Source of the DNA: Candidatus Latescibacterota bacterium | GTDB taxonomy: Bacteria; Latescibacterota; Latescibacteria; Latescibacterales; Latescibacteraceae | Direction: 5' to 3' | NCBI GenBank assembly: GCA_016927495.1 | Contig: JAFGMP010000009.1 | Coordinates: 937-64,936, forward strand | Length of the DNA stretch: 64,000 bases | Shown: one piece after another, positions 1 to 64,000 of the stretch | Position numbering within the stretch: the stretch's first letter is position 1 | How the letters are laid out: each line of letters starts with the position of its first letter | Notes under the pieces: model-generated | What the model was told of the DNA's origin: nothing | Databases searched by the model: none | What the model saw: the letters and a program-made list of their open reading frames with translations, nothing else | Position numbers and translations under genes: made by a program

Positions 1-587
1 GTAAGCATGGCAAAGATGTTGTGCTTATGCTGGATTCGATCACACGTCTTGCCATGGCTCAGCGTGAGGTGGGCCTGTCCGCAGGTGAACCGCCGACGAC
101 CAAAGGGTATACGCCCTCGGTCTTTGCGCTTATGCCATCGATCCTCGAACGTGCTGGGACATCGGACAGGGGCACGATCACCGGTTTCTATACCGTGCTT
201 GTTGAGGGGGATGATGTCAACGAACCGGTAAGCGACACCGTGCGATCAATTCTGGATGGCCATATAGTGCTTACCAGGAAGCTTGCCAATCGCGGTCATT
301 ATCCTGCAATCGATATTTTGCAGAGCCTTTCACGTGTTCAAAAGGATGTTGTCGACGCTAACCATTTGCAGATGGTGCGAAAACTGATTGAAATTTATTC
401 CACCTATATTGATTCTGAGGATCTTATCAACATCGGCGCATATCCGACCGGGTCCAGCAAACGTATCGACCGGGCGATTGACAGGATAGATGATATCAAC
501 GCCTTTCTTATGCAGGAAATTACCGAGAGAACTTCTCCCGGAGAGATGCTGAAAATGCTTGAGAAAGCAGTAGGGAGTGAAAAGTGA
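1..587 (+). CDS. fliI: Flagellum-specific ATPase FliI, C-terminal part (N-terminus lies upstream of the window)
   Basis: Translation (LTRKLANRGHYPAIDILQSLSRV, F1/T3SS ATPase C-terminal region) is typical of FliI/YscN. The frame is open to the window edge. Confidence 0.85.
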   Translation, partial: KHGKDVVLMLDSITRLAMAQREVGLSAGEPPTTKGYTPSVFALMPSILERAGTSDRGTITGFYTVLVEGDDVNEPVSDTVRSILDGHIVLTRKLANRGHYPAIDILQSLSRVQKDVVDANHLQMVRKLIEIYSTYIDSEDLINIGAYPTGSSKRIDRAIDRIDDINAFLMQEITERTSPGEMLKMLEKAVGSEK

Positions 588-1030
588 ACCGTTTCAGATT
601 CAGGCTGGCAAGTATTTTACGGCTCCGTGAGGTCCATGAAGACAAAAAGAAACGTGAATTCGGCGCTGCGTTGGGAAAGCTCAATCTTGAGAATAATGAG
701 CTCAATCAGCTAAAAGGATCTCTGCAAGATCACGAGATCGGCATGGAAAAAAGGAGCAGGGGAACCGTGTCAGTTCATCAGTTGCGAAATAATTTCAACT
801 ATGCCCGAGCCCTCGACATGAAAATCGGTGAACAGAAAAAACATGTCAAAGCTGCTGCCGATGTTGTGGAATCGAGACGGGTCGAGCTTGCAGAATCATC
901 GAAAAAGAAAAAAATACTCGAGCATCTTAAAGACCGTGACCGGGAAGAACATAACCATGCGGTTGAAAAGGAAGAGCAGGTTGTTATCGACGAGCTTACC
1001 ACACAGCGTTATAAAAATCACCGGGATTAG
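584..1030 (+). CDS. fliJ: Flagellar export protein FliJ
   Basis: 148-aa coiled-coil protein overlapping the fliI stop by 4 nt. It begins FRFRLASILRLRE, like FliJ, and sits in the fliI-fliJ position. Confidence 0.7.
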   Translation: MNRFRFRLASILRLREVHEDKKKREFGAALGKLNLENNELNQLKGSLQDHEIGMEKRSRGTVSVHQLRNNFNYARALDMKIGEQKKHVKAAADVVESRRVELAESSKKKKILEHLKDRDREEHNHAVEKEEQVVIDELTTQRYKNHRD

Positions 1031-1333
1031 CTGCAGAAATTTCAAAACACATCTTTTTACTTCTCCATATTTTTTCTAAAAGCATTCATGTATTTGAATC
1101 ACAAATTAAAAAATTCGTTTTATTTCCTCGAAAGTTCATAATAGTGGAATACTTTCAATTTTTTCGTTTTGTAATTATTGACATATTTTGCTAAACAGCA
1201 TAAACAATCATATCACATGCGGCAATATTTGCCTGAAAGGAATAAAGTATCTGATGCTCGTACATGGCAGAAGAACGAGTATGCCATGTATAATATGTTG
1301 TATGACAATACAATACATGAATTTTACAATGTT

Positions 1334-1347
1334 GGCATGTATGTTGC
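1334..1347 (+). promoter_or_regulatory. Candidate sigma-54 (-24/-12) promoter TGGCATgtatgTTGCg, about 50 nt upstream of the ylxF-like/fliK/flgD/flgE operon
   Basis: GG at 1334-1335 and GC at 1346-1347 have the exact 12-nt spacing of the TGGCAC-N5-TTGCA consensus. Confidence 0.5.
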
Positions 1348-1398
1348 GGATCTGTTTTTACGGTGATTTGTGCGTACATGTCCGGGAGTTGAGTTGAA

Positions 1399-2001
1399 AT
1401 GAACATCATGAAGGTGCTTAAGTTAGTGCTGGTAATTTTGCCGATGGTAATAATAATCGGATTGGTTTTCTATTTTCAGGGAATAAAGAAATTAGGAACG
1501 CCGGCTGAGTTTAAACAAAAGCAACTGGAATTGATTCAAGCCCGCCTTGATTCGATAAAGAAGGTGGAAAGCAGCAAGCTTTTGCCGGAGAATATTGCGG
1601 ATTCGACCCTTTTCAGTGTCGGAAGGCATACCGGTATTTTTGAGGACAATAAACAATTTGAAGATCAGCTTAAAGCAGCACAGACAACACTGGATTCGCT
1701 TGAAAAAGAAAAAAACACACTTGATGCTAAGGAAAAAAGTATAGATGCAAAGATTAATAATCTCAACACTATCTCTCAACTGGCTGAGGATAAAAATATC
1801 AATAATCTTGCAAAAATATATGATGCCATGAAAACACCACAGGCAGTACCCCTTTTCACCTCCATGGATGATTCACTCGCTGTTGCTATCATATCCCTGA
1901 TGCAGCAGCGGAATGCATCGAAACTTTTGGGAGCGATTGCGGAAAAAGATGTGGAAAAAGCCGCCAGATTAAATAAACTTCTTGCGGAGATAGGAAAGTA
2001 A
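1399..2001 (+). CDS. Flagellar operon protein with MgtE-N-like domain (YlxF/FlbB-like)
   Basis: An N-terminal TM helix, a coiled coil and a C-terminal MgtE_N-like segment (DAMKTPQAVPLFTSMDDSLAVAIISLM). It sits between fliJ and fliK as ylxF does in Bacillus. Confidence 0.55.
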   Translation: MNIMKVLKLVLVILPMVIIIGLVFYFQGIKKLGTPAEFKQKQLELIQARLDSIKKVESSKLLPENIADSTLFSVGRHTGIFEDNKQFEDQLKAAQTTLDSLEKEKNTLDAKEKSIDAKINNLNTISQLAEDKNINNLAKIYDAMKTPQAVPLFTSMDDSLAVAIISLMQQRNASKLLGAIAEKDVEKAARLNKLLAEIGK

Positions 2002-2009
2002 TTAAAGGA

Positions 2010-5000
2010 ATGATTATATGTCCTCAAAATATTGATTTCAGTGGATTAGCCGGATTATTATCGTCCCCCAATGTATCATCCGGTTCAACGGATACATCTG
2101 ATTTCGCTGCCCTGATTATGAGTATGCTCGGTGGTGACACAAATCCGGATATAAATATATATCCCGTTTTGACAGAACCTGAAGAAATTTCGGGTATTTC
2201 CACTGAACTTATCTCCGGTATCGACTCAACGCAAACCATTGAAGCCAAATGTGTAATCAGTACAAAAGACGGTAAAAAAATAATTATTCCGGTTATGCTG
2301 TTAAATGCCGAAAATATTGAATTTAGCAATATGATTTACGATGCAATAATTGAATCGGTAAATTCGCAATCCGAAAATACCGATACTCAAATTGCCGCTT
2401 CAGATAGTGGTATTGAAAAAGATACCGAAAATGCACCAATGTTCGCCCGCCCGCTTCAGACATCGTATGTTCCCAATAATGATAATGTGAATTTTGGGAA
2501 TGTGAATATTACCGGAGATAGCCTGACAGAAAAAGCTTCAGCCGTTGTTGATAAAGCAGTGTCCGAACAACCAACGGTATCGACAGAAAAGCTATCGGGT
2601 ACAAATGAGCCTGGCGAAACTGAAACCGTTACAGATACAGAAACACTTTCAGATAATAGCGCTGAAGAAATCGTAAAATCACATACATCGTTCAAAACTG
2701 ATGAGTTTACCGGTTTGCCACAAACCGAAATCGCCGGGCAAAACAAAGAAAATATTACTATCCCTGATAATAAAGAAAGCCAAATTCAGCATATCGAAAC
2801 AGAAGATATACAGGTCCCCGTTGACAGTGTAATTGAGAAGTCCGACAGTATTATCCGAAATTTCAGGTTTTCGGAGATATCGGATGAATCGGTTCTGTCA
2901 AATACGACCGGTGATGAACAATCGACTCAAGTCACTTTGAAAATTATCGGGGCATCGGATGATAATACTTCGACCGATCAAATATTTTATGTCCAAAATA
3001 AAACAGATAATATGAGCACAGAACAAAAAAGAATCAACATAAAGATCAATGGCTTACTTCAGGAAACGACTCAACAGCCGTTATCGATAATCAGGATCAG
3101 CACATCTTCCGGAGAAATACCGATAATATTGAACTTGCCCGATTCTTCCGGCCAAAATATCTCTGCCGCTGATCTGATAAATGATCTGATTACCGCAGGA
3201 GCAGATGTCGAACTGGTTTTGGACACGATCAGGACAAGCGTGAATACCGAAATTTTGCCGGTTGGCAGAAATACCGATGCTGACGGGAATGTACAGCTTT
3301 TCGAGAATAACGGTTTTTCTACAAAAACAAACCGAACCATATTTATTATTCCCGATGCCATAAACCATGATACTGTGCAAACCTCCGGGTTTCAACCAAA
3401 TACCGGAATTATTCGAAATATCTCAGACACACAAGAGATACGCAATACGGATACTGAAAACACTGGTCAACAAATACAGCATAATGAACAGAAAGTTTCG
3501 GATCAGAACGGTTTAATTGTCTCAGCGGGAAAAACAAGTTACTCAGAGGAACAAGTTGATGAGGAAATTTTACATATTGAAAAAGTAACACCTGATGTTA
3601 ATGTTGATAATGTTTCTCAAAATCGGCAATCGGGGGGAGTTGGCGCGGGTTCAAATCCGACCGACGAACAACGCACCTTCACACGCACCCCAGTAAAGCC
3701 CCCCGATGCCGTTATTAAAGCTCCCGAATCCATACCTATATCGGTGGCCGGGGAAACGGAAACGCTAACCGTTGAGAACACAACATCGGAGGTACAATAT
3801 GCTACCGTAGTGAGTGCGAACCAACCCGAAAAGCCTTTGAGTGTAAGTACAATCGCCGATGATAGTACTCGTGAAATATTGGTAAAGGAAAACATATCAA
3901 TTAAAATTTCAAGTACTATCATACCTGAAACATTCCAAAAATCGACCGCGACATTTTCTAAAATCGATAGTATTGAAAAAAACATGGATTCGGACATAAT
4001 ACCTGATAAGTCAACAGGTGAAGAAATTTCGGTTACTGGAAAAAATGATATGCCGGTTACCGATGCTACACCCACTTTTGAAATGTCGGGTAAAGTGACC
4101 GGAACAGTTGTTTCACGGTTCATCCGTACAGGTTCGGAACACAAATTTCTTGAATCGGGCGAGGAGATAAAAGTCAATGAGCAGATTCAAACTTCACCCG
4201 CATCATCAGTTGTTTCTTCCGGTTCAATTGAAAAAAACGCAGATTTCAATACAACGATGGAAGTAAAGAATATAGAAACGGAAACTCTACAGGTTAAACA
4301 TAACGGCGATACTTCGGTTCAGCAGGGAAACCAAAAAATACAATGGAATGAATCTGTTTCATCCGAAAGTTTTGTACGTCCGAATGATAGTGAAGTAAAA
4401 TCCGGATATGAAAAACCTGTAGTGAGTAAGGCAACGGATGGAGAAAATGTACGACCAGTATTTACTGAGAGACAATCGGAAACGGATGCGAAAATATCTG
4501 TCGACAAACCGACTGACAGTATCAAAAAAACAGCTCATCCCTCATTTACTGTGAATACAGACATACCTGAATATACAGAAAAATCCGAACAAACGGAACA
4601 ACATGACACAAACACATTCACTACCGTAAAGGATTCGGTAAAATCCGGAATTTCTGATATAGCGGGAACCGATCCGTCACCGGGAAACACAATTAATATC
4701 ACTGGCAACGATTCCGAGGACAGCGGAATTACATCTCATCAAAAAGATATGAAAACCGAAGGTGATAAGGATGCGACAATACAATCAAAAACATTTAACG
4801 ATGCGCCTTCGGAGTCTGAAGAAATTAATCCGGAACCTGCGAAGAAAAATGATTCTCAGGTTAAGGCAGCGCATATAACGGAACAAAGAAAACATGACAT
4901 GTCTTCATCTCGGCCAGAGAAAATTACGGTTGTATCGGATAATAAATCAGGTACGGTTAATGCGGTAACTCGATCAGTTGAATCTACTTCAGATAGCGAT

Positions 5001-5876
5001 CTTCCTGTAAATTCATTTTCGGTATATAAAACTACCGAACAGATAACTGTAGCACCTGATGTTGATGCCACTTTGAAATATGCAGAGGGGAAATCTCATC
5101 GGATGTATTCCGAGACGGATAGTTCGGGAAAGCCTTTGGTGGTAAATAATATCGAAGGAGATATTGGAAAGGGCCGTCACCGGTACGGGTCCTCTGAAAG
5201 CGAATTGATGAGTGATCAAAACAGGCAGTTCGGCGCTTCAGGATATGCTGGTGAAAATAAAGTCGGCGATATCGAGGATTTTAGTGCGGTACAGAGTAAA
5301 CTGTTTTCGGATTACGGTGAAAGTGATTCCGATAGGTATGCACTGAATGTTGGACAATCAGATTCGGTTTTGAAAGTGGATACACAATTTGGTGGACGTG
5401 GAATTTTCCAAAATAACGATGCCGGGACAATACATGACATCAAAAATGAAGTTTTGAACACAATAGTAAAAAATGCAAAGTTTATGTTCAATAGCGGGCA
5501 GTCAAGTGCTGTAATAAACCTTGAACCACCGAGCCTGGGTAAACTGAAACTGGAAATAATATCCGATAATTTCAGGATAACCGGTAAAATTACGGTGGAA
5601 TCAAATGAAACAAAAGAAATTATTCAAAGCAAATTAATCGAATTGAAAGAGCAGCTTACTCAAAGTGGTCTTAAGGTTGAATCTTTCGATGTGCAACTTG
5701 GGCATAACAGCGGTACTGATTCCTGGGCTAACCGTGAAAAAATTGAAAATCTTACTCAAAATTTAAGACGTAACATTCGGGAAAACGAAAAAATTGAATC
5801 AGAGTATATTTCAGGAATACAGTCGGTAGGAAGAGGAAAGTCCATGGATTCGGGCTATCTCGATATATTGATGTAG
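2010..5876 (+). CDS. fliK: Giant flagellar hook-length control protein FliK (1288 aa) with low-complexity T/S/E/D/N-rich N-terminal region
   Basis: The C-terminal roughly 150 aa (SAVINLEPPSLGKLKLEIISDNFRITGKITVESNETKEIIQSKLIELKEQLTQSGLKVESFDVQL) match the Flg_hook/FliK C-domain. The gene lies between ylxF and flgD. The exact start is uncertain. Confidence 0.8.
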   Translation: MIICPQNIDFSGLAGLLSSPNVSSGSTDTSDFAALIMSMLGGDTNPDINIYPVLTEPEEISGISTELISGIDSTQTIEAKCVISTKDGKKIIIPVMLLNAENIEFSNMIYDAIIESVNSQSENTDTQIAASDSGIEKDTENAPMFARPLQTSYVPNNDNVNFGNVNITGDSLTEKASAVVDKAVSEQPTVSTEKLSGTNEPGETETVTDTETLSDNSAEEIVKSHTSFKTDEFTGLPQTEIAGQNKENITIPDNKESQIQHIETEDIQVPVDSVIEKSDSIIRNFRFSEISDESVLSNTTGDEQSTQVTLKIIGASDDNTSTDQIFYVQNKTDNMSTEQKRINIKINGLLQETTQQPLSIIRISTSSGEIPIILNLPDSSGQNISAADLINDLITAGADVELVLDTIRTSVNTEILPVGRNTDADGNVQLFENNGFSTKTNRTIFIIPDAINHDTVQTSGFQPNTGIIRNISDTQEIRNTDTENTGQQIQHNEQKVSDQNGLIVSAGKTSYSEEQVDEEILHIEKVTPDVNVDNVSQNRQSGGVGAGSNPTDEQRTFTRTPVKPPDAVIKAPESIPISVAGETETLTVENTTSEVQYATVVSANQPEKPLSVSTIADDSTREILVKENISIKISSTIIPETFQKSTATFSKIDSIEKNMDSDIIPDKSTGEEISVTGKNDMPVTDATPTFEMSGKVTGTVVSRFIRTGSEHKFLESGEEIKVNEQIQTSPASSVVSSGSIEKNADFNTTMEVKNIETETLQVKHNGDTSVQQGNQKIQWNESVSSESFVRPNDSEVKSGYEKPVVSKATDGENVRPVFTERQSETDAKISVDKPTDSIKKTAHPSFTVNTDIPEYTEKSEQTEQHDTNTFTTVKDSVKSGISDIAGTDPSPGNTINITGNDSEDSGITSHQKDMKTEGDKDATIQSKTFNDAPSESEEINPEPAKKNDSQVKAAHITEQRKHDMSSSRPEKITVVSDNKSGTVNAVTRSVESTSDSDLPVNSFSVYKTTEQITVAPDVDATLKYAEGKSHRMYSETDSSGKPLVVNNIEGDIGKGRHRYGSSESELMSDQNRQFGASGYAGENKVGDIEDFSAVQSKLFSDYGESDSDRYALNVGQSDSVLKVDTQFGGRGIFQNNDAGTIHDIKNEVLNTIVKNAKFMFNSGQSSAVINLEPPSLGKLKLEIISDNFRITGKITVESNETKEIIQSKLIELKEQLTQSGLKVESFDVQLGHNSGTDSWANREKIENLTQNLRRNIRENEKIESEYISGIQSVGRGKSMDSGYLDILM

Positions 5877-5944
5877 CTTAAGTGAATTGAAAAGAAACAT
5901 ACAAATATCGAAAACAGATTGTTATTTATAGGAGGAACATAGAT

Positions 5945-6679
5945 ATGGTAAGTGGAATCTCGAACGAAACACAATATTACACTCCGGAAACCTCAGCAAC
6001 ACAAGGTACTATTTGGGGGTCTACCGAAGAAGATGTTGAGACCGCGGCAAGTAAAGATGTATCATCTCTCGGTAAAGATGATTTTCTTAAATTGCTCATT
6101 GCCGAATTACAGAATCAGGATCCCCTGAATCCGGCAGACAATACCGAGTTTATTGCACAGTTGGCCCAATTCAGCTCACTGGAACAGATGACTACAATGA
6201 ACGATAATCTCGAAAAGGTTCTCACATACAATAAGTCTGTTACAGAATCGATCAATAATTCGATGATGGTTAATTTTATCGGTAAAACGGTAACGGCAGT
6301 TTCCGATGAATTTGTATACGATGGACTGAATCCGGTGGAATTGGGTTTCGAGCTTGACCAGGATATATCTCGTGGAACACTTGAGATTTATAACGAAAAT
6401 GAGGTCTTGGTCAAAACGATCTCCCTTGATTCCATGGAAGCCGGTCTTCGAAGCACGGTTTGGGACGGATTTACAGACCTTGGATTACTGGCCGGGGACG
6501 GAATATATACTTATAAAGTTAATTATTATGATATGGTGGAAAATCAGGGGGAAGCAACGACGGTTTTTTCGGGAACAGTCGAAGGCGTATCCTATAAGGA
6601 CGGTATGGCGTATCTTGACATAAACGGTATGCTTGTACCATTTAATGAGATAACACACATAGTTCAGGAAGACGAGTAA
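5945..6679 (+). CDS. flgD: Flagellar hook assembly/capping protein FlgD
   Basis: FlgD N-domain motif ([38 protein letters not shown]) plus a C-terminal FlgD-Ig-like region. A GGAGG RBS precedes it. Confidence 0.9.
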
Positions 6680-6721
6680 ACGTTCAATAATGTTCGGAAT
6701 TTTATTGTCAGGAGGTGAGAA

Positions 6722-7105
6722 ATGATTAAAAACCCGAACATAACAGGTTTTATTGGTACCGTTAACAATACCACAGGCCTTACCAAGGTTATCAGAACCG
6801 GTCAGAATACTTCTTTTTCCGATGTTCTGAAATTACAGCTTGAACGTGAATCAGGTATAACGTTCAGCACCCATGCAATGGACCGTATACAGGCACGTGG
6901 AATTCAACTTGGAACCGATGAATTAAACAGGTTGTCACAGGCAATATCAAAGGCAAAGGATAAAGGCGCTACGGATTCACTAATACTGCTTGATGATATG
7001 GCTTTTATAGTGAGTATAAAGAATAAGACAGTTATTACCGCAATGTCAGGAGAAGCGGTAAAAGAAAATGTGTATACGAACATCGACAGCGCCATAGTAA
7101 CATAA
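6722..7105 (+). CDS. Flagellar operon protein (TIGR02530 family) between flgD and flgE
   Basis: 127-aa protein in the conserved flgD-X-flgE position. The family is typical of Firmicutes/Thermotoga-type loci. Assigned on size, position and sequence character. Confidence 0.5.
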   Translation: MIKNPNITGFIGTVNNTTGLTKVIRTGQNTSFSDVLKLQLERESGITFSTHAMDRIQARGIQLGTDELNRLSQAISKAKDKGATDSLILLDDMAFIVSIKNKTVITAMSGEAVKENVYTNIDSAIVT

Positions 7106-7189
7106 TAAAATTATGGGCCGGACCTCATTGAGGGAGCCCGACACCGTCGATCGATTGACACGGTGCAAATTCAAAAGGAGTTAAGTAAA

Positions 7190-9289
7190 ATGGCAGGCAG
7201 AGCTATGCAGACCGCTGTTAGCGGTATACGTAACCAACAGACATATATGGATGTTATAGCAAATAACATCTCAAACTCGGGCACCATGGGGTACAAAAAG
7301 GGCCGAATAACTTTTGAGGAATCTTTCTATCAACTGCTTCAGGGCGCTTCAAGACCTCCCGGTGACCAGGGCGGTGTTAATCCGCTTCAGATCGGAAACG
7401 GAACATCGGTCGGTTCAATCGATACCTTGTTTACACAGGGCCCAATCGAATCAACAGGGAACCAGAGTGATATTGCGATCCGCGGCGAAGGATTTTTTGT
7501 GGTTGCCGAAGGTAACCAATATTACTATACACGAGCCGGATCATTCCAGTGGGATTCCAATGGGACTATGGTTATACCTTTTAACGGAATGAAAGTACAG
7601 GGAAGAATTGCAAACGAGAATGGAGTTGTCAGTGATGGTAGTCCTATACAGGATATCGTTGTTCCGTTCGGTACGGTTGACCCTGCCAAGACTACGACCG
7701 AGGTTAATTTTGTCGGTAATCTGGATTCCGCCGCAGAACCTTTAGGCAATGTTTTACGTACCGCCCGTATGTATTCACGGGAAGTTGCGGGAAGCACTAC
7801 CGATATCAACGGTTTATATGCAAATGGAGATGCCGACCTTCAGATAACTGGAATGTCTTCACTTTCGACTACTATAACGGTTACAATTACCGACGCTACT
7901 ACCGGTGATCACTCGAAAACTTTCACCTATGTTGCCGAGGATACCGGCCCATCAAGTCTGGATTTTAACACGCTTGATAATCTCGTGGCGGAAATAAACA
8001 GTGAATTCAGTACATACGTAAATGCCGCTGTTAACAACGATGGCGCACTCAGATTTAATAATCTTGGCGCGGCTACGAATACAATTACTTTATCAAGCGT
8101 GAATTCGGTTCTGGATAAAGCCCTGGGTTCAGCTAACGGCATTATCGGTGACAAGACGACAGACCAGTTTTCACATGTTGCGGTAGCTTCGGATAATCTG
8201 ACTACGCTTCGTAATTATCAGGGCGTTAATCTTGGCCTTACATTAGCCAATACAATTACTGTTGACGGACGAGTAGGCGGAACAGCGATTAATACTTCCT
8301 CGATTAATGTTAATGATGGTGAAGGCAATAGTCTTACTTATGGTGAATATGTTAAGCTTATCAAGGATGCATTCGGAATTACCAACACGACGGCAGTTGA
8401 AATCGATTCGACGACCGGTGCGATGATCATCAATGCAGACGGAGGATTGGAAAACGAAATCACCGCAGTAAATATTTCTACCAACTCAAAAACATCGGGA
8501 GGTACAGCACAGGTATTTGACAGTGTTTTCGATGCCACTATCGGCAACTGGAACCAGACGCAGGAAGCTGAGGATGTTACTCATTCTGCCGCAGTACAGG
8601 TATTCGATTCACTGGGTAACACTCATACGCTTACGCTTGAATTTAAGAAGGATGTGACACTTCCCAATCGATGGGAATGGAGTATCACGGTTCCTGAGCC
8701 GGCTGAATTATCGGGTGGATCTTCAGGTTCGGTATCATTTGATTCAAACGGTTTTATTGAATCATTTTCTTATTCTCAGGGTGCGAGTTCTTTAACATTC
8801 GATCCTAAAAATGGCGCTGAAGTCCCTGTGGATATAGTACTTGATTTCGGTACAATCGGAAGCGCAGATGGTATTACCCAATTTGCAAGCACCTCGACGG
8901 CTATTGCCCGTGATCAGAACGGATATTCTGCCGGTACGCTGGACAACGTAGTAGTGGGCCAGAACGGAACTATCACCGGTGTGTTCACGAATGGTAACTC
9001 CAGGACTCTCGCAAGGCTTGTTCTTGCAACGTTTAATAATCCTGCGGGTCTTCTCAGAGTAGGAGATAATACCTTTGATGTTTCATCAAATTCAGGGCTT
9101 CCGATATATGGATTTGCCGATTCATCAATCAATGCCACGCTTACACCCGGAGCTGTCGAAATGTCCAATGTTGATATCGCTGAGGAATTTACCAGTATGA
9201 TAATGGCTCAGCGTTCGTTTCAGGCAAATGCACGAACAGTGACAACATCGGATGAAATTCTGCAGGAGACGGTCAATTTGAAACGTTAA
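7190..9289 (+). CDS. flgE: Flagellar hook protein FlgE (about 700 aa, large central insertion)
   Basis: N-terminal rod/hook motif (AMQTAVSGIRNQQTYMDVIANNISN) and C-terminal Flg_bbr_C (NVDIAEEFTSMIMAQRSFQANARTVTTSDEILQETVNL). An AAGGAG RBS sits at 7175-7180 and the ATG at 7190. The ORF-track start at 7163 is probably too far upstream. Confidence 0.9.
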   Translation: MAGRAMQTAVSGIRNQQTYMDVIANNISNSGTMGYKKGRITFEESFYQLLQGASRPPGDQGGVNPLQIGNGTSVGSIDTLFTQGPIESTGNQSDIAIRGEGFFVVAEGNQYYYTRAGSFQWDSNGTMVIPFNGMKVQGRIANENGVVSDGSPIQDIVVPFGTVDPAKTTTEVNFVGNLDSAAEPLGNVLRTARMYSREVAGSTTDINGLYANGDADLQITGMSSLSTTITVTITDATTGDHSKTFTYVAEDTGPSSLDFNTLDNLVAEINSEFSTYVNAAVNNDGALRFNNLGAATNTITLSSVNSVLDKALGSANGIIGDKTTDQFSHVAVASDNLTTLRNYQGVNLGLTLANTITVDGRVGGTAINTSSINVNDGEGNSLTYGEYVKLIKDAFGITNTTAVEIDSTTGAMIINADGGLENEITAVNISTNSKTSGGTAQVFDSVFDATIGNWNQTQEAEDVTHSAAVQVFDSLGNTHTLTLEFKKDVTLPNRWEWSITVPEPAELSGGSSGSVSFDSNGFIESFSYSQGASSLTFDPKNGAEVPVDIVLDFGTIGSADGITQFASTSTAIARDQNGYSAGTLDNVVVGQNGTITGVFTNGNSRTLARLVLATFNNPAGLLRVGDNTFDVSSNSGLPIYGFADSSINATLTPGAVEMSNVDIAEEFTSMIMAQRSFQANARTVTTSDEILQETVNLKR

Positions 9290-9695
9290 TAGCATAAACT
9301 AAGTATTTTCATTTATTTTTAGTATATTCAGGAATGAGAGGGAGCCCTTTGCTTGATTTGAAAAACAGGGGTGAAGGGCTTCCCGATATATATTCTGGTT
9401 ATATAATATGACAACTTGCCAAAATCCGATATTTAAAATATTTTATATTCAAACCGTTTACATGTATCTTAAGCCTTAAGCGAAGTATCGTTACAGTAGC
9501 CACAATACATAGAAATCTCCGGATATTCAATATTCGTGACTTAGATGAGGGATTAAATTTTACAGGGATGAAACAAAATAAAAAGACTAAATGTCCGAGA
9601 TGTTTTTTCATTTTGGGACAACTTGTCGAATATTATATTAATACCGATGTTATTAAAAAAGGGATGTCGCCCATTATCAAAGATATTATTCTGTT

Positions 9696-9723
9696 TTGAT
9701 ATAAATATTTCAGATGGTATAAT
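9696..9723 (+). promoter_or_regulatory. Possible sigma-70-type promoter (TTGATA-N16-TGGTATAAT) upstream of flbD-motAB
   Basis: -35-like TTGATA at 9696-9701, and an extended -10 TGgTATAAT ending at 9723. It sits in the 490-bp AT-rich flgE-flbD spacer. Whether the host sigma-A uses this consensus is uncertain given its FCB-type RpoD. Confidence 0.3.
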
Positions 9724-9776
9724 TTTTGCAAATATTTTATCGTCGTAATTTGCTTTTAAATCGAGAAAGAAAAAAA

Positions 9777-9974
9777 ATGATTAAACTTACGCGCCTTAAC
9801 GGTTCGATGATAGTATTGAATCCTGATTTGATTGAATATGTCGAAGCAACTCCGGATACAATCATTACGCTTACAACAGGACAGAAAATTCTAATCAGAG
9901 AACCTGTCGATGATGTCATAGAAAAATTTACCGAATACAAACGATGTATTAACACGCGTACGATTGTTGATTAA
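9777..9974 (+). CDS. flbD: Flagellar protein FlbD
   Basis: MIKLTRLNGSMIVLNPDLIEYVEATPDTIITLTTGQKILIREPVDDVIEKF closely resembles the FlbD family. It lies directly upstream of motA. The ORF-track start at 9726 is probably too early. Confidence 0.85.
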   Translation: MIKLTRLNGSMIVLNPDLIEYVEATPDTIITLTTGQKILIREPVDDVIEKFTEYKRCINTRTIVD

Positions 9975-9986
9975 GAAGGAGCGGTA

Positions 9987-10757
9987 ATGGACCTTGCCAC
10001 GATTATAGGGTTGGTCACAGGATTAGGGTTTGTTGTTTTCGGAATCCTTAAAGGTGGAAGCCTGTTACAATTTTATGATTTACCGTCGATTTTAATTGTA
10101 GGAGGTGGAACTATTGGGGCGACTCTGATAAATTATCCGCTTACAGAGATAATAGGAGTCATTAAAGTGGTTAAAAATGCGTTTCTCCATAAAGAAAAGT
10201 CACCTCTTGGGATTATCGAAACTCTTGTCGGTTTTGCCGAAACCGCTCGGCGCGAAGGGATACTTTCGCTTGAACAACAGGCGCAGTCTTTGGAAGATGA
10301 TTTTCTGAAAACCGGTATTAATCTGGCTGTTGACGGTACAGAACCCGAATACATCAAGGATATTATGTCGACTGAATTGGATTATATTGAAGAACGTCAC
10401 AAAGTTGGCGCGGGTATTTTTGATGCCATGGGATCATATGCTCCAGCCTTCGGAATGGTCGGGACATTAATTGGTCTGGTAAATATGCTTGCATCAATGG
10501 ATGATCCGTCGACAATTGGACCCAGTATGGCGGTTGCTCTTATTACAACTTTTTACGGAGCATTGTTGGCAAACCTGGTGTTTCTTCCAATCGCCGGGAA
10601 ACTTAAGCACAGATCTGCAGGTGAATTGCTCTTAAAGCAACTTTGTATTGAGGGAATCATGGCAATCCAGTCCGGAGACAATCCGCGGATTGTTGAAGGT
10701 AAATTGAAAGCTTTTATTGCTCCTTCTCAGAGAGCATCATCTGTATCATCGGAATAA
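9987..10757 (+). CDS. motA: Flagellar motor stator protein MotA
   Basis: 256-aa MotA/TolQ/ExbB-family 4-TM protein, immediately followed by an OmpA-like MotB. Confidence 0.9.
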   Translation: MDLATIIGLVTGLGFVVFGILKGGSLLQFYDLPSILIVGGGTIGATLINYPLTEIIGVIKVVKNAFLHKEKSPLGIIETLVGFAETARREGILSLEQQAQSLEDDFLKTGINLAVDGTEPEYIKDIMSTELDYIEERHKVGAGIFDAMGSYAPAFGMVGTLIGLVNMLASMDDPSTIGPSMAVALITTFYGALLANLVFLPIAGKLKHRSAGELLLKQLCIEGIMAIQSGDNPRIVEGKLKAFIAPSQRASSVSSE

Positions 10758-10763
10758 TGCAAG

Positions 10764-11474
10764 ATGGCAAAGAAAAAAAAAGAGCCTGAAGGTCCGAAAG
10801 GTGCTCCTGCATACATGACAACCTATGGGGACATGATGACTCTGCTGTTATGCTTTTTTGTCCTCTTGGTATCTTTTTCCACCATGGAGATCGAGAAATT
10901 CAAAGCAGCGGCGGCATCACTCAAAGGTGCGTTATCGGTTTTGCCTTATCAGGACAGAGTAATGCCGAATCCTGTACAGATGCAGCGTCCAACAAAAGGT
11001 GAAAAAAAAGAGAAAAACCGTCGGCGTTCACGTGCTGTTGTACAATTACGGAGAATAATACGAGACAGAAATCTTCAAAACATTGTAAGTGTCCGTGAAA
11101 ATGAAGGCGGAGTTCATATTACAATCGGCGATCCGGCGCTTTTTGACAGCGGTAAAACAGATATTAAGCCAGATATTCTGCCAGTTTTGAACCAGATAAC
11201 CGAGATTATTGACACCGGTAACGATTTAATCCGTGTAGAAGGCCATACCGATAATGTTCCGATACATACAGCGCAGTTCAGGGATAATTGGGATTTGTCC
11301 ATCGGCCGTGCGTTGTCTGTTATAAGATATATGAGGTCCCGGCAGGTTAACATTGATCCGAGGAGACTACGTCCTGTCGGGTGCGGTGAGTTTCATGCCA
11401 TTGCTCCAAATGATACACCGGAAGGACGGGCAATGAACCGCAGAGTTGAAATATTTATCGATTTTAATGAGTAG
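10764..11474 (+). CDS. motB: Flagellar motor stator protein MotB (OmpA-like C-terminus)
   Basis: N-terminal TM with conserved Asp (YMTTYGDMMTLLLCFF) and a C-terminal OmpA peptidoglycan-binding domain (IRVEGHTDNVPI...NRRVEI). Confidence 0.9.
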   Translation: MAKKKKEPEGPKGAPAYMTTYGDMMTLLLCFFVLLVSFSTMEIEKFKAAAASLKGALSVLPYQDRVMPNPVQMQRPTKGEKKEKNRRRSRAVVQLRRIIRDRNLQNIVSVRENEGGVHITIGDPALFDSGKTDIKPDILPVLNQITEIIDTGNDLIRVEGHTDNVPIHTAQFRDNWDLSIGRALSVIRYMRSRQVNIDPRRLRPVGCGEFHAIAPNDTPEGRAMNRRVEIFIDFNE

Positions 11475-11546
11475 CTTGGGTATCATAAGTTAGTTAAAAA
11501 CATAAAAATTATTTGTATATGATGTAACAGCTCCGGAGGTTAATCC

Positions 11547-12044
11547 ATGGCGGATGGCAAAAATAAATCTATAATAATGTATGGGGTGATTATTCTTGTC
11601 ATCCTCATTGTTGATATAGTCGGCGGTTATTTCATAGGGAAAAAAGTATTAAATTATGTTTATAATACTGAAGGATTACAGGAAAATGTAAATGGTGAGG
11701 ACACTGAAGACAAACAGGTCAAAGATGACACCGGAGTTCCTGGCACCATGATTACTCTTGAGCCGATAAATCTAAATCCTGCTAATTCCAATGGGGAAAT
11801 TTTTTCATGCGATATAGTACTTGAAGCAAAAGATGCAGTTGTTATTACGGAACTGGGTACAAGGAATGCACAGATAATGGATAAGATATCGACATATTTA
11901 TCTTTAAAAACAGTTCAGGAATTAAACGATGCGAAATTATGGGATGGTTATCGTAAAGAGATGACCGATCTTATTAATTCACTGTTATCCGGTGGTGAAA
12001 TTTCAAATATTTACATAAAACAGAAAATAATTCAGTTTGAGTAG
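11547..12044 (+). CDS. fliL: Flagellar basal body-associated protein FliL
   Basis: Single N-terminal TM and FliL-family size (165 aa). It sits before fliM with a GGAGG RBS. Confidence 0.75.
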   Translation: MADGKNKSIIMYGVIILVILIVDIVGGYFIGKKVLNYVYNTEGLQENVNGEDTEDKQVKDDTGVPGTMITLEPINLNPANSNGEIFSCDIVLEAKDAVVITELGTRNAQIMDKISTYLSLKTVQELNDAKLWDGYRKEMTDLINSLLSGGEISNIYIKQKIIQFE

Positions 12045-12057
12045 GAGGTGATATCCT

Positions 12058-13065
12058 GTGGCGGAAATTCTCTCCCAGGAAGAAATAGATGCGTTGTTAT
12101 CGGCGGTATCGTATGGAGAGGATGTTCAGGTCCAGGCTGAGCCGACAAAGACGGAAAAGTTTATTAACACTTACGATTTCCGTCATCCCGCGCGTGTCAG
12201 TAAAGATCAGTTAAGAACACTCCAAAATCTGCATGATAATTTCGCACGGCTTCTGAGCGCTACATTTTCAACACTTCAGAGAGCTATTATCGAAATCAAT
12301 CTCGTTTCGGTCGATCAGATTACCTACAGCGAGTTTATCATGAGTCTGTCGTCTCCGAGTTGTACCTATACATTCAGGATGGAACCTCTGGAAGGTGTGG
12401 CAATTATTGATTTTAGTCAGTCGGTTGTGTTTAGTTTTGTAGACAGGTTGTTTGGTGGAAGAGGTACTTCGATTATTACGGAGCGGGAAATTACCTGGAT
12501 AGAGAAAAGTGTTATGAACAATATCATCAATCGGACACTGAGAGATCTCGAACGTACATGGGAAAGGATAATACCGCTTGAATGTAATGTTGAAATGCTT
12601 GAAACAAATCCCGAATTTGTACAGGTTGTTCCTGCGTCCGAAACGGTGGTACTCATCTCGTTCGAATTGAAAAGTGAAAATGTCAGCGGACTGATCAATC
12701 TGTGTTATCCATACATAACAATTGAACCTATCGCCCTGAGGTTAGGTGGCCAGAACCTGGTGAGTTCCTCAAAAGAGGTGCCAAGGGACGAACTGGAAAA
12801 AAACCGGAAGAGAATTCAATATTTTGAATCGAAAATTAAAGCCAATCTCGGGCATACATCACTTACTATACGCGACTTACTCGATTTGAAAATTGGTGAT
12901 GTTGTAGTTTTAAATAAGCGTTTGAATGAAAATGTAGATGTATTTGTCGAGGAAGAATTAAAATTTGCGGGAAGAGCCGGTTTGAAAGGCAAATATAAAG
13001 CTGTAGAAATAATATCCCGTCTTGTCCCTGAAGGATTGGATGCGTTTGAGGGAACGGAGGACTAA
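12058..13065 (+). CDS. fliM: Flagellar motor switch protein FliM
   Basis: N-terminal CheY-binding-like motif ([10 protein letters not shown]) and a FliM middle domain plus a C-terminal SpoA-like domain. Confidence 0.9.
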
Positions 13066-13069
13066 TAAT

Positions 13070-13723
13070 ATGGCAGCCGATGAAAATAAAAATACTGTGG
13101 AACAGGAAGAACTGGATAACAGCGAAAGCGCCGAAGAGACTGATGTCGATGAGGCAACTGAAAAGGATACGGAACCTGAAGAGGATGATCTTGAAGCTCA
13201 AATGGCTGCGGCCATGGCTGAAGATAGCGGTGATGATGCTGTTGACGACCTTGAGGCTGAGATGGCCGCAACGATGGCGCTTGAAAGTGAAGAAGATGAT
13301 GGAGATCTTGATCTTGAAGCCCAGATGGCTGCGGCTATGCAGGAAGATGATATGGACAGTATTGACGATGCCTTATCTCTGGGTGATAATCGTCGCCCGG
13401 GTAAAGATATTCCCGTGAAATCTCTTGAATTCCAGCAATTGAGGCCATCCGATGAGATTGTTGAGTCGGATAATATTGACAGGCTTTTGGACGTTTCTTT
13501 GAATATATCAGTGGAACTCGGAAGAAAACAGATGCAGATTAAAGAGATACTTGGGCTTGGCCCCGGAAAAATAATCGAGCTTGATAAACTTGCAGGTGAG
13601 CCTGTCGATCTTCTCGTGAACGGTAAACTTCTTGCTAAGGGTGAAGTTGTCGTCGTGGATGAAAACTTCGGAGTTCGTATAACCGACCTTATTAATCCCC
13701 AGGACCGAATAAAAATGCTTTGA
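13070..13723 (+). CDS. fliN: Flagellar motor switch protein FliN/FliY with N-terminal acidic tandem repeats
   Basis: C-terminal SpoA/FliN domain ([40 protein letters not shown]). GGAGG at 13052 and ATG at 13070. The N-terminus carries three LEAQMAAAM-acidic repeats. Confidence 0.85.
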
Positions 13724-13857
13724 AAATAAGCTGAAATTGATAACACAATAAAAAATGAGTTGATATTATTTTAAAAAAGCTTAAACTTATTGGTAAAATC
13801 GTTACGAATATTTTCGTATGAACGCTTGCTTTTTTTGTTAACATTTCAGATTTTATT

Positions 13858-14409
13858 GTGCATAGTTTATTCGGCAATCGAATCCAATCGATCCCTCAAA
13901 GTGAGAAGATATCAGTGTTGAACAATCTGGTTCGTCAGGTATACGCGAATTTATTTTCAGTGATATCTGCAACAGCGGAAACAGGGGATAGTACGGCTTT
14001 TTTATTGTCGGATACAACACGGTCAAGTGTCAACCTGTTTATACAAACCTTGCAGGTTATTGTTGCGCTTGGTGTTACAGTTGTTCTTCTTATTTGTGCC
14101 CTCTGGATTTTTAAAAGAGTAATAAACCTCAGGAATGTGACCGGTATTGCGGGAAGTTCAATGCGGGTTCTTGAAATACGGCATATTGATCCCAAAAAAT
14201 CAATTATTCTGGTTAAAGTCCTTGACAGGGTATTGATAATCGGTTGTACCGAAAATTCAATAACCGGTCTCGGGGAACTGTCTTCGGATGAGATAAGCAG
14301 ATTAAACATTACAGAACATGCGGAAATAAAAGTCTTTGATGCTATTCTTTCACGGATTACAGGTAAAGCGGGTACAAATTCGCCTGACGGGAACATTAAA
14401 AACAGATAA
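13858..14409 (+). CDS. fliO: Flagellar biosynthesis protein FliO/FliZ-like (start codon uncertain, non-ATG)
   Basis: Single TM (VIVALGVTVVLLICALWIF) and a position between fliN and fliP. There is no in-frame ATG before the TM, so the start is GTG at 13858, or GTG/TTG near 13915. Confidence 0.5.
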   Translation: MHSLFGNRIQSIPQSEKISVLNNLVRQVYANLFSVISATAETGDSTAFLLSDTTRSSVNLFIQTLQVIVALGVTVVLLICALWIFKRVINLRNVTGIAGSSMRVLEIRHIDPKKSIILVKVLDRVLIIGCTENSITGLGELSSDEISRLNITEHAEIKVFDAILSRITGKAGTNSPDGNIKNR

Positions 14410-14451
14410 CTTTCGGTGTTGATTTTAAGTGCTTCGTGGGAACGGAGGAAC

Positions 14452-15201
14452 ATGATACATAGAGTCATTTTTTTGTGTATGGTGTGTCTTTTTATGGTAC
14501 TTGTACCGGAGTATGTTATTGCCCAGCAGCTCCCGGGCATCAATATCAATGTGGGAACAAGCGAATCACCCGAAGATGTAGCTGTCACCATACAGATTAT
14601 ACTGCTCATCACCCTGCTGAGTTTAGCTCCGGCTTTACTTATTCTGCTTACTTCGTTCACAAGGATTATTATTGTATTATCTCTTCTCCGACATGCATTA
14701 AGTACACAACAGATGCCTCCGAACCAGGTACTGATAGGACTTGCACTGTTTTTGACCTTTTTCATTATGATGCCGGTTTTCAATGAAATCAATGACCAGG
14801 CCATTCAACCATACCTTAACAAGGAAATCGGTCAGCGTGAGGCATTCGAACGGGCTGTAGGTCCTCTCAGGATATTTATGTTTAAACAAACCCGCCAGAA
14901 AGATATAGCGCTCTTTCTGCGTGCAGGAGACTATGCCCAACCGGCGACACGGGACGATGTTCCCACAATGGTGCTTATTCCCGCTTTTATAATTTCGGAA
15001 CTGCGAACAGCTTTTCAGATGGGATTTTTGCTGTTTATACCGTTTTTGATTATTGATATGGTGGTTGCAAGCGTGCTCATGAGTATGGGCATGTTGATGC
15101 TTCCTCCAATTATGGTTTCACTGCCGTTCAAAATACTGCTTTTTGTGCTTGTGGACGGCTGGAATCTCATAGTACAATCATTAGTGACAAGTTTTCGGTA
15201 A
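14452..15201 (+). CDS. fliP: Flagellar export apparatus protein FliP
   Basis: FliP signature ([56 protein letters not shown]). GGAGG RBS before the ATG at 14452. Confidence 0.9.
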
Positions 15202-15218
15202 GGTAAAAGGATAGGTAT

Positions 15219-15488
15219 ATGACTCCTGACCAGGCTGTACAGATTGCCCGTGAGGCGATGATAGTTACGTTGCTCCTTTCTGCTCCCATGCTCGGATTCG
15301 GGCTTGTAGTAGGTTTGATAGTTAGTATCTTTCAGGCGGTTACCCAGATTAACGAAATGACACTTACATTTATTCCGAAGATAATAGCGGTTGCTTTGGC
15401 GCTTGCAATTTTTCTTCCCTGGCTTATTCAGACGATTGTTGATTTCACGACGAATTTGTTTCAATCCCTGCCAAATATGACGATGTGA
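15219..15488 (+). CDS. fliQ: Flagellar export apparatus protein FliQ
   Basis: 89-aa two-TM protein with a FliQ-like N-terminus (MTPDQAVQIAREAMIVTLLLSAPMLG). Confidence 0.9.
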   Translation: MTPDQAVQIAREAMIVTLLLSAPMLGFGLVVGLIVSIFQAVTQINEMTLTFIPKIIAVALALAIFLPWLIQTIVDFTTNLFQSLPNMTM

Positions 15489-15498
15489 AAGTCTTATC

Positions 15499-16281
15499 AT
15501 GGATATTTTCAGTATAACGCTTACCGATATATATCATATTTTACTCGTGATGTTCAGAACCGGTGCCCTTCTCATGACGGTACCGTTATTTGGTCATGTC
15601 TCAATTCCGCGGATTTTACGGGTTTGGATTGTACTTATACTCGGTTTCATAATTTATCCTTCGACAGTTCTCAGCGCAGTTCAACCGCCGCCGACTATCG
15701 TGCATTTTACCCTTGCAATCGGAGGTGAAATAGCAATTGGCCTGTTGATAGGATTTGCAGTGATAATCGTATTTTCGGGTGTTCAGTTTGCCGGTCAGCT
15801 AGTGGGTTTGCAGATGGGTCTTGCAGTCGCAAACATCAGTGACCCCCTGGGATCCGGACAGATATCGATCGTCAGCGAGTTTTATTACCTGTTGAGCCTT
15901 CTTATCCTGATAACCATTAACGGGCATCATTTTATTATCGAAGCGCTCATCAAGTGTTTTGATCTTGTACCTGTGGGGGGGGCCGTATTCAAACCCTCGC
16001 TTGCCGAATACTACATTAATCTGAGCAGCATGGTATTTGTGGTTGCGGTCAAGCTTGCGGCGCCTGTCATTATTACCCTATTCATCATCAATGCCGTCCT
16101 TGGTATTATTGCGCGGACAGTTCCGCAGATGAATGTATTTATAGTTGGCTTTCCACTCGCTATCGGTGTGGGATTGGCCATGATCGGTTTGACACTTCCA
16201 GTCTTTTATACCATCATTGAAAAAGTCTTTTATGGGCTTCGAATCAATATTACCGAAATAATAATGATGCTTCGCGGTTGA
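15499..16281 (+). CDS. fliR: Flagellar export apparatus protein FliR
   Basis: 260-aa polytopic membrane protein in the conserved fliP-fliQ-fliR order. Confidence 0.85.
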   Translation: MDIFSITLTDIYHILLVMFRTGALLMTVPLFGHVSIPRILRVWIVLILGFIIYPSTVLSAVQPPPTIVHFTLAIGGEIAIGLLIGFAVIIVFSGVQFAGQLVGLQMGLAVANISDPLGSGQISIVSEFYYLLSLLILITINGHHFIIEALIKCFDLVPVGGAVFKPSLAEYYINLSSMVFVVAVKLAAPVIITLFIINAVLGIIARTVPQMNVFIVGFPLAIGVGLAMIGLTLPVFYTIIEKVFYGLRINITEIIMMLRG

Positions 16282-16420
16282 AATCCTTCCTTAACTTAAT
16301 GTATACCGTTGATTTTAGTTGAAAAATTTTCATATCCGGTATATATTTGAGTTAATCATGAATTATGAATTATTGTATTGATTTTTGATTGATTTTCGTA
16401 CCCCGGGGAGATGAGAGTAT

Positions 16421-17488
16421 ATGCCCGACGATACCGGTCAGGAAAAGACAGAACAGGCAACGCAAAAACGCCGTCAGGAAACACGTCGTAAGGGGCAGGT
16501 AGCCCGCTCTGCCGAAGTTAATTCAGCAGTAATGCTTCTTGCCGGTTTTAGTGTAATTTTGATCTTCAGACAGCATATTTTGATGGGTTTTGAGGGATTT
16601 TTCAACGGTATATTCTCACAGTTGAATGTGTATGACCTGAATATCAACAATACAAACGGGATTCTTCTCCGGACGTTATCTTCATTCTTTTCGATATTAT
16701 TTCCGATTTTTATAGTTATGGCGTTAGTGGGAATACTGGTTAACATTTTACAGGTCGGATTTCTGTTCACTGCAGAACCGATTACCCCGAAATTGGAAAA
16801 GATCAATCCTGTCGAGGGATTAAAACGAATCTTCTCACGAAGGTCTTTGGAAACTCTCATACGGGATATAATAAAAATTGTAATTGTTTTATGGATAGGA
16901 TTATCAGCTATCAAAGGGATTATGAATAATATCATGACGGCTGCGGATTCCGGTGTGGGTGATATTTTTGCCTTTACCGGGAACGCTGTTTTTTCCATCG
17001 CTATGAAAATTCTTATCGGATATTTTGTAATTGCAGCGCTGGATTATGCTTTTCAACGCTGGGATTACGAACGTTCCATGATGATGACCAGGCAGGAAAT
17101 TCGGGAGGAGATGAAACAGACCGAGGGTGATCCCCTGCTCAGGGCCCGTGTACGGTCAGTTCAACGTGAACTTTCACGACGTCGTATGATGGAGGCTGTT
17201 CCCAAGGCTGAGGTTGTGATCACAAACCCAACCCATATTGCAGTCGCTCTGTCCTACGGCGCCGGTATGACAGCTCCGGTTGTCGTGGCAAAAGGGAAAA
17301 ACCTGATAGCGGAGAAGATACGTTCCGTAGCAGAAGAAGCCGGTGTTCCGATTGTGGAAAACATATTGCTTGCGCAATCGCTGTATAAAGCTGTCGATAT
17401 AGGTAACCCTATTCCGGCAGAATTATATACCGCAGTTGCCGAGGTTCTTGCATATGTCTATCGCATATCAGGAAAAAAGGTGGTATAA
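16421..17488 (+). CDS. flhB: Flagellar export switch protein FlhB
   Basis: NPTH autocleavage motif (VVITNPTHIAVALSY) and FlhB N-terminus (KTEQATQKRRQETRRKGQVARS). Confidence 0.9.
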   Translation: MPDDTGQEKTEQATQKRRQETRRKGQVARSAEVNSAVMLLAGFSVILIFRQHILMGFEGFFNGIFSQLNVYDLNINNTNGILLRTLSSFFSILFPIFIVMALVGILVNILQVGFLFTAEPITPKLEKINPVEGLKRIFSRRSLETLIRDIIKIVIVLWIGLSAIKGIMNNIMTAADSGVGDIFAFTGNAVFSIAMKILIGYFVIAALDYAFQRWDYERSMMMTRQEIREEMKQTEGDPLLRARVRSVQRELSRRRMMEAVPKAEVVITNPTHIAVALSYGAGMTAPVVVAKGKNLIAEKIRSVAEEAGVPIVENILLAQSLYKAVDIGNPIPAELYTAVAEVLAYVYRISGKKVV

Positions 17489-17650
17489 TATTCAATGAAA
17501 TGCTATATTTACATGGAATATTCATAATAGAAACCGAAGTCTATTCAGTGTAACAGGGAACAACCGGAAATTGAATTTGTTATTGCAATAAATTCATAGT
17601 GCCATAACGATTCTCTCTATACAAAAATCTATTATCAGGGGAAAATTACA

Positions 17651-19711
17651 TTGGCGGAAGCAGCTCTGGAGAACAGACGGGCGGTTCATTTTTCCGATGC
17701 CATACTTGCCGTTCTGGTAATTTCGATTCTCGGAGTAATTATACTTCCCGTTCCTCCGGCATTATTGGATATTTTAATCAGTTTCAACATTGTTTTCTCC
17801 ATAATAATCCTCCTTGTAACCATGTATATTACCCGTCCGCTCGAGTTATCCGTTTTTCCGGGTCTTCTTCTCATTGCGACGGTGTTCCGGCTCGCTCTAA
17901 ATGTAGCCAGTACACGTATTATACTCGCTACAGCAACTGCCGGGACTGTTATTCCGGCATTTGGCACCTTTGTTGTACAAAGTAATTATGTAGTCGGATT
18001 CATCATTTTTGTCATCATTATTGTCATTCAGTTCGTCGTTATCACACGTGGAGCCAGCCGTATTGCAGAAGTTGCGGCACGTTTTACACTCGATGCGATG
18101 CCGGGGAAACAGATGGCGATAGATGCCGATTTAAATGCCGGACTGGTGAATGAGGATGAAGCGCGCAGACGGCGCTCGGAAATCAGCCGTGAGGCCGATT
18201 TTTACGGCGCTATGGATGGCGCTTCCAAATTCGTGCGTGGTGATGTTATTGCCGGTTTGATAATCACGGCGATCAACATCATAGGAGGTTTTATTATCGG
18301 CAGATTTCAGCAGGGAATGGGGTGGATGGAATCACTTCAAACTTACACCATGCTTACGGTAGGTGATGGCCTGGTAACTCAGATTCCGGCTCTTTTCATG
18401 TCGACTGCAGCGGGTATGCTGGTTACTCGTGCCACATCGGAGTCAAACCTCGGGCAGGATCTCCGTGACCAGATATCGAAAAAACCGATAGCTATTATGA
18501 TATCGGCTGTAATGATTGCTGCATTCGGTATTATACCCGGTCTGCCTACAAAACCGTTTTTACTTCTCGCTGTTGCCACCGGAGGATATGCCGCTTTTCT
18601 GCTCAGAAAAAGCGCTGAGGAAGATCGTATTCGGATTGAAAAAGAAGCAAAGCCTCCGGAAGAACCTCCTGAACGTATCGAGGATTATCTGTCTGTCGAT
18701 CTTCTTGGAATAGAAATCGGTTACGGGCTTATACCTATTGTCGATGAGAAACAGGGCGGTGATTTTCTCGATCGTGTAACTACATTGAGACGGCAGATTG
18801 CGCAGGATATGGGTATTATTGTGCCCCCGGTCAGGATACGTGACAATATTAAGCTCAATTCAAATGATTATATCATTCTTATCAGGGGTAACATCGTTAC
18901 AAAAGGTAAACTTGAACCTAACATGTTTCTTGCGATGAATCCGGGCTTTATCGAGGAAGAGATTGATGGAATAGATACTATTGAGCCTGCATTCGGGCTG
19001 AGCGCCAAATGGATTTCCGCGCAGAATCGTGAAAAAGCCGAACTGAGCGGATATACAGTTGTCGAGTCATCGAGTGTTCTTGCCACGCACCTGTCCGAAA
19101 CGATCAAGAAAAGCGCACATGAAATTATTTCCCGACAGGATGTGAAAACTCTGGTAGATAACATAAAACATGATTACCCTGTTCTAATAGATGATCTGAT
19201 TCCCCAGTCCTTGAATCTTGGAACGCTTCAGAAAATTCTACAGCATCTTCTTAAGGAACGGATTCCGATACGAGATCTTGTTACTATCCTTGAAGCAATC
19301 GGAGATTATGCGGCAACAACGAAAGATGCAAATACTCTTGGTGAATTTGCGCGAGCGGCTCTTTACAGAACCATTACAAAAATGTATATTGATGATAGCG
19401 GCAAACTGACGGTGTTTACCATTGCGCCCAAAGTCGAACGTTTGATTCTGGAAAATATGAAGACAACGCCGCAGGGTATAATGGTAAATATACCGCCTGA
19501 TGTCAGTGAAAAAATATTACACAGCACGAACAAATTGATAGATCAGATGGTTAAGAATGATCAGCAGCCGGTTGCATTGACTTCATCCAGTATCAGGCTG
19601 GCGTTCAAGACTATAACTGAAATCAGTTTCCCGAATCTCGGTGTTGTATCATACAACGAGGTTGCACCTGAAGTCGAAATTTATTCTGTCGGAATGGTGA
19701 AAATAGACTGA
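17651..19711 (+). CDS. flhA: Flagellar export apparatus protein FlhA
   Basis: 686-aa protein with an FHIPEP motif region (MPGKQMAIDADLNAGLV) and TTG start. It overlaps the flhF start by 1 nt. Confidence 0.9.
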   Translation: MAEAALENRRAVHFSDAILAVLVISILGVIILPVPPALLDILISFNIVFSIIILLVTMYITRPLELSVFPGLLLIATVFRLALNVASTRIILATATAGTVIPAFGTFVVQSNYVVGFIIFVIIIVIQFVVITRGASRIAEVAARFTLDAMPGKQMAIDADLNAGLVNEDEARRRRSEISREADFYGAMDGASKFVRGDVIAGLIITAINIIGGFIIGRFQQGMGWMESLQTYTMLTVGDGLVTQIPALFMSTAAGMLVTRATSESNLGQDLRDQISKKPIAIMISAVMIAAFGIIPGLPTKPFLLLAVATGGYAAFLLRKSAEEDRIRIEKEAKPPEEPPERIEDYLSVDLLGIEIGYGLIPIVDEKQGGDFLDRVTTLRRQIAQDMGIIVPPVRIRDNIKLNSNDYIILIRGNIVTKGKLEPNMFLAMNPGFIEEEIDGIDTIEPAFGLSAKWISAQNREKAELSGYTVVESSSVLATHLSETIKKSAHEIISRQDVKTLVDNIKHDYPVLIDDLIPQSLNLGTLQKILQHLLKERIPIRDLVTILEAIGDYAATTKDANTLGEFARAALYRTITKMYIDDSGKLTVFTIAPKVERLILENMKTTPQGIMVNIPPDVSEKILHSTNKLIDQMVKNDQQPVALTSSSIRLAFKTITEISFPNLGVVSYNEVAPEVEIYSVGMVKID

Positions 19712-20820
19712 TGATAATTAAAAAATACACTGCACCAACTCTTGCCCAGGCGCTATCGAATGTTCGTGAGGAACTGGGTACGGATGCGATAATTCTTAAT
19801 ACACGAAATGTTAAAAAGGGTGGTGTTTTGCATCTGCTCGGCAGTTCCGTTTATGAAGTAACTGCTGCGATCGATGATAAACCAACAGGTGAAAGTACTA
19901 TGGATTTACAAACGGGTGCGAGAGATTTGAGTTACCGTGTTCAGGTAGATTATCTAATCGATGATATTAAAGAACTCAAAATGTCGATCAGGGATCTTGC
20001 CGATTCTGCCCTTACAGGTGAAATGGATGGATTGCCGGTACAGCTTGCAGCTTTATTAAAACGGCTTCAGGATACCGGAATGGATGAGAAAATCGCCAAA
20101 AGACTGACACGGCAACTCCTTAACGAACTGGATGGCCGTGAACTAAGCGATCCAAAAATAATCGGCAAACGGGCCACAGAAATTCTTCTTGCAGGCATGG
20201 GAGATGTAAAACCGATTCCTTCCGGCGGTACAAAACCGCGGATTATTGCTTTCGTTGGTCCTACAGGTTCCGGGAAAACAACAACCATAGCCAAGCTTGC
20301 CACCGAAATATCTCTCAATATGGATAAAAAAGTGGCAGTGCTCAATATCGATACAAAACGGGTTGATGCGGTAGGACAACTGAAGGCATATTGCAGAATA
20401 ATTAACATTCCGCTTTATGTAGCATACAGTCCGGATGAAATTCCCGGAATTATGCCGGGAATAATGGAAAACGATATTACGCTTGTGGATACTCCGGGCG
20501 CCGGACCGATGGACAGAACGCAAATGATTGAAATGGTGGAATTCCTCCATAAGCTTGTGCCGCAGGAGGTTCATCTTACCCTGAGCGTTACGACGTCTTT
20601 TATGGAAATGAAACGTATTTTTAATAATTTCGGCGTTATGAAACCAAACCGTATTTTATTTACGAAACTCGATGAGACAGATAGTTACGGCACAATGATT
20701 TCATTTGCGCTGGTGGCAAAAGAGAAATTGTCCTATGTGACATTCGGTCAGAATGTGCCGGGGGATTTTGATATTGCAAATCCGGGAAAAATCATAAGAG
20801 ATACCCTGGCGCTTAAATAA
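19711..20820 (+). CDS. flhF: Flagellar biosynthesis GTPase FlhF (SRP-like)
   Basis: SRP54-type GTPase motifs (IIAFVGPTGSGKTTTIAKLA, DTPG). Confidence 0.85.
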   Translation: MIIKKYTAPTLAQALSNVREELGTDAIILNTRNVKKGGVLHLLGSSVYEVTAAIDDKPTGESTMDLQTGARDLSYRVQVDYLIDDIKELKMSIRDLADSALTGEMDGLPVQLAALLKRLQDTGMDEKIAKRLTRQLLNELDGRELSDPKIIGKRATEILLAGMGDVKPIPSGGTKPRIIAFVGPTGSGKTTTIAKLATEISLNMDKKVAVLNIDTKRVDAVGQLKAYCRIINIPLYVAYSPDEIPGIMPGIMENDITLVDTPGAGPMDRTQMIEMVEFLHKLVPQEVHLTLSVTTSFMEMKRIFNNFGVMKPNRILFTKLDETDSYGTMISFALVAKEKLSYVTFGQNVPGDFDIANPGKIIRDTLALK

Positions 20821-20861
20821 CGGTTATAAATGGTTAAAGCCTAATAAATACAGGTAATTAT

Positions 20862-21668
20862 ATGGCATTGCAAAATAATTTAGATATTAAACACATCAAA
20901 GCGAAAGTATATGCGATTACCAGCGGGAAAGGTGGAGTCGGTAAAACATCACTTGCGGTGAATCTCTCGATTATTCTATCGAAAGCGGGAATGCGGGTGC
21001 TTTTGATAGATGCCGATATGGGGCTGGCTAATGTCGATCTAATGACAGGTGTAATGGCTCCTCATACAATCGAAGAGGTTATCAACGGGAAAGCGAGTAT
21101 TTTTGATGCGCTGGTCGAAGGCCCCGAAGGGTTAACCATATTGCCGGCGAGTTCCGGAGTGGGGCATATCCTCGAAGTCGGCATGGAGAGTGAAGCACAG
21201 TTTCTGAAGGAACTTCTTAAGCTTGAACATGCTTTCGACATAATCTTTATCGATACCGGCGCCGGTATATCCGCAAATGTAATCGATTTTGTCTTCATGG
21301 CCAAAGAGGTTATCGTTATTATGACTCCCGAACCTACCGCTTTTGCTGATGCATATGCCATGGTGAAACTTGTGGCAACGCAAAAACCGGATATGATAAT
21401 CAGTATTGTCGTAAATATTGTCAAAACAGAGGGTGAGGGGACACACATATTTACCAAATTCAATGAAATTGTAGAACGATTTTTAGGGAGAAGCGTTATT
21501 TTCAGGGGATCGATATTTTCCGATGCTGCAGTTTCGCAGGCGGTAATGCGCCAGATTCCGTTGGCGGTGTATGCAGGATCGTCTCCGGCAGTACAATCGA
21601 TGAAAAATATTGCAAAAAATGTGCTGGGTTTAAAAACTGCTAAAAAAAGAACCATCTTCAACCGATAA
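20862..21668 (+). CDS. flhG: MinD-like ATPase FlhG (FleN/YlxH)
   Basis: Deviant Walker A (ITSGKGGVGKTS) and ParA/MinD fold, directly after flhF. Confidence 0.85.
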   Translation: MALQNNLDIKHIKAKVYAITSGKGGVGKTSLAVNLSIILSKAGMRVLLIDADMGLANVDLMTGVMAPHTIEEVINGKASIFDALVEGPEGLTILPASSGVGHILEVGMESEAQFLKELLKLEHAFDIIFIDTGAGISANVIDFVFMAKEVIVIMTPEPTAFADAYAMVKLVATQKPDMIISIVVNIVKTEGEGTHIFTKFNEIVERFLGRSVIFRGSIFSDAAVSQAVMRQIPLAVYAGSSPAVQSMKNIAKNVLGLKTAKKRTIFNR

Positions 21669-21680
21669 ATAGAGTAGAGT

Positions 21681-22550
21681 ATGATGGAAAAACGCAGAGA
21701 TACTGGTGAGAGAAGAATTACCGGCGACCGCAGAAACATATTTGATCGCAGGAGCCACACCGATCGCAGAGCATCGGATGACCGTAGAAATCAAAACGAT
21801 TCGAAAGGCCTGTCAACATATCAAAAGATGTCTGTTGACAAAAAACGTGACGAGATGGTCAAAAACCATCTCAATCTGGTTAATTTCGTTGTTGCACGGT
21901 TATCGATCAGTCTGCCAAACTGGTTAGACAAACGTGATTTGATCAATGCTGGAGTAATAGGACTTATTGATGCGGTTAATCATTATGATCCATCAAAGGG
22001 AGTCAAATTTGAGACCTATGCATCAACCCGTATCAGAGGTGCAATTATCGACGAGTTACGCTCCCTTGATTGGATTCCACGATCGACACGGACGAAATCC
22101 AGGGAGATCGAATCTGCAATTTCGGGTCTGATTCATAAACTGGGACATATCCCAAGTGACGAAGAAGTATCAAAAGAACTTGGATGGGATATTGATAAGT
22201 ATCATAAGGCACTTGAACAGGTATCGGGTACGACACTGTTATCGCTGGATGAATTAATAACGACATCATCGGGAAGCGAACCGGTAAAAAGACTCGATAC
22301 GGTTTCAGGCGATGATGAAAACACTCTCGATACCATAGAGCGCCGTGAACTTGTAGAGAATGTTGTCATAATTCTCGGCACTCTTTCCGAACAGGAAAAA
22401 CTCGCTATTGCACTTTATTATTATGAGGAATTGACACTTAAAGAAATCGGTTTGGTTCTGGAAGTATCGGAATCAAGGGTGTCGCAGATTCATACTGCGG
22501 CAATTTTAAAATTGAGAGCTAAATTGAGGTCGTTGTATTCCGGCTCTTAA
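21681..22550 (+). CDS. fliA: Flagellar sigma factor FliA (sigma-28) with arginine/aspartate-rich N-terminal repeat extension
   Basis: Sigma-70 region 2/3/4 motifs (NLVNFVVARLS..., YYYEELTLKEIGLVLEVSESRVSQIH). Size and position after flhG fit FliA. The N-terminal roughly 45 aa carry DRR-type repeats. Confidence 0.85.
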   Translation: MMEKRRDTGERRITGDRRNIFDRRSHTDRRASDDRRNQNDSKGLSTYQKMSVDKKRDEMVKNHLNLVNFVVARLSISLPNWLDKRDLINAGVIGLIDAVNHYDPSKGVKFETYASTRIRGAIIDELRSLDWIPRSTRTKSREIESAISGLIHKLGHIPSDEEVSKELGWDIDKYHKALEQVSGTTLLSLDELITTSSGSEPVKRLDTVSGDDENTLDTIERRELVENVVIILGTLSEQEKLAIALYYYEELTLKEIGLVLEVSESRVSQIHTAAILKLRAKLRSLYSGS

Positions 22551-22912
22551 TGGGAGATTTACTCATGGTTCGGCCGATAGAACTTACGGATTCACTTTCA
22601 AAGGTCCAGGCTGTCGAGCAAATGCAGCAGGATGCAAAAACTCGTCCCGAAGCATTACATCAATTTCAGAAAACGCTTACTGACAAACAGACTGAACAGT
22701 TGAGAACTTCACCGAATCCGGTGCCTGAAAGCGACCAGGTTGTTATCCATGTTAATGAGCAGGAAAAAGATAAGCATAAAACTGCGGAAGATGAACGTGA
22801 TAGCAAAATGCACAGGGATGGTGAAAAACAAGATCCGAAAGAGAACGGACAAAACGCAAGCAGAAAAAAAGACGGTCATACTTCCCCTGGCCATATTGAC
22901 ATAAAAGCCTGA
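22550..22912 (+). CDS. Hypothetical acidic/basic low-complexity protein, translationally coupled to fliA (TAATGG overlap)
   Basis: 120-aa ORF whose ATG overlaps the fliA stop. No recognisable domain. The C-terminal half is K/E/D-rich and low complexity. Confidence 0.4.
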   Translation: MGDLLMVRPIELTDSLSKVQAVEQMQQDAKTRPEALHQFQKTLTDKQTEQLRTSPNPVPESDQVVIHVNEQEKDKHKTAEDERDSKMHRDGEKQDPKENGQNASRKKDGHTSPGHIDIKA

Positions 22913-23248
22913 TTCGACCTCTTAATCCGGCGGTTATTTTCTCCCGGAATATTTATATCATATTGCATGTTAGTCTGGTACGATATTGGTGCGGTATTTT
23001 GAATGATAATAGAGGGGCTTATGCTCCTTGTTTCAATAATATTTCATTAAAACAATGTATTTTTTTAAAAAAAATTTCGGAACAAAATGATGAATCGGTA
23101 AGCGATGACGGTAATTTACGATCGGTTGCCGGTATATATGAAACGGATAAGGTTATTCTGGAAATTATGACATGCAAATAACAAATTTTTATATGGTTTG
23201 TTATTGATATTTTCTCGATTTTGATAGAAGTATTTCCTGTAAAACAGG

Positions 23249-24868
23249 ATGTGTTCTGTGCGAATAAATCCTCAAAAAATTGCCGAAAACCTTATGATAA
23301 AACAAGTTGAAACAAAAACTGTTACAACTGGAGATTCGGCAAATTCTGTCGAAATAAAAAATATTGGTGAGACTTTGTCCGGCCGATTATTGTCGCTGTT
23401 TGACACAAAAGGCGGTAATGTACCTCGCTCGACAATTCTCGACATTGCATCGAAACTTGCGGCTTTGGATATGAAACCCTCTGATGTTGATGGTGATATC
23501 GCGCTGAAAGCGCTTTTGCTACAACATAATAATATTCCCCTGAGTCGGGAGTTACTTCTGGACAGCTTTGAGAGCGATCCGGCGGTTTTCACAAAATTGA
23601 ACACTCTTGTCGATAGTGTACTCACTGCGTTGAGTGATTCGAGAGTAACCGGTGAGATAAGGACAACGCTTGGTATATTCATTAAAAATCTTGACTCATT
23701 ATTCAGGCCTGAGTCGATGCAGGAAGCTGTCCGAAATACTTTGACCGATCATGTATCGGAATGGTCCCGCTCAATTGAGTTGAAAATTCTTTCACTTCTG
23801 TTAAATAATCCTGAAGCAATTCGAGCCGCACCGATGGAACATGTATCCTCTGCCGAAGTGATGCTTATGCTCTCGGATGCTGCGCAGAAAAATCCTCAGA
23901 TAGACGTATTGATGGAAAAGCTTGGTGACATAACCGGTAAATTATTATCACGGTTATATGAACTCAATCCGGGAACTGATGAATTTAATGTCGGTATCAG
24001 ACAGGCAGTTGCCGTATTATCCAAACATCTGACGGATCTTATCCCGGATATTAACGCAATTTTACAAAACTCGGGTAATCCGATCCTTTCTGATGATGTT
24101 TTAGCCGTTTTTTTCAGTGAACACATACAGTTATTGGAGGAAAAACTGCTCAGCGCACTTGAATCCGTATCTTCGAAAAGCGTGATGAGTGGATCAGTAA
24201 TACGGAGTGAGGTAAATATACCGTTGCACAAAATGTTGAGAAACAGCGGTATGTCGTTTGAATGGCAATTACTGGCATGGTATCGTTCGGGTAAAAATCC
24301 GGAAAGACTTCGCGAGCTTATGCAGCGTGATATTAAGGGCATTCTCGATAAGTTTATGACCGATCTGAACTTATATAGAAAAAAAAGCTCCGGCAAAAGT
24401 ATATTAAAAAACCTCGAACGTGAAGCAAAATCTGTGCTTGACTGTATTACTCAGCGTCAGATTTCCAATATTCTGCAGGATCGTGGAACCGGTGGGAAAG
24501 TATATTTCGAACTGCCGCTCGGCAATCTCCGCGATAAAGATAATGCACGGGTAACTGCAGAAGGTGGTCAAAAATCAGAAGAAAATGGGTTAAATCCGGA
24601 AAATTTCAATCTTTCGTTCGATGTCGAGACTACCGGACTGGGACGATTGTATGTTACTATGAATGTACAGAAAAAAAACATTTCACTCGAGTTTTTAGTG
24701 AGGGATGATAATGTTATCACTCAGGCGCATACAATTGAACATGAGCTTGTCGACTCATTGTTTTCACGGGGATTTTCCGTTAATTCGTTAAGTTTTGATG
24801 TAATCAGAGATAACATCGCGTTCAATAAGAATAAATCGAATAGACGCAGTATGGATATAAAGGGATGA
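23249..24868 (+). CDS. Second FliK-like protein (Flg_hook C-terminal domain)
   Basis: The C-terminus (NFNLSFDVETTGLGRLYVTMNVQKKNISLEFLVRDDNVITQAHTIEHELVDSLFSRGFSV) resembles the FliK/Flg_hook domain. It is paired with an FlhB-CTD-like gene, as in Firmicutes FliK-like/YlqH pairs. The start is uncertain, possibly MIKQVETK at 23294. Confidence 0.55.
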   Translation: MCSVRINPQKIAENLMIKQVETKTVTTGDSANSVEIKNIGETLSGRLLSLFDTKGGNVPRSTILDIASKLAALDMKPSDVDGDIALKALLLQHNNIPLSRELLLDSFESDPAVFTKLNTLVDSVLTALSDSRVTGEIRTTLGIFIKNLDSLFRPESMQEAVRNTLTDHVSEWSRSIELKILSLLLNNPEAIRAAPMEHVSSAEVMLMLSDAAQKNPQIDVLMEKLGDITGKLLSRLYELNPGTDEFNVGIRQAVAVLSKHLTDLIPDINAILQNSGNPILSDDVLAVFFSEHIQLLEEKLLSALESVSSKSVMSGSVIRSEVNIPLHKMLRNSGMSFEWQLLAWYRSGKNPERLRELMQRDIKGILDKFMTDLNLYRKKSSGKSILKNLEREAKSVLDCITQRQISNILQDRGTGGKVYFELPLGNLRDKDNARVTAEGGQKSEENGLNPENFNLSFDVETTGLGRLYVTMNVQKKNISLEFLVRDDNVITQAHTIEHELVDSLFSRGFSVNSLSFDVIRDNIAFNKNKSNRRSMDIKG

Positions 24869-25167
24869 ATAAGAGGCAATCTAAAAAAAATATCGAGGGA
24901 CGAAAAGCCGCTGCAGCTCTTCGTTACAAAATGGATGAAGATGTTGCTCCGAAACTTGTAGCTAAAGGAACAGGTAGAATTGCAGAAAAGATAATCGAAA
25001 CTGCCAGGGAAGCAGGAGTACCTATTTATGAAGATCCGGATCTTATTGCTCTTCTTTTGACTTTGAACATAGGAGAATTTATTCCACCGGAACTGTACAT
25101 TTCTATTGCGGAAGTACTGGCTTTTATATACCGTTTAAACAAGAAATCGTTTGAATCTGTTTATTAG
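24865..25167 (+). CDS. FlhB C-terminal-domain-like protein (YlqH-like)
   Basis: 100-aa protein (KLVAKGTGRIAEKIIETAREAGVPIYEDPDLIALLLTLNIGEFIPPELYISIAEVLAFIY) resembling the soluble C-terminal domain of FlhB/YscU but lacking NPTH. It overlaps the upstream gene by 4 nt. Confidence 0.7.
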   Translation: MNKRQSKKNIEGRKAAAALRYKMDEDVAPKLVAKGTGRIAEKIIETAREAGVPIYEDPDLIALLLTLNIGEFIPPELYISIAEVLAFIYRLNKKSFESVY

Positions 25168-25187
25168 TTTTTTCACAGGGACATATT

Positions 25188-26024
25188 ATGGCTGATTCTT
25201 CGGAAATAATCAAGAACATGCGAGTTCTCTTTGACATAAGCGCCCTTATTCGTACCGACACTAAACTCGAACTGAAGTTTGAACAGGTATTGGAGAAAGT
25301 GAAGGATGCCGCTTGCTGTCAATCGGTAAGTCTTTTTATAGCTGATGACAGCGGAAAACTTGAGGAAATCGCGACAATCGGAACACCGGTAGAACTCATT
25401 AAAACAATTGATTTTGACATGGGAAGCGGATTTAGCGCCTGGGTTGCAAAACAGCGGAAATCGGTGTTAATACCCAATCTCAGAGAAAGCAGGCATAAAC
25501 ATTTCAGGTCATTCGTCTCAACCCCTCTGATTTCCAATGACCGTCTGATAGGTGTTATGAATCTAGGACATGAAGAACCGGATGCTTTTACCGAAGAAAA
25601 TCTGCAACTCTTCGAAATAATTGCTGAACAGCTTGCACTGATGATTGAGCGAACTAATTATGAACAGGAACTGATAAAGAAAAATGAAGCGCTTGTTGAG
25701 GCTCAGGATGAAATTAAAAAACAGAATAAACAAATTATTGAAATGGAAAAATTTCATGTTATGGCACAAATGGCGGCCTCTGTCAACCATGAAATCAACA
25801 ACCCTTTAACATCGGTGATAGGAAATGTTGAACTAATACTTATGTCACGGCAGGATTTGGACGATATTGTCAGGAAAAAGCTAACGGTTGTTCTTGAAGA
25901 AGCGCACCGTATCGGGAAAATTACACAGAAACTGCGTGATATGAAACGGATTGTTGTAGAAGATTACCTGAAGAAAACGGAAGAAAAGATGATCGACCTC
26001 GACTCTTCAAGTTCATTAGATTAA
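25188..26024 (+). CDS. GAF domain plus HisKA (DHp) protein lacking an ATPase (HATPase_c) domain
   Basis: N-terminal GAF-like region (SVSLFIADDSGKLEEIATIG...LIGVMNLGHEE), a coiled coil, then an H-box (MAQMAASVNHEINNPLTSVIGNVELIL). The ORF ends about 60 aa later with no G1/G2 boxes. A terminator follows, so no downstream ATPase ORF exists. Confidence 0.7.
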   Translation: MADSSEIIKNMRVLFDISALIRTDTKLELKFEQVLEKVKDAACCQSVSLFIADDSGKLEEIATIGTPVELIKTIDFDMGSGFSAWVAKQRKSVLIPNLRESRHKHFRSFVSTPLISNDRLIGVMNLGHEEPDAFTEENLQLFEIIAEQLALMIERTNYEQELIKKNEALVEAQDEIKKQNKQIIEMEKFHVMAQMAASVNHEINNPLTSVIGNVELILMSRQDLDDIVRKKLTVVLEEAHRIGKITQKLRDMKRIVVEDYLKKTEEKMIDLDSSSSLD

Positions 26025-26145
26025 ACGGAAAATCTTTCCTGAAAAGGGAATAAACTTCTTTCAGCTTGTGTGAAAAATGATGCCTAATATAAAAATAGAA
26101 TGAGAAATCTTGATGTAAAGCAAATAATATCAATATATTAAGTAG

Positions 26146-26177
26146 ACCGGCGATTAAAAATATCGCCGGTTTTTTTA
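26146..26177 (+). terminator. Rho-independent terminator (ACCGGCGAT-taaaaat-ATCGCCGGT then TTTTTTT)
   Basis: Perfect 9-bp GC-rich stem, 7-nt loop and a 7-T run, about 120 nt after the GAF-DHp gene. Confidence 0.8.
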
Positions 26178-26178
26178 T

Positions 26179-26192
26179 GGCATGACTGTTGC
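26179..26192 (+). promoter_or_regulatory. Candidate sigma-54 (-24/-12) promoter TGGCATgactgTTGCA upstream of flgF-flgG-flgA-flgH-flgI-flgJ
   Basis: GG at 26179-26180 and GC at 26191-26192 with 12-nt spacing. Matches TGGCAC-N5-TTGCA at 10 of 11 conserved positions. It lies about 140 nt upstream of flgF, immediately after the terminator. Confidence 0.55.
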
Positions 26193-26330
26193 AATTGAGT
26201 ATGCTGGAATTAAAATTTGATACATTGAATTCATGTTAACAACTCATACCGGGTCATGACAGACTAATCATATTCATGTATTAATAGGGCTTTGAAAATG
26301 AAACAAAAAAATAAACTGTGGGGAATATAA

Positions 26331-27074
26331 ATGGTAAAAGGGATTTATCTTTCAGCCTATGGTATGATTCCACGAATAAACCAGCAGAACGCCATAGCGA
26401 ATAATCTGGCTAATATGTCGACACAGGGCTTTAAAAAGACCGATATCTTTCTTCGGGAACTTATAACTGCTGACAATGCGCTTGATCATGCCCTTGGGGC
26501 TGATCGGTCACAGGTTGCCGAAGATCCCAGAATTAATTATACCCAGGGCACATTCGAAGTCACTGGTAACGATTTTGATCTTGCATTGAATGGTCCAGGT
26601 TTTCTTAGGGTTCGTGACACCGCCGGTAATATTCTCTACACCCGTAACGGCAGGTTTTATCTGGATAATAACGGATTTATGGTTAACAACGAGGGTATGT
26701 ATCTGTTGAATGACCGTCTTAATCTTATCAATATTCAGGGCGGGGAAGTCATTATTTACGGTAACGGGAATATTTTGGTGGATGGAGAAGATGCGGCTAC
26801 GATCGGCCTCGCCGACTTTGCTCCTGCCGATTATGTTAATTTACAAGCAATAGGCAAGCAACAGTTTCTAAAACCTGCAGCGGTTAATGAAATAAGGCCG
26901 AGTGTAGCGACTGTATTTATGCAGGGGCATCTGGAAGATTCGAATGTGGATTCTATAAAATCGATGGTGGATATGATCGAGACGTTCAGGATGTTCGAAT
27001 TAGGACAGAAATCGATACAAATTCAAGATCAGTCACTGCAGAGAGTCGTTAATGAAGTTGGAATAGTACGGTAA
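26331..27074 (+). CDS. flgF: Flagellar basal-body rod protein FlgF
   Basis: Flg_bb_rod N-terminus (AIANNLANMSTQGFKK) and Flg_bbr_C (DSIKSMVDMIETFRMFELGQKSIQ). Confidence 0.85.
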   Translation: MVKGIYLSAYGMIPRINQQNAIANNLANMSTQGFKKTDIFLRELITADNALDHALGADRSQVAEDPRINYTQGTFEVTGNDFDLALNGPGFLRVRDTAGNILYTRNGRFYLDNNGFMVNNEGMYLLNDRLNLINIQGGEVIIYGNGNILVDGEDAATIGLADFAPADYVNLQAIGKQQFLKPAAVNEIRPSVATVFMQGHLEDSNVDSIKSMVDMIETFRMFELGQKSIQIQDQSLQRVVNEVGIVR

Positions 27075-27089
27075 ATAAGAGGGAAAATT

Positions 27090-27878
27090 ATGATACGAGC
27101 TATGAGAACTGCCGCAAGCGGTATGAATGCCCAGAAATTTAATGTCGATACGATATCGAATAATTTAGCTAATGTCAACACAACAGGATTCAAAAAATCC
27201 AAACTTGAGTTTCAGGATATACTGTATCAGACCTACCGAATGGCTGGAGCAACCTCACAGGTCGGCGCAGAAGTACCTGTCGAATTACAGATCGGTTATG
27301 GCGTCCGTCCAGTGGCTTCACAAAGGATTTTCAGCCAGGGGAATCTGAGCCAGACATATGGTACCCTCGATATAGCAATCGACGGGGACGGTTTTATACC
27401 GGTGGATTTGCCTGATGGTACCGAAGCATACACCCGTGACGGAGCACTGAAACTATCCCGTGAGGGAGAACTGGTTACATCCGACGGTTACCTTCTGACC
27501 GCGGCAATTACAATACCGGCGGAAGCGGTGGATGTTTCGATAGGTGTGGATGGAACCATAACGGTCCGTAATGCAGGTGAAACTGAAGTTACCGATATTG
27601 GCCAGATAACAATTATGAAATTCCTGAATCCCGCCGGTTTGTCTGCTCAGGGACGAAACCTCTATATTCAGACAACGGCCTCAGGCGATCCGATAGAGGG
27701 TATTCCCGGTGAAGACGGTCTTGGCCGTATCAGACAGGGTTTTCTTGAACTGTCGAATGTAGAGACAGTTGAGGAAATGGTTAACTTGATTATTGCCCAA
27801 CGCGCCTATGAAGTCAATTCGAAAGCTATACAGACATCCGAAGAAATGATGCAGATTTCCAATAACCTGAAACGATAA
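27090..27878 (+). CDS. flgG: Flagellar distal rod protein FlgG
   Basis: MIRAMRTAASGMNAQKFNVDTISNNLANVNTTGFKK, with a C-terminal EEMVNLIIAQRAYEVNSKAIQT. Confidence 0.9.
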   Translation: MIRAMRTAASGMNAQKFNVDTISNNLANVNTTGFKKSKLEFQDILYQTYRMAGATSQVGAEVPVELQIGYGVRPVASQRIFSQGNLSQTYGTLDIAIDGDGFIPVDLPDGTEAYTRDGALKLSREGELVTSDGYLLTAAITIPAEAVDVSIGVDGTITVRNAGETEVTDIGQITIMKFLNPAGLSAQGRNLYIQTTASGDPIEGIPGEDGLGRIRQGFLELSNVETVEEMVNLIIAQRAYEVNSKAIQTSEEMMQISNNLKR

Positions 27879-27890
27879 TAGTCTGAAATC

Positions 27891-28610
27891 ATGAAAACTA
27901 TCCTGAATTTTTTATGTATTATACTAGCCGCTTTATTGCTGCGGGCGGCAGATCCAACTATGGTTTACGCTGCGGTGGTGCCTGCTGAAAGAATCCGGGA
28001 CGCTATTATCGACATTCTGATGACACGCGCTGATGCATCCGGTATTGAAATCGAGGTATCAGTGAAAAACATGGTCGATATAGAGGTCAGGAATGTAGAT
28101 TCACCGACTATGAACGTTATAATACCTGAGGATAGTAAAATCGATTCACGTGTTCCCGTCCGGATCGAATTCAGCGACGAATCCGGGGGTATCAGAAAAC
28201 GCTTTCAGGTTATGGCTCAGATAAAAATAATGAAAACAGTTGTTGTAGCCTGTTCCGAAATTAACCGCGGAGAACCTGTGAACATCGATGATGTCGAAAT
28301 GAAAAAAATTGACGTAACGGGTATGAACACATACTTTGAAACGCCATCCTTGCTTGAAGGTATGCAGACAAAAAGATCTGTCAGGCCCGGCATGGTTTTA
28401 AACGATACCAATGTATGTCCGATTCCGGTTGTAAATCGCGGTGATCCTGTTACGATAAAGGTTTTCATCGGGAATATCAGGGCTGTTGCCGAAGGCATTG
28501 CCCGTCAGGACGGTGGAGTCGGTGAGATGATAAAGGTCTATAATGAAATGACCAGAACAACTCTTGATTGTATGATTATCGATGGGAAAACAGTGCGGAC
28601 AGGATTATGA
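27891..28610 (+). CDS. flgA: Flagellar P-ring assembly chaperone FlgA
   Basis: Signal peptide plus SAF-like C-terminal domain (VNRGDPVTIKVFIGNIRAVAEGIARQDGGVGEMIKV), located before flgH/flgI. Confidence 0.75.
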   Translation: MKTILNFLCIILAALLLRAADPTMVYAAVVPAERIRDAIIDILMTRADASGIEIEVSVKNMVDIEVRNVDSPTMNVIIPEDSKIDSRVPVRIEFSDESGGIRKRFQVMAQIKIMKTVVVACSEINRGEPVNIDDVEMKKIDVTGMNTYFETPSLLEGMQTKRSVRPGMVLNDTNVCPIPVVNRGDPVTIKVFIGNIRAVAEGIARQDGGVGEMIKVYNEMTRTTLDCMIIDGKTVRTGL

Positions 28611-28719
28611 TTGTTTTATTCTATTGTTCTCAATGGATTGGTGTTGGTGGTGGAATCCGAAAATATATCAAAGATGTTGAACTATATTAATTTTTAATAA
28701 AAAATAATGTTAGCAGAAG

Positions 28720-29346
28720 TTGAACGATGGGGGTTATATGAGATTATTCTATAATATACTATTTATAATTGTTTTTTCAGCCTGTTTTGCCATATCGGTA
28801 TTTGCTCAATCTCCTTCCGGGAGTGCTTCTGTTCCCGGTTGGTCCTCATCGCTGTATAGTGATGTCAAAGCTTACAAGATAGGAGATGTTTTGTCTGTTA
28901 TTATTGCGGAATCAAACTCGGCTTCCAAAAATTCACAGACATCGACCAAAAAACAAAATAAAACTGCTGCTGACGGCAGTGCAACCACCGGAGCGCTGAG
29001 TGGGCTTTTCCCGGGGATGAGCGGCTCGATTGATGCTTCCAATCAGTTTAACGGACAGGGCTCAACAGTACGAAACGGTAAACTGGACAGCCGTATCACT
29101 GTTAAAGTGATCGATGTATTAGCGAACAATAACCTTCTAATCGAGGGTTCCAAGACTCTGGAACTTAACGAAGACACCGAAGTTGTAACAATATCGGGTG
29201 TTGTCCAGCCGGAATATATTAGTTCCGATAATTCGGTTTACTCATACCAGATAGCCAATGCAAAAATAGTATATAAAGGCAAAGGTTCGGTTTCACAGGG
29301 ACACCGGCCAGGATTCTTAACAAGAATAATCAACTGGATACTCTAA
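28720..29346 (+). CDS. flgH: Flagellar L-ring lipoprotein FlgH
   Basis: Lipoprotein signal (IVFSAC), the FlgH family motif (KAYKIGDVLSVIIAESNSASK) and a C-terminal LLIEGSKTLELNEDTEVVTISGVV. Confidence 0.85.
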   Translation: MNDGGYMRLFYNILFIIVFSACFAISVFAQSPSGSASVPGWSSSLYSDVKAYKIGDVLSVIIAESNSASKNSQTSTKKQNKTAADGSATTGALSGLFPGMSGSIDASNQFNGQGSTVRNGKLDSRITVKVIDVLANNNLLIEGSKTLELNEDTEVVTISGVVQPEYISSDNSVYSYQIANAKIVYKGKGSVSQGHRPGFLTRIINWIL

Positions 29347-29348
29347 GG

Positions 29349-30446
29349 ATGAACAATATGACGAAACGATATATTATCTTCGGTATTAGTCTGTTTTTAC
29401 TATGTACGACCATAACTATCTCTTTTGCTCAGGTGAGATTAAAGGATATGGCGGTTATTCGAGACCAGCGTGAAGTCCAGCTCATCGGATATGGTCTTGT
29501 TGTGGGCCTTAACGGTACCGGTGACGGAAAGAATACACAGTTTACCATACGCATGATAGGAAATATGATGAAACGTATGGGTGTGGAAGTTCCTGCGACG
29601 AGTATAAAGGTAAAAAATGTTGCCGCCGTTATGGTAACCGCTACCGTTTCACCTTATGTAAAGAGCGGCGGCGCTTTTGATGTCACCGTATCATCGCTTG
29701 GTGATGCGTCGAGTCTCGAAGGTGGTACTCTGCTCATGACACAATTAACCGGGCCTGACGGTCTTGTTTATGCATCTGCCCAGGGAGCAATCAGCGTCGG
29801 AGGTTCAAACAGGAATTATGGCGGTGGTGGTATTGTTGAGAACATCGAGCTGGTGGGAAGAGTTTCTGATGGCGGTATTCTTGACCATGAGTTTCCAACC
29901 ATAAGCACGGAAGAGCGAAGTCTTATGGTAAATTTAAGAAGCCCGGATTATACAACGGCTTATCGCGTGGCAACGGCGATCAATGAAACATTTTTACAGA
30001 ATATTGCAAACCCGCGCGATGCCGGCAGTATAATCATCAATGTACCGGAAGAATACGTACAAGCCTCCGGAATTGTCAGGTTTATCTCGGAAATGGAAGC
30101 TATTACGTTTGTTCCTGATGAAAAAGCTAAGGTTATAATAAATGAGCGAACTGGGACGATAGTTGCAGGAAGCAACGTAAGTCTCAGTCCGGTGGCGATA
30201 ATGCACGGCACATTATCGTTGGTAATCGAAGAACCTGGAGCCGCAGGGCAGGCTCAGCAGGCGGCGCCAGGTCTGCCCGGAGCAGAACCGGTCGGGGACC
30301 GTATGGTGACTCTTAACGAAACTGCGAATGTCGGTGAGGTTGCTAAAGCTCTCAATCTTCTCGGCGCAACACCCCGTGACCTGATTGCAATTTTTCAGGC
30401 GCTAAAGAGTGCGGGTTCGCTCAGAGCAGAACTGGTAATTATTTAA
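29349..30446 (+). CDS. flgI: Flagellar P-ring protein FlgI
   Basis: RLKDMAVIRDQREVQLIGYGLVVGLNGTGDG is a near-consensus FlgI N-terminus. 365 aa with a signal peptide. Confidence 0.9.
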   Translation: MNNMTKRYIIFGISLFLLCTTITISFAQVRLKDMAVIRDQREVQLIGYGLVVGLNGTGDGKNTQFTIRMIGNMMKRMGVEVPATSIKVKNVAAVMVTATVSPYVKSGGAFDVTVSSLGDASSLEGGTLLMTQLTGPDGLVYASAQGAISVGGSNRNYGGGGIVENIELVGRVSDGGILDHEFPTISTEERSLMVNLRSPDYTTAYRVATAINETFLQNIANPRDAGSIIINVPEEYVQASGIVRFISEMEAITFVPDEKAKVIINERTGTIVAGSNVSLSPVAIMHGTLSLVIEEPGAAGQAQQAAPGLPGAEPVGDRMVTLNETANVGEVAKALNLLGATPRDLIAIFQALKSAGSLRAELVII

Positions 30447-30458
30447 AAAGAGGTTGGA

Positions 30459-30848
30459 GTGGAACTGAAAACGACTTACGATACGATATCTTTTATGCCT
30501 CTTATGCGAAATACGCGTAACTATATGTCTCTGAAAAATGACTCTGAGATGTATGAATTAAAAAAGCCGGCCACGAAAAAAGATACCGATATTGAGAAAA
30601 TAAAACTTCGCGAGGCTGCCCGTGGATTTGAGGCGATTTTTATAAAAAAACTGTTAAGTTCCATGCGTTCGACAATGTCTGAGGGCAATATGTTCGGAAA
30701 CGGTGTTGCCGGGGATATTTACGGTGAAATTGTTGACACAGCTGTCGCAGAAGAATTGTCGAAAAACAGCATATTGGGTTTAGCCGATAACATGTATCGT
30801 ATTATGGTAAAGAGCATCGATGCAAAGGCGAATCAGATTGACGAGTAA
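30459..30848 (+). CDS. flgJ: Flagellar rod-binding protein (FlgJ N-terminal domain only, no muramidase domain)
   Basis: Rod-binding motif (AARGFEAIFIKKLLSSMRS). 129 aa with no glucosaminidase domain. Confidence 0.75.
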   Translation: MELKTTYDTISFMPLMRNTRNYMSLKNDSEMYELKKPATKKDTDIEKIKLREAARGFEAIFIKKLLSSMRSTMSEGNMFGNGVAGDIYGEIVDTAVAEELSKNSILGLADNMYRIMVKSIDAKANQIDE

Positions 30849-30953
30849 TTTTTGATATTACAGGGCAGTTTGAAAAGACAACAAATAGTTTATCTTGGAT
30901 AGAAAAAGAAACATAACATCAGTACTTTTTGGTGCGGTTAAATAAAATATATC

Positions 30954-30981
30954 TAAAGATTTACGCTTAATTTGACGATAA
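30954..30981 (+). promoter_or_regulatory. Sigma-28 (FliA) promoter TAAAGATT-N12-GACGATAA upstream of flgN-flgK-flgL-fliW
   Basis: TAAA at 30954-30957 and GACGATAA at 30974-30981, with a 16-nt TAAA-to-GNCG spacing. It lies 24 nt before the flgN ATG at 31005. The ORF-track start at 30972 would fall inside the promoter. Confidence 0.55.
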
Positions 30982-31004
30982 TACATAGTAAAGGAGAAAA
31001 TTAT

Positions 31005-31520
31005 ATGGATGTGTCGGAACACATACAGGAGCTTATCCATATATTGAAAAGAGAAATCCAGTCATTCAATGCAATCAGTGAACTTTTAATACTCGAAGAA
31101 AAAAGCCTTATTGAGTTTGATACAAAGTCCCTTACTGATCTGATCGGACGGCAGGAGGATGTTTTTTCAAGTATTGCGTGCCTGGAAAAAAGCAGGCAGG
31201 ATGTGCTCGTGAGGATTGGTGAAATTACCGGGGAAGATCCTAAGACAATGACCGTTTCCCAATTATCGACTATGGTTGATGATCCGGTAAGGAAAAAACT
31301 TATTGAAGCAGGTCATGTACTGGATTCGGTCTATAAGGATATGAAATTGAAAAAATCTTCCAATGCCATGCTTATTAAACAAGGCGTCGTACTTATTGAA
31401 AATGATATCCGCACAATTCTTAAAGCTCTCGGAAAGACACATTCCGATGCTTCCGGTTATACATCTGCCTCACGGCACAATAATGAATCGGGTGGTATTT
31501 GCATAGACGGCAGAATGTGA
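31005..31520 (+). CDS. flgN: Flagellar export chaperone FlgN
   Basis: FlgN-family helical protein preceding flgK. AAAGGAG RBS at 30990. Confidence 0.65.
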   Translation: MDVSEHIQELIHILKREIQSFNAISELLILEEKSLIEFDTKSLTDLIGRQEDVFSSIACLEKSRQDVLVRIGEITGEDPKTMTVSQLSTMVDDPVRKKLIEAGHVLDSVYKDMKLKKSSNAMLIKQGVVLIENDIRTILKALGKTHSDASGYTSASRHNNESGGICIDGRM

Positions 31521-31527
31521 GTTAATA

Positions 31528-32919
31528 ATGTCATCATTGTTTTACGGATTAAATATCGGGAAAAACACACTCGCTGCTCAGACCAGTGTAATCAATACAG
31601 TATCCCATAATGTGGCAAATGCAAATACACCGGGCTATTCCCGTCAAACGGTAAACCTTATAGCTATTTCAGATGATACATCCAACGGCAGATTTGGGGT
31701 AGGACTCAGAATCGGAGGAGGGGCTGATGCGGCATCGGTTACCCGTTCAAGGTTCGGGCTGTATGATCTGATATATAGAAATGAGAGCCAGGATTATAAT
31801 GCATTCAGTAAAATGGAAGAAATGGTTAACCAGATAGAATTATTGTTCGATGAACCTTCGGAGCGTGGGCTGGGCGGTATTTTTAATGATTTCTTTAATG
31901 CATGGCAGGAAGTCGGCAACGATCCTTCGAGTATGGCGGCACGAAACAGTCTTAAAAGTATTGGCGATGAATTAACCAGCCGTATGCACCGTATTTATAA
32001 TCAACTTCTCACCATGCAATTAGATGTCGACAATGAAATAGCCACTACACCTCAACGACTCAATGAAATAGCCAGTGAAATTGCGGATTTAAATGCTTCA
32101 ATTCGAATATCCACCGTTCAGGGACAGGGTGGAAACGATCTGCGTGATAAACGTGATTTGCTTGTTGATGAGATGTCGGAATTTGCTGATGTACGTGTTG
32201 TAGAAAAAAGTGACGGAACCTATACTGTTCTTGTCGGTACCAATGTTGTGGTAGAACGGGATACATATTCCGAATTATCGGTTACTACACAGTCTACCGG
32301 TGGAAGGAATGTTAAAAGAACGGTTATTGTTTCAGCCGATGGTAATGAATATGAGCCGACAAGCGGTAAATTAGGAGCACTCATAGAAATTCGCGATAAT
32401 ATCATACCGGGAATAACCGATGAATTGAATACGATTGCCGATGCTTTGGTTACTTATGTCAATTTTGAACACCGTAACGGCTACGGAGTTGATGGGAAAA
32501 CAAATCGTAACTTTTTCGATCCTACCAGGACCAAGGCATTCAACATATCTCTTTCAACTGATATTGACGATGTATCCAATATTGCTGTTTCCGGTGATGG
32601 TTCCAAAGGTGATAATACTAATGCAATGAATATGGTGCAATTAAAAGACAATAATGTAATTAAAAATAGTTTCACCCTTAGCGAGTATTATAATTCACTG
32701 ATTGCCGACATCGGTATTCTTGGCAGCGAAGCCCGGTCGGGACGTCAAAATGAGGAATTGTTAATAACTCAGGTTGACAATGCACGGGAATCGATCAAAG
32801 GTGTCAGTATCGATGAAGAACTTATTCATTTAATACAGTCACAGCATATTTATCAGAGCGCTTCACGATTAATTGTTACACTGGACGAACTGCTGGATGT
32901 CGTCGTTAATTTGACGTAG
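31528..32919 (+). CDS. flgK: Flagellar hook-associated protein 1 FlgK
   Basis: N-terminal MSSLFYGLNIGKNTLAAQTSVINTVSHNVANANTPGYSRQ and a C-terminal Flg_bbr_C-like region. Confidence 0.9.
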   Translation: MSSLFYGLNIGKNTLAAQTSVINTVSHNVANANTPGYSRQTVNLIAISDDTSNGRFGVGLRIGGGADAASVTRSRFGLYDLIYRNESQDYNAFSKMEEMVNQIELLFDEPSERGLGGIFNDFFNAWQEVGNDPSSMAARNSLKSIGDELTSRMHRIYNQLLTMQLDVDNEIATTPQRLNEIASEIADLNASIRISTVQGQGGNDLRDKRDLLVDEMSEFADVRVVEKSDGTYTVLVGTNVVVERDTYSELSVTTQSTGGRNVKRTVIVSADGNEYEPTSGKLGALIEIRDNIIPGITDELNTIADALVTYVNFEHRNGYGVDGKTNRNFFDPTRTKAFNISLSTDIDDVSNIAVSGDGSKGDNTNAMNMVQLKDNNVIKNSFTLSEYYNSLIADIGILGSEARSGRQNEELLITQVDNARESIKGVSIDEELIHLIQSQHIYQSASRLIVTLDELLDVVVNLT

Positions 32920-32967
32920 AGAATTCAAGTGCACGTGTAATCGAAATAGAGAAGTGAGATTTCCATT

Positions 32968-33870
32968 ATGAGAATCACCGACAGAATTATGCATAACAGC
33001 TTAATCTCTAATCTTTCATTTTCAACGGAACGCCTTTATGAGAGTGAAATGAGAGTATTGACAAACAAAAAACTGAATAAACCATCAGATGGCCCTGTTG
33101 ATGTTCTGAACTCACTTGCTATCAGAGAAAAAATTAGCGAGATTGAACAATACCAGAGGAATATTTCACGGGCCCAAACGATTCTACAAAACACGGAAAC
33201 AATCGTTTCACAGGTTGGCGAGGTGTATCAAAGACTTAACGAATTGACAATTCAGGGAGCTTCCGATTCCTATGGGGCATCTGATAAATTATCGATTTCT
33301 TATGAGGTCAATCAATTGCTTGAACAGTTACTCAATTTTGCCAATAATAAATCGGAAGCCTCATATACATTCGGAGGAACGAACATCGACGCCCAGCCAT
33401 ACCTTGCTATTCGAAATGATGAAGGTGAAATTGTAGAAATAAAAACTTCGGGTACCGGTGGCGATATTAACAGTATGATTGGTGAAAACATAAAGATAAA
33501 AGTTAATGTGAACGGAGAGGACCTGTTCGAAGATAGCATAAATTTATTTGATGTCGTCATTCAGATACGGGATAATCTGAAAGCAAATAATACCGATGGT
33601 GTAAGAGAACAGCTCACCGGTTTGCAGGAAGGTACTGAAAAAATATTGAATCATCAGGCAATTATCGGTTCACGTTTAAACCGTATCAATGCCGCTGAAT
33701 CCCGTGCTGAAAACGATGTGATCAGTTTTACGGAATTTCTTTCGAATACCGAAGATGTAGATGCATCGGAAGCAGTTATGGATTACCAGATGGATCTGCT
33801 TACGCTGCAATATTCACTTCAGGCCGGTTCACGGTTGATGCAGCCAAAACTTGCCGACTTTTTGGGTTAA
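32968..33870 (+). CDS. flgL: Flagellar hook-associated protein 3 FlgL
   Basis: MRITDRIMHNSLISNLSFSTERLYESEMRVLTNKKLNKPSDGPVD, with a flagellin-like N/C terminus. It follows flgK. Confidence 0.85.
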   Translation: MRITDRIMHNSLISNLSFSTERLYESEMRVLTNKKLNKPSDGPVDVLNSLAIREKISEIEQYQRNISRAQTILQNTETIVSQVGEVYQRLNELTIQGASDSYGASDKLSISYEVNQLLEQLLNFANNKSEASYTFGGTNIDAQPYLAIRNDEGEIVEIKTSGTGGDINSMIGENIKIKVNVNGEDLFEDSINLFDVVIQIRDNLKANNTDGVREQLTGLQEGTEKILNHQAIIGSRLNRINAAESRAENDVISFTEFLSNTEDVDASEAVMDYQMDLLTLQYSLQAGSRLMQPKLADFLG

Positions 33871-33913
33871 TACAAAAATAGTATAATTACAATGTGTTAT
33901 AGGAGATAATCCT

Positions 33914-34372
33914 ATGGGGATTCTTTCAGACAACCCGTCCGTTACACTGAAAACATCTCGCGGTATAATCGAAATTGATACAAAGGATGTCATTCATTTT
34001 CCTGAGGGCATTTTGGGTTTTGAGGGATATAATGATTTCGCTATTCTCGATATCACCGATTGCAAACCGTTTAAGAGTATGCTTTCTGTCAAGGAAGGTG
34101 GACCGGATTTTGTTGTCGTCGAACCTCTGCTCATATTTGATGATTATACTCCCCTGGATTCCGCAGGGCCGATACATGATTTAGGATTGGGTGATCCCCT
34201 GAACCTCGTAATATTGTCTATTGTGACACTTTCTGAAAAAACGGAAGACATCACTATCAATCTCAGTGGCCCTATTTTCCTCAATCAGGCGACAGGGTTG
34301 GCCAAACAAGTCGCTCTTCCCGACGAAAAATACCACACAAAAGTCCCCGTTTTTATCGACGACGAAAATTGA
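33914..34372 (+). CDS. fliW: Flagellar assembly factor FliW
   Basis: IEIDTKDVIHFPEGILGFEGYNDFAIL matches the FliW family. 152 aa. Confidence 0.85.
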   Translation: MGILSDNPSVTLKTSRGIIEIDTKDVIHFPEGILGFEGYNDFAILDITDCKPFKSMLSVKEGGPDFVVVEPLLIFDDYTPLDSAGPIHDLGLGDPLNLVILSIVTLSEKTEDITINLSGPIFLNQATGLAKQVALPDEKYHTKVPVFIDDEN

Positions 34373-34525
34373 ACTTTCATTGATTAAAACATAAATATCA
34401 ATATGCAAATATAAATGTCCATGTTGGGGCGGGACTGTATGTTCACCCAAATGATGGATGCCTTATAATTATATTACATGAAGTTGCCGGGGATTGGGAT
34501 TGTTTTACGGGGATGAAAATTGAAG

Positions 34526-35353
34526 CTATTGAGCGGTGAGTTCTTTTAATTTTTCCCGTGCGAGATCAGCCTCTTCAGATTTAGCGTAGCTTTTTATTAC
34601 CTGGTTCAGGGTTGACCGGCCACTTTTGACATCGCCTTTTTCTATCTGGGCAAAACCAATTTTCAACAGCGCCGCCCGCGCTTTGGGGGATTTTGAATAT
34701 TTTTTACGTACGGTTTCAAACTCTTTGATTGCGAGGTCATATTTTTTTTGCGCATAGATTGACTCGGCAAGCCAATATTGTGCATTAGGAGCCAGGGAAT
34801 GATCGGGGAATTGTAGTATAAATGATAAGAAACGGCTTTCAGCAAGAGCAAAATTATTATCCTCAATGTCTGTAAGCGCAGATTCGTATAACTTTTCGGG
34901 ATCAGGTTTAATATTTGTGACCGGAGATGAGTAAGCATTTGTATTATCTGCAGAAGGTTGGGAAGACGGCGCTGACACAGATTTATTCTCTCCGGCTTTT
35001 GATTCCAGTCCTCCATATAACTGGATTGTTTCAAGTTTCGACAGCAGGTTTTTCAACAGATAATTTATATCATCCTGCCGGGCTGTTATCATGGAGATGT
35101 TTTCATTTTGCTCGCGGGATTGTGTGCCGAGTATAGCGCGCATGCTCTGTGATAACATTATTTGTTCATGAATCAGGCTGTCAATCATGGAAACTGAACT
35201 TTCGAGTGCAGACAGGCGTTCGCTGAAATCACGCGCATTGATTTGTGATTCACGGTGCATTTCAGTAAAGTCTGTTTTTGTCGCACAGGAAACAAATATA
35301 ACAGTGCAGCATATTAAACACGCCTGCAACTTCAGGATGCTCATATTCATCAC
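34526..35353 (-). CDS. ybgF: Tol-Pal system protein YbgF/CpoB (TPR repeats)
   Basis: Signal peptide, coiled coil and C-terminal TPR repeats (YQLAESIYAQKKYDLAIKEFETVRKKYSKSPKARAALLKIGFAQIEKGD). It is the last gene of the tol-pal operon. Confidence 0.75.
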   Translation of the reverse strand: MMNMSILKLQACLICCTVIFVSCATKTDFTEMHRESQINARDFSERLSALESSVSMIDSLIHEQIMLSQSMRAILGTQSREQNENISMITARQDDINYLLKNLLSKLETIQLYGGLESKAGENKSVSAPSSQPSADNTNAYSSPVTNIKPDPEKLYESALTDIEDNNFALAESRFLSFILQFPDHSLAPNAQYWLAESIYAQKKYDLAIKEFETVRKKYSKSPKARAALLKIGFAQIEKGDVKSGRSTLNQVIKSYAKSEEADLAREKLKELTAQ

Positions 35354-35502
35354 ATTTCACCTTACCATGATCGATACAATTTTGCCATAAAAAAGACAGT
35401 AGTCAGAAGACTGAAATTTAAACCAATGAATGTGTGCGCATTATCGGGATATCATCTTTTTAAAATCTGTGTTCAGTCTGCTGACTACTGTAGTGAAAAT
35501 AA

Positions 35503-36039
35503 TTATTGCGATGTTATTTTGAACTCGCCCCGACGGTTTTGAGACCATGAGGATTCGTTATGGCCTGATGAAACAGGTCTTTCTTCCCCGTAGGAAATGG
35601 TCGAAATCCGTGAGCTTGAGATGCCGTAATCGATTAAATACTGTTTAATCGCATCGGCGCGCCGCTGTCCGAGTGCCATGTTGTATTCATCGGTACCGCG
35701 TTCGTCGCAATGACCTTCGATTCTGATTCTGATAGTGCTGTTGTCACTGAGAAGCCGTGCATTGTTACTTAAATTACTTCTCTGGTCAGATTTGATATCA
35801 GATTTATCGAAGTCAAAATAAACGGTATTGAACTGAGATTCACTGATAGCGACTTTTTCGACAATTTTACGTTCCGGTTCTTTGACCTGTGGTTTTGGAG
35901 CAGGCTTCTTTTCCTGTACGACAGGCGCCGGTTTTGGAGGTGGTGTCTCCGCTTTCTTTTTTGCACAACCATTAAAGCTTGCGAGTGTCAATAAAAGACC
36001 GAGCACAAATACAACTGCAACGTTCCCTTTTTTGTACAT
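35503..36039 (-). CDS. pal: Peptidoglycan-associated lipoprotein Pal (OmpA family)
   Basis: Lipobox (LASFNGC) and an OmpA-like domain (VYFDFDKSDIK...IRIEGHCDERGTDEYNMALGQRRADAIKQYL). MYKKGN start at 36039 with an AAAGGA RBS. The ORF-track start at 36150 is too far upstream. Confidence 0.9.
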   Translation of the reverse strand: MYKKGNVAVVFVLGLLLTLASFNGCAKKKAETPPPKPAPVVQEKKPAPKPQVKEPERKIVEKVAISESQFNTVYFDFDKSDIKSDQRSNLSNNARLLSDNSTIRIRIEGHCDERGTDEYNMALGQRRADAIKQYLIDYGISSSRISTISYGEERPVSSGHNESSWSQNRRGEFKITSQ

Positions 36040-36076
36040 CTTGTAATCCTTTCTTAAGAGGTTTCGGAACTTTTCC

Positions 36077-37420
36077 CTACCGTCGCGAAGATACGCGTAT
36101 ATCATCTCCAGATGAGGTAGGTGCCCATGCTGGTGATAAACTATTTCCATCTTTTGTTAGGGGACGTATATCAGATCCATCCCAGTTCATGACAAAAAGG
36201 TTTTTCCCTCCCAATCTGTTTGATGTGAACAGAATCTTTAAACCGTCCGGAGACCATTTAGGATTTTCATTTGACCCGCTGCCGTAAGTCAGCATAATCA
36301 TTTCGTCGCCGTTAAGGTTTATCGTTGCTATATCAAAACCATAATCACTCAAAATGACAAATGCAATGAGATTTCCCCGTGGTGACCAGCATGGAGAGTC
36401 TTCATACGTATCGAGCGACGGCGTCAAACGCCGTATTCCCGATCCATCGCTGTTCATGATATAAACTTTAGGCATACCCGACCGGTCGGATGTAAATGCT
36501 ATCTTTGAACCGTCCGGCGACCATGTTGGCGATGAATCTATTCCGAAATGATTTGTCAGTCGTCTCAGGTCTTTTCCGTTCCTGCGACAGGTATATATCT
36601 CAGCGTTTCCATCTCTCGTCGATGTAAACGCGATAATGTCAGGGTTAGTAGGGTTCCATGAAGGAGATGTATTCAATCCGGGCCACTGTGAAATATCGAG
36701 AGTCTGTCCGGTATTGACATTAATCATAACAATAGCCCAGTTTTCGTTATTGAGTGACGAATAGGCTATAGATTCTCCATTGGAAGACCAACTCGGCGAC
36801 AGATTGAGGGTACGTGAAAAAGTCATCTGCCGTCGCCTTCTGCCATCAGGATCCATGAGAAAAAGGTCTTTATATTCACCGTTTGAACGTACAAAAGCAA
36901 TCTGTGAAGCCAAAGATCCGCGTACGCCGTTATATATGCCAATAATATCGTCAGCGATAACATGGGCGGTATACCACGGTCTGTCAGCAATAATCAGATA
37001 CTCTTCTTCGAACAGCGTGACCGCGGTTTTAAGATCTATTGCCTTTACACTGACTGCCGTACTATTCTGTGTTTCGATTCCGTAAATCAAACATGAAGCA
37101 TTTGCGGCCTTCCATATCTCGAACATACTTTGAGACGCACTCTGAAGGCTGTCGGGGATTTCTTTAACCTGGAATAATCCACAGTAATTAAGATCATCGG
37201 CAAGTGTCGACTTAACTTCAGAAATTAGGCCTGAAGTTCCGGTTGTATTAAAACCTTCTATTCCGATTCCAATTAGTTTGGAACCCCCCGCTCTGATAGA
37301 AAGCGTTACTTCCGATTGCGCAGACGCCTCAAAAACCGAACTAACTAATATAATATAATAAAAGAACAGGACATGCAAATAAAACGAATACTTTTTTTGA
37401 AAACAACTATTTTTATTCAT
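36077..37420 (-). CDS. tolB: Tol-Pal system beta-propeller protein TolB
   Basis: Signal peptide, TolB N-domain and WD40-like PD40 repeats (SPSWSSNGESIAYSS, SPSWNPTNPDIIAFTS, SPTWSPDGSKIAFTS). Confidence 0.9.
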   Translation of the reverse strand: MNKNSCFQKKYSFYLHVLFFYYIILVSSVFEASAQSEVTLSIRAGGSKLIGIGIEGFNTTGTSGLISEVKSTLADDLNYCGLFQVKEIPDSLQSASQSMFEIWKAANASCLIYGIETQNSTAVSVKAIDLKTAVTLFEEEYLIIADRPWYTAHVIADDIIGIYNGVRGSLASQIAFVRSNGEYKDLFLMDPDGRRRRQMTFSRTLNLSPSWSSNGESIAYSSLNNENWAIVMINVNTGQTLDISQWPGLNTSPSWNPTNPDIIAFTSTRDGNAEIYTCRRNGKDLRRLTNHFGIDSSPTWSPDGSKIAFTSDRSGMPKVYIMNSDGSGIRRLTPSLDTYEDSPCWSPRGNLIAFVILSDYGFDIATINLNGDEMIMLTYGSGSNENPKWSPDGLKILFTSNRLGGKNLFVMNWDGSDIRPLTKDGNSLSPAWAPTSSGDDIRVSSRR

Positions 37421-37432
37421 ATATTAATTTAC

Positions 37433-38047
37433 CTAAGCCGGATCATAAATAAAGTTTATATGTACACCCAGTCCATCTTCCTTAAACTCATCGGGCAGTG
37501 GAGCGAATGGATTTGATTTATGTATTGCATCGTAAGCCGATCTGTCGAATCTGACGTTGCTTGTTGGTTTTTCGACTTTGATTATACCCTTTATGGTGCC
37601 GTCTTTTGAAATGCGAAAATAAATGGTTGTCGAGTATGATTCATTCAATCTGGGATACGACCAATTGAGAAGGATTCTATCTCTTAAGGCTACAAGATAA
37701 TCAAGATCTACTTCGGCATCCGTTTGAATTCCGGGCAGTTGTGTCCCTTTCTTTTTTTCGCTTTGATTTGTCTGCTGAGTTTCCGTTGTCTTGGCAGTTT
37801 GTTTACGCCGTTTTACTCTATTCGGAATCGCTTCTTCAGGTTTTATCTGAACCTGCGGTATATACCGTTTCGGTTCCTCCTTTACAACCGATTGTTTTAG
37901 CAAGCGCTCAATTTGCTGCGGAGATACGGTGGTTATAGGAACAACTGTTTCCGTAACATGTTTCTTGACGCCAATAAACGAGGTAACAATCAAACCGGTA
38001 AATACGGTTATATGTCCCGCTGCTGAAAATATTATTTCCCGCCACAT
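37433..38047 (-). CDS. tolA: TolA/TonB-like energy transducer (TonB C-terminal domain)
   Basis: N-terminal TM, a K/E/Q-rich linker and a TonB_C-like C-terminus. It sits between tolR and tolB. Confidence 0.7.
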   Translation of the reverse strand: MWREIIFSAAGHITVFTGLIVTSFIGVKKHVTETVVPITTVSPQQIERLLKQSVVKEEPKRYIPQVQIKPEEAIPNRVKRRKQTAKTTETQQTNQSEKKKGTQLPGIQTDAEVDLDYLVALRDRILLNWSYPRLNESYSTTIYFRISKDGTIKGIIKVEKPTSNVRFDRSAYDAIHKSNPFAPLPDEFKEDGLGVHINFIYDPA

Positions 38048-38068
38048 AATGACTCTTCCGGTACGAAA

Positions 38069-38476
38069 TTATTTTTTTGAGGCTTTTGCAGAATCCCTGA
38101 CCACAAGCCCGACATTATCACCGCCGATTTCTTTCACATTGCTGAGAATATCGACAACCGTACCGTATGGAACCTTATCATCGGCATTGATAAACACCGG
38201 TTCTCCCGACCTCTTTTTCCAAACATCCTGAAATTGGCCGGTGAACTCTTCTGCTTTTACCTTTGTTCTGTCGATAAATATGGAGCCATCCTGTTTGACA
38301 GTCACGACAATTCCTTCGGTAATATTGGCTTTCGATGCTTTTCCTTTCGGTAAGTCAACGTCGATCAACTGGTTCATCGCAGGAGCAGTGATCATAAAGA
38401 TTATCAACAACACCAACGTCACATCGATAAGATTTACGAAAGATATCTCTGCCTTTATGGGGATCCGCGGTATCAT
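38069..38476 (-). CDS. tolR: TolR/ExbD biopolymer transport protein
   Basis: ExbD/TolR N-terminus (RIPIKAEISFVNLIDVTLVLLIIFMITAP). 135 aa. Confidence 0.9.
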   Translation of the reverse strand: MIPRIPIKAEISFVNLIDVTLVLLIIFMITAPAMNQLIDVDLPKGKASKANITEGIVVTVKQDGSIFIDRTKVKAEEFTGQFQDVWKKRSGEPVFINADDKVPYGTVVDILSNVKEIGGDNVGLVVRDSAKASKK

Positions 38477-39129
38477 GATTTGGTTCCTTTGGAAAAGAGA
38501 TCTTTCGTAAACTCGCTTATACGTTCGAGTTGATCCAGACAGTTGTTGATTCTCATTGACAGGAAATTATGTCCTGCCGATGCCGGAATCGCGACGCACA
38601 ATCCCGCAATGGTGGTCATGAGAGCTTCTGCAATACCCGGCGCAACCGTCGCAATAGTTGCATTACCCATCTGCTGAATGCTTATGAAAGAATACATTAT
38701 ACCGTAAACCGTTCCGAGAAGGCCTATAAGCGGGCTGGTGCTTGCTGTTGTTGCCAGCAATCCCATCCATTTCTGCAGTCTGTTGAACTCAAACATCACG
38801 GCATTGTTGATAATAGATTCCGGTGACAAAATCTGCCTTCCCTCATTTTGTGATTTGATAAGCTTTAACAGAATTATGGGGACGGTTCGAATTGTGCTGT
38901 TGCTGAAATTATTACAACTCTCCTCAATAAGCTTTATATTTGCCTGTCTGGTTAAAGACGTAACGAAACCTGAAATGGTTGTTTTATACCCTACGATGTA
39001 AAAATATTTATTAAGTATAATTGCCCATGAAATAATTGACAGCGATACAAGAAAAACGAGAATAGCTTTGGTAAAAAGTGTGGAACCGAGAATTAGCTTA
39101 AGCGCAGGTAAGGCTATTGAATTCGACAA
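38473..39129 (-). CDS. tolQ: TolQ/ExbB proton channel protein
   Basis: MotA/TolQ/ExbB 3-TM topology, 218 aa. The first gene of tolQRAB-pal-ybgF and overlaps tolR by 4 nt. Confidence 0.9.
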   Translation of the reverse strand: MSNSIALPALKLILGSTLFTKAILVFLVSLSIISWAIILNKYFYIVGYKTTISGFVTSLTRQANIKLIEESCNNFSNSTIRTVPIILLKLIKSQNEGRQILSPESIINNAVMFEFNRLQKWMGLLATTASTSPLIGLLGTVYGIMYSFISIQQMGNATIATVAPGIAEALMTTIAGLCVAIPASAGHNFLSMRINNCLDQLERISEFTKDLFSKGTKS

Positions 39130-39327
39130 TGAAAAATCCTTATTAAATTTTTAATTTGCTCTTGTAAACCTTAAAGTTATATTATAAACAATATGGAACC
39201 AAACGGCAACAATTCTTTCATTCCTTTACGGGCTAAATATCAATTTCTTATACCTGAATCATACAATATCAAAAAATCGGCATATAAAATACACTTAGTT
39301 GCTTTTTCAAAAGTATGGAGGATTATC

Positions 39328-39591
39328 ATGCTTGTTCTGTCACGGAAAGCAGGGCAGAAAATTCATATAGGTTCGGATATACTGATCACAATTATCGATG
39401 TATCGGGGAAATTCGTAAAAATCGGAATAAACGCACCGGAATCGATTAATGTTTTGCGGAGTGAGATAAAAGAGATGATTGAAAGGGAAAACAAACTTGC
39501 GGCAAAACAAAGCAGCTATATTTATAATTTGAGTAAATTCGGTAATATTTTTTTAAAAAACAAAGACATGCAAAAAAATAAAAAAACATAA
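39328..39591 (+). CDS. csrA: Carbon storage regulator CsrA (with about 30-aa C-terminal extension)
   Basis: MLVLSRKAGQKIHIGSDILITIIDVSGKFVKIGINAPESINVLRSEI is near-identical in pattern to CsrA. GGAGG RBS at 39317. The ORF-track start at 39193 is too far upstream. Confidence 0.9.
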   Translation: MLVLSRKAGQKIHIGSDILITIIDVSGKFVKIGINAPESINVLRSEIKEMIERENKLAAKQSSYIYNLSKFGNIFLKNKDMQKNKKT

Positions 39592-39739
39592 TTATCAGTC
39601 ATCACAGTCTGATTATTGCAAAATCGCCAATATTCCACGTTATATCAAAATTTCATTTGACATATCCTTTTCCCTCTGTATTAGAAATTCATCATTATTG
39701 ATAAATCGTTAATATTTTTTTAAAAATTTCCTTTTTCCC

Positions 39740-39766
39740 TAAAGTTTCTGCGTTCTTAACCGATAA
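39740..39766 (+). promoter_or_regulatory. Sigma-28 promoter TAAAGTTT-N11-aCCGATAA driving fliC, with a leader of about 200 nt
   Basis: TAAAGTTT at 39740-39747 and ACCGATAA at 39759-39766. Spacing is exactly the consensus. Confidence 0.75.
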
Positions 39767-39971
39767 TATAAGCAGGAAAACGAATGAGAAATAATGATAT
39801 AATTAAATAGATATAATAAAACCTTTTTCGTTAATGAAATTAAGGAGGTGATTGATCAGACAACACGATGAAAGCTGAGGTTTTACTTTTTTTAACGTTC
39901 GATATTAAATTTCAATAGCATGACGCATGGATGCGGACCTGATAAAAGGTCGACAAGGAGGTTATTAGACC

Positions 39972-40793
39972 ATGAGTTTAAGAATTAATCATAATATTTC
40001 AGCGATGAATACTCATCGCCAATTGCTTCAGACAGACAGGAAGCTGTCTAACTCGCTCGAAAGGTTATCGAGTGGTTTAAGAATTAACCGTGCGGCAGAT
40101 GACAGTGCCGGTCTTGCAATCTCACAAAGGCTGAGATCGCAGGTTGAAGGTCTTCAGATGGCATCGCAGAATGCCGAACAGGCAAAAAATGTTGTACAGA
40201 CTGCCGAAGGTTATCTTAACGAAATTCACAATATGCTCGGCCGTATGCGTGAGCTGGCAGTTCAGTCTTCATCCGATACCGTCGACAATACAAACCGTGC
40301 ATCTCTGCATGCAGAGTTTTCTTCTCTTCGTGAAGAAATCACGCGTATTGCCAACGCTGCGGAGTACAATAACCAAAAACTGCTCGATGGCTCATTTAAC
40401 GGCACATTTCAGATCGGCGCCAACAACACAACGAATGATGTGATATCATTCACTATCGCAGGTGTGGATGATTCAACTCTTTCAATCGATGCTTCCGACA
40501 TCTCAACCCGTGCCGGCGCAAATACCGCTCTTGACGAATTAACGGCGGCAATTGATGCTGTTTCCACTACCCGTTCCGATTTGGGTACAATTCAGAACAG
40601 GTTGGCATTTACCGTGGCAAGTGTTGACAATGCTTCGGAAAACCTTGCAAGTTCAGAGTCGACAATTAGAGACCTTGATATCTCTAACGAGGTCACTGAG
40701 TTCACAAAATCTCAGATTCTGACTCAGGCCGGTATGTCGATGTTGGCACAGGCAAATGCAGTGCCTCAGAATGTGCTTGCACTCTTCAGGTAA
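39972..40793 (+). CDS. fliC: Flagellin (minimal, 273 aa, D0/D1 only)
   Basis: N-terminus MSLRINHNISAMNTHRQLLQTDRKLSNSLERLSSGLRINRAADDSAGLAISQRL and C-terminus TQAGMSMLAQANAVPQNVLALFR are flagellin N/C domains. Confidence 0.95.
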   Translation: MSLRINHNISAMNTHRQLLQTDRKLSNSLERLSSGLRINRAADDSAGLAISQRLRSQVEGLQMASQNAEQAKNVVQTAEGYLNEIHNMLGRMRELAVQSSSDTVDNTNRASLHAEFSSLREEITRIANAAEYNNQKLLDGSFNGTFQIGANNTTNDVISFTIAGVDDSTLSIDASDISTRAGANTALDELTAAIDAVSTTRSDLGTIQNRLAFTVASVDNASENLASSESTIRDLDISNEVTEFTKSQILTQAGMSMLAQANAVPQNVLALFR

Positions 40794-40837
40794 TTGGTTC
40801 CTTGGTTTAATATTTTTATGTATTTGAGGTGATGACA

Positions 40838-41248
40838 ATGGTAATAGAAAGTCGTGTTCAGGACATAACACAAGAAGTCGCTGCTAAAGAACTTCAGAGT
40901 GGAACTGTTGAACGACAGGGATCAGTCACCTCCAAATCGAATAGTGGTACTACCAGGAAATCAAAAGAATCTGAGACAAAAGCATCAGTCGGGACGAAAA
41001 ATGGATCATTAAATTCAGCACTCGAACCGATTGATGTACATCGTGCAGTCGAGAAACTTAACCAGATTGCAGAATCACAGATGAAAGATGTAAGCTTTTC
41101 TGTTGACGAGGATGCAGATGCCACTGTAATTAAAGTTTTCAAAAGGAAAACTGGGGAGCTGATCAAGCAATTCCCGGCAGAAATGATTTTAGCTATGAAG
41201 GCACGAATTCGTAAAAATACGGGCTGGTTTTATGACAGTAAAATTTAG
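40838..41248 (+). CDS. flaG: Flagellar protein FlaG
   Basis: The C-terminal region (KDVSFSVDEDADATVIKVFKRKTGELIKQFPAEMILAMKARI) matches the FlaG family. It lies between fliC and fliD. Confidence 0.8.
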   Translation: MVIESRVQDITQEVAAKELQSGTVERQGSVTSKSNSGTTRKSKESETKASVGTKNGSLNSALEPIDVHRAVEKLNQIAESQMKDVSFSVDEDADATVIKVFKRKTGELIKQFPAEMILAMKARIRKNTGWFYDSKI

Positions 41249-41307
41249 TATATTTTTTCTGGTAGATTTAATTAACAGAGAAGCCTTTTAATACGAGGTT
41301 AAGCAAC

Positions 41308-44300
41308 ATGGCGAGTACAGGATCAATAAGTTTTGGCGGTTTGGCGAGTGGTTTGGACACAACCCAACTCATTGAAAATCTGATGACGGTTGAATCAAAG
41401 CCCTTAACCAGGCTTGAGAATAAGAAAACGGAACTCGACAGCCAGTATGATACCTATACTACCATGAAGTCGAACCTTAATGAACTAAAAACGCTTGTAT
41501 CCGCGCTTAAAAGTTCGGATACCTTTGGAGTTTTCAGTGCCTCTTCTTCCGATGAAGAGGCACTGACACTCAGTGCTTCAACCTCGGCAAATGAGGGTAC
41601 TTATTCAATTAAAATCCTATCATTGGCTCAGGCTGAAACATTGTCAAGTAACTCATATGCATATACTGAAAACAATCTTAATCTGACAGGCGAAATTCTT
41701 ATAAACGGCAACAGTTTCAGTGTTAGCAGTACCGACTCGTTGATTGATATTCGAAATGGTATTAATGCTTTGGATGCCGGTGTTACGGCGAACATTCTGA
41801 AAGTTTCAAATGGCGACAACCGGCTTATTATATCCTCAGATACTGCGGGTGAAGAAGGTATTTTTATAGCGAATGTCGGCAGTACCGACATTCTTGGTAA
41901 TTTAGGCTTTACAGACGGTACGAAAAGTATACGCGAGTTTTCGAACGGGAGTGTTCTGTCTGCTTCATTTGAGTCTTCTACGGCAACCGTAGGCAGTCTT
42001 TTCGATATCTCGTCCGGTGTTTCCGGTAATGTTGCCATCAGGGATGAATCACTGAGTATCGATCTATCCAAAGACACGTTAAATTCCATCCGTGACAAAA
42101 TCAACAATCTTGGCCTTACCGGTGTAACCGCATCGATAGAATCCCAAACGGAAAATAACGCCACCACCTATCGCCTTGCAATTACAGGAACGGAAGATTT
42201 TACCGACGATAATAATATTCTTGAGACACTCGGTATTTTTGAGGGGGGAAGAAGTGGTATAAGCAAGACGGTTGAGACCGGAGTCTTGTATTCTAATAAT
42301 AGCGAAAATAGTGTAAAATATGCAGACAGCAATACACATTTAAGTCAATTGGGAGCAGAAGTTCAGGGGGGAGAAACCGAGACAATTACCATATCCGGTA
42401 CTAATCTTGATGGTTCGGCCGTTTCCAAAACGATCGAAATTTCATCAAATACAAATATCGATGATATTCTTACCGGTATTGAAGAAGCGTATTCAGGTAA
42501 TGTGACGGCGTCGATTGAAAATGGGAAGATACAGGTGAAGAGCAATGAAACCGGGTCATCTTCGCTTGAATTCAGAATTTTTGCACATAATGAAAATGGA
42601 GGCACACTCGATTTCGGTACAATCAGTACGACCGCAAATGGACGTGAACGATTATTAGCTGAAGGTGGGAATGCGCGAATACTGGTGAATAACATTGAGG
42701 TATCGAGAGACTCGAATGAAGTTAACGATGTGCTTACAGGCCTCAATTTAACCCTGAAAAAGGCTGATCAGGATACTACCTTAAGTATTACGGTGGAACG
42801 CAATACCGACGAAATCAAAGATAAAATTCAGGAATTTATTACTGTTTACAATGAGTTTATCGATTTCGTCGATGAGAATTCACAATATAACGAGGAAGAA
42901 AATGTAGCCGGACCTCTTCTCGGTGATCTGACAACAAGAAGCATTCTTTCCCGGATCAGGGAATCGTTACGGACAAGTGTTTTTGGCGATGATTTGAGTT
43001 ATAATCAACTTGTCCAGATAGGTATAGAGTCGACAGCAGATGGAAAACTGGAACTCGACACCGCAAAACTTATGGATGCAATGGATGAGAATGTGGATTC
43101 AGTAGTTTCTTTATTCTCAGCCACACGTAAGTCGAGTGATAATGACATCTCATTTGTCTATCATTCCGAAAAGACAAAATCGGGCACATACGCTGTAACC
43201 ATTACGCAGGCAGCAGAGCAGGCTGAAGTTATTTCGGATGTTTCACAGGAAGATATTCAATCGGGTACTCTGAAAATAACAGATAACTTTGGATATACTA
43301 TTGAGTTTGGTTATGATTCCGGCATGACGTTTGATGATATTGCAAATGCACTTGCTGTCGAGGCTCAGACTTCTTATAGCGAGATTTTAAGGTCGGATAC
43401 GGGACTATCGCAATCTGCCAATCAGGATCCGGTCACCCAGAATACGGCAATAAGCGAAATAGCCGGTGTTCAAATTAATGAAAACGATACGATTACCATA
43501 AACGGAACAAGCCGAAGCGGTAAAGAATATCAGAGAATCATATCACTTGGCGGAAGTGAAAATGTCACGATGCAGGATATTCTGGATGCGGTAGAAGCTA
43601 TAGCAGATAATGAAGTCAATGCCACAATCGACACCGGAGGCAAAATACTGATCGAAGATACACAGACCGGAACAAACAAATTCTCATTTTCTATCGAAAC
43701 TACTGTGGAAGGTCTGGATTTCGGTACAATTTCTTCGATACAAAAAGGCCGGAACCGTGTAAATATTGAGGCTTCTGTGACCGAAAATAACCGCTTGAGA
43801 ATAAATCATTCATCTTATGGCTCCAACAACACCCTGACAATTTCTGGAGGCAGCGGACTGGGTCTCGCAGATGGTGAATATGCCGGAGTTGATGTTGCCG
43901 GGACGATTAACGGTGTCACCGGTACCGGCAGCGGCCAGTCACTGAGCGCTTCAGCCAGCGATACGAATGCAAGAGGCATTGTAATAAGAACTAAAATTAC
44001 GCCTGAAGAACTCGCATTCGAGGGGCCGTCCCAGGGAACGATAACGTTAATATCGGGGATTGCCGATTTACTGTACAGCGATCTCAATGCCATAACTAAT
44101 CCGGTTGACGGATTCATTCAGGCGAAAATTGACAGTGTTGAGCTTTCGCGGGAAAGTGTCGCAACTCAAATAGATAATACAACAGCTCGTCTCGACCAAA
44201 GACGTCAGATGTATGTCAAAAAATTCACTGAACTCGAACGTGCCATGGCAAGCCTTGAATCGATGCAGCAAAGTTTATCGGCATCTCTTAGCGCACTGCC

Positions 44301-44322
44301 ATCAGCCAGTTTATTTTCTTAA
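41308..44322 (+). CDS. fliD: Flagellar filament cap protein FliD (HAP2), unusually long (1004 aa)
   Basis: N-terminal FliD_N (ISFGGLASGLDTTQLIENLMTVESKPLTRLENKKTELDSQYDTYTTM) and C-terminal FliD_C (DGFIQAKIDSVELSRESVATQIDNTTARLDQRRQMYVKKFTELERAMASLESMQQ). A roughly 600-aa central insertion lies between them. Confidence 0.9.
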   Translation: MASTGSISFGGLASGLDTTQLIENLMTVESKPLTRLENKKTELDSQYDTYTTMKSNLNELKTLVSALKSSDTFGVFSASSSDEEALTLSASTSANEGTYSIKILSLAQAETLSSNSYAYTENNLNLTGEILINGNSFSVSSTDSLIDIRNGINALDAGVTANILKVSNGDNRLIISSDTAGEEGIFIANVGSTDILGNLGFTDGTKSIREFSNGSVLSASFESSTATVGSLFDISSGVSGNVAIRDESLSIDLSKDTLNSIRDKINNLGLTGVTASIESQTENNATTYRLAITGTEDFTDDNNILETLGIFEGGRSGISKTVETGVLYSNNSENSVKYADSNTHLSQLGAEVQGGETETITISGTNLDGSAVSKTIEISSNTNIDDILTGIEEAYSGNVTASIENGKIQVKSNETGSSSLEFRIFAHNENGGTLDFGTISTTANGRERLLAEGGNARILVNNIEVSRDSNEVNDVLTGLNLTLKKADQDTTLSITVERNTDEIKDKIQEFITVYNEFIDFVDENSQYNEEENVAGPLLGDLTTRSILSRIRESLRTSVFGDDLSYNQLVQIGIESTADGKLELDTAKLMDAMDENVDSVVSLFSATRKSSDNDISFVYHSEKTKSGTYAVTITQAAEQAEVISDVSQEDIQSGTLKITDNFGYTIEFGYDSGMTFDDIANALAVEAQTSYSEILRSDTGLSQSANQDPVTQNTAISEIAGVQINENDTITINGTSRSGKEYQRIISLGGSENVTMQDILDAVEAIADNEVNATIDTGGKILIEDTQTGTNKFSFSIETTVEGLDFGTISSIQKGRNRVNIEASVTENNRLRINHSSYGSNNTLTISGGSGLGLADGEYAGVDVAGTINGVTGTGSGQSLSASASDTNARGIVIRTKITPEELAFEGPSQGTITLISGIADLLYSDLNAITNPVDGFIQAKIDSVELSRESVATQIDNTTARLDQRRQMYVKKFTELERAMASLESMQQSLSASLSALPSASLFS

Positions 44323-44325
44323 AAC

Positions 44326-44352
44326 TAAAGTTTGATAAAAACATGCCGATAA
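44326..44352 (+). promoter_or_regulatory. Sigma-28 promoter, perfect consensus TAAAGTTT-N11-GCCGATAA, upstream of fliS-fliT-like-flgM-like
   Basis: TAAAGTTT at 44326-44333 and GCCGATAA at 44345-44352, immediately after the fliD stop. Confidence 0.8.
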
Positions 44353-44454
44353 TATATAATAGCAGTAAGGTTTTCGTGATGAAATAGATTTAGGTATCGA
44401 AAAACATTACGGATTTTCTTTGATAGAAGATATTGTCATGAATGGAAAAAAAAC

Positions 44455-44886
44455 ATGAATAGTGGTTATGCCGCTTATAGGGAAGCTCAGGCTCAGGAAG
44501 TTGATCAGGCAAAACTGATTCTTATGATGTTTTCCGGATCGGTGAATTATTTGAATAAAGCAATTGAATACGCTGAGACTGATCATAAAGAAATGGAACG
44601 ATATATTTCCAGGACAAAGAATATTATTCTTGAACTTATAGCATCATTGAATCTTGAAGACAGCGGAGAAATAGGTGAGTTACTCCTGAAAACATACAGA
44701 GGATTATTTACAAAATTAAATTTGGCATATGTCGAAGAAGATATTGTGAAAGTGACTGACGTGAGAGACTCTCTTATCATGCTTGAAGATTCATGGAAAA
44801 AGGTTTTTCAGAGCCCTGAATACGATCATTTTAAAAACAACAGGGAGCAGTTCGTAAAAAATCAGCAGAAATTGAGAAAGGCATAA
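44455..44886 (+). CDS. fliS: Flagellar export chaperone FliS
   Basis: AAYREAQAQEVDQAKLILMMFSGSVNYLNKAIEYAETDHKEMERYISRTKNIILELIASL matches the FliS four-helix bundle family. Confidence 0.85.
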   Translation: MNSGYAAYREAQAQEVDQAKLILMMFSGSVNYLNKAIEYAETDHKEMERYISRTKNIILELIASLNLEDSGEIGELLLKTYRGLFTKLNLAYVEEDIVKVTDVRDSLIMLEDSWKKVFQSPEYDHFKNNREQFVKNQQKLRKA

Positions 44887-45297
44887 ATGTCGGAGGTTGA
44901 TAAGCTCGAAAGGGCCATTCGCCGTAATATTGTTCTTCATGAACGTTTCTGCGAACTTATCGAAAAAGAAAAAAACCTCTTCGGATATGATGAAATTGAC
45001 GGGATTTCCGCGCAAAGAAAACTGAAGGATGAAATAGAGAGAGAAATTAAAAAAAGTGATGTGGCAATTTCCGAAATGTTCAAACATATCGAAGACGATA
45101 AAATAAAACTTAATGAAACGCAAAAAAAGAAAGTTTCGGTTCTGACAGACAATTATCGTATCCGTATAGATTCGACAATTCAATTGATTGAGCAGACCGG
45201 AAAGGTTTTGCAAAATTATAAAGATGATACGATGAAAGAATTGAAAATGGTCGATAAAAAGAAGAAAGCGCTGAATATTTACAAGGGAAATAAATAG
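44887..45297 (+). CDS. Putative FliT/FlgN-like flagellar chaperone
   Basis: 136-aa all-helical K/E-rich protein directly after fliS, where Bacillus has fliT. No strong motif. Confidence 0.4.
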   Translation: MSEVDKLERAIRRNIVLHERFCELIEKEKNLFGYDEIDGISAQRKLKDEIEREIKKSDVAISEMFKHIEDDKIKLNETQKKKVSVLTDNYRIRIDSTIQLIEQTGKVLQNYKDDTMKELKMVDKKKKALNIYKGNK

Positions 45298-45321
45298 CCC
45301 TGATAATGAAGTGAGTACATT

Positions 45322-45783
45322 ATGAAAATACAAGGTTTACCTCTTAATGACGGCGGTCTGCAGCGGGTTGAAAATAAAAAGGCAGAAAAAATTACCGCCG
45401 GGAATACCCAAAAAGGTGATGTGGTGGAATTGTCACGATCCGTTCGGGGTGGCGATCATGAAATCAGTTCGCACTATGCAATACCCATAGAATTTCTCGA
45501 ACGTACAGAACTGGTTAATGCCATAACTAAAAATATTGCGGATAAGTCATATAATCAACCTGATGTTCAGGTAACAATTGCCGAAAAAATCCTTGAGTCT
45601 GCTGTTTTGAACGATACAATTAGCAGTATCACTGTGGAAAAGAACGGGACACCTGAAATACGTGATGATATAATTAACCGCATAACCGACAAAGTTTCAC
45701 AAAAGTATTATGATCAACCGGAAGTTATGGAGCAGATAGCCGGAAGGATCATTGATGCTTTAGGCGTTTCCGGAGTGCTCTGA
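45322..45783 (+). CDS. flgM: Putative anti-sigma-28 factor FlgM with duplicated C-terminal module
   Basis: N-terminal MKIQ...GDVVELSR and C-terminal R-x-ELVNAITKNIADKSYNQPDVQVTIAEKILE resemble FlgM. The C-terminal module occurs a second time (RDDIINRITDKVSQKYYDQPEVMEQIAGRIIDAL). The gene is expressed from a sigma-28 promoter. Confidence 0.5.
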   Translation: MKIQGLPLNDGGLQRVENKKAEKITAGNTQKGDVVELSRSVRGGDHEISSHYAIPIEFLERTELVNAITKNIADKSYNQPDVQVTIAEKILESAVLNDTISSITVEKNGTPEIRDDIINRITDKVSQKYYDQPEVMEQIAGRIIDALGVSGVL

Positions 45784-45822
45784 GTAAAACAGGCATAGAC
45801 TGAATACTTATCATATATTTAA

Positions 45823-45856
45823 ACGGCACATGAGTATGTTCATGTGCCGTTTTTTA
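45823..45856 (+). terminator. Rho-independent terminator (ACGGCACATG-agtatgtt-CATGTGCCGT then TTTTTTAT)
   Basis: Perfect 10-bp stem followed by a T-run, 40 nt after the flgM-like gene. It marks the end of the flagellar super-locus. Confidence 0.85.
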
Positions 45857-45949
45857 TACCCTGTTGTAATAAAGTATTTTCATTTTTATCAATATAGAGT
45901 AGTTTATAAGATGGTTTGCAGAATATATGCTACAAAGCTATGGGAAAGT

Positions 45950-47338
45950 ATGCACCTTAAAAAGAAACAAGCCTTTGAAATCATCTCAGTTTTGAGAGAA
46001 GCCGGATTTACCGCTTATATAGTCGGCGGCGCTGTAAGGGACATGGTTATGGGCCTTGTGCCGATGGATTATGATATCGCAACCGATGCTTCCTCGTCAG
46101 ATTTGGAATATCTTTTCGGGAAAGTATATCCTGTGGGCAGGCAGTTCGGAGTGAATATGGTTGTGATCGGTCAAAACACTTTCGAAATCGCTCAATTCAG
46201 GGTGGAAGGCATTTATTTTGACGGTAGAAGGCCATCTGCAATAGAACCCGGTAATCCAATCGAAGATGCACGACGACGCGATTTTACCATAAATGCACTT
46301 TTTTATGATCCGGCTGAAAATTCGATAATCGATCATGTCAACGGTATTGCCGATATAAAAAATAAAGTAGTCAGAACTGTCGGCGATCCTGATATTCGCT
46401 TTCGGGAAGACCGTCTACGTATGCTGAGAGCGATACGGTTTGCTACCCGTTTTTCATTTAAACTGGATATCGAAACCGAACTCGCAATTAAACGGCACGC
46501 AGGGGCTGTTCTCTATGTAAGCGCTGAACGAATAGGGGATGAACTGGTAAAAATATTCAGCGGCCCTCATCCCGCATATGCGTTGGTACTGCTCGATAGA
46601 ACGGGATTACTCGATGTTGTGCTTCCTGAAGTTTCCGCCCTGAAAGGTGTTGAACAACCTCCTGAGTTTCATCCTGAGGGAGATGTTTACGAACATACCT
46701 GCCGGATGCTTGAATTATATGACGGAAATTCTGTAACGCTTGCGTTCGGAATACTACTCCATGATATCGCAAAACCGGTGACGATGACGAAAACAGATAG
46801 AATACGGTTCAGCAGGCATGCTGATGTTGGCGCAATAATAGCAGGGCAGATATTGAGACGCCTCCGTATGAAAAATGTGATAATATCGAAAGTTCAGGAA
46901 CTTGTTCGCACCCACATGCATTTTATCAATGTCAGGAAAATGAGACGGGCGAAACTGCTTCGTTTTGTTTTGCAGGATGAATTTGATGAAATGCTCGAGT
47001 TATACCGTATCGATTGCCTATCGAGCCATGGCAAGCTCGATGATTATGAATTTCTTTTGCAAACTGTCGATATGGAAAAACAAAGAAACCGGAAACATCA
47101 GCCACCCTTACTTGACGGACGTGATCTGATTGAACTCGGGTATGAACCGGGGCCGCAGTTCGGGAAAATTCTCAGTGATGTTGAAGATATGCAGCTTGAA
47201 GGCGCTTTGTTAACAAAGGAAGAAGCTAAAAATTTTGTTGTGCGTACGTATTATTTTCAGGCTGATCGGCATAATCAGAAGCGAAAAAATAATCCTCAGG
47301 ATCCACCGGTACACCGTGATGTAAAACCGAATACATAA
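45950..47338 (+). CDS. cca: CCA-adding tRNA nucleotidyltransferase / poly(A) polymerase family with HD domain
   Basis: PolA head motif (YIVGGAVRDMVMGLVPMDYDIATDA) and an HD domain region (LHDIAKP). The start is taken at 45950 (or 45911), because the ORF-track start at 45830 lies inside the terminator hairpin. Confidence 0.85.
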   Translation: MHLKKKQAFEIISVLREAGFTAYIVGGAVRDMVMGLVPMDYDIATDASSSDLEYLFGKVYPVGRQFGVNMVVIGQNTFEIAQFRVEGIYFDGRRPSAIEPGNPIEDARRRDFTINALFYDPAENSIIDHVNGIADIKNKVVRTVGDPDIRFREDRLRMLRAIRFATRFSFKLDIETELAIKRHAGAVLYVSAERIGDELVKIFSGPHPAYALVLLDRTGLLDVVLPEVSALKGVEQPPEFHPEGDVYEHTCRMLELYDGNSVTLAFGILLHDIAKPVTMTKTDRIRFSRHADVGAIIAGQILRRLRMKNVIISKVQELVRTHMHFINVRKMRRAKLLRFVLQDEFDEMLELYRIDCLSSHGKLDDYEFLLQTVDMEKQRNRKHQPPLLDGRDLIELGYEPGPQFGKILSDVEDMQLEGALLTKEEAKNFVVRTYYFQADRHNQKRKNNPQDPPVHRDVKPNT

Positions 47339-48188
47339 TGTGAGGGGGAACAGCAAGAATCGATCCTGTTCCCGTTCTTCCCATACAGGCAATTTGCTGA
47401 CCGCGGGTAACTTGTTCGCCAACTTTTAGCTTAATTTTTTCTTTCATTTGGGCTACCCGCTGCAGATGAGTATATCTCGTTTTATATCCGTTCCCATGGT
47501 CGATTATGATATATCGTCCGAATTCATTGGTAAATGTGTCATCCTCAATAATTCCATCGGCAGTAGCGACAATAGGCGTACCTTCAACATTATTAATATC
47601 AACACCGGGATGCAGTTTTCTTGTGTTTGAAATTCTGTCGAAAGAACGGCCAAATTTCTTCATGATTTCTCCGCTGGCCGGTTTTATCGAAGGTAATGTT
47701 TTTAAGAAATCGCAATTTTTATCACAGAAGTCATACAGTGTGGTATAATTCTGAGTGAATGCATCGCTTTTCTTTTCCATGCGGTCAATAAGATAGAGGA
47801 CGCGTTGAAGTGGCAGTTTCAAACCTGATTCTGCCACCATAACGCTTAAATCTTCGTCGGTTGTTTTTATTTGATTCGGGATTTCGTATTTCTCACCGAT
47901 CAGTTGTTTTATTTTTTCAAGACTATCGAGTTGAGAACTCATAGTTGTTAGTGAAGAATCGAAATATGCGAGATGTTTTTCCAGAATTCTGTTATTATTG
48001 ATTATTTCCCTGGTTTTATCGGCATAGAAAGATTTACCCTCAAATCCCAGAATATAAAAAATCATGATGCCTGTCGTTAAAACGATAGCAATCATGAGTC
48101 CGAATACCAGAGCACGAGGTATTCCTATTTGTTTTATTTCGGACTTCGAATGAGGTATCAAAATAAATGTCAAACGCTTCCACGACAT
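47226..48188 (-). CDS. M23 family metallopeptidase (LytM/NlpD-like) with N-terminal TM and coiled coil
   Basis: HxxxD and HxH region (LHPGVDINNVEGTPIVATADGII...YIIIDHGNGYKTRYTHL). Confidence 0.85.
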   Translation of the reverse strand: MSWKRLTFILIPHSKSEIKQIGIPRALVFGLMIAIVLTTGIMIFYILGFEGKSFYADKTREIINNNRILEKHLAYFDSSLTTMSSQLDSLEKIKQLIGEKYEIPNQIKTTDEDLSVMVAESGLKLPLQRVLYLIDRMEKKSDAFTQNYTTLYDFCDKNCDFLKTLPSIKPASGEIMKKFGRSFDRISNTRKLHPGVDINNVEGTPIVATADGIIEDDTFTNEFGRYIIIDHGNGYKTRYTHLQRVAQMKEKIKLKVGEQVTRGQQIACMGRTGTGSILAVPPHIMYSVLHHGVPVDPEDYFFASDYADQPENNTYAQQNF

Positions 48189-48209
48189 TGTATACGGTCC
48201 TTAATGCTT

Positions 48210-49067
48210 TCAGGAAAGATATGCTTTTAAAGGTTTTGATCGTGATGCATGTCTCAGACGCTTGATCGCTTTTTCCTTGATCTGGCGAACCCTTTCGCGT
48301 GTGAGTTTGAATTTCTCGCCGATTTCCTCGAGTGTTAATGAATGGTCACGGTTAATGCCGAAATAAAGGCTAATAACCTCGGCTTCTCGTTCCGTTAGCG
48401 TAGATAGAGCTTTTTCAATCTCCCGTTTGAGTGAATCTTTCAATAATTTCTGATCAGGCGCGGGCTGGAATTTATCCTCAAGAACATCCAGCAGCCTGTT
48501 ATCTTCACCATCGTTAAACGGTGCGTCCAGCGAAAGATGCCGTGAGGAAATTTTCAGAGTATCCATAACTTCATAAGGACTCATTTCCAGTTCATCAGCA
48601 ATCTCATTTGCCGATGGTTCACGGCCGAATTCCTGTTCGAGACCGCTCGATGTCTTACCGATTTTGTGAAGTGCGCCAACCCTGTTGAGCGGCAGACGGA
48701 CGATACGCGATTGTTCGGCAAGGGCCTGTAAAATCGCCTGACGTATCCACCAGACTGCATAGGAAATGAACTTGAATCCTTTGGTCTCATCAAATCTCTT
48801 GGCAGCTTTTATAAGACCAAGATTTCCTTCATTGATAAGATCGCCCAGGGATAATCCCTGATTCTGATATTGTTTTGCAACACTCACGACAAATCGCAGA
48901 TTAGCTTTTGTCAGTATTTCAAGTGCACGCTGGGAACCCAGCTTAATCTCCTGAGCGAGTTCGACCTCCTGGTTTGCTGAAAGAAGCTCAACCTCACCTA
49001 TTTCCTGCAGATATCTGTCAAGGGATTGATCTTCCCTCGTATAGGGTTTTTTAGCTAATTTTGACAC
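48210..49067 (-). CDS. rpoD: Primary sigma factor RpoD, short (285 aa) Bacteroidetes/FCB-type
   Basis: [74 protein letters not shown] is near-identical in pattern to the roughly 287-aa sigma-A of Bacteroidetes. Regions 2-4 are intact and region 1.1 is absent. Confidence 0.8.
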
Positions 49068-49096
49068 GTATTAATACTCCTGTATCAACAATGAGT

Positions 49097-50596
49097 TTAT
49101 TTGCTTTTTACTGCCACAAATCCTGTCTCGATACGTCCGTTTGAAGAAACACGTTGTTTGAAAATGAGAATAGTTTTGTCTTTTTTGTCAGGGGGACTGA
49201 GATTAGAGATTTTTTCCCGTACTCTTTTGAAATCGCCTGTGTTATTGATTTCCTCGTTTTCGATTTCGTTTATGACGTCCCCGGCACGCAGATTTGCCCG
49301 TGAAGCCGGACTGTCAGGGTCGATACTAATGACTACAACACCTTTTTCAATGTTTCCGAGATTAAAGTCTTTCACTGAGGGATGATCCAGGTCTGTTACA
49401 TTTATACCCCTCCAACTGAATGAATCGGACGGTTTTAATGCTGCGGTTTCAGTATAATCGTTTCTGTCCGCAAGGGTAAGAATAACTTTCTGTTTATCGC
49501 CATTCCTGATAATTTCAAGTTCGACTTCCTCTCCGGGTGAATAGCTGGCGATTTTTAAAAGAAATGCCTGGAAATTTTTGACAGTTTTACCGTTCAGTGT
49601 AATAATGACATCGCCATGTTTAAGGCCGGCTTTGTCTCCCGGAAAACCTTCGACAACTTCGGAAATGAGTACTCCGTCATTACTCGGAAGTCCAAGCGCC
49701 TCCTGTTTTTCTTTGGTAATACCTTCCTCATCGGCTTTAATCCCGACAAATCCGCGTTTAACTTCGCCTGTTGTGATGAGTTGGGTCATGACATTTTTTG
49801 CCAGATTTATGGGAATTGCAAATCCGATACCGGCATATTGGGCAGTGTACATATCATTGATACCGATAACTTTACCGTTGATATCGGCAAGGGCGCCGCC
49901 TGAATTCCCCGGATTGATCTGTGCATCGGTCTGAATAAAATCCTGGAACTGCGGCGATTCTCCTCCCCACACCCTAAAACCATGACGACCCAAAGCGCTT
50001 ACTACACCTACATTGATGGTACGTTCCAGACCTATAGGATTACCTATCGCTATGGCATAATCTCCGGGTCTGAGTGTATCGGAATCACCGAGTTCGGCGA
50101 CATATTCCTCCGGGAGTTGCTTACCCTCGAGCTTTAATTTAACGACAGCCAGATCCGAACCGGGATCTTTTCCGATTACTTCGGCTTCATATGATTCATG
50201 CTCATTAACCTTTACGGAAATTTCCGTTGCATTTGCGATCACGTGATTATTGGTTAAAATATGCCCGTCACGGTCTACAATTACACCCGATCCCATACCG
50301 GGTAATTGACGTTCCTGTTCCCTGTCTTCCTGCGGATCAAAGAAAAAATCCCACGGGCTTCGATTATTACGGGTTCTTTCCTGTGAAACGATCTTTGTAT
50401 CGATTCGTACAACGGTAGGGGATACTTTTTCATATATTACTGTAAATGGGCTTTGCAGCGAGTTACCCTGTCGTATTACGGGTAGTTGCGCTGATGTTGT
50501 TGTGTCTGGTAGTGTTAGTAACAGAATAACAATAAAAAGAAAATAATAATACATAGGGGAGTAAAAACGAGAAATCCTGGTAAACAGGTTGCGCAT
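49097..50596 (-). CDS. htrA: Periplasmic serine endoprotease HtrA/DegP (trypsin domain plus 2 PDZ)
   Basis: Catalytic motifs (HILTNNHV, GNSGGAL) and two PDZ-like regions. It has a signal peptide. Confidence 0.9.
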   Translation of the reverse strand: MRNLFTRISRFYSPMYYYFLFIVILLLTLPDTTTSAQLPVIRQGNSLQSPFTVIYEKVSPTVVRIDTKIVSQERTRNNRSPWDFFFDPQEDREQERQLPGMGSGVIVDRDGHILTNNHVIANATEISVKVNEHESYEAEVIGKDPGSDLAVVKLKLEGKQLPEEYVAELGDSDTLRPGDYAIAIGNPIGLERTINVGVVSALGRHGFRVWGGESPQFQDFIQTDAQINPGNSGGALADINGKVIGINDMYTAQYAGIGFAIPINLAKNVMTQLITTGEVKRGFVGIKADEEGITKEKQEALGLPSNDGVLISEVVEGFPGDKAGLKHGDVIITLNGKTVKNFQAFLLKIASYSPGEEVELEIIRNGDKQKVILTLADRNDYTETAALKPSDSFSWRGINVTDLDHPSVKDFNLGNIEKGVVVISIDPDSPASRANLRAGDVINEIENEEINNTGDFKRVREKISNLSPPDKKDKTILIFKQRVSSNGRIETGFVAVKSK

Positions 50597-50861
50597 ATCT
50601 AACCTCCGAAACGTCCGTAAATTTTACATAAATATTTTTTAAAAGTCAATATTAAATTGACATTTTTTTCATCAAATTTTATTAAAAAATACAAGTTAAA
50701 ATCATAATCGTATTAATATCGGCTCAATAATGCAACCAATACTTTTTTCCTCACAATTTTTTAAAAAAAGGTAAAAAAACCGTTTGTTTCATAATTGCTT
50801 TTTAGTCGCTGTACGCCATCCGTTACATTAAACACGCAAACATTGTGTTGGTTTCAAGAAA

Positions 50862-50905
50862 AACCGGATTATACCTTATTAATTTATATATAATCCGGTT
50901 TAAAT
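50862..50905 (-). terminator. Candidate minus-strand terminator (13-bp perfect inverted repeat AAACCGGATTATA...TATAATCCGGTTT followed by TTCTT)
   Basis: Perfect 13-bp stem with an AT-rich loop. Read on the minus strand it is followed by a T-rich stretch. It lies about 150 nt downstream of the 111-aa ORF. Confidence 0.35.
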
Positions 50906-51048
50906 TGTTGAAGATCAATATGTTCGAAATATGGTATAACCGGCATCAATCGATTAACGGCATAATTCCTTAATTTCTTTTCGCTTAATCATATGCAGAT
51001 CGAGCATGTTTACCGGTTTTGTAAAAGTATACGTAAATTAGTTTTGTT

Positions 51049-51384
51049 TCAAGCTTCTTCAGGTTCTTCTTTCTTTACCATTTCTTCATAATATTTTTCT
51101 TTTGCTTCAAGCTCTGCATCGAGATTGTTCAGTGTTGAAATCAAATCCTTTACCTGGTCGGATTTCAATACGTCCTTTTCGGATTTTTCCTTGATGGATT
51201 CATACATTATACCACCAAGTTCGGTAAAGCTTTTTGAAATTTTACGTTTCAGGTTAAGGATTTCAATCTTTGCTTTTCCGATCTTTGTGTATTCTTCCGT
51301 CTTTTCTGCTGCAATCTGAACACCATCAACAACAGATTTTCTGATTTTTTCCCATAATTCTCCCATGACATCTGCCTTTCGCAA
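51049..51384 (-). CDS. Hypothetical coiled-coil protein
   Basis: 111-aa K/E-rich helical ORF directly downstream (same strand) of the histidine kinase. No recognisable domain. Confidence 0.35.
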   Translation of the reverse strand: MRKADVMGELWEKIRKSVVDGVQIAAEKTEEYTKIGKAKIEILNLKRKISKSFTELGGIMYESIKEKSEKDVLKSDQVKDLISTLNNLDAELEAKEKYYEEMVKKEEPEEA

Positions 51385-51414
51385 AGAGGTTATTCGTTAA
51401 TATAAACTATGTAA

Positions 51415-52692
51415 CTACTTGAAGCCGTCGGCCTTATTTACCTTTTGTTTTTCAATGACCGGCATTTCGATAGTAACAACAGTACCGCTTCTTCCATCAT
51501 TTTCATTATACGACCTAATGAAAATCCGTCCGCCATGTTCTTCAATAATACTTTTACATACAGCCAGTCCGAGACCTACACCGTCAGGTTTTGTGGTATA
51601 AAACGGTTCATAAATTTGATTGATTACTTCACCGGGAATTCCTTTTCCGTTGTCTTTGAACTGAAGAGAAACAATGTCTTTACTTTCGGATTCATGTGTT
51701 ATCACACCGGAACTCACCAGCAACTCGCCGCCATCCGGCATGGCGTCACGGGCGTTCAGAATTATATTGACCAGAACCTGCTTGATTTTGTCACGATCAG
51801 CTAAAACAACTGGCAGCTTCGAAAGCCGTTTGCGAATATTAATTTTTCGGGAATTAAAGTCCTCCGAATGTAAAAGCAAAATATCGTCAATTAACTGATT
51901 AAGTGCAACAGATTCAAAATTTATTTTTCCGGGCCGTGCGAAATTTAACAAATCCTCAACAATGCCGTCCAGACGTTCGATTTCTTCGAGTATCAGATTT
52001 ACAAACTGCTTACGTTCATCTTCCTTGTCCATTTTTCGGGCAAGAAGCTGTGATGCGCCTTTCAGACCTGATAGAGGATTACGAAGCTCGTGAGACAATG
52101 TTGCCGACAATCTTCCGAGAGCAGCCATTTTTCCCGATTCGACTAATCGCTCATGAGTAAGTTCCAGTTCTTTTTTGGCGGTGAGAACACTTTCGTATAA
52201 CCTGCTGTTATGAATTGCTCCCGATACCTGGTGTGCGATGGTTTTAAGAAGGCGGCGTTCATAATTACGGAAAATCCGTGGCATTTTTGTCTGTACATTA
52301 ATAACACCGATAAGTTCTTTTCTGAACCGCAGCGGAACACTGAGCAGCGACTTATACTCGTCCTCTCCGGTAATGGGGAAGTACTTATTGCGACTGTCTT
52401 TTGTAACATCGCTTACTGCCAGGATCCGACCCTGTTTTGCCGCTCTTCCGGTAATACCTTCACCGGGATGAATCCTGACAAAGTCAACAGCATCGTTGCT
52501 GAGCCCTCTGGTCGCCTTAAGAACCAGTGAACCGTCACCGGAATCCCAAAGGTATATGGAACATACGTCGACTTTCATAATATTCGCCGTGATTTCCACC
52601 ACATTTTTCAGTATTTCGGCGGTTTCGAGTGTCATGGTAACCAGTTCACCGATTTTCGAAACAGCCACCATTGTGTCTTTTTGCGTTCTCAT
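51415..52692 (-). CDS. Cytoplasmic GAF-domain sensor histidine kinase (GAF-HisKA-HATPase_c)
   Basis: GAF region, H-box (LSATLSHELRNPLSGL), N/G boxes (ILNARDAMPDGG...GVGLGLAVCKSIIEEHGGRI). It overlaps thiL by 4 nt. Confidence 0.85.
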   Translation of the reverse strand: MRTQKDTMVAVSKIGELVTMTLETAEILKNVVEITANIMKVDVCSIYLWDSGDGSLVLKATRGLSNDAVDFVRIHPGEGITGRAAKQGRILAVSDVTKDSRNKYFPITGEDEYKSLLSVPLRFRKELIGVINVQTKMPRIFRNYERRLLKTIAHQVSGAIHNSRLYESVLTAKKELELTHERLVESGKMAALGRLSATLSHELRNPLSGLKGASQLLARKMDKEDERKQFVNLILEEIERLDGIVEDLLNFARPGKINFESVALNQLIDDILLLHSEDFNSRKINIRKRLSKLPVVLADRDKIKQVLVNIILNARDAMPDGGELLVSSGVITHESESKDIVSLQFKDNGKGIPGEVINQIYEPFYTTKPDGVGLGLAVCKSIIEEHGGRIFIRSYNENDGRSGTVVTIEMPVIEKQKVNKADGFK

Positions 52693-53690
52693 GACCTGAA
52701 ATGCTCGTATCCTTTGACGGTGAGGGTTTTTTTCGTACCATCCTGAAAACAGAGCGAAATAGTCTCTGATGGCTCAGTAACGGTTCCAATTCTTGTAATC
52801 TGGCAGTCCCCATATAAGAAAGTATCGGGTATTGTCGAATCACCGGAAGTAAAAAGGAGTTCAAAATCCTCTCCCGCCGAAATGGAAAAATCTACCGGTT
52901 CAATTTCTTTCTTTTGCATCAGTTCCCGGAATTCACCTGATAATGGCAGATTGACAGTAACGATTTCGGCGCCGACTCCGCTTTCCTCGCAGATGTGCGC
53001 AAGGTCAGACGCAAGCCCGTCCGAAAGGTCGATCATTGCGTTTATACGATGTGATTCCGTCAGATGCCGTGCAATATCGACACGTGCTTCCGGTCTTAGA
53101 AATTTACGTTTTAATGTCCCGTAACCATCTTTTTTTTCACGCAGCGCGGTGAATCCTGCCATTGCATCGCCCAGACAACCTGTCATGTATATGCCATCAC
53201 CCGGCTTTGCTCCCGACCTTTTTATCATTCGGTCAGGTTCAACCCATCCGATTACGGTCACCGTTACGGTCAATGGCCCGGGTGTCGAAGTGGTTTCTCC
53301 GCCGCTTACCGGGCAACCATACTGTTCTGCGGTTGTGTTGAGGCCATCGAACAGTTCAAGCGCATCCTCGAAATACATCTGCGGCGGCATAGAAGCCGAA
53401 ACGAGCGTATAAGCCGGAACACCTGCCATTGCGGCGATGTCGCTTACCGATGCAGCCATACATCTGTGCCCGATGTCATACCAGGAAGAATAGTCGGGAG
53501 TGAAATGCACACTGTCGACAAAGGTATCGATGGTGTGGAGCATCATCCGGTTTTCGAACGATTTCGTCACCAGACAGTCATCACCAGCCGACCGGATGAT
53601 CTCACCGCCGTCACCGGGCATCTTACGGCGTATGCTCCTGATGAATTCAAGTTCGCCGATTTCCGCCATGGTATGTTTGCCGGATTTCAT
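52689..53690 (-). CDS. thiL: Thiamine-monophosphate kinase ThiL (AIR synthase-related fold)
   Basis: EFIRSIRRK...GDDCLV...HTIDTFVDSVHF is the ThiL N-terminal motif set. The start is taken at the internal MKSGKHTMAEIGELEF (53690 or 53669). The ORF-track extension to 53810 is implausible. Confidence 0.8.
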   Translation of the reverse strand: MKSGKHTMAEIGELEFIRSIRRKMPGDGGEIIRSAGDDCLVTKSFENRMMLHTIDTFVDSVHFTPDYSSWYDIGHRCMAASVSDIAAMAGVPAYTLVSASMPPQMYFEDALELFDGLNTTAEQYGCPVSGGETTSTPGPLTVTVTVIGWVEPDRMIKRSGAKPGDGIYMTGCLGDAMAGFTALREKKDGYGTLKRKFLRPEARVDIARHLTESHRINAMIDLSDGLASDLAHICEESGVGAEIVTVNLPLSGEFRELMQKKEIEPVDFSISAGEDFELLFTSGDSTIPDTFLYGDCQITRIGTVTEPSETISLCFQDGTKKTLTVKGYEHFRS

Positions 53691-53796
53691 ACTGAATATT
53701 GTTTCCGTTAAAAGTATTCCGCAATCGTTATTATTCTTAATATACAGATTTCGCCGTACAGTTACTACTATAAATGATTTTATTGGTGAAAAATGA

Positions 53797-53824
53797 AAAA
53801 TATTTGCCACGGATGGACACGGAT
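53797..53824. repeat. 28-bp direct repeat copy A (AAAATATTTGCCACGGATGGACACGGAT)
   Basis: 27/28 identical to 56918-56945. It contains an ACGGAT-N4-ACGGAT iteration. Weaker similarity extends about 10 nt further to the 5' side. Confidence 0.8.
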
Positions 53825-54019
53825 TTTAATTGGATATGTATGTTAGAGGAGGTGAAAATAACCTGAGAACAAAATGCCGGAGGTAACGAATAATTTCTCA
53901 GCAACATATCATTCAACTCCGGAAGAATCTTACTGAAGTGATTCTTCGAGGGTAAAATTGTCTCACTGTCTTTACTATTTCGGTCATTCGACAAAATGAT
54001 GAAACCATCTGAAAAACAA

Positions 54020-54559
54020 CTATATCATATTCTCGATAATAAAGTCTGTAGCAGCTTCAATATTATTAGCAATTATAGTGCCTTCCGGAAGTTCATCTAT
54101 GTGGTGTGTACCATGTCCGGTTAAGACGTATATTCCTTTTGTTCCTGCATTATGAGCCAGTTCAACATCATGTGGATGGTCACCGATTGTATAAGATTTT
54201 TTGAGATCAATATTATATTTCTTAGATGCTTGCAGTAAGAAATATGGCAAAGGTTTAATACATCGGCACATTTCTGATTTATCATGAGGACAAACGTAAA
54301 TTTCTTTTATTATAATACCATTTTCTTTTAATGTGTCACTTATAAAAGTATTGATTGTTTCAACTTCATTCATTGTGATAAGTCGCCGGGATACTCCTGG
54401 TTGATGGGTTACAATGAATAGTACAAAGTGTTTTTGTAGTTTTCGAAGTGACAAAAAAGTTTCCGGATAGAAATGTACTTCGTCTTTTGATCTTAAATGA
54501 CCTCTATCTTCAATAATTGTGCCATCTCTGTCTAAAAAAATCGCCGGAACTTTACCCAC
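54020..54559 (-). CDS. gmhB: D,D-heptose 1,7-bisphosphate phosphatase GmhB-like (HAD-IIIA)
   Basis: FLDRDGTI (HAD motif I), the Zn-binding CPHDKSEMCRCIKP and GD...D motifs. Confidence 0.8.
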   Translation of the reverse strand: MGKVPAIFLDRDGTIIEDRGHLRSKDEVHFYPETFLSLRKLQKHFVLFIVTHQPGVSRRLITMNEVETINTFISDTLKENGIIIKEIYVCPHDKSEMCRCIKPLPYFLLQASKKYNIDLKKSYTIGDHPHDVELAHNAGTKGIYVLTGHGTHHIDELPEGTIIANNIEAATDFIIENMI

Positions 54560-54614
54560 TCTGACCTCATAAATTATTTATATTTACAACTTCTAAAGTA
54601 AATTGAAAATATGC

Positions 54615-56807
54615 CTAAAAACTGATCAAATACGATATTTTTGCTATCCCGGTGCTATAGATTGTCTTGTAATCCCTTTCGCTGTCCAATAGTTGGTTAT
54701 AAACGAGGTAAACATCGTTTCCTATTTTGGGTATGAAGTGTATGAGGAGGTTCATATTCATTTCTTTTGACTCGTTGTTCCATTGTAAAAAAGTTCTCGA
54801 TGTCAGCCGCGGGGAAATATTTACATTGATCCTTCCGCCAAACTCTTTGGTGTCGAATTCTCTCGAGCCGGATTTGATACTGTTGTATTGGATGTCGGAC
54901 GAAAAAGTAAAATGCTGGTTAATCTTAAAGTCGCACTCAAGTTCAACAGCGTCTCTCTGCCCGTTAAAGAAATCTCCCCAAACATAGTTGACATCGAATA
55001 CTACCGGATTGCTGGGATTACTTTCGATGCTTGTCGAATAGCTCCACCATGTATAACTTCCCTGAGGTATGATAACATGCCCGTCTTTATCTTCAAAAAT
55101 CTCGAAATCCTCATCAAGAAATTCATAGGTTTCTTCCATATTGAATCTGAATTCCCATTCTGACATTGTGTTGAATCCGAATGGTGTATACCGAACAGTG
55201 CGGGTGAGCAACCTGTTATGCATGTCGGTGTAGTAATTGAAGTTGATTGGCGATATCCAGAGTTTCCGGATGTATGGTATCCCCGGCCGTGGTGTATAGT
55301 TGACACTACCCGAGTATTGTTTAATGCCGTTACGACGTACATATCCTGTTTCAGGATCGTAATTGTCCCCGACAGCGTGATACAGTAAATTAATTCCTAA
55401 CAGGTCGTTGGGGTAGCTCGCCAGAAACCTTCCGGCTCTTGTACCGTGCTCGACTCCGGTGATGTTGTTTTCCGCGACATATCCTCCGACCACAAGATTT
55501 TTATTTGACAGGAATGTATTTGTGCTGTAGGAAAAATCAGCTCCGAATGCCTGATTTTTGTGTTTGTCGGTGTCATAAAGGTTTGTTGCGATAATTCCGA
55601 CATATGATTGTTTCAGTATATCTTTTTTTACCCGTATGACAGAATAGTTCGACGAGGGCTGGCCTGCTTTGTCGTCGGTCTGCATGTTGAGTATACCGAG
55701 GTTGTAACTGCCGGCTTTGCCGGTAAGCTTTGCTCCGCCGAGAATGGGCACCTGTTCGCCGTCCGGCGCTATGCCGATTCTCCTTGAATAGTACGGTGTC
55801 GTATATGGCGACCCGAAATCGAAGGTTTCAGCGCCCTCGAGGAAAAAATCCCTTTTTTCGGGATAATGAAGGCTGAACCGTGTGAGATTAATCATGTTCT
55901 GGTCGGATTCTACCTGTGCGAAGTCGGTTAGTGTGGTCAGGTCGAGCGTCAGGTCGGATGTCACCGGATATTTTACATCGAACCCGTATTTGAATGTTCT
56001 GTCGAGTTCACTGTTTTCATGCTCCAGACCACCGAGAGCAAAGGGTTTGAATTCAATCTGTTTTCCTCTCTGCACGTCTGTTAAGCCGGTGAGTGTCCCC
56101 GCTTTGGTGAGTTGCATGATACCGTCGTCTCTCTTCCACGAAGACCAGAGCATCTCTTCTTTTTTGCGTGCGATCTCACGTCTGAAGTTTATTCCCCAGT
56201 TCTGTATCCCGTTATTTGTGAATCGCAGGGTTTTAAACGGGATAAGCATTTCGGCGCACCAACCCTGGTCATGAATTTTAGTGGAAACTTCCCATACGCC
56301 GTTCCAGTTCTCATTCACTTCACCATTACCGCCGGTAATTTTACCGTCCAGCCATGCCCCGTTCGGGTTGATTCTGAAAAAAAAGCCGCTTCTTTTATCG
56401 TTGAATGTATCGAGAACCACGGTGAAATTATCGTCATGGTCCAATTCGCCGTCCCGCCGCAGTTCGGTGTGGATGATTTTTTCCGGCTCACTGTCGTAAC
56501 ACATCACCCCGATATACAGATTATGACGGTCATAGAGAATTTTGACCTCGGTTTTCTCCGTAGCAGGATCACCCTCGACAAGTTCCCGCTGGGTAAAATC
56601 CGATACTGATTCGGCACTACTCCAGACAGGTTCGGTCAGTTTACCATCGAGCCTTATGGGAGTGTCTATGGCATAGGCCTGAATCTTTTTGGGGGCTTCT
56701 TCCCGAATATTTTGGCCGTGAGCAGGATTATTGCATACCATTACAGATAAAAAAATTAACGAAATGATGATATTTTGCTGCGCTGTCATGAAACGGGTTA
56801 AGCGCAT
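54615..56807 (-). CDS. Outer-membrane DUF5916-family protein with N-terminal CBM9-like domain
   Basis: Signal peptide (MRLTRFMTAQQNIIISLIFLSVMVCNNPAHGQ), a CBM9-like segment (PIRLDGKLTEPVWSSAESVSDFTQRELVEGDPATEKTEVKILYDRHNLYIGVMCYD), a long beta-rich body and a C-terminal F. The start is taken at M33 of the ORF-track ORF. Confidence 0.5.
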   Translation of the reverse strand: MRLTRFMTAQQNIIISLIFLSVMVCNNPAHGQNIREEAPKKIQAYAIDTPIRLDGKLTEPVWSSAESVSDFTQRELVEGDPATEKTEVKILYDRHNLYIGVMCYDSEPEKIIHTELRRDGELDHDDNFTVVLDTFNDKRSGFFFRINPNGAWLDGKITGGNGEVNENWNGVWEVSTKIHDQGWCAEMLIPFKTLRFTNNGIQNWGINFRREIARKKEEMLWSSWKRDDGIMQLTKAGTLTGLTDVQRGKQIEFKPFALGGLEHENSELDRTFKYGFDVKYPVTSDLTLDLTTLTDFAQVESDQNMINLTRFSLHYPEKRDFFLEGAETFDFGSPYTTPYYSRRIGIAPDGEQVPILGGAKLTGKAGSYNLGILNMQTDDKAGQPSSNYSVIRVKKDILKQSYVGIIATNLYDTDKHKNQAFGADFSYSTNTFLSNKNLVVGGYVAENNITGVEHGTRAGRFLASYPNDLLGINLLYHAVGDNYDPETGYVRRNGIKQYSGSVNYTPRPGIPYIRKLWISPINFNYYTDMHNRLLTRTVRYTPFGFNTMSEWEFRFNMEETYEFLDEDFEIFEDKDGHVIIPQGSYTWWSYSTSIESNPSNPVVFDVNYVWGDFFNGQRDAVELECDFKINQHFTFSSDIQYNSIKSGSREFDTKEFGGRINVNISPRLTSRTFLQWNNESKEMNMNLLIHFIPKIGNDVYLVYNQLLDSERDYKTIYSTGIAKISYLISF

Positions 56808-56916
56808 GACTGAAACTTTCGGCTGTATGTTTATGGGGTAAAAAGACGTAATTATCAATGATTTAACGCTAATATACCAAAAATGTTCCGGGGAAATCAA
56901 CATGAGTCGTGATTAA

Positions 56917-57219
56917 GAAAATATTAGCCACGGATGGACACGGATAAACACGGATAAGAATGAAAAGGAATTATTGGATTCCTTTGAAAAAGATGAATGG
57001 AAATCCGTACCGAATGTTACAAAAAGAAAAACGGAATTGAAAAAATATGCACAGGTGACCATTCGCAAAGACAAAAGGGTAAACATACGAATTTCAGAAC
57101 GTAACCTCTAAGAATTGCAGCGAATTGCCGTTCGGGAAGGTCTGCCCTGTCAGACGCTGATTTCAGATATTCTGCATAAATATGTTAACAAAGTACCCAT
57201 TCCATTGGATACTGTTTAA
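56917..57219 (+). pseudogene. Decayed ribbon-helix-helix antitoxin (BrnA/CopG-like, PYQTLI-type) with no ATG start and an in-frame TAA
   Basis: The frame reads ...EKELLDSFEKDEWKSVPNVTKRKTELKKYAQVTIRKDKRVNIRISERNL*ELQRIAVREGLPCQTLISDILHKYV. This matches the (E)LLDSxExGEWKSV ... VNIRIS ... GxPYQTLIxSxLHKYV antitoxin pattern. The TAA is at 57109-57111 and there is no ATG. No toxin partner is present. Confidence 0.6.
56918..56945. repeat. 28-bp direct repeat copy B (AAAATATTAGCCACGGATGGACACGGAT), followed by a third ACGGATAA unit
   Basis: 27/28 identical to 53797-53824. The copies flank gmhB plus the DUF5916 gene. Confidence 0.8.
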
Positions 57220-57230
57220 ATAATCACTAT

Positions 57231-57252
57231 GAAGATAATGAAGATAATGAAG
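57231..57252. repeat. Short tandem repeat (GAAGATAAT x 2.4)
   Basis: gaagataatgaagataatgaag, read directly from the sequence. Confidence 0.7.
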
Positions 57253-57319
57253 TAAAAACTTCAAATCCTTCATGTTCTTCAGGGTAAAAAATTTATTAAA
57301 AAAATACATTGGTATCCCC

Positions 57320-57462
57320 ACCCAAACTCACCCTCTGACTCTCTCTCTAACCTTTAGAGAGAGGGAATATTTGAAGACTCGAAATTAGTTGACAATATCA
57401 GTTCACAGCCTTCCCCCTCTATCGCGTGCGAGAGAGGGGGATCGAGGGGGTGAGTGAGTAAA
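57320..57462. repeat. GA/CT-rich structured intergenic region with two perfect 9-bp hairpins and a long-range imperfect inverted repeat
   Basis: The first hairpin is CTCTCTCTA-acctt-TAGAGAGAG. The second is TCCCCCTCT-atcgcgtgcgag-AGAGGGGGA, roughly 57410-57450. CACCCAAACTCACCCTC near 57328 is imperfectly complementary to GAGGGGGTGAGTGAG near 57446. A poly-A run follows. Confidence 0.6.
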
Positions 57463-57504
57463 AAAAAATACTTTGTGCTGACTTAACATGATAACCAAAT
57501 AACT

Positions 57505-59013
57505 TCATTTCGGCATTGTTACCCAGTCCGGCAAACTACCGGGATCGATTCCCCATATCACAGGGAGAAAAATCCTGACGAAGATCGTGATCAATATGCC
57601 TCCGATGATGCTCAGTCCCAGACCGGCTTTTACCATCTGGGGGATGGTAATGTACCCGCTGCCGAAAACGATTGCATTGGGCGGTGTTGCAGTGGGCAGA
57701 AGGAACGCATATGATACCGATATTCCTGCCGCTACAATGAGCAGGAACGGGTGAATGGACATCGCAATTGCACTCACACCCATGATAGGGATCAACATGG
57801 TAGCGGTCGCTGTATTCGAGGTAAGATTTGTTAAAAATATCGAAAGGAACACAACGATTAGAACCACTACGAGTATACTTGACCCCTGAAGTATCATAAC
57901 CTGTTTCCCTATCCATTCAGCGAGTCCGGATATCTGCATGGCGTTGGCCAATGATAATCCACCGCCGTACAGAATGATAACTCCCCAGGGAACTTTCAGC
58001 GCCGATTGCCAGTCGAGGAGGAATTCGCCACGTCTGAAATCCACCGGAATCAGAAAGAGCGCAATACCACCGATCATGGCGATAGTAGGATCCTTAACCA
58101 TCCGCAAAGCCTCGATGTTGATAAAACCACGCAGTATCCATGCAAGCGCCACAACACTGAAAACATAGAGGGTATAGCGTTCCGGTCTGGTTATCGGCCC
58201 CAATCGATGGAGTTCATCCCTGATCCATGACCGTCCGCCCGGCAATTCCTTCAGCTTCATCGGGAACAAAAATTTGACAAGATACAGCCAGGTAATGAAC
58301 AGCATGATGAGCGACAGTGGGAATGCCAGCGCAAACCATGTACCGAAACTGATTTCCTGATTGTACATACTTTCCACAAGCCCGACCAGAATTGTGTTCG
58401 GCGGTGTCCCGATGATAGTACTTACTCCTCCGACCGAAGATGCAAAGGCAATACCGATCATCAGGTTTATGCCCAGAACAAAGTGAGTGGGAGTGGTATC
58501 GATATTCGGGATTTTCTGTTTCTCTATGAGATCCCCGGCCTGGCTTATGACCGCAAGCGCAATGGGTACCATCATCATGGTTGTGGCAAGATTGCTGATC
58601 CACATCGACAGCACTGCCGATGCTACCATAAATCCGAGCACGATACGGTTGGGGTTTGTGCCGACTATCCTGATTATGTTGAGAGCGATGCGTTTGTGAA
58701 GGTTCCATTTCTCCATGGTTATGGCGATGAAAAAACCTCCGAGGAACAGATAGATCAGGTGGTTGGCATAGGGTGGAGTAACATCGGCTGACTCCATGAT
58801 GCCAAGCGGGGGAAACAGGGCGATAGGTAATAACGACGTCGCCGGTATCGGTATAGCCTCGGTGATCCACCACACCGACATGAGGAGGGCTACCGCGGCG
58901 GTTTTGAACGATTCGGGACTCATGCCTCCGGGCCTCGGGATAACAAGGCACAGCATAAAGATGCAGGGGCCGAGAAAAAAGCCGATTTTCTGACGCCGTG
59001 TGTACATTATCAC
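57505..59013 (-). CDS. DASS/SLC13-family anion:sodium symporter (ArsB/NhaD permease superfamily)
   Basis: 502-aa polytopic membrane protein. Hallmarks are SVWWITEAIPIPATSLLPIALFP and a C-terminal repeat (TATPPNAIVFGSGY). Confidence 0.7.
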   Translation of the reverse strand: MIMYTRRQKIGFFLGPCIFMLCLVIPRPGGMSPESFKTAAVALLMSVWWITEAIPIPATSLLPIALFPPLGIMESADVTPPYANHLIYLFLGGFFIAITMEKWNLHKRIALNIIRIVGTNPNRIVLGFMVASAVLSMWISNLATTMMMVPIALAVISQAGDLIEKQKIPNIDTTPTHFVLGINLMIGIAFASSVGGVSTIIGTPPNTILVGLVESMYNQEISFGTWFALAFPLSLIMLFITWLYLVKFLFPMKLKELPGGRSWIRDELHRLGPITRPERYTLYVFSVVALAWILRGFINIEALRMVKDPTIAMIGGIALFLIPVDFRRGEFLLDWQSALKVPWGVIILYGGGLSLANAMQISGLAEWIGKQVMILQGSSILVVVLIVVFLSIFLTNLTSNTATATMLIPIMGVSAIAMSIHPFLLIVAAGISVSYAFLLPTATPPNAIVFGSGYITIPQMVKAGLGLSIIGGILITIFVRIFLPVIWGIDPGSLPDWVTMPK

Positions 59014-59241
59014 CTCATGTAATTCATGCCTGCGATAGTGAGATATAATCGATATTGAATTTTTCGACTAATTTATTGAATATTGCTTTTCCCTATTCAT
59101 AAAATCAACAACTTTCTTTTGTGTATACGATATAATATGCTTATAATAAGCTAGTCGACTTAGTATTTCATTTTATTATTATTAGTGATGTTATCTGTTC
59201 TTTTCCGGTTGAAATTTTCACCACATACGGAGGGTGGCATC

Positions 59242-59709
59242 ATGCAAAATATAACCATTGAAAGTACAGCATTCGATGAGGGAGGTATGATTCCTGTTCA
59301 ATATACATGTGACGGGAAAAATGTCTCGCCTCCGATGCAATGGAGCGAACCGCCGGAAGGTACACAGAGTATTGCCCTGATTTGTGACGATCCCGATGCA
59401 GCTTCCGGAGACTGGGTGCACTGGGTAATCTATAATATTCCTGCAGCATCGAGAGGTCTGCCCGGGAATTTTCCATTGATGGCAACACTTCCGGACGGCA
59501 CAGTACAAGGTATGACCGATTTCAGGTCGATCGGTTACGGAGGTCCATGCCCGCCATCGGGCGCGCACCGCTATTATTTCAAAATATATGCACTCGATAC
59601 AAAACTGAGTTACCCTTCGGGGATCACAAAACAACAGCTCTTAAAGGCAATGGAGGGGCATATACTTGCCCAGGGGCAGCTTATGGGAAAATATACCCGT
59701 AGACGATAG
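59242..59709 (+). CDS. YbhB/YbcL-family PEBP (Raf kinase inhibitor-like) protein
   Basis: ALICDDPDAASGDWVHWVIYNIPA...GYGGPCPPSGAHRYYFKIYALD is the PEBP signature. GGAGG RBS before the ATG at 59242. Confidence 0.85.
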   Translation: MQNITIESTAFDEGGMIPVQYTCDGKNVSPPMQWSEPPEGTQSIALICDDPDAASGDWVHWVIYNIPAASRGLPGNFPLMATLPDGTVQGMTDFRSIGYGGPCPPSGAHRYYFKIYALDTKLSYPSGITKQQLLKAMEGHILAQGQLMGKYTRRR

Positions 59710-59794
59710 GGAAGATTCTTCAGGTAAAAAATAATTAACAATTTATCCATAAATCCGTTTGTTTGGCCGGAAAGAGAAAGGGTGGTTTTATTTT

Positions 59795-60973
59795 ATGAAA
59801 AATATCGTGAGTATCAGCATAATTTTAATCATGGTTTTTGGTCTTTCGGCAACTTTTGTTAATAGTGAACTACCGTCCGGTACACCATACGGGGCATGGA
59901 AGAACGGCCCACCGAAAGATCCGGACTATTTCCCGATTGCTGTCTGGCTGCAGGATCCCTCGGATGCCGCCGCATACAAAAAAGCCGGAATCAACCTGTA
60001 TGTGGGTCTCTGGCAGGGGCCAACAGAAGAGCAACTTGCTAAGCTCCGTGAAGCCGGTATGCAGACTATCTGCCACCAGAACGAGGTCGGGCTGAAAAAC
60101 AAAGATGAAAACCTGATAATCGGCTGGATGCATGGCGACGAACCGGATAATGCCCAGCAGCCGGTCATAGATGGCAAATGGAGCCCGCCAGTTCTTCCTG
60201 AAAAAATTCAGGCGGATTACGGGAAAATCAAAGCGACCGATCCGTCACGGCCGGTACTGCTTAATCTGGGGCAGGCGGTCGCCTGGAACAACTATATAGG
60301 CCGTGGGGTACGAAGAAACCATCCCGAGGATTACCCCGAATATGCAAAAGGCAGTGATATCGTCTCATTCGACATCTATCCGGTGGTTCACCGTAACGAG
60401 GAGATAAAAGGTAATCTTTGGTATGTCCCCCGAGGAGTAGAACGTCTCAGGACATGGACCAACAACGAGAAAGTGGTCTGGAACTGTATCGAAACGACCA
60501 GGATACGGGCAGAGCGCCGTGCCACCCCACATGAACTTCGCGCAGAGGTCTGGATGTCGATCATCCACGGTTCTATGGGGCTTATTTACTTCGTCCATGA
60601 ATGGGCGCCGGAATCAGATACACGCAGACTGCTCCATGATCCCGAAATGCTCGAAGCGGTCACCGCTGTCAATAATCAGATTCATTCCCTTGCCCCGGTT
60701 ATCAACAGCCCGACGAATTATTTCGGAACAGAGGTGACAAGTTCCGATCCGGCTGTACCTATCGCTACCATGACCAAACGATACAATGGCGAGACCTATG
60801 TATTCGCTGTCTGCATGCGTAACAACGCCGTAAAAGTTTCCTATCTTGTCAGCGCCCTCCCTGAAACTGCCACCGCAGAAGTTATCGGCGAGGCGAGAAC
60901 GATCGAAGTGGTCAACGGGGCATTCGAGGATAATTTTGTACCTTATGATGTTCATCTGTATCGGATCAGGTGA
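59795..60973 (+). CDS. Secreted hypothetical protein, possibly glycoside-hydrolase-like
   Basis: Signal peptide (MKNIVSISIILIMVFGLSATF). No confidently recognised catalytic motif. Its context with GH127 and PA14 genes suggests carbohydrate metabolism. Confidence 0.3.
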   Translation: MKNIVSISIILIMVFGLSATFVNSELPSGTPYGAWKNGPPKDPDYFPIAVWLQDPSDAAAYKKAGINLYVGLWQGPTEEQLAKLREAGMQTICHQNEVGLKNKDENLIIGWMHGDEPDNAQQPVIDGKWSPPVLPEKIQADYGKIKATDPSRPVLLNLGQAVAWNNYIGRGVRRNHPEDYPEYAKGSDIVSFDIYPVVHRNEEIKGNLWYVPRGVERLRTWTNNEKVVWNCIETTRIRAERRATPHELRAEVWMSIIHGSMGLIYFVHEWAPESDTRRLLHDPEMLEAVTAVNNQIHSLAPVINSPTNYFGTEVTSSDPAVPIATMTKRYNGETYVFAVCMRNNAVKVSYLVSALPETATAEVIGEARTIEVVNGAFEDNFVPYDVHLYRIR

Positions 60974-61473
60974 AAAAAGGCAGCGACAAATTGACAGAAT
61001 TACATATGGGCAACCTCCTGTGTTTGCCCTTGTTATTATTGGTAAAAACGTCTGAACCATGATTTATATGATTTTCTTGATTACGTGAAAAAATCAAAAA
61101 TCATGTTAATCCTTAAATCAGGAAAATCAAGGTTCGGACAGTAAGAAATGGAATAAAACAACTTCTGATGCTTCAGGCAGGGCGTAGAACCGAATGCCCC
61201 TGTAAATAACCTGCAGGGCGTTTGTCATGCCGTAGGAGCAGACCCCTGTGGTTGCCATTGTTATCCGCCACTCCTGATAATCGTCTCGTCCACACTTACA
61301 CCTCCTCTTTGACACAGCCGACTTTCCCATGAATGATTGAATGTGGCGCTCAGCGACCACGGAAAGTAGACTGATTACATGCAGTATTTTAAAAGCATTT
61401 TGTTTCTCCCGGCCAATTCCTCTTGATTTTTATACATATTTAGTAGAAGGAACGAGGGGGTGAGTTCGTTTTT

Positions 61474-63357
61474 TCACTTCTCCGCGACAGGGAACTCTGT
61501 AATCCTCAGTTTGGCCGCTCCATAAGGAATGAGTTCGACTTCTTCGACCGGTCTCGATGAGGTGACCGGGCTTTGCGGGGGAGGAGCCGCAGAAGCGCCG
61601 TCCATATCCCACTCGGGAACCTGACGAGCTTTGGCAGTAATAACCACCGGAGCTTTTATTTCCGAAAAACAGGGCATCTTAACCGATTTTTCCTCTACCT
61701 GCAGCGAGTTTTCGGGCTTTTCGGTGTCCAGAATGAGCGCGTAATTCCAGGGTGTCAGCGGCCTGACCTCGTAATCGGCATGAGGTGTTTCACCTCCGAT
61801 CTGTTTCCACCGTGACCCGATTCTCAGCGAATAGGTTAAAGCGCCGCGCTGTATTGCGACCGAATTGTTGTAACGGCGCGAGACCCTCAGTTTCATCGGA
61901 AACATGATGGTAATCCTGTCCTTATTTTTCCATGTCCGTTTGATACTGTGATAGGTGCCTGCTTTAACCGTTTCGGGTTTGTCCTTGTTTACCACAACCA
62001 TGGCTATGTTGTTGTCGCTGATTTCACCGATCCAGCCGGGAATTCTTAGATACAGCGGGAAATTAACCTGTCCTGAGGTTTTTATTTCCAGTTCGATTTC
62101 ACCTGAAAACGGGTAGTCTGTTTTCTCAGTAATAGTCACCGGTGTTGTGCCGATTGTCTTGCGTACCTCAGATGGGCCGTAGGCGATTGCGACAAGTCCG
62201 CCGTCCGGAGTTCCCATCCACATGTTGCTGACGAATTTAGGCCAGCCCTGGTTGAAATTGGCCGTGCAGCATTTGTAGTTCGGAGCAAGCCCATAAATAT
62301 TAGCATCGGGGCCGTTGGTCCAGTCGCGTTTTTCCACGGTACACAGTACCTGATTTGCCTGCTGGTCGTACTGATGCGCCCACATGTCCGCGGTGAATGT
62401 TCCCGGCAGATTGTTATATGCCAGCGATTCGAGACGGTCGGCATGGGCAGCGTTACCGAAAAGCGAGCTGAGCACTTCGAGCGAATACATATACTCGACT
62501 ACAGCGCAGAGTTCCGTTCCCTGTGAGGGATTGGGGCCCGACAGATGCTCGTCACCGGTAAAGAGCCCTGTCGCACAGCCATGAAAACGGTCGAGCCATT
62601 CCATCGCTTTATCGGACATGCTCCGGTGCTCTTCACTGCCGGAATAGAGGCTGTACAGGCCCGGATATTTGACCGCCATGGCATGATTCACAACATGTGT
62701 GGCAAGATTGGGATGCTGCCTGACTTTATTTTCTATCATAAAATAGTTGAAGTGGTCAATCCAGTTGTAGCCCTGGGAATGTATCAGTTTCGGCAGGTCG
62801 CTGAACACAGGGCACGGCCTTCGTTCACACAGCCACAGCAGTGATACAAGGTATTCGCCCCAGCGGAATTTGCCCCAAACCTTGAGAGGCTTTTCCACAA
62901 GGCTTTTTTGGAGCAGTATGAAGTATGCCGCCATTGCCGGTTCCACACGGCGATCCTGTGTCGCTTCGGCATATTGCGCCAGAACCTTGAGCATTACCGC
63001 ACGGGGCCACCATATATCTTCATGATCGGTATTCGGCCCGATCCAGCCATCCTGCCCAAGGTGTGTCAGCGTCCAGTTGATCCATTTCGACACCTTAGCT
63101 TTCAGCCGTGAGTCCTCAAGCAGGTAAGCGAGCGGAACGAGGCCGTCCAGATAGTAAGGGCCTACCTCCCAGGATTCGCCGCTGCCGCCGAGCCAACCGC
63201 TGTCCGGCCCGAGGTCGGGGAAGACTTCATCGAGATGCCCCGAGAGGCCGTCCGCCTGAATTTGAAGCTGTTCCTTGAGCCATCCGCGGGGAAGAACCGT
63301 ACCGAGAGGCAGGGGATTAAATGTTCTTTTTGGTGCTGTGTTGTCGGTAATTGCCAT
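61474..63357 (-). CDS. Glycoside hydrolase family 127-like (DUF1680, beta-L-arabinofuranosidase-type) protein
   Basis: N-terminus FNPLPLGTVLPRGWLKEQLQIQADGLSGHLDEVFPDLG...WLGGSGESWEVGPYYLDGLVPLAYLL matches the conserved start of GH127/DUF1680 proteins. Conserved Cys-rich segments are present (CCTANFNQGW). Confidence 0.55.
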   Translation of the reverse strand: MAITDNTAPKRTFNPLPLGTVLPRGWLKEQLQIQADGLSGHLDEVFPDLGPDSGWLGGSGESWEVGPYYLDGLVPLAYLLEDSRLKAKVSKWINWTLTHLGQDGWIGPNTDHEDIWWPRAVMLKVLAQYAEATQDRRVEPAMAAYFILLQKSLVEKPLKVWGKFRWGEYLVSLLWLCERRPCPVFSDLPKLIHSQGYNWIDHFNYFMIENKVRQHPNLATHVVNHAMAVKYPGLYSLYSGSEEHRSMSDKAMEWLDRFHGCATGLFTGDEHLSGPNPSQGTELCAVVEYMYSLEVLSSLFGNAAHADRLESLAYNNLPGTFTADMWAHQYDQQANQVLCTVEKRDWTNGPDANIYGLAPNYKCCTANFNQGWPKFVSNMWMGTPDGGLVAIAYGPSEVRKTIGTTPVTITEKTDYPFSGEIELEIKTSGQVNFPLYLRIPGWIGEISDNNIAMVVVNKDKPETVKAGTYHSIKRTWKNKDRITIMFPMKLRVSRRYNNSVAIQRGALTYSLRIGSRWKQIGGETPHADYEVRPLTPWNYALILDTEKPENSLQVEEKSVKMPCFSEIKAPVVITAKARQVPEWDMDGASAAPPPQSPVTSSRPVEEVELIPYGAAKLRITEFPVAEK

Positions 63358-63371
63358 AGGTCTTTCTCCAA

Positions 63372-64000
63372 TCAATGATATAAAACTGAAGCCGGTATCA
63401 ATTCTTTTTCTATGTCCGGTCCTTTCCAGTAAACTTCGAGTCCGAGTCCGCCAGCGCCGTTAAAAAATGTCACCCTGATGCTGTGCTTGCCTTTTTTGAG
63501 CGCCACAAATCCCAGACGCTCCTGCATCCAGTGGCGGCCCCCGTTATCGACAACCTCCTCGCCGTCGATATACAGCATGGAACCGTCATCGGAATAGGTA
63601 TAGAATGCATAAACACCGTCACGGGGGATGTCGATATATCCGGTATAGACAGCGCCGAACAGCTCTGTTGCTTCATGTTTTGGCAGCACGATCTGTTCCG
63701 AGATTCCCGTTTTGGCTTGCTTCACCGATGTGAACATAGGGGATTCATTCCAGCCTGAAGAGTAATACTTCCATGACACACCCGGAGAGACTTTTTTTAC
63801 AGTGACAGGATCGAAAAATGTTAGTTCTTTTTTCGGCAGGGCATCCGTTATTCTTGCTCTGAACTGTTCGAGCGTCTGCCCGCTTTCGTTGAGGTAGATA
63901 ACACCGAACTTCTCGGCGTTACTCAAAAACGCATCGAGTTTTTCCATGTACCCGGTGTTGATACCCGCCGTCCTCGTATTTTGATCGATGTAGTAGGCTT
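63372..64000 (-). CDS. PA14-domain protein, C-terminal part (frame open to the window edge; N-terminus beyond 64000)
   Basis: PA14-like region (YTGYIDIPRDGVYAFYTYSDDGSMLYIDGEEVVDNGG...GLGLEVYWKGPDIEKELIP). The reading frame continues without a stop upstream of the first Met to position 64000. Confidence 0.5.
   Translation of the reverse strand, partial: AYYIDQNTRTAGINTGYMEKLDAFLSNAEKFGVIYLNESGQTLEQFRARITDALPKKELTFFDPVTVKKVSPGVSWKYYSSGWNESPMFTSVKQAKTGISEQIVLPKHEATELFGAVYTGYIDIPRDGVYAFYTYSDDGSMLYIDGEEVVDNGGRHWMQERLGFVALKKGKHSIRVTFFNGAGGLGLEVYWKGPDIEKELIPASVLYH

Follow-up and report, generated by a model that had tools for sequence, protein, structure and literature searches.

FliK and YscP-type rulers act on FlhB/YscU through their T3S4-type domain. 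A small protein resembling the C-terminal part of FlhB, named FlhX, was first studied in Helicobacter pylori, where it is reported to replace part of the function of FlhB. In Pseudomonas putida, a pair named fliK2-flhX forms one operon (PP_4328-PP_4329) of uncharacterised function, and a flhX-fliK pair is also mentioned in the literature for Nitratiruptor. An earlier note on the DNA discussed here, made from its letters, had mentioned such a pair from Firmicutes (YlqH type), but the pair is not a peculiarity of that group. It is already named but uncharacterised.

The third gene of the locus belongs to a different field. Spo0B is a DHp-fold phosphotransfer protein that does not autophosphorylate, and Spo0B, ChpT, and DivL all retain a degenerate CA-like domain. 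ChpT and DivL are likewise based on a DHp fold and do not autophosphorylate but relay phosphate or regulate another kinase (PMC9430884). We found no description in the literature of a GAF-DHp sensor that lacks the kinase part, and we think that this protein is the more novel part of the trio, rather than fliK2-flhX.

Gene order and transcription signals

The region is the 3' end of a long flagellar operon containing flhA-flhF-flhG-fliA. In the window, i.e., the whole stretch of 64,000 nucleotides that was analysed, the relevant features are the following:

2010-5876, + strand: canonical fliK, very long (1288 aa); Flg_hook 62.4 bits
16421-17488, + strand: canonical full-length flhB, 355 aa; Bac_export_2 419.7 bits; NPTH at residue 269
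21681-22550, + strand: fliA (sigma-28), upstream neighbour; TIGR02479 FliA_WhiG 260.6 bits; Sigma70 r2, r3, and r4 domains
22550-22912, + strand: conserved ORF of 120 aa, its start overlapping the fliA stop by 1 nt
23140-23181, + strand: 3' remnant of an SDH_alpha-like gene, 90% identical to the 3'-terminal 42 nt of the L087 gene located at 3259-3984
23258-24868, + strand: fliK2, FliK-like protein of 536-539 aa (the longest ORF, 539 aa, starts at 23249)
24865-25167, + strand: flhX, 100 aa; free-standing FlhB_CC subdomain without transmembrane region and without NPTH
25188-26024, + strand: GAF-DHp gene, 278 aa; GAF and HisKA, without catalytic ATPase domain
26144-26172, + strand: intrinsic terminator closing the operon; 11-bp hairpin with 6 GC, followed by T7; -14.1 kcal/mol
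26178-26193, + strand: predicted sigma-54 promoter TGGCATGACTGTTGCA for the flgF operon, a consensus match
26331-27074, + strand: flgF, first gene of the downstream rod/ring/hook-associated-protein operon
51415-52692, - strand: complete GAF-HisKA-HATPase_c kinase, 25 kb from the GAF-DHp gene

The three + strand ORFs that had been singled out (23249-24868, 539 aa; 24865-25167, 100 aa; 25188-26024, 278 aa) are present, and their naming as FliK-like, FlhB-CTD, and GAF-DHp agrees with the profile matches. The label of a 'second' copy is also correct, because a canonical FliK and a full-length FlhB are encoded in the same window. The trio does lie between fliA and flgF, as had been claimed, but not directly beside fliA, since the 120-aa ORF and the SDH_alpha-like remnant intervene. 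No Pfam or NCBIfam match was obtained for the 120-aa ORF, which belongs to a sequence cluster (c3) that immediately follows fliA in 29 loci (Latescibacterota, Zixibacteria, Ignavibacteria, and Delongbacteria), with a conserved N-terminus, MVRPIE(L/I)TDxLSK, and C-terminus, HIDIK(A/V). The fliA product itself carries an Arg-rich N-terminal extension with DRR repeats. The gap before fliK2 is unusually long (336 nt), which is explained in part by the remnant of the gene present in L087, the closest relative; in other relatives, only 27-103 nt separate fliK2 from the upstream gene. The start of fliK2 is probably the GTG at 23258, as indicated by the NCBI record of 536 aa, by homologues that begin at the equivalent V/M-R/K-I, and by an AGGA 8 nt upstream.

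The reported overlap of 4 nt between fliK2 and flhX was found (ATGA) and is kept, as ATGA or GTGA, in 9/9 related loci; the two genes appear to be translationally coupled. A further 20 nt separate flhX from the GAF-DHp gene in the window. The one terminator proposed to close the trio is indeed there, as a hairpin followed by T7, and an equivalent hairpin and T-run occur in L005, L007, L008, L009, L010, and L019, whereas the other terminator-like matches within 23249-26024 are weak stems of 5-8 bp, all inside coding sequence. The three genes are thus very probably co-transcribed in the window, ending at this one terminator. The window has a single exact match to TGGCAY-N5-TTGCW, located directly after this hairpin, and a sigma-54 site with at most two mismatches is present upstream of flgF in 31 of 34 loci. 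A consensus scan revealed no sigma-28 promoter upstream of fliK2 in the window or in six relatives, the good sigma-28 sites of the window being located only at 39740 and 44326. In locus L001, a near-consensus sigma-28 promoter lies between flhX and the GAF-DHp gene.

The tight packing in the window (-4 nt, +20 nt) and the common terminator favour a reading of FliK2, FlhX, and GAF-DHp as one unit, in which the pair would sense hook completion or the export state and signal through GAF-DHp to a phosphorelay acting on flagellar genes. We think that such a unit is quite unlikely. The L001 promoter speaks against it, together with the distance between flhX and the GAF-DHp gene, which varies from -4 to 143 nt among relatives. 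Reporting of hook completion also fits poorly with the gene order, as the sigma-54 operon that follows immediately codes for rod and ring proteins, components required ahead of the hook.

The FliK2 and FlhX proteins

The product of the second gene reaches 69.8 bits against Bac_export_2 (profile positions 262-335 of 335). It scores higher on TIGR00789 flhB_rel (102.1 bits, E = 1.4e-29, below the curated cut-off of 117.35) than on the FlhB model TIGR00328 (75.8 bits). It is 50% identical to residues 274-352 of the FlhB of the window, and its alignment with the FlhB_C crystal structures 3b1s and 3b0z, which begins at residue 16, falls on their chain B, the portion that follows the cleavage site. 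At the position of the FlhB NPTH it has GRKA, and none of 120 homologues carries NP[TE]H, so the description as a paralogue without this motif was accurate. On the basis of these comparisons, gene 2 is assigned as FlhX, a soluble copy of the post-cleavage FlhB_CC subdomain.

The Flg_hook domain expected in gene 1 is less evident, as FliK2 gives only 20.1 bits against Pfam Flg_hook (PF02120; E = 5.7e-4), below the gathering score of 29.8. The family as a whole does match, with E < 0.01 in 10/10 members and a best value of 2.1e-10. FliK2 can be described as a helical protein whose putative C-terminal domain is weakly of the FliK type (T3S4/Flg_hook), an assignment supported at family level. Its architecture comprises a disordered N-terminus of ~40 aa, a helical region of ~370 aa, and the T3S4/Flg_hook-like domain (~448-519); residues 333-366 contain the conserved motif SGMxFEWRLLAWYRSG...DIKGIL. 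In the AF2 model, which is built on a shallow alignment of four sequences, helices extend over residues 43-410, most blocks with pLDDT 65-85, and only residues 1-39 are disordered. The C-terminal domain is poorly modelled (pLDDT 45-60). In favour of a switch domain, Foldseek matches this low-confidence model with high probability to the PscP switch domain (5cuk, probability 1.00, E = 0.06) and to FliK_C (2rrl, probability 0.98, E = 0.6), but with E-values that are not significant. The prediction, of moderate confidence, does not contain the extended, largely disordered N-terminal ruler of FliK-type proteins. A folded and helical N-region of this kind, if correctly modelled, suggests that FliK2 may not be secreted or act like FliK. 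FliK2 is not a recent copy of the resident FliK (1288 aa), as BLASTP gave no significant similarity between the two.

The sub-threshold Flg_hook score, the lack of a catalytic domain in GAF-DHp, and the gene remnant just upstream, which demonstrates that decay does occur in the locus, could be taken as signs that at least one of the three genes is a decaying duplicate, fliK2 and flhX being remnants of a fliK/flhB duplication and GAF-DHp a truncated kinase without function. We find this hardly credible, given the conservation observed. The FliK2 alignment has 17 invariant and 22 nearly invariant columns with homologues down to 23% identity, the fliK2/flhX overlap is maintained, and the FlhX homologues have 90-112 aa and are 59-83% identical. 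For GAF-DHp, both the length and the His-box are kept in over 80 loci, which represent about ten phyla.

The GAF-DHp protein and its distribution

GAF-DHp matches GAF_2 (68 bits) and HisKA (49.1 bits), its best NCBIfam match is AtoS, and no profile match to HATPase_c was obtained. After the GAF domain (residues 1-135), a long signalling helix continues as DHp helix 1, which bears His201; DHp helix 2 and a short tail in the form of a beta-hairpin complete the protein. The AF2 model (pLDDT 83.7) reproduces the GAF domain, the long helix, the helical hairpin, and the small beta-hairpin, without a CA domain, and the protein ends ~75-77 residues past His201. Lacking an ATPase domain, it cannot autophosphorylate. 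In the His-box NHEINNPL, residues N200, H201, E202, I203, N204, N205, and L207 are invariant among 16 sequences down to 32% identity, and the median length over 85 loci is 282 aa (range 167-323). An acidic residue at His+1 of a DHp domain is related to a kinase role, and Asn or Thr at His+4 to a phosphatase role (PMC3510030). There are 521 relatives in species-representative genomes.

The gene neighbourhood was surveyed in 87 GAF-DHp loci from Latescibacterota, Zixibacteria, Ignavibacteria, Gemmatimonadales, Marinimicrobia, Cloacimonadota, and others. Throughout the phyla of the FCB group (the Fibrobacterota-Chlorobiota-Bacteroidota group and allied candidate phyla), GAF-DHp genes that follow fliA and/or precede flgF occur without fliK2-flhX. 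In that slot, complete kinases, receiver proteins, and PilZ or HDOD genes are found elsewhere. Since fliA lies upstream in 66/87 loci but only 8, all of them Latescibacterota-like, carry fliK2-flhX, the trio can be understood as two modules brought together. Therefore, the operon with GAF-DHp put forward in the earlier note stands as far as the packing in the window is concerned, but the survey, with 79/87 loci without the pair, indicates a lineage-specific juxtaposition of two separate modules.

The same survey provides further evidence on whether the three proteins form one unit. The trio is maintained in the 8 loci and in one JGI contig, down to 51% GAF-DHp identity, and in locus L019 flhX and the GAF-DHp gene even overlap by 4 nt. 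Proteins with the N-domain of a wider FliK2-like family are encoded just upstream of GAF-DHp, at a distance of 0-1 genes, in 10 loci of Cloacimonadota and 26 of the Marinimicrobia type, so the two modules could have been linked for longer than assumed. Campylobacter FlgS, a cytoplasmic kinase that monitors the assembly of the export apparatus, offers a precedent for such sensing. Against a single unit, the large majority of GAF-DHp loci do without the pair, and the pair is known from the literature outside the FCB group, in P. putida and Nitratiruptor. Even within Latescibacterota the two are decoupled, as GAF-DHp adjoins flgF with no pair upstream in locus L007, and a complete GAF kinase occupies the place of fliK2-flhX in locus L011. 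Moreover, the His-box and the C-terminal tail of GAF-DHp are the same with or without the pair.

The slot also bears on how GAF-DHp might work. It contains an additional kinase-like paralogue in 38 of the 87 loci and receiver proteins in 21. Some of these paralogues are complete kinases, like the PAS kinase of Marinimicrobia and the GAF kinase of L011, whose His-box, GHEINNPLQ, is nearly identical to that of GAF-DHp; in Zixibacteria and Ignavibacteria, the neighbouring paralogue has a degenerate CA-like tail. As the complete or near-complete kinases of these 38 loci belong to the same sequence cluster, GAF-DHp could act mainly as a kinase antagonist, silencing or retuning a complete paralogous histidine kinase through a DHp heterodimer without carrying phosphate. 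Regulation of a kinase by a pseudo-kinase is established for DivL-CckA (PMC9430884). In our opinion this role is unlikely, because a pure dimerisation inhibitor needs no invariant His, Glu, and His+4 Asn across phyla, and because in the window lineage no kinase is encoded adjoining the GAF-DHp gene. That neither a partner kinase nor a receiver lies beside it also counts against the phosphotransfer role proposed below. The sole kinase in the window, at 51415-52692, is 25% identical to GAF-DHp over GAF and DHp and 29% identical to the kinase in the L011 slot; as a matter of speculation, it is a candidate trans-kinase or partner for GAF-DHp.

Proposed explanation and comparison with known systems

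We think it probable that the trio consists of two evolutionarily separable modules, namely fliK2-flhX as an accessory export-switch cassette and GAF-DHp as a phosphotransfer protein, with the binding partners and activities proposed as follows. In a Latescibacterota lineage, fliK2-flhX would have been inserted into a slot that already ended with GAF-DHp, and for this reason the two modules would be co-transcribed in the window. The C-terminal domain of FliK2 may bind FlhX, which in turn may dock at the flagellar export gate, the usual seat of FlhB_CC, so that FliK2/FlhX might be an accessory substrate-specificity switch, might back up the main one, or might buffer it. GAF-DHp would be a dimer in which the GAF domain gates phosphoryl flow. 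His201 would receive its phosphate in trans, either from a separate kinase or from a receiver protein through back-transfer, and GAF-DHp would give phosphate to, or strip it from, a receiver-domain regulator of motility or of flagellar gene expression.

A wider version can be imagined, in which an ancestral flagellar checkpoint of the FCB group has a FliK2-family protein, with or without FlhX, signal the state of the export apparatus to GAF-DHp, which then sets the phosphorylation of a regulator of sigma-54/sigma-28 flagellar genes or of motor behaviour. We consider it very unlikely, although if true it would mean that the specificity switch of type III secretion is physically connected with two-component signalling.

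The fliK2-flhX pair is widespread, and its position inside a core flagellar operon gives a further context for its study. GAF-DHp, in turn, is an almost constant component of the flagellar clusters of Latescibacterota, Zixibacteria, Ignavibacteria, Gemmatimonadales, Marinimicrobia, Cloacimonadota, and relatives, where it closes the fliA operon and in most cases has a sigma-54 promoter shortly behind it. To our knowledge, hardly any work exists on flagellar regulation in these phyla. That a phospho-acceptor protein is conserved there but has no kinase of its own suggests that a phosphorelay or phosphatase step takes part in the control of flagella, an idea open to testing in cultivable representatives such as Ignavibacterium, Melioribacter, or Gemmatimonas.

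When compared to the FlhX of H. pylori (HP1575; TIGR00789, 'FlhB-like flagellar biosynthesis protein'), the FlhX of the window is also a stand-alone protein of ~100 aa, whose homology is confined to the part of the FlhB C-terminal subdomain past NPTH, and a full-length FlhB is encoded in the same genome as well. It differs in that its gene lies within the main flagellar cluster, behind fliA, and its TIGR00789 score remains under the cut-off of that family. The published description of P. putida fliK2-flhX is close to the present pair, as in both cases a gene with only a FliK C-terminal-type domain, weakly matched in the FliK2 of the window, lies immediately upstream of flhX, in addition to a canonical fliK. 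In P. putida, the operon is preceded by a FliA-dependent promoter of its own, in contrast to the window, where no sigma-28 site was found upstream of fliK2, and to the relatives, with their short distance to the upstream gene. In the window, flhX is followed by a GAF-DHp gene. With the FliK-FlhB, YscP-YscU, and PscP-PscU switches the pair shares the combination of a T3S4 domain, supported for FliK2 at family level, and an FlhB/YscU C-terminal domain, but FlhX has neither membrane anchor nor autocleavage site, and the N-region of FliK2 is predicted to be folded and helical instead of a disordered ruler.

GAF-DHp resembles the HisKA kinases paired with NtrC-type regulators (AtoS, NtrB, and the flagellar FlrB/FleS/FlgS) in its cytoplasmic sensor domain, coiled-coil, HisKA DHp, and HEIxNPL-type His-box, and its gene sits in the flagellar cluster beside a sigma-54 promoter; unlike these kinases, it is devoid of any HATPase_c, and a cognate regulator was not found. 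With Spo0B, ChpT, and DivL it shares, according to the model, a DHp-like hairpin, here carrying His201, and it departs from them by dispensing with the CA-like domain and by having a GAF sensor at its N-terminus.

The locus and its gene order

The source of the window is a metagenome-assembled genome of Candidatus Latescibacteria, and the proteins under study are 100% identical to NCBI entries of a 68.5-kb contig. The main features of the locus are the following:

22550–22912, + strand: ORF120, a 120-aa ORF after fliA
23258–24868, + strand (ORF open from 23249): gene 1, fliK2
24865–25167, + strand: gene 2, flhX
25188–26024, + strand: gene 3, GAF-DHp (GAF sensor plus HisKA dimerisation/phospho-acceptor domain, DHp)
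26144–26172: terminator
26178–26193: TGGCATGACTGTTGCA, sigma-54 site

They form part of a flagellar cluster on the + strand, which opens with fliI, fliJ, an ORF, fliK (1288 aa), flgD, a flbD-like gene and flgE, and continues with motA, motB, fliL, fliM, fliN, fliO, fliP, fliR, flhB, flhA, flhF, flhG and fliA. ORF120, fliK2, flhX and GAF-DHp come next, followed by flgF, flgG, flgA, flgH, flgI, a rod-binding protein gene, flgN, flgK and flgL; fliC, fliD and fliS lie farther along the window, beyond flgL.

The three ORFs, the 4-nt overlap of genes 1 and 2 and the single strong terminator described in the earlier note are all borne out by the sequence, with a gap of 20 nt between genes 2 and 3. 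The three genes do lie between fliA and flgF, but fliA is not their immediate neighbour, as ORF120 intervenes, its start overlapping the fliA stop by 1 nt. The ORF of gene 1 is as claimed, but its start is probably GTG 23258 (536 aa), which is preferred because the NCBI annotation also gives 536 aa, the homologues have their starts at the corresponding place, and the codon is preceded, at a distance of 8 nt, by an AGGA. The gap before gene 1 measures 336 nt in the window versus 27–103 nt in other relatives, and it includes the final 42 nt of a gene resembling SDH_alpha (serine dehydratase alpha/UPF0597 type; 23140–23181). In the closest relative, L087, this gene is still present between ORF120 and fliK2 (2696–3984), although split into two ORFs. 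The flagellar operon was therefore interrupted by the insertion of a non-flagellar gene, which later decayed. An Rfam scan of 22500–26500 detected no riboswitch or small RNA in the gaps.

ORF120 is conserved at both ends (N-terminus MVRPIE(L/I)TDxLSK, C-terminus HIDIK(A/V)), with a charged region of low complexity between them, and gave no profile match. In 29 loci from several FCB phyla, its homologues directly follow fliA. Since flgM was not found in its usual place before flgN, ORF120 could be considered, as a speculation, a candidate anti-sigma-28 factor.

Some other features of the cluster deserve mention. Axial and control proteins reach unusual sizes (FliK, 1288 aa, 2010–5876; FlgE, 708 aa, 7163–9289; FliD, 1004 aa, 41308–44322); provided that the ruler model applies, a long hook would be expected from so long a FliK. 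FliA bears an N-terminal extension of ~45 residues with Arg-rich DRR-type repeats (RRDTGERRITGDRRNIFDRRSHTDRRASDDRRNQ, 21681–21800), similar to repeats in L001 and L005. Between the flgK-flgL end and the fliC-fliD-fliS genes, a Tol-Pal-like cluster (34526–39129, - strand) encodes a YfiO/TPR protein, an OmpA-family Pal-like protein, TolB, a TonB_2-domain (TolA/TonB-like) protein and a TolQ/ExbB-type protein.

FlhX and FliK2

Gene 2 is an flhX. The search for an FlhB C-terminal domain was positive: the protein's match to the FlhB family profile is confined to the last 74 positions, and with TIGR00789, the FlhX model, it scores 102 bits (just missing the cut-off of 117), compared with 76 bits for the FlhB model. 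Starting at residue 16, it can be aligned with the post-cleavage fragment (chain B) in crystal structures of Aquifex and Salmonella FlhB_C, and it is 50% identical to residues 274–352 of the window's own FlhB. At the site where the resident FlhB has NPTH (residue 269), FlhX has GRKA. The NP[TE]H motif is absent from all 120 FlhX homologues, whose consensus there is xRK(A/S)AAALRY.

Gene 1 appears to encode a FliK2-type protein. The Flg_hook domain proposed for it stays below threshold in the single protein (20.1 bits), whereas at the family level all ten members match (best 2.1e-10). Its AF2 model is poor (mean pLDDT 60, from an alignment of only 4 sequences), and its C-terminus is built of five strands followed by a helix and a final strand. 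Foldseek relates this model to the PscP switch domain 5cuk with probability 1.00 and to FliK_C 2rrl with 0.98, at E-values that are not significant; a PDB sequence search with the family profile gave no meaningful match. The best-conserved stretch, SGMxFEWRLLAWYRSG...DIKGIL, stands directly ahead of the T3S4-like domain. We rejected a recent duplication of the resident FliK as the origin of FliK2, since BLASTP detected no significant similarity between the two. A word-indexed search returned only 4 homologous proteins, so an exhaustive HMMER search over 1.84 billion representatives was needed; it found only 191 relatives at E <= 1e-3, 50 of them at E <= 1e-30. More distant relatives have the C-terminal module in common plus an extra N-terminal beta-rich domain of ~80 residues (L..G..V.G.V......YL....G..V.A.S), which is not in Pfam.

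The 4-nt overlap of fliK2 and flhX is kept in 9/9 Latescibacterota loci, an arrangement that speaks for translational coupling and for stoichiometric amounts of both proteins. FlhX would be a soluble mimic of FlhB_CC, and FliK2 would carry the domain normally acting on FlhB_C. We propose that the two proteins bind one another and that, at the export gate, they serve as an accessory switch or a buffer.

GAF-DHp and its neighbourhood

Pfam assigns GAF and HisKA domains to GAF-DHp, with no match to HATPase_c. The AF2 model (pLDDT 83.7) consists of a GAF domain, an 85-residue helix with His201, a second DHp helix and a small beta-hairpin, and contains nothing resembling a catalytic domain; the GAF fold matches those of PtsP, NifA and Nlh-type proteins. 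The His-box N200-H201-E202-I203-N204-N205-(P)-L207 is invariant in 16 homologues, down to 32% identity. HisKA proteins depend on the acidic residue that follows the His for their kinase activity, and on Asn/Thr at His+4 to act as phosphatases (PMC3510030). As both residues are invariant here, GAF-DHp is more likely to be itself phosphorylated on the His than to serve only as a dimerisation decoy. Most likely, it would be a hub gated by a ligand and supplied by a separate kinase, with a phosphotransfer or phosphatase role towards a receiver protein. The complete GAF kinase in the window (51415–52692, - strand) is only 25% identical to GAF-DHp and unlinked.

That kinase is cytoplasmic, of GAF-HisKA-HATPase_c type, and adjoins an AIR-synthase-related gene. 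A group of HAMP-HisKA proteins (P0100–P0119), also without a listed ATPase domain, was dropped because of its non-flagellar context (L004).

The neighbourhood was surveyed with one genome per GTDB species, taking the best 80 of 521 relatives of GAF-DHp; together with loci from an exact-protein look-up and the window itself, these gave 87 loci with a match (median ORF length 282 aa). Within 10 kb upstream, fliA is found in 66/87 loci, and flgF lies downstream in 34/87. Pfam analysis of representatives showed that the slot between fliA and GAF-DHp is filled differently in each lineage.

Occupants of the slot between fliA and GAF-DHp, by lineage
Latescibacterota-like (8 loci): ORF120, fliK2, flhX
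Zixibacteria/Ignavibacteria: ORF120, DUF2225, one to three PilZ proteins, receiver; after GAF-DHp, a GAF-HisKA paralogue with degenerate CA-like tail, three receivers, an MCP-signal-like mini-protein and FapA
Marinimicrobia/Fidelibacterota/Hatepunaea: two small proteins and a complete PAS kinase
Gemmatimonadales/Glassbacteria: HDOD and TPR proteins
Cloacimonadota: HDOD, then proteins of sequence clusters c11 and c18

In Zixibacteria/Ignavibacteria (L003, L013, L014, L024–L026, L030 etc.), a ~10-kb signalling island lies inside the flagellar cluster between fliA and flgF, holding DUF2225, up to three PilZ proteins, a lipoprotein-like ORF, GAF-DHp, FapA, a GAF-HisKA protein of 570–600 aa whose C-terminal 'CA' domain is without G1/G2 boxes, three or four single-domain receivers and a 120-aa MCP-signal-like protein. 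One locus labelled 'archaeon' (L020, DATKXY010000177.1) has a bacterial flhB-flhA-flhF-fliA cluster with a Gemmatimonadales/Glassbacteria-type slot, and its bin is probably mislabelled or contaminated.

In two loci, the modules are decoupled even within Latescibacterota. L011 (Latescibacteria bacterium 4484_107) has a complete GAF-HisKA-HATPase_c kinase in place of fliK2-flhX, and in L007 GAF-DHp adjoins flgF, with a divergent fliC-flaG-fliD upstream and no pair. The L011 kinase shares its architecture with that at 51415–52692, at 29% identity. In L001, a near-consensus sigma-28 promoter (TAAAGTTT-N11-GCCGATAG) lies between flhX and GAF-DHp, and the conserved C-terminal tail (EDYL...EKMIDL) and the His-box of GAF-DHp are the same with or without the pair in the genome. 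Taken with the slot survey, these observations point to the trio being a juxtaposition. The comparative data indicate that the flhX/GAF-DHp boundary is not fixed. GAF-DHp appears as an old resident of the slot and fliK2-flhX as a Latescibacterota-specific occupant, present in 8/87 loci. The fusion of the pair with a sensor-like gene into one module is thereby not upheld; the observation behind it is confirmed, and its interpretation is partly supported.

The two modules may still be linked. In 26 Marinimicrobia-type loci, the N-domain found in the wider family of FliK2-like proteins makes up a separate ~100-aa protein (cluster c4) one gene upstream of the kinase-GAF-DHp pair (L035–L086, e.g. 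L038 8282–8566), and as the N-terminus of the Cloacimonadota c18/c32 proteins immediately upstream of GAF-DHp, with matches of E = 1e-12 to 1e-5 in a small database only. Where the domain is the N-terminus of a larger protein just upstream of GAF-DHp or its kinase, that protein has 320–370 aa (e.g. c18, L037 8761–9771). We do not claim c18 as a FliK2 orthologue: the C-terminal relation is not significant (hhalign E = 0.01, probability 4%), so c18 is tied to the family by its N-domain only.

Transcription signals agree with a wider unit. Consensus scans found no sigma-28 or sigma-54 site upstream of fliK2, and a sigma-70 scan stayed at chance level (18 found versus 16.1 expected). From the transcription signals as a whole, the three genes are best read as the tail of an operon containing fliA, not as a self-contained operon. 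Canonical sigma-28 sites occur in the window only before fliC (39740) and fliS (44326); these near-perfect promoters (TAAAGTTT-N11-(G/A)CCGATAA, 39740–39766 and 44326–44352), ahead of the flagellin gene (39972) and fliS (44455), indicate that the organism uses the canonical FliA consensus for late genes.

Directly after the terminator, whose hairpin is conserved in Latescibacterota loci, comes TGGCATGACTGTTGCA; nowhere else in the window is the sigma-54 consensus matched exactly. An equivalent site lies 17–151 nt upstream of flgF in 31/34 loci of all lineages, spanning Latescibacterota, Zixibacteria, Marinimicrobia, Fidelibacterota and Hatepunaea. Weaker sites of sigma-54 type precede the ORF200-fliK-flgD-flgE genes (at 1333) and motA (at 9715). 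The window yielded no enhancer-binding protein. The search for a sigma-54 activator or response regulator gave only one GAF kinase among its remaining large ORFs, and only housekeeping genes and the L011 kinase downstream of GAF-DHp in other phyla. The earlier note's view that the trio reports hook completion to a phosphorelay is possible but unsupported, and the downstream sigma-54 operon, which encodes rod and ring, fits awkwardly with such a report.

Comparison with known systems

The pair fliK2-flhX belongs to a kind of gene pair that is already known, though uncharacterised. A Pseudomonas putida study gives these names to PP_4328-PP_4329 and finds the operon FliA-dependent; it also cites work on H. 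pylori, where FlhX (HP1575) partly substitutes for FlhB. An flhX-fliK pair is mentioned for Nitratiruptor, and FlhX serves as a standard flagellar query in comparative studies. The FliK-like/YlqH pair of Firmicutes invoked earlier was not substantiated by our literature search. FliK2 itself has an N-terminal region of ~400 residues predicted by AF2 to be helical, unlike that of FliK. Literature searches returned no flagellar GAF-HisKA protein, and we think that the GAF-DHp family, found described nowhere in the literature searched, is the more interesting lead. What is new, compared with the known pairs, is the placement of fliK2-flhX beside an FCB-wide, kinase-less GAF-DHp protein.

Follow-up and report, generated by a model that had tools for sequence, protein, structure and literature searches.

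The gene at 25188 to 26024 on the plus strand of the 64-kb window (the whole stretch of DNA analysed here) encodes a real and strongly conserved sensor protein which combines a GAF domain with a HisKA/DHp domain, lacks the ATPase (CA) domain of a histidine kinase and is not a truncation. It is the last gene of the flhA-flhF-flhG-fliA transcription unit and is situated just before a rod operon with a putative sigma-54-type promoter. A literature search yielded no description of a GAF-HisKA protein in flagellar loci, and the flagellum-linked GAF-DHp family to which the protein belongs appears undescribed. The novelty claimed by an earlier note, made from the sequence alone, was overstated, since sensor-HisKA proteins without HATPase have already been catalogued as a class. 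This sensor class is recognised but unstudied. The gene and the segments of its product are as follows.

25188 to 26024, plus strand: GAF-DHp gene, ATG start, 278 aa, without a catalytic ATP-binding domain (ORF; Pfam)
25266 to 25652, plus strand: GAF sensor domain, residues ~27-155 (Pfam GAF_2 33-154)
25593 to 25763, plus strand: signalling helix from GAF to DHp, residues ~136-192, overlapping the C-terminal helix of GAF (AlphaFold2 model)
25764 to 25952, plus strand: HisKA/DHp helical hairpin, residues 193-255 (Pfam HisKA)
25785 to 25808, plus strand: H-box NHEINNPL, N200 to L207, inside HisKA/DHp
25953 to 26021, plus strand: family-specific C-terminal tail, residues 256-278, VVEDYLKKTEEKMIDLDSSSSLD (orthologue conservation; AlphaFold2)

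Pfam recognises two domains in the protein, GAF_2 (residues 33-154, E 1e-18) and HisKA (residues 193-255, E 6e-13), and neither Pfam nor NCBIfam returns a match to HATPase_c. The earlier note had read the protein as devoid of a CA domain and had proposed an HMM check, which now bears this reading out; the H-box quoted there, VNHEINNPLTSVIGNVELIL, is likewise present. The phospho-acceptor His201 (codon 25788-25790) is followed by 77 residues up to the C-terminus, only 23 of which are left after DHp helix 2 in the AlphaFold2 model (mean pLDDT 84.9). In this model residues 136-220 form a single unbroken helix, and strands 257-261 and 266-269 give the tail a predicted beta-hairpin. A fold search recovered the GAF domain and nothing else, and by profile matching the GAF domain of the family resembles GAF structures of the PtsP, Nlh1 and NifA type. 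A protein of 100% identity (P0001) is annotated as “GAF domain-containing protein” of Candidatus Latescibacteria. Compared with a canonical sensor histidine kinase, the protein possesses the DHp/HisKA domain with the phospho-acceptor His in its H-box, but its chain includes no CA domain bearing the N, G1 and G2 boxes. As it lacks an ATP-binding domain, it cannot phosphorylate itself.

To rule out a hidden or frameshifted CA domain, the CA domains of neighbouring kinases (some 30 in all) were combined into an HMM, with which the stop-to-stop ORFs in the six frames of the 64-kb window were searched (minimum length 40 aa, E limit 1). This search reveals a single CA domain in the window, which belongs to the following kinase.

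51415 to 52692, minus strand: full-length GAF-HisKA-HATPase_c kinase, outside the flagellar cluster

The same search finds no CA domain in any frame downstream of the GAF-DHp gene, whose stop codon is separated from flgF by 307 nt only, no CA-only ORF in the window and neither a kinase nor a CA-only gene within the 46-kb flagellar cluster.

The ATPase-less architecture, 265-323 aa in length, is represented in a one-genome-per-species collection by about 98 protein clusters and 518 matches. They stem from Latescibacterota, Zixibacteria, Gemmatimonadales, Marinimicrobia, Cloacimonadota and related phyla which are mostly uncultured, and our search identified no cultured host. All orthologous ORFs (86/86) fall within this length range, which rules out a truncation artefact. 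NHEINNPL is retained exactly in 83 of the 86 orthologues from several phyla, and the phospho-acceptor His is kept in 85. In an alignment of 39 sequences with identities of 32-86%, H201, E202, I203, N204, N205 and L207 are invariant and P206 is conserved to at least 90%; invariant within the GAF domain are F76, G79, G81, W85, A87, P113, G122 and V123. Judged from these sequences, the phospho-site is under purifying selection. The tail carries the motif EDY...KMIxL; of the 86 orthologues, 95% or more have Y260 and 80% or more have M268. It might have been taken for a vestige of the first CA strand, but this is unsupported since the profile-profile alignment with full-length GAF kinases (residues 4-255, probability 100%) ends at residue 255, and the tail does not align to the DHp-CA linker of real kinases.

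A tail of the same type is also present in ATPase-less HAMP-HisKA proteins (loci L011 and L012). A neighbour of about 200 aa considered as common to the GAF-DHp and HAMP-DHp families was discarded because the proteins are not homologous. In a profile search of 1.84 billion representatives the top matches were dominated by giant multi-GAF proteins, the scores of which are summed over repeats.

Proteins of this general composition, with a sensor and a His-containing HisKA but without HATPase, have been listed as “possible incomplete histidine kinase” (P2CS) or “HisKA, no HATPase” (Galperin et al. 2018, PMC5847659), and HisKA proteins without HATPase account for 3.66% of HisKA proteins (Amin et al. 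2013, PMC3591291). The proteins listed in PMC5847659 are defined by a sensor (PAS or GAF) at the N-terminus, a HisKA domain at the C-terminus in which the His is conserved, and the lack of HATPase. GAF-DHp shows each of these traits, and it also belongs to the class keeping HE/DxxN/T (PMC3591291), H201-E202-I203-N204-N205 being invariant in the 39 sequences. The catalogued class, however, has been recorded mainly from archaea or as database counts, whereas GAF-DHp proteins form a well-delimited family of bacteria, distinguished by an H-box and a tail of their own and by a fixed flagellar place. Phosphatase or phospho-acceptor roles have been proposed earlier for such proteins (PMC5847659, PMC3591291), none of which has been studied experimentally (PMC5847659).

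The flagellar surroundings of the gene comprise the following features.

21681 to 22550, plus strand: fliA, sigma factor of the sigma-28 type and upstream landmark of the family (Pfam Sigma70 r2, r3, r4)
22550 to 22912, plus strand: small conserved gene, 120 aa, directly 3' of fliA, no Pfam family
23249 to 24868, plus strand: FliK-like gene, 539 aa, with a 4-nt overlap with the start of flhB_rel
24865 to 25167, plus strand: flhB_rel, FlhB C-terminal-domain-like gene, 100 aa (Bac_export_2; TIGR00789)
26144 to 26179, plus strand: intrinsic terminator (hairpin and T-run) closing the flhA...fliA...GAF-DHp transcription unit
26178 to 26193, plus strand: sigma-54-type -24/-12 element TGGCATGACTGTTGCA upstream of flgF
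26331 to 27074, plus strand: flgF, first gene of the downstream rod/ring operon (Pfam Flg_bb_rod, LlgE_F_G_D1, Flg_bbr_C)

The FliK-like gene shows a weak match to Flg_hook (E 6e-4) under the Pfam gathering score, and flhB_rel matches Bac_export_2 over residues 16-88 (E 3e-19) as well as TIGR00789 (E 1e-29) with 102 bits, under the curated cut-off of 117. The gap from the end of flhB_rel to the start codon of the GAF-DHp gene measures 20 nt, in agreement with the shared orientation and tight spacing described previously; GAF-DHp is operonic with these two genes. The strong terminator announced near 26146 is located at 26144-26172 and consists of an 11-bp stem with 6 G-C pairs, a 7-nt loop and a T-run. 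The sigma-54-type promoter postulated before the rod genes is predicted from its motif, which is both present and conserved: TGGCATGACTGTTGCA is the window's only exact match to TGGCAY-N5-TTGCW (0.10 expected by chance; present in 10 of 100 shuffles). Of 35 related loci, 20 have a sigma-54 element 5' of flgF, among them L005, L006, L014 to L018, L028 and many Marinimicrobia-type loci; the background rate is 0.0095 per 320 nt. Further candidate sites, which differ from the motif by one mismatch or are variants of it, precede the hook operon and motA of the window; the three sigma-54-type sites are placed at 1333, 9715 and 26178. Upstream of GAF-DHp genes or kinase genes themselves no sigma-54 elements were found.

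Across genomes fliA is found upstream of the GAF-DHp gene at 62 of 80 loci from several phyla, at a distance of 1.1-5.7 kb, and some flagellar gene is present at 69 of the 80. The co-occurrence with flagellar loci is thus confirmed and much broader than the earlier note expected. The order fliA, small gene, FliK-like gene, flhB_rel, GAF-DHp, flgF is retained at 51-62% identity; FliK-like orthologues hold the same position in L006, L016, L017, L028 and the locus of P0033, homologues of the small gene come after fliA in L003, L001, L014 and L095, and the GAF-DHp gene is often followed directly by the sigma-54 promoter and flgF.

Its further neighbours in other lineages include genuine kinases with PAS or GAF domains, kinase-like proteins whose ATPase domain is degenerate, single-domain response regulators, CheZ and PilZ proteins. 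In L003 a GAF kinase is encoded upstream, and CheZ followed by a 133-aa receiver protein directly downstream; in L014 and L095 a receiver protein precedes GAF-DHp, which overlaps a PAS-GAF-HisKA protein with degenerate CA followed by three receiver proteins, the genes of the L095 operon overlapping by 4 nt. In Marinimicrobia-type loci a PAS-HisKA-HATPase kinase is encoded 3-50 nt upstream of GAF-DHp. The coordinates of the receiver genes are 9553-9975, 12570-12926, 13309-13698 and 13943-14359 in L014 and 7875-8276 in L003; the GAF kinase of L003 is encoded at 3887-5212, the adjacent PAS kinase of L061 at 8759-10000 and the NtrC-type protein of L059 at 1798-3207. No single partner gene conserved beside the family across lineages was found. 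A sigma-54 activator was rejected as a conserved neighbour, as it occurs within 10 kb of GAF-DHp at two loci only (L059 and L068).

Since the phosphate-accepting half is kept, the ATP-binding half is absent and the flagellar position is fixed, GAF-DHp probably serves a flagellar regulator by taking off or passing on its phosphate and does not act as a kinase. The explanation which we favour, with chances that we put slightly short of even, is that of a DHp protein which works without ATP, is gated by its GAF domain and serves a receiver domain as phosphatase and/or phospho-shuttle. The protein would be cytoplasmic and probably dimeric, and the receiver domain which it targets would be that of a response regulator of flagella or chemotaxis. 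It would chiefly be a signal-gated phosphatase dephosphorylating this regulator via the conserved H-E-x-x-N motif, and a transient phosphate on His201 may occur as well. The GAF domain would set the activity in response to a cytoplasmic ligand or protein signal, which would be passed on through the long helix. Encoded at the end of the flhA-flhF-flhG-fliA unit, GAF-DHp would be produced together with the early export and sigma-28 genes. The output may consist in sigma-54-dependent rod/hook expression via an NtrC-type activator encoded elsewhere, or in CheY-like motor regulators. The isolated DHp of EnvZ (“domain A”) can be phosphorylated in trans and retains phosphatase activity on its regulator. 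While domain A is an engineered fragment (PMC3591291 cites the in vitro split of EnvZ), the DHp-only state of GAF-DHp is natural and conserved. A role as anti-sigma-28 factor, raised because the gene follows fliA and no FlgM match was obtained among the scanned ORFs, is judged unlikely as the constrained residues are those of the phospho-site.

Some observations count against the phosphatase and/or shuttle explanation. In studied HisKA proteins the equivalent of E202 is specifically required for autokinase chemistry (PMC3510030), and the invariance of this residue in GAF-DHp is not explained by a phosphatase-only role. Furthermore, DHp helix 1, which is almost invariant within the family, is unlike that of the adjacent kinases (HEINNPLTSIIG vs HELSQPLSALKM); as its residues differ on inspection, shared regulator-specificity residues were rejected and a regulator common to GAF-DHp and those kinases is not indicated. 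It also counts against this explanation that no single partner gene is conserved beside the family. Finally, the window encodes no response regulator, and tblastn detected no gene for an NtrC-type sigma-54 activator in it, so that the link to a FlgR/FleR-type regulator suggested by the earlier note is unsupported there and can only be inferred.

FlgS, FlrB and FleS, which operate with the NtrC-type FlgR, FlrC and FleR, are the flagellar checkpoint kinases of Campylobacter, Helicobacter, Vibrio and Pseudomonas. They are soluble HisKA sensors in flagellar regulons with sigma-54 rod/hook operons, are complete kinases and usually have an adjacent activator gene. By description GAF-DHp resembles them as a soluble HisKA sensor with sigma-54-type elements before flgF and possibly before the hook and mot operons. 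It differs from these complete kinases in lacking a CA domain as well as a neighbouring activator gene; the PAS-HisKA-HATPase kinase beside GAF-DHp in Marinimicrobia-type loci is the better analogue of FlgS/FlrB.

A second reading, possible though on the unlikely side, takes GAF-DHp for the phosphate-accepting half within a split kinase or phosphorelay, in which His201 would be phosphorylated in trans and would then donate to a second regulator. The phosphate would be supplied by a partner kinase through its CA domain, the partner being a neighbour in many genomes but encoded elsewhere in this one, or by back-transfer from a receiver, as in Spo0B and ChpT. Such a role would agree with the invariance of both His201 and the kinase-specific acidic E202 (PMC3510030), with bona fide kinases that in Marinimicrobia-type loci are encoded 3-50 nt upstream and in L003 and L025 two genes upstream, and with Zixibacteria-type operons in which GAF-DHp is found amid three or four single-domain receivers and a DHp protein with degenerate CA, without a functional kinase. 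Precedents are split kinases and the estimated 1.7% of HisKA proteins without HATPase yet keeping HE/DxxN/T (PMC3591291). In Rhodobacter CheA3/CheA4 and, according to PMC7656254, in Synechocystis Hik36/Hik43 acceptor and ATPase reside on separate polypeptides; within a motility pathway CheA3 both donates phosphate to CheY6 and dephosphorylates it (PMC3591291), although it uses an HPt (P1) domain where GAF-DHp uses DHp. A nearby CA partner as in split kinases, however, is missing: the 46-kb flagellar cluster of the window holds neither a CA-only gene nor a kinase, and the neighbours elsewhere are complete kinases or degenerate-CA proteins. The adjacent kinases in other phyla are of differing types (PAS or GAF sensors, different H-boxes), which means that there is no conserved kinase partner. 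Spo0B of Bacillus and ChpT of Caulobacter, which act between receiver domains (for ChpT, PMC3433190), share with GAF-DHp a DHp-type hairpin with a phosphorylatable His and the lack of ATP binding. Yet they possess a degenerate CA-like domain and no sensor, whereas GAF-DHp has a GAF sensor and, in place of a CA-like domain, a tail of 23 aa only. The PAS-GAF-HisKA proteins with degenerate CA beside the Zixibacteria-type orthologues resemble ChpT more closely than GAF-DHp does. The receiver-rich operons of L014 and L095 are at most suggestive of a transfer of the Spo0B/ChpT type.

Clearly less probable is a third reading, that of a non-catalytic adaptor or pseudokinase which would signal by conformation only, its binding partner being a response regulator, a flagellar protein or a kinase, in the last case as a heterodimer or in another manner. 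The missing ATPase domain is compatible with it, and the tail, conserved and peculiar to the family, could serve for docking as a peptide. A precedent is the repurposed kinase-like DivL (PMC4211667); in pseudokinases of the DivL type, however, the His is replaced and the CA domain retained, while in GAF-DHp the His is kept (85/86) and the CA domain absent. That H, E, N and P of the H-box are conserved almost without exception across phyla is also hard to explain without phosphoryl chemistry. This reading covers the idea that GAF-DHp is a heterodimerising inhibitor of the kinase at 51415-52692, which is indeed a full-length GAF-HisKA-HATPase_c protein, as stated earlier, but to be corrected to the minus strand. 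Both proteins have the same layout and are alignable over GAF and DHp at E 3e-19. Nevertheless, the proposed relation finds no support, since the kinase is only 25% identical, lies 25 kb away on the opposite strand, is co-transcribed with a gene of the AIR-synthase family in a non-flagellar operon and differs in DHp helix 1 (SHELRNPLSGLKGASQLL vs NHEINNPLTSVIGNVELIL), and since linkage of the family to one kinase type is not conserved. Orthology or partnership likewise found no support: bit scores of 157-174 (Latescibacterota) and 53-127 (others) to fliA-adjacent kinases are insufficient to establish orthology, and DHp helices are unlike.

That the gene is a functionless remnant of a decaying kinase or a sequencing or assembly truncation, as the absence of a domain needed by normal kinases might suggest, is in practice refuted by the conservation data and virtually inconceivable in view of the same ATPase-less length in some 98 protein clusters and no fewer than 80 genomes at species level from several phyla, the invariant motifs, the conserved tail, the clean stop codon with its terminator and the lack of a CA remnant in any frame, in line with the earlier exclusion of an annotation split.

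Extending the phosphatase and/or shuttle explanation, GAF-DHp may be an ancestral flagellum-dedicated component of the Fibrobacteres-Chlorobi-Bacteroidetes-group phyla. It would be a DHp enzyme independent of ATP whose C-terminal tail is a new docking element; produced along with sigma-28 and the export apparatus, it would set the phosphorylation of a regulator licensing the sigma-54 rod/hook genes or of CheY-like motor regulators. We consider this extension unlikely as it stands; if true, it would represent a kinase-less version of the flagellar checkpoint of the FlgS/FlrB type. A few percent of HisKA proteins are naturally devoid of an ATPase domain, and essentially none of these has a known role. 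The GAF-DHp family is an unusually clean test case because of its invariant phospho-site, its distinctive conserved tail and its fixed address between fliA and the sigma-54 rod operon across several phyla. Its role would tell whether a natural lone DHp is a dedicated phosphatase, a phospho-shuttle or a scaffold, and work on it would open up the regulation of flagellar genes and motors in a large, mostly uncultured and unexplored part of the bacterial tree.

The earlier note had reported, within a flagellar locus, a protein with a GAF and a DHp (HisKA) domain but without the ATPase domain of a histidine kinase, and this observation is confirmed. The gene, its product GAF-DHp and the two domains, beyond which Pfam detects none in the protein, are as follows:

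25188-26024 (+), GAF-DHp ORF, ATG start, 278 aa
residues 33-154, GAF_2 domain (Pfam, E 1e-18)
residues 193-255, HisKA domain (Pfam, E 6e-13)

The H-box which had been quoted is present, with the codon of its His201 at 25788-25790. An HMM derived from about 30 CA (HATPase_c) domains of collected kinases was searched against all stop-to-stop ORFs of at least 40 aa in six frames of the whole window. Its sole match (E up to 1) is the full-length GAF kinase at 51415-52692, which, correcting the earlier note, is encoded on the minus strand; GAF-DHp and the frames downstream of it are thus devoid of a CA domain. NCBIfam yields partial, sub-threshold matches only, the DHp part matching that of AtoS, PhoR, ZraS and similar kinases and the GAF part that of NifA, FhlA and PtsP. 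Likewise, fold and sequence searches return GAF domains of PtsP, Nlh1 and NifA-type proteins as well as kinase DHp domains. In the AlphaFold2 model (pLDDT 84.9), an N-terminal helix and the GAF fold are followed by one uninterrupted helix (136-220), a second helix running back (226-250) and a tail forming a beta-hairpin. Since the profile-profile alignment with full-length GAF kinases (residues 4-255, probability 100%) ends at residue 255, this tail is not recognisable as the start of a CA domain. It follows the consensus EDY-L-x(2-6)-(K)M(I/L)x(L/I), Tyr260 being kept in at least 95% and Met268 in at least 80% of 86 unique orthologues. GAF-DHp is a soluble GAF-helix-DHp protein for which ATP binding via a CA domain is not possible.

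The family is real and much wider than the source genome. A protein search retrieved about 98 clusters of about 190-360 aa (mostly 270-300) and 34-100% identity, including a Candidatus Latescibacteria protein (P0001) which is 100% identical to the GAF-DHp product. All clusters bar two fragments contain GAF and HisKA, and none of them contains HATPase_c. Scanning one genome per species by pattern and tblastn gave 518 relatives. The best 80 of these derive from Latescibacterota, Zixibacteria, Gemmatimonadales, Glassbacteria, Ignavibacteria-labelled genomes, Marinimicrobia, Cloacimonadota, Fidelibacterota, Delongbacteria and others, and in all of them the ORF measures 265-323 aa. The H-box NHEINNPL is exact in 83 of the 86 unique orthologues and its histidine is kept in 85, while His201, Glu202, Ile203, Asn204, Asn205, Leu207, Gly212 and Asn213 are invariant in an alignment of 39 sequences (32-86% identity). 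As judged from these alignments, the phospho-site region is under near-absolute constraint. A decayed remnant of a kinase can, in practice, be excluded as an explanation of GAF-DHp.

The next-best matches, about 370 aa in length, are members of a HAMP-HisKA family (P0100-P0119) which likewise lacks HATPase. Two of their genes (L011 8001-9104; L012 8001-9131), encoding an NHEINNPL-type DHp and the tail EDYTSSGEQMINLDKS as in GAF-DHp, were examined; both follow a patatin/Omp85 gene in a non-flagellar context. Because the same tail occurs in these non-flagellar proteins, the DHp-plus-tail unit represents a module in its own right.

The flagellar cluster of this Candidatus Latescibacteria contig spans window positions 1 to about 46 kb. 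It starts with fliJ, fliK, flgD, flgE, motAB, fliL, fliM and fliO; the ORFs from there to fliA are fliPQR, flhB, flhA, flhF and flhG according to position and BLAST matches in related loci. Downstream of fliA follow a 120-aa gene, a FliK-like gene, flhB_rel, GAF-DHp, a terminator, a sigma-54-type site, flgF, flgG, flgA/flgH/flgI, a rod-binding protein gene, flgN, flgK/flgL and fliW, and, beyond a tol-pal cluster, csrA, flagellin, flaG, fliD and fliS:

2010-5876 (+), FliK, 1288 aa, good Flg_hook domain
21681 to ~21800 (+), N-terminal extension of FliA, ~40 aa of Asp/Arg-rich repeats RRDTGERRITGDRRNIFDRRSHTDRRASDDRRNQND before sigma region 2
22550-22912 (+), small post-fliA gene
23249-24868 (+), second, weak FliK-like gene, 539 aa
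24865-25167 (+), flhB_rel, 100 aa, paralogue of the FlhB C-terminal domain starting just past the NPTH cleavage-site position
27891-30446, flgA, flgH, flgI (from position and BLAST matches in related loci)
31528-33870, two ORFs, flgK and flgL (from position)
34526-39129 (-), tol-pal-type cluster (TPR protein, OmpA-family Pal, TolB, TonB_2/TolA-like, ExbD/TolR, MotA/TolQ), splitting the flagellar cluster on the opposite strand between fliW and csrA/flagellin
41308-44322 (+), FliD filament cap protein, unusually long (1004 aa)

The FliK-like gene and flhB_rel, a pair kept in a subset of Latescibacterota only, overlap by 4 nt, and the flhB_rel stop lies 20 nt upstream of the GAF-DHp start codon, in agreement with the tight spacing noted before. 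As the gaps from fliA to GAF-DHp are short in close relatives, GAF-DHp is most likely the last gene of the flhA...fliA transcription unit. The small protein (about 100-120 aa) belongs to no known family and always follows fliA (also L003 3510-3821; L001 6965-7315; L014 6240-6539; L095 5412-5711); its N-terminal V.P..L...LSKT..VE and C-terminal IDI.V motifs are conserved. None of the window ORFs scanned matches FlgM, and the small protein may be an anti-sigma-28 candidate.

The strong terminator claimed to follow GAF-DHp was found at 26144-26172 (11-bp stem), 120 nt past the stop codon, and the sigma-54-type site TGGCATGACTGTTGCA right after it at 26178-26193, with flgF starting at 26331. TGGCATGACTGTTGCA is the only stretch of the 64 kb to match TGGCAY-N5-TTGCW exactly (chance expectation 0.10; one match in 10 of 100 shuffles), and 20 of 35 loci have such an element no more than 260 nt ahead of flgF (background 0.0095 per 320 nt). 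Upstream of GAF-DHp or kinase genes none was found. At one mismatch, the window contains 13 sites versus 6.6 expected. Two further elements occupy intergenic positions, TGGCATGTATGTTGCG at 1333-1348 (+) ahead of the ORF at 1399, fliK, flgD and flgE, and TGGTATAATTTTTGCA at 9715-9730 (+) between flgE and motA, an arrangement suggestive of sigma-54 dependence also in the hook and motor operons. A sigma-28-type promoter (TAAAG-N15-CCGATAA, ~39741-39768, +) preceding flagellin (gene at 39972) would fit a hierarchy of sigma-54 followed by sigma-28.

To annotate the best 80 of the 518 loci, window and locus proteins served as BLAST queries. In 62 of the 80 loci a co-oriented fliA precedes GAF-DHp by 1.1-5.7 kb, and flgF or flgG lies downstream in 30. 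Some flagellar gene is present in 69, and six of the remaining 11 have short flanks. The window layout (fliA, small gene, FliK-like, flhB_rel, GAF-DHp, flgF) is found in a subset of Latescibacterota. In Marinimicrobia, Fidelibacterota and related lineages a PAS-HisKA-HATPase kinase gene downstream of fliA precedes GAF-DHp by 3-50 nt, and flgF follows; two Latescibacterota loci (L003, L025) have a GAF-HisKA-HATPase kinase at this place, in L003 followed by CheZ and a 133-aa receiver protein. The Zixibacteria type comprises fliA, the small gene, a gene weakly matching DUF2802, DUF2225, two or three PilZ proteins, sometimes a receiver protein, GAF-DHp, a PAS-GAF-HisKA protein, three receiver proteins, FapA and flgF, often with overlapping stop and start codons. 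The PAS-GAF-HisKA proteins (565-607 aa; L014 10864-12570, L033 10878-12668, L039 10843-12633, L095 10840-12609 and others), encoded directly downstream of GAF-DHp, have a CA-sized C-terminal region of 150 aa reminiscent of ChpT, devoid of N, G1 and G2 boxes in 11 of 11 cases; L069 keeps a significant CA match. In Gemmatimonadales, Glassbacteria and Cloacimonadota GAF-DHp lies downstream of fliA among other or unknown neighbours. Finally, in some lineages a second ATPase-less paralogue (VNHEINNPLTAI..., tail V[RK]YL) is encoded about 1.4 kb upstream (L040 2153-3391, 412 aa; L043 7199-8578, 459 aa). At that position L036-L038 and L057 encode a kinase-like protein without a match to the CA HMM. 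The neighbours of GAF-DHp are hence flagellar genes and, in several lineages, also genes for kinases, kinase-like, receiver, CheZ and PilZ proteins.

In those HisKA proteins that have been studied, kinase activity depends on the acidic residue next to His and phosphatase activity on Thr/Asn at H+4, each residue being dispensable for the other activity (PMC3510030); in GAF-DHp both the acid and the H+4 Asn are invariant. The most economical model, which we favour tentatively, is that the GAF domain would gate a DHp which dephosphorylates a receiver domain, the phosphate possibly passing through His201. Kept alive by the invariant Glu after His, a role as the acceptor half of a split kinase or relay is rather unlikely. 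A purely structural adaptor is improbable, as it fits the conservation pattern less well, and its variant from the earlier note, inhibition of the kinase at 51415-52692 by heterodimerisation, finds no specific support (25% identity, different helix 1, strand and operon). The original interpretation is supported in part, for the missing CA domain among others, and unsupported in the tie to this kinase. As to the target of a GAF-gated phosphatase, the window revealed neither a response regulator nor a sigma-54 activator (Pfam-scanned ORFs; tblastn). The sigma-54-type sites argue for an NtrC-type activator somewhere in the genome, whereas the receiver, CheZ and PilZ proteins encoded near GAF-DHp favour CheY-like motor regulators instead. 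NtrC-type regulators (receiver, sigma-54 activator, HTH_8) are encoded within 6-8 kb of GAF-DHp on one Cloacimonadales chromosome and in one Ignavibacteriales-labelled genome (L059 1798-3207; L068 10352-11749) and are candidate flagellar sigma-54 activators.

By architecture, GAF-DHp is one of the sensor-HisKA proteins without HATPase, a catalogued, experimentally unexplored class (PMC5847659, section 7); according to one survey, HATPase is missing from 3.66% of HisKA proteins, and 1.7% also keep the HE/DxxN/T motif (PMC3591291). It would work most like Spo0B/ChpT-type phosphotransferases, among which it does not rank as it has no CA-like domain, and like the phosphatase and phosphodonor CheA3, from which it is set apart by using a DHp rather than an HPt. 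It is not of the FlgS/FlrB/FleS kinase type. We found no paper on a GAF-HisKA protein in flagellar loci. While the general architecture is not new, GAF-DHp proteins, whose function we infer, form a well-defined, flagellum-linked, new family, the conservation and fixed position of which are notable for those who study two-component systems or the regulation of flagella.
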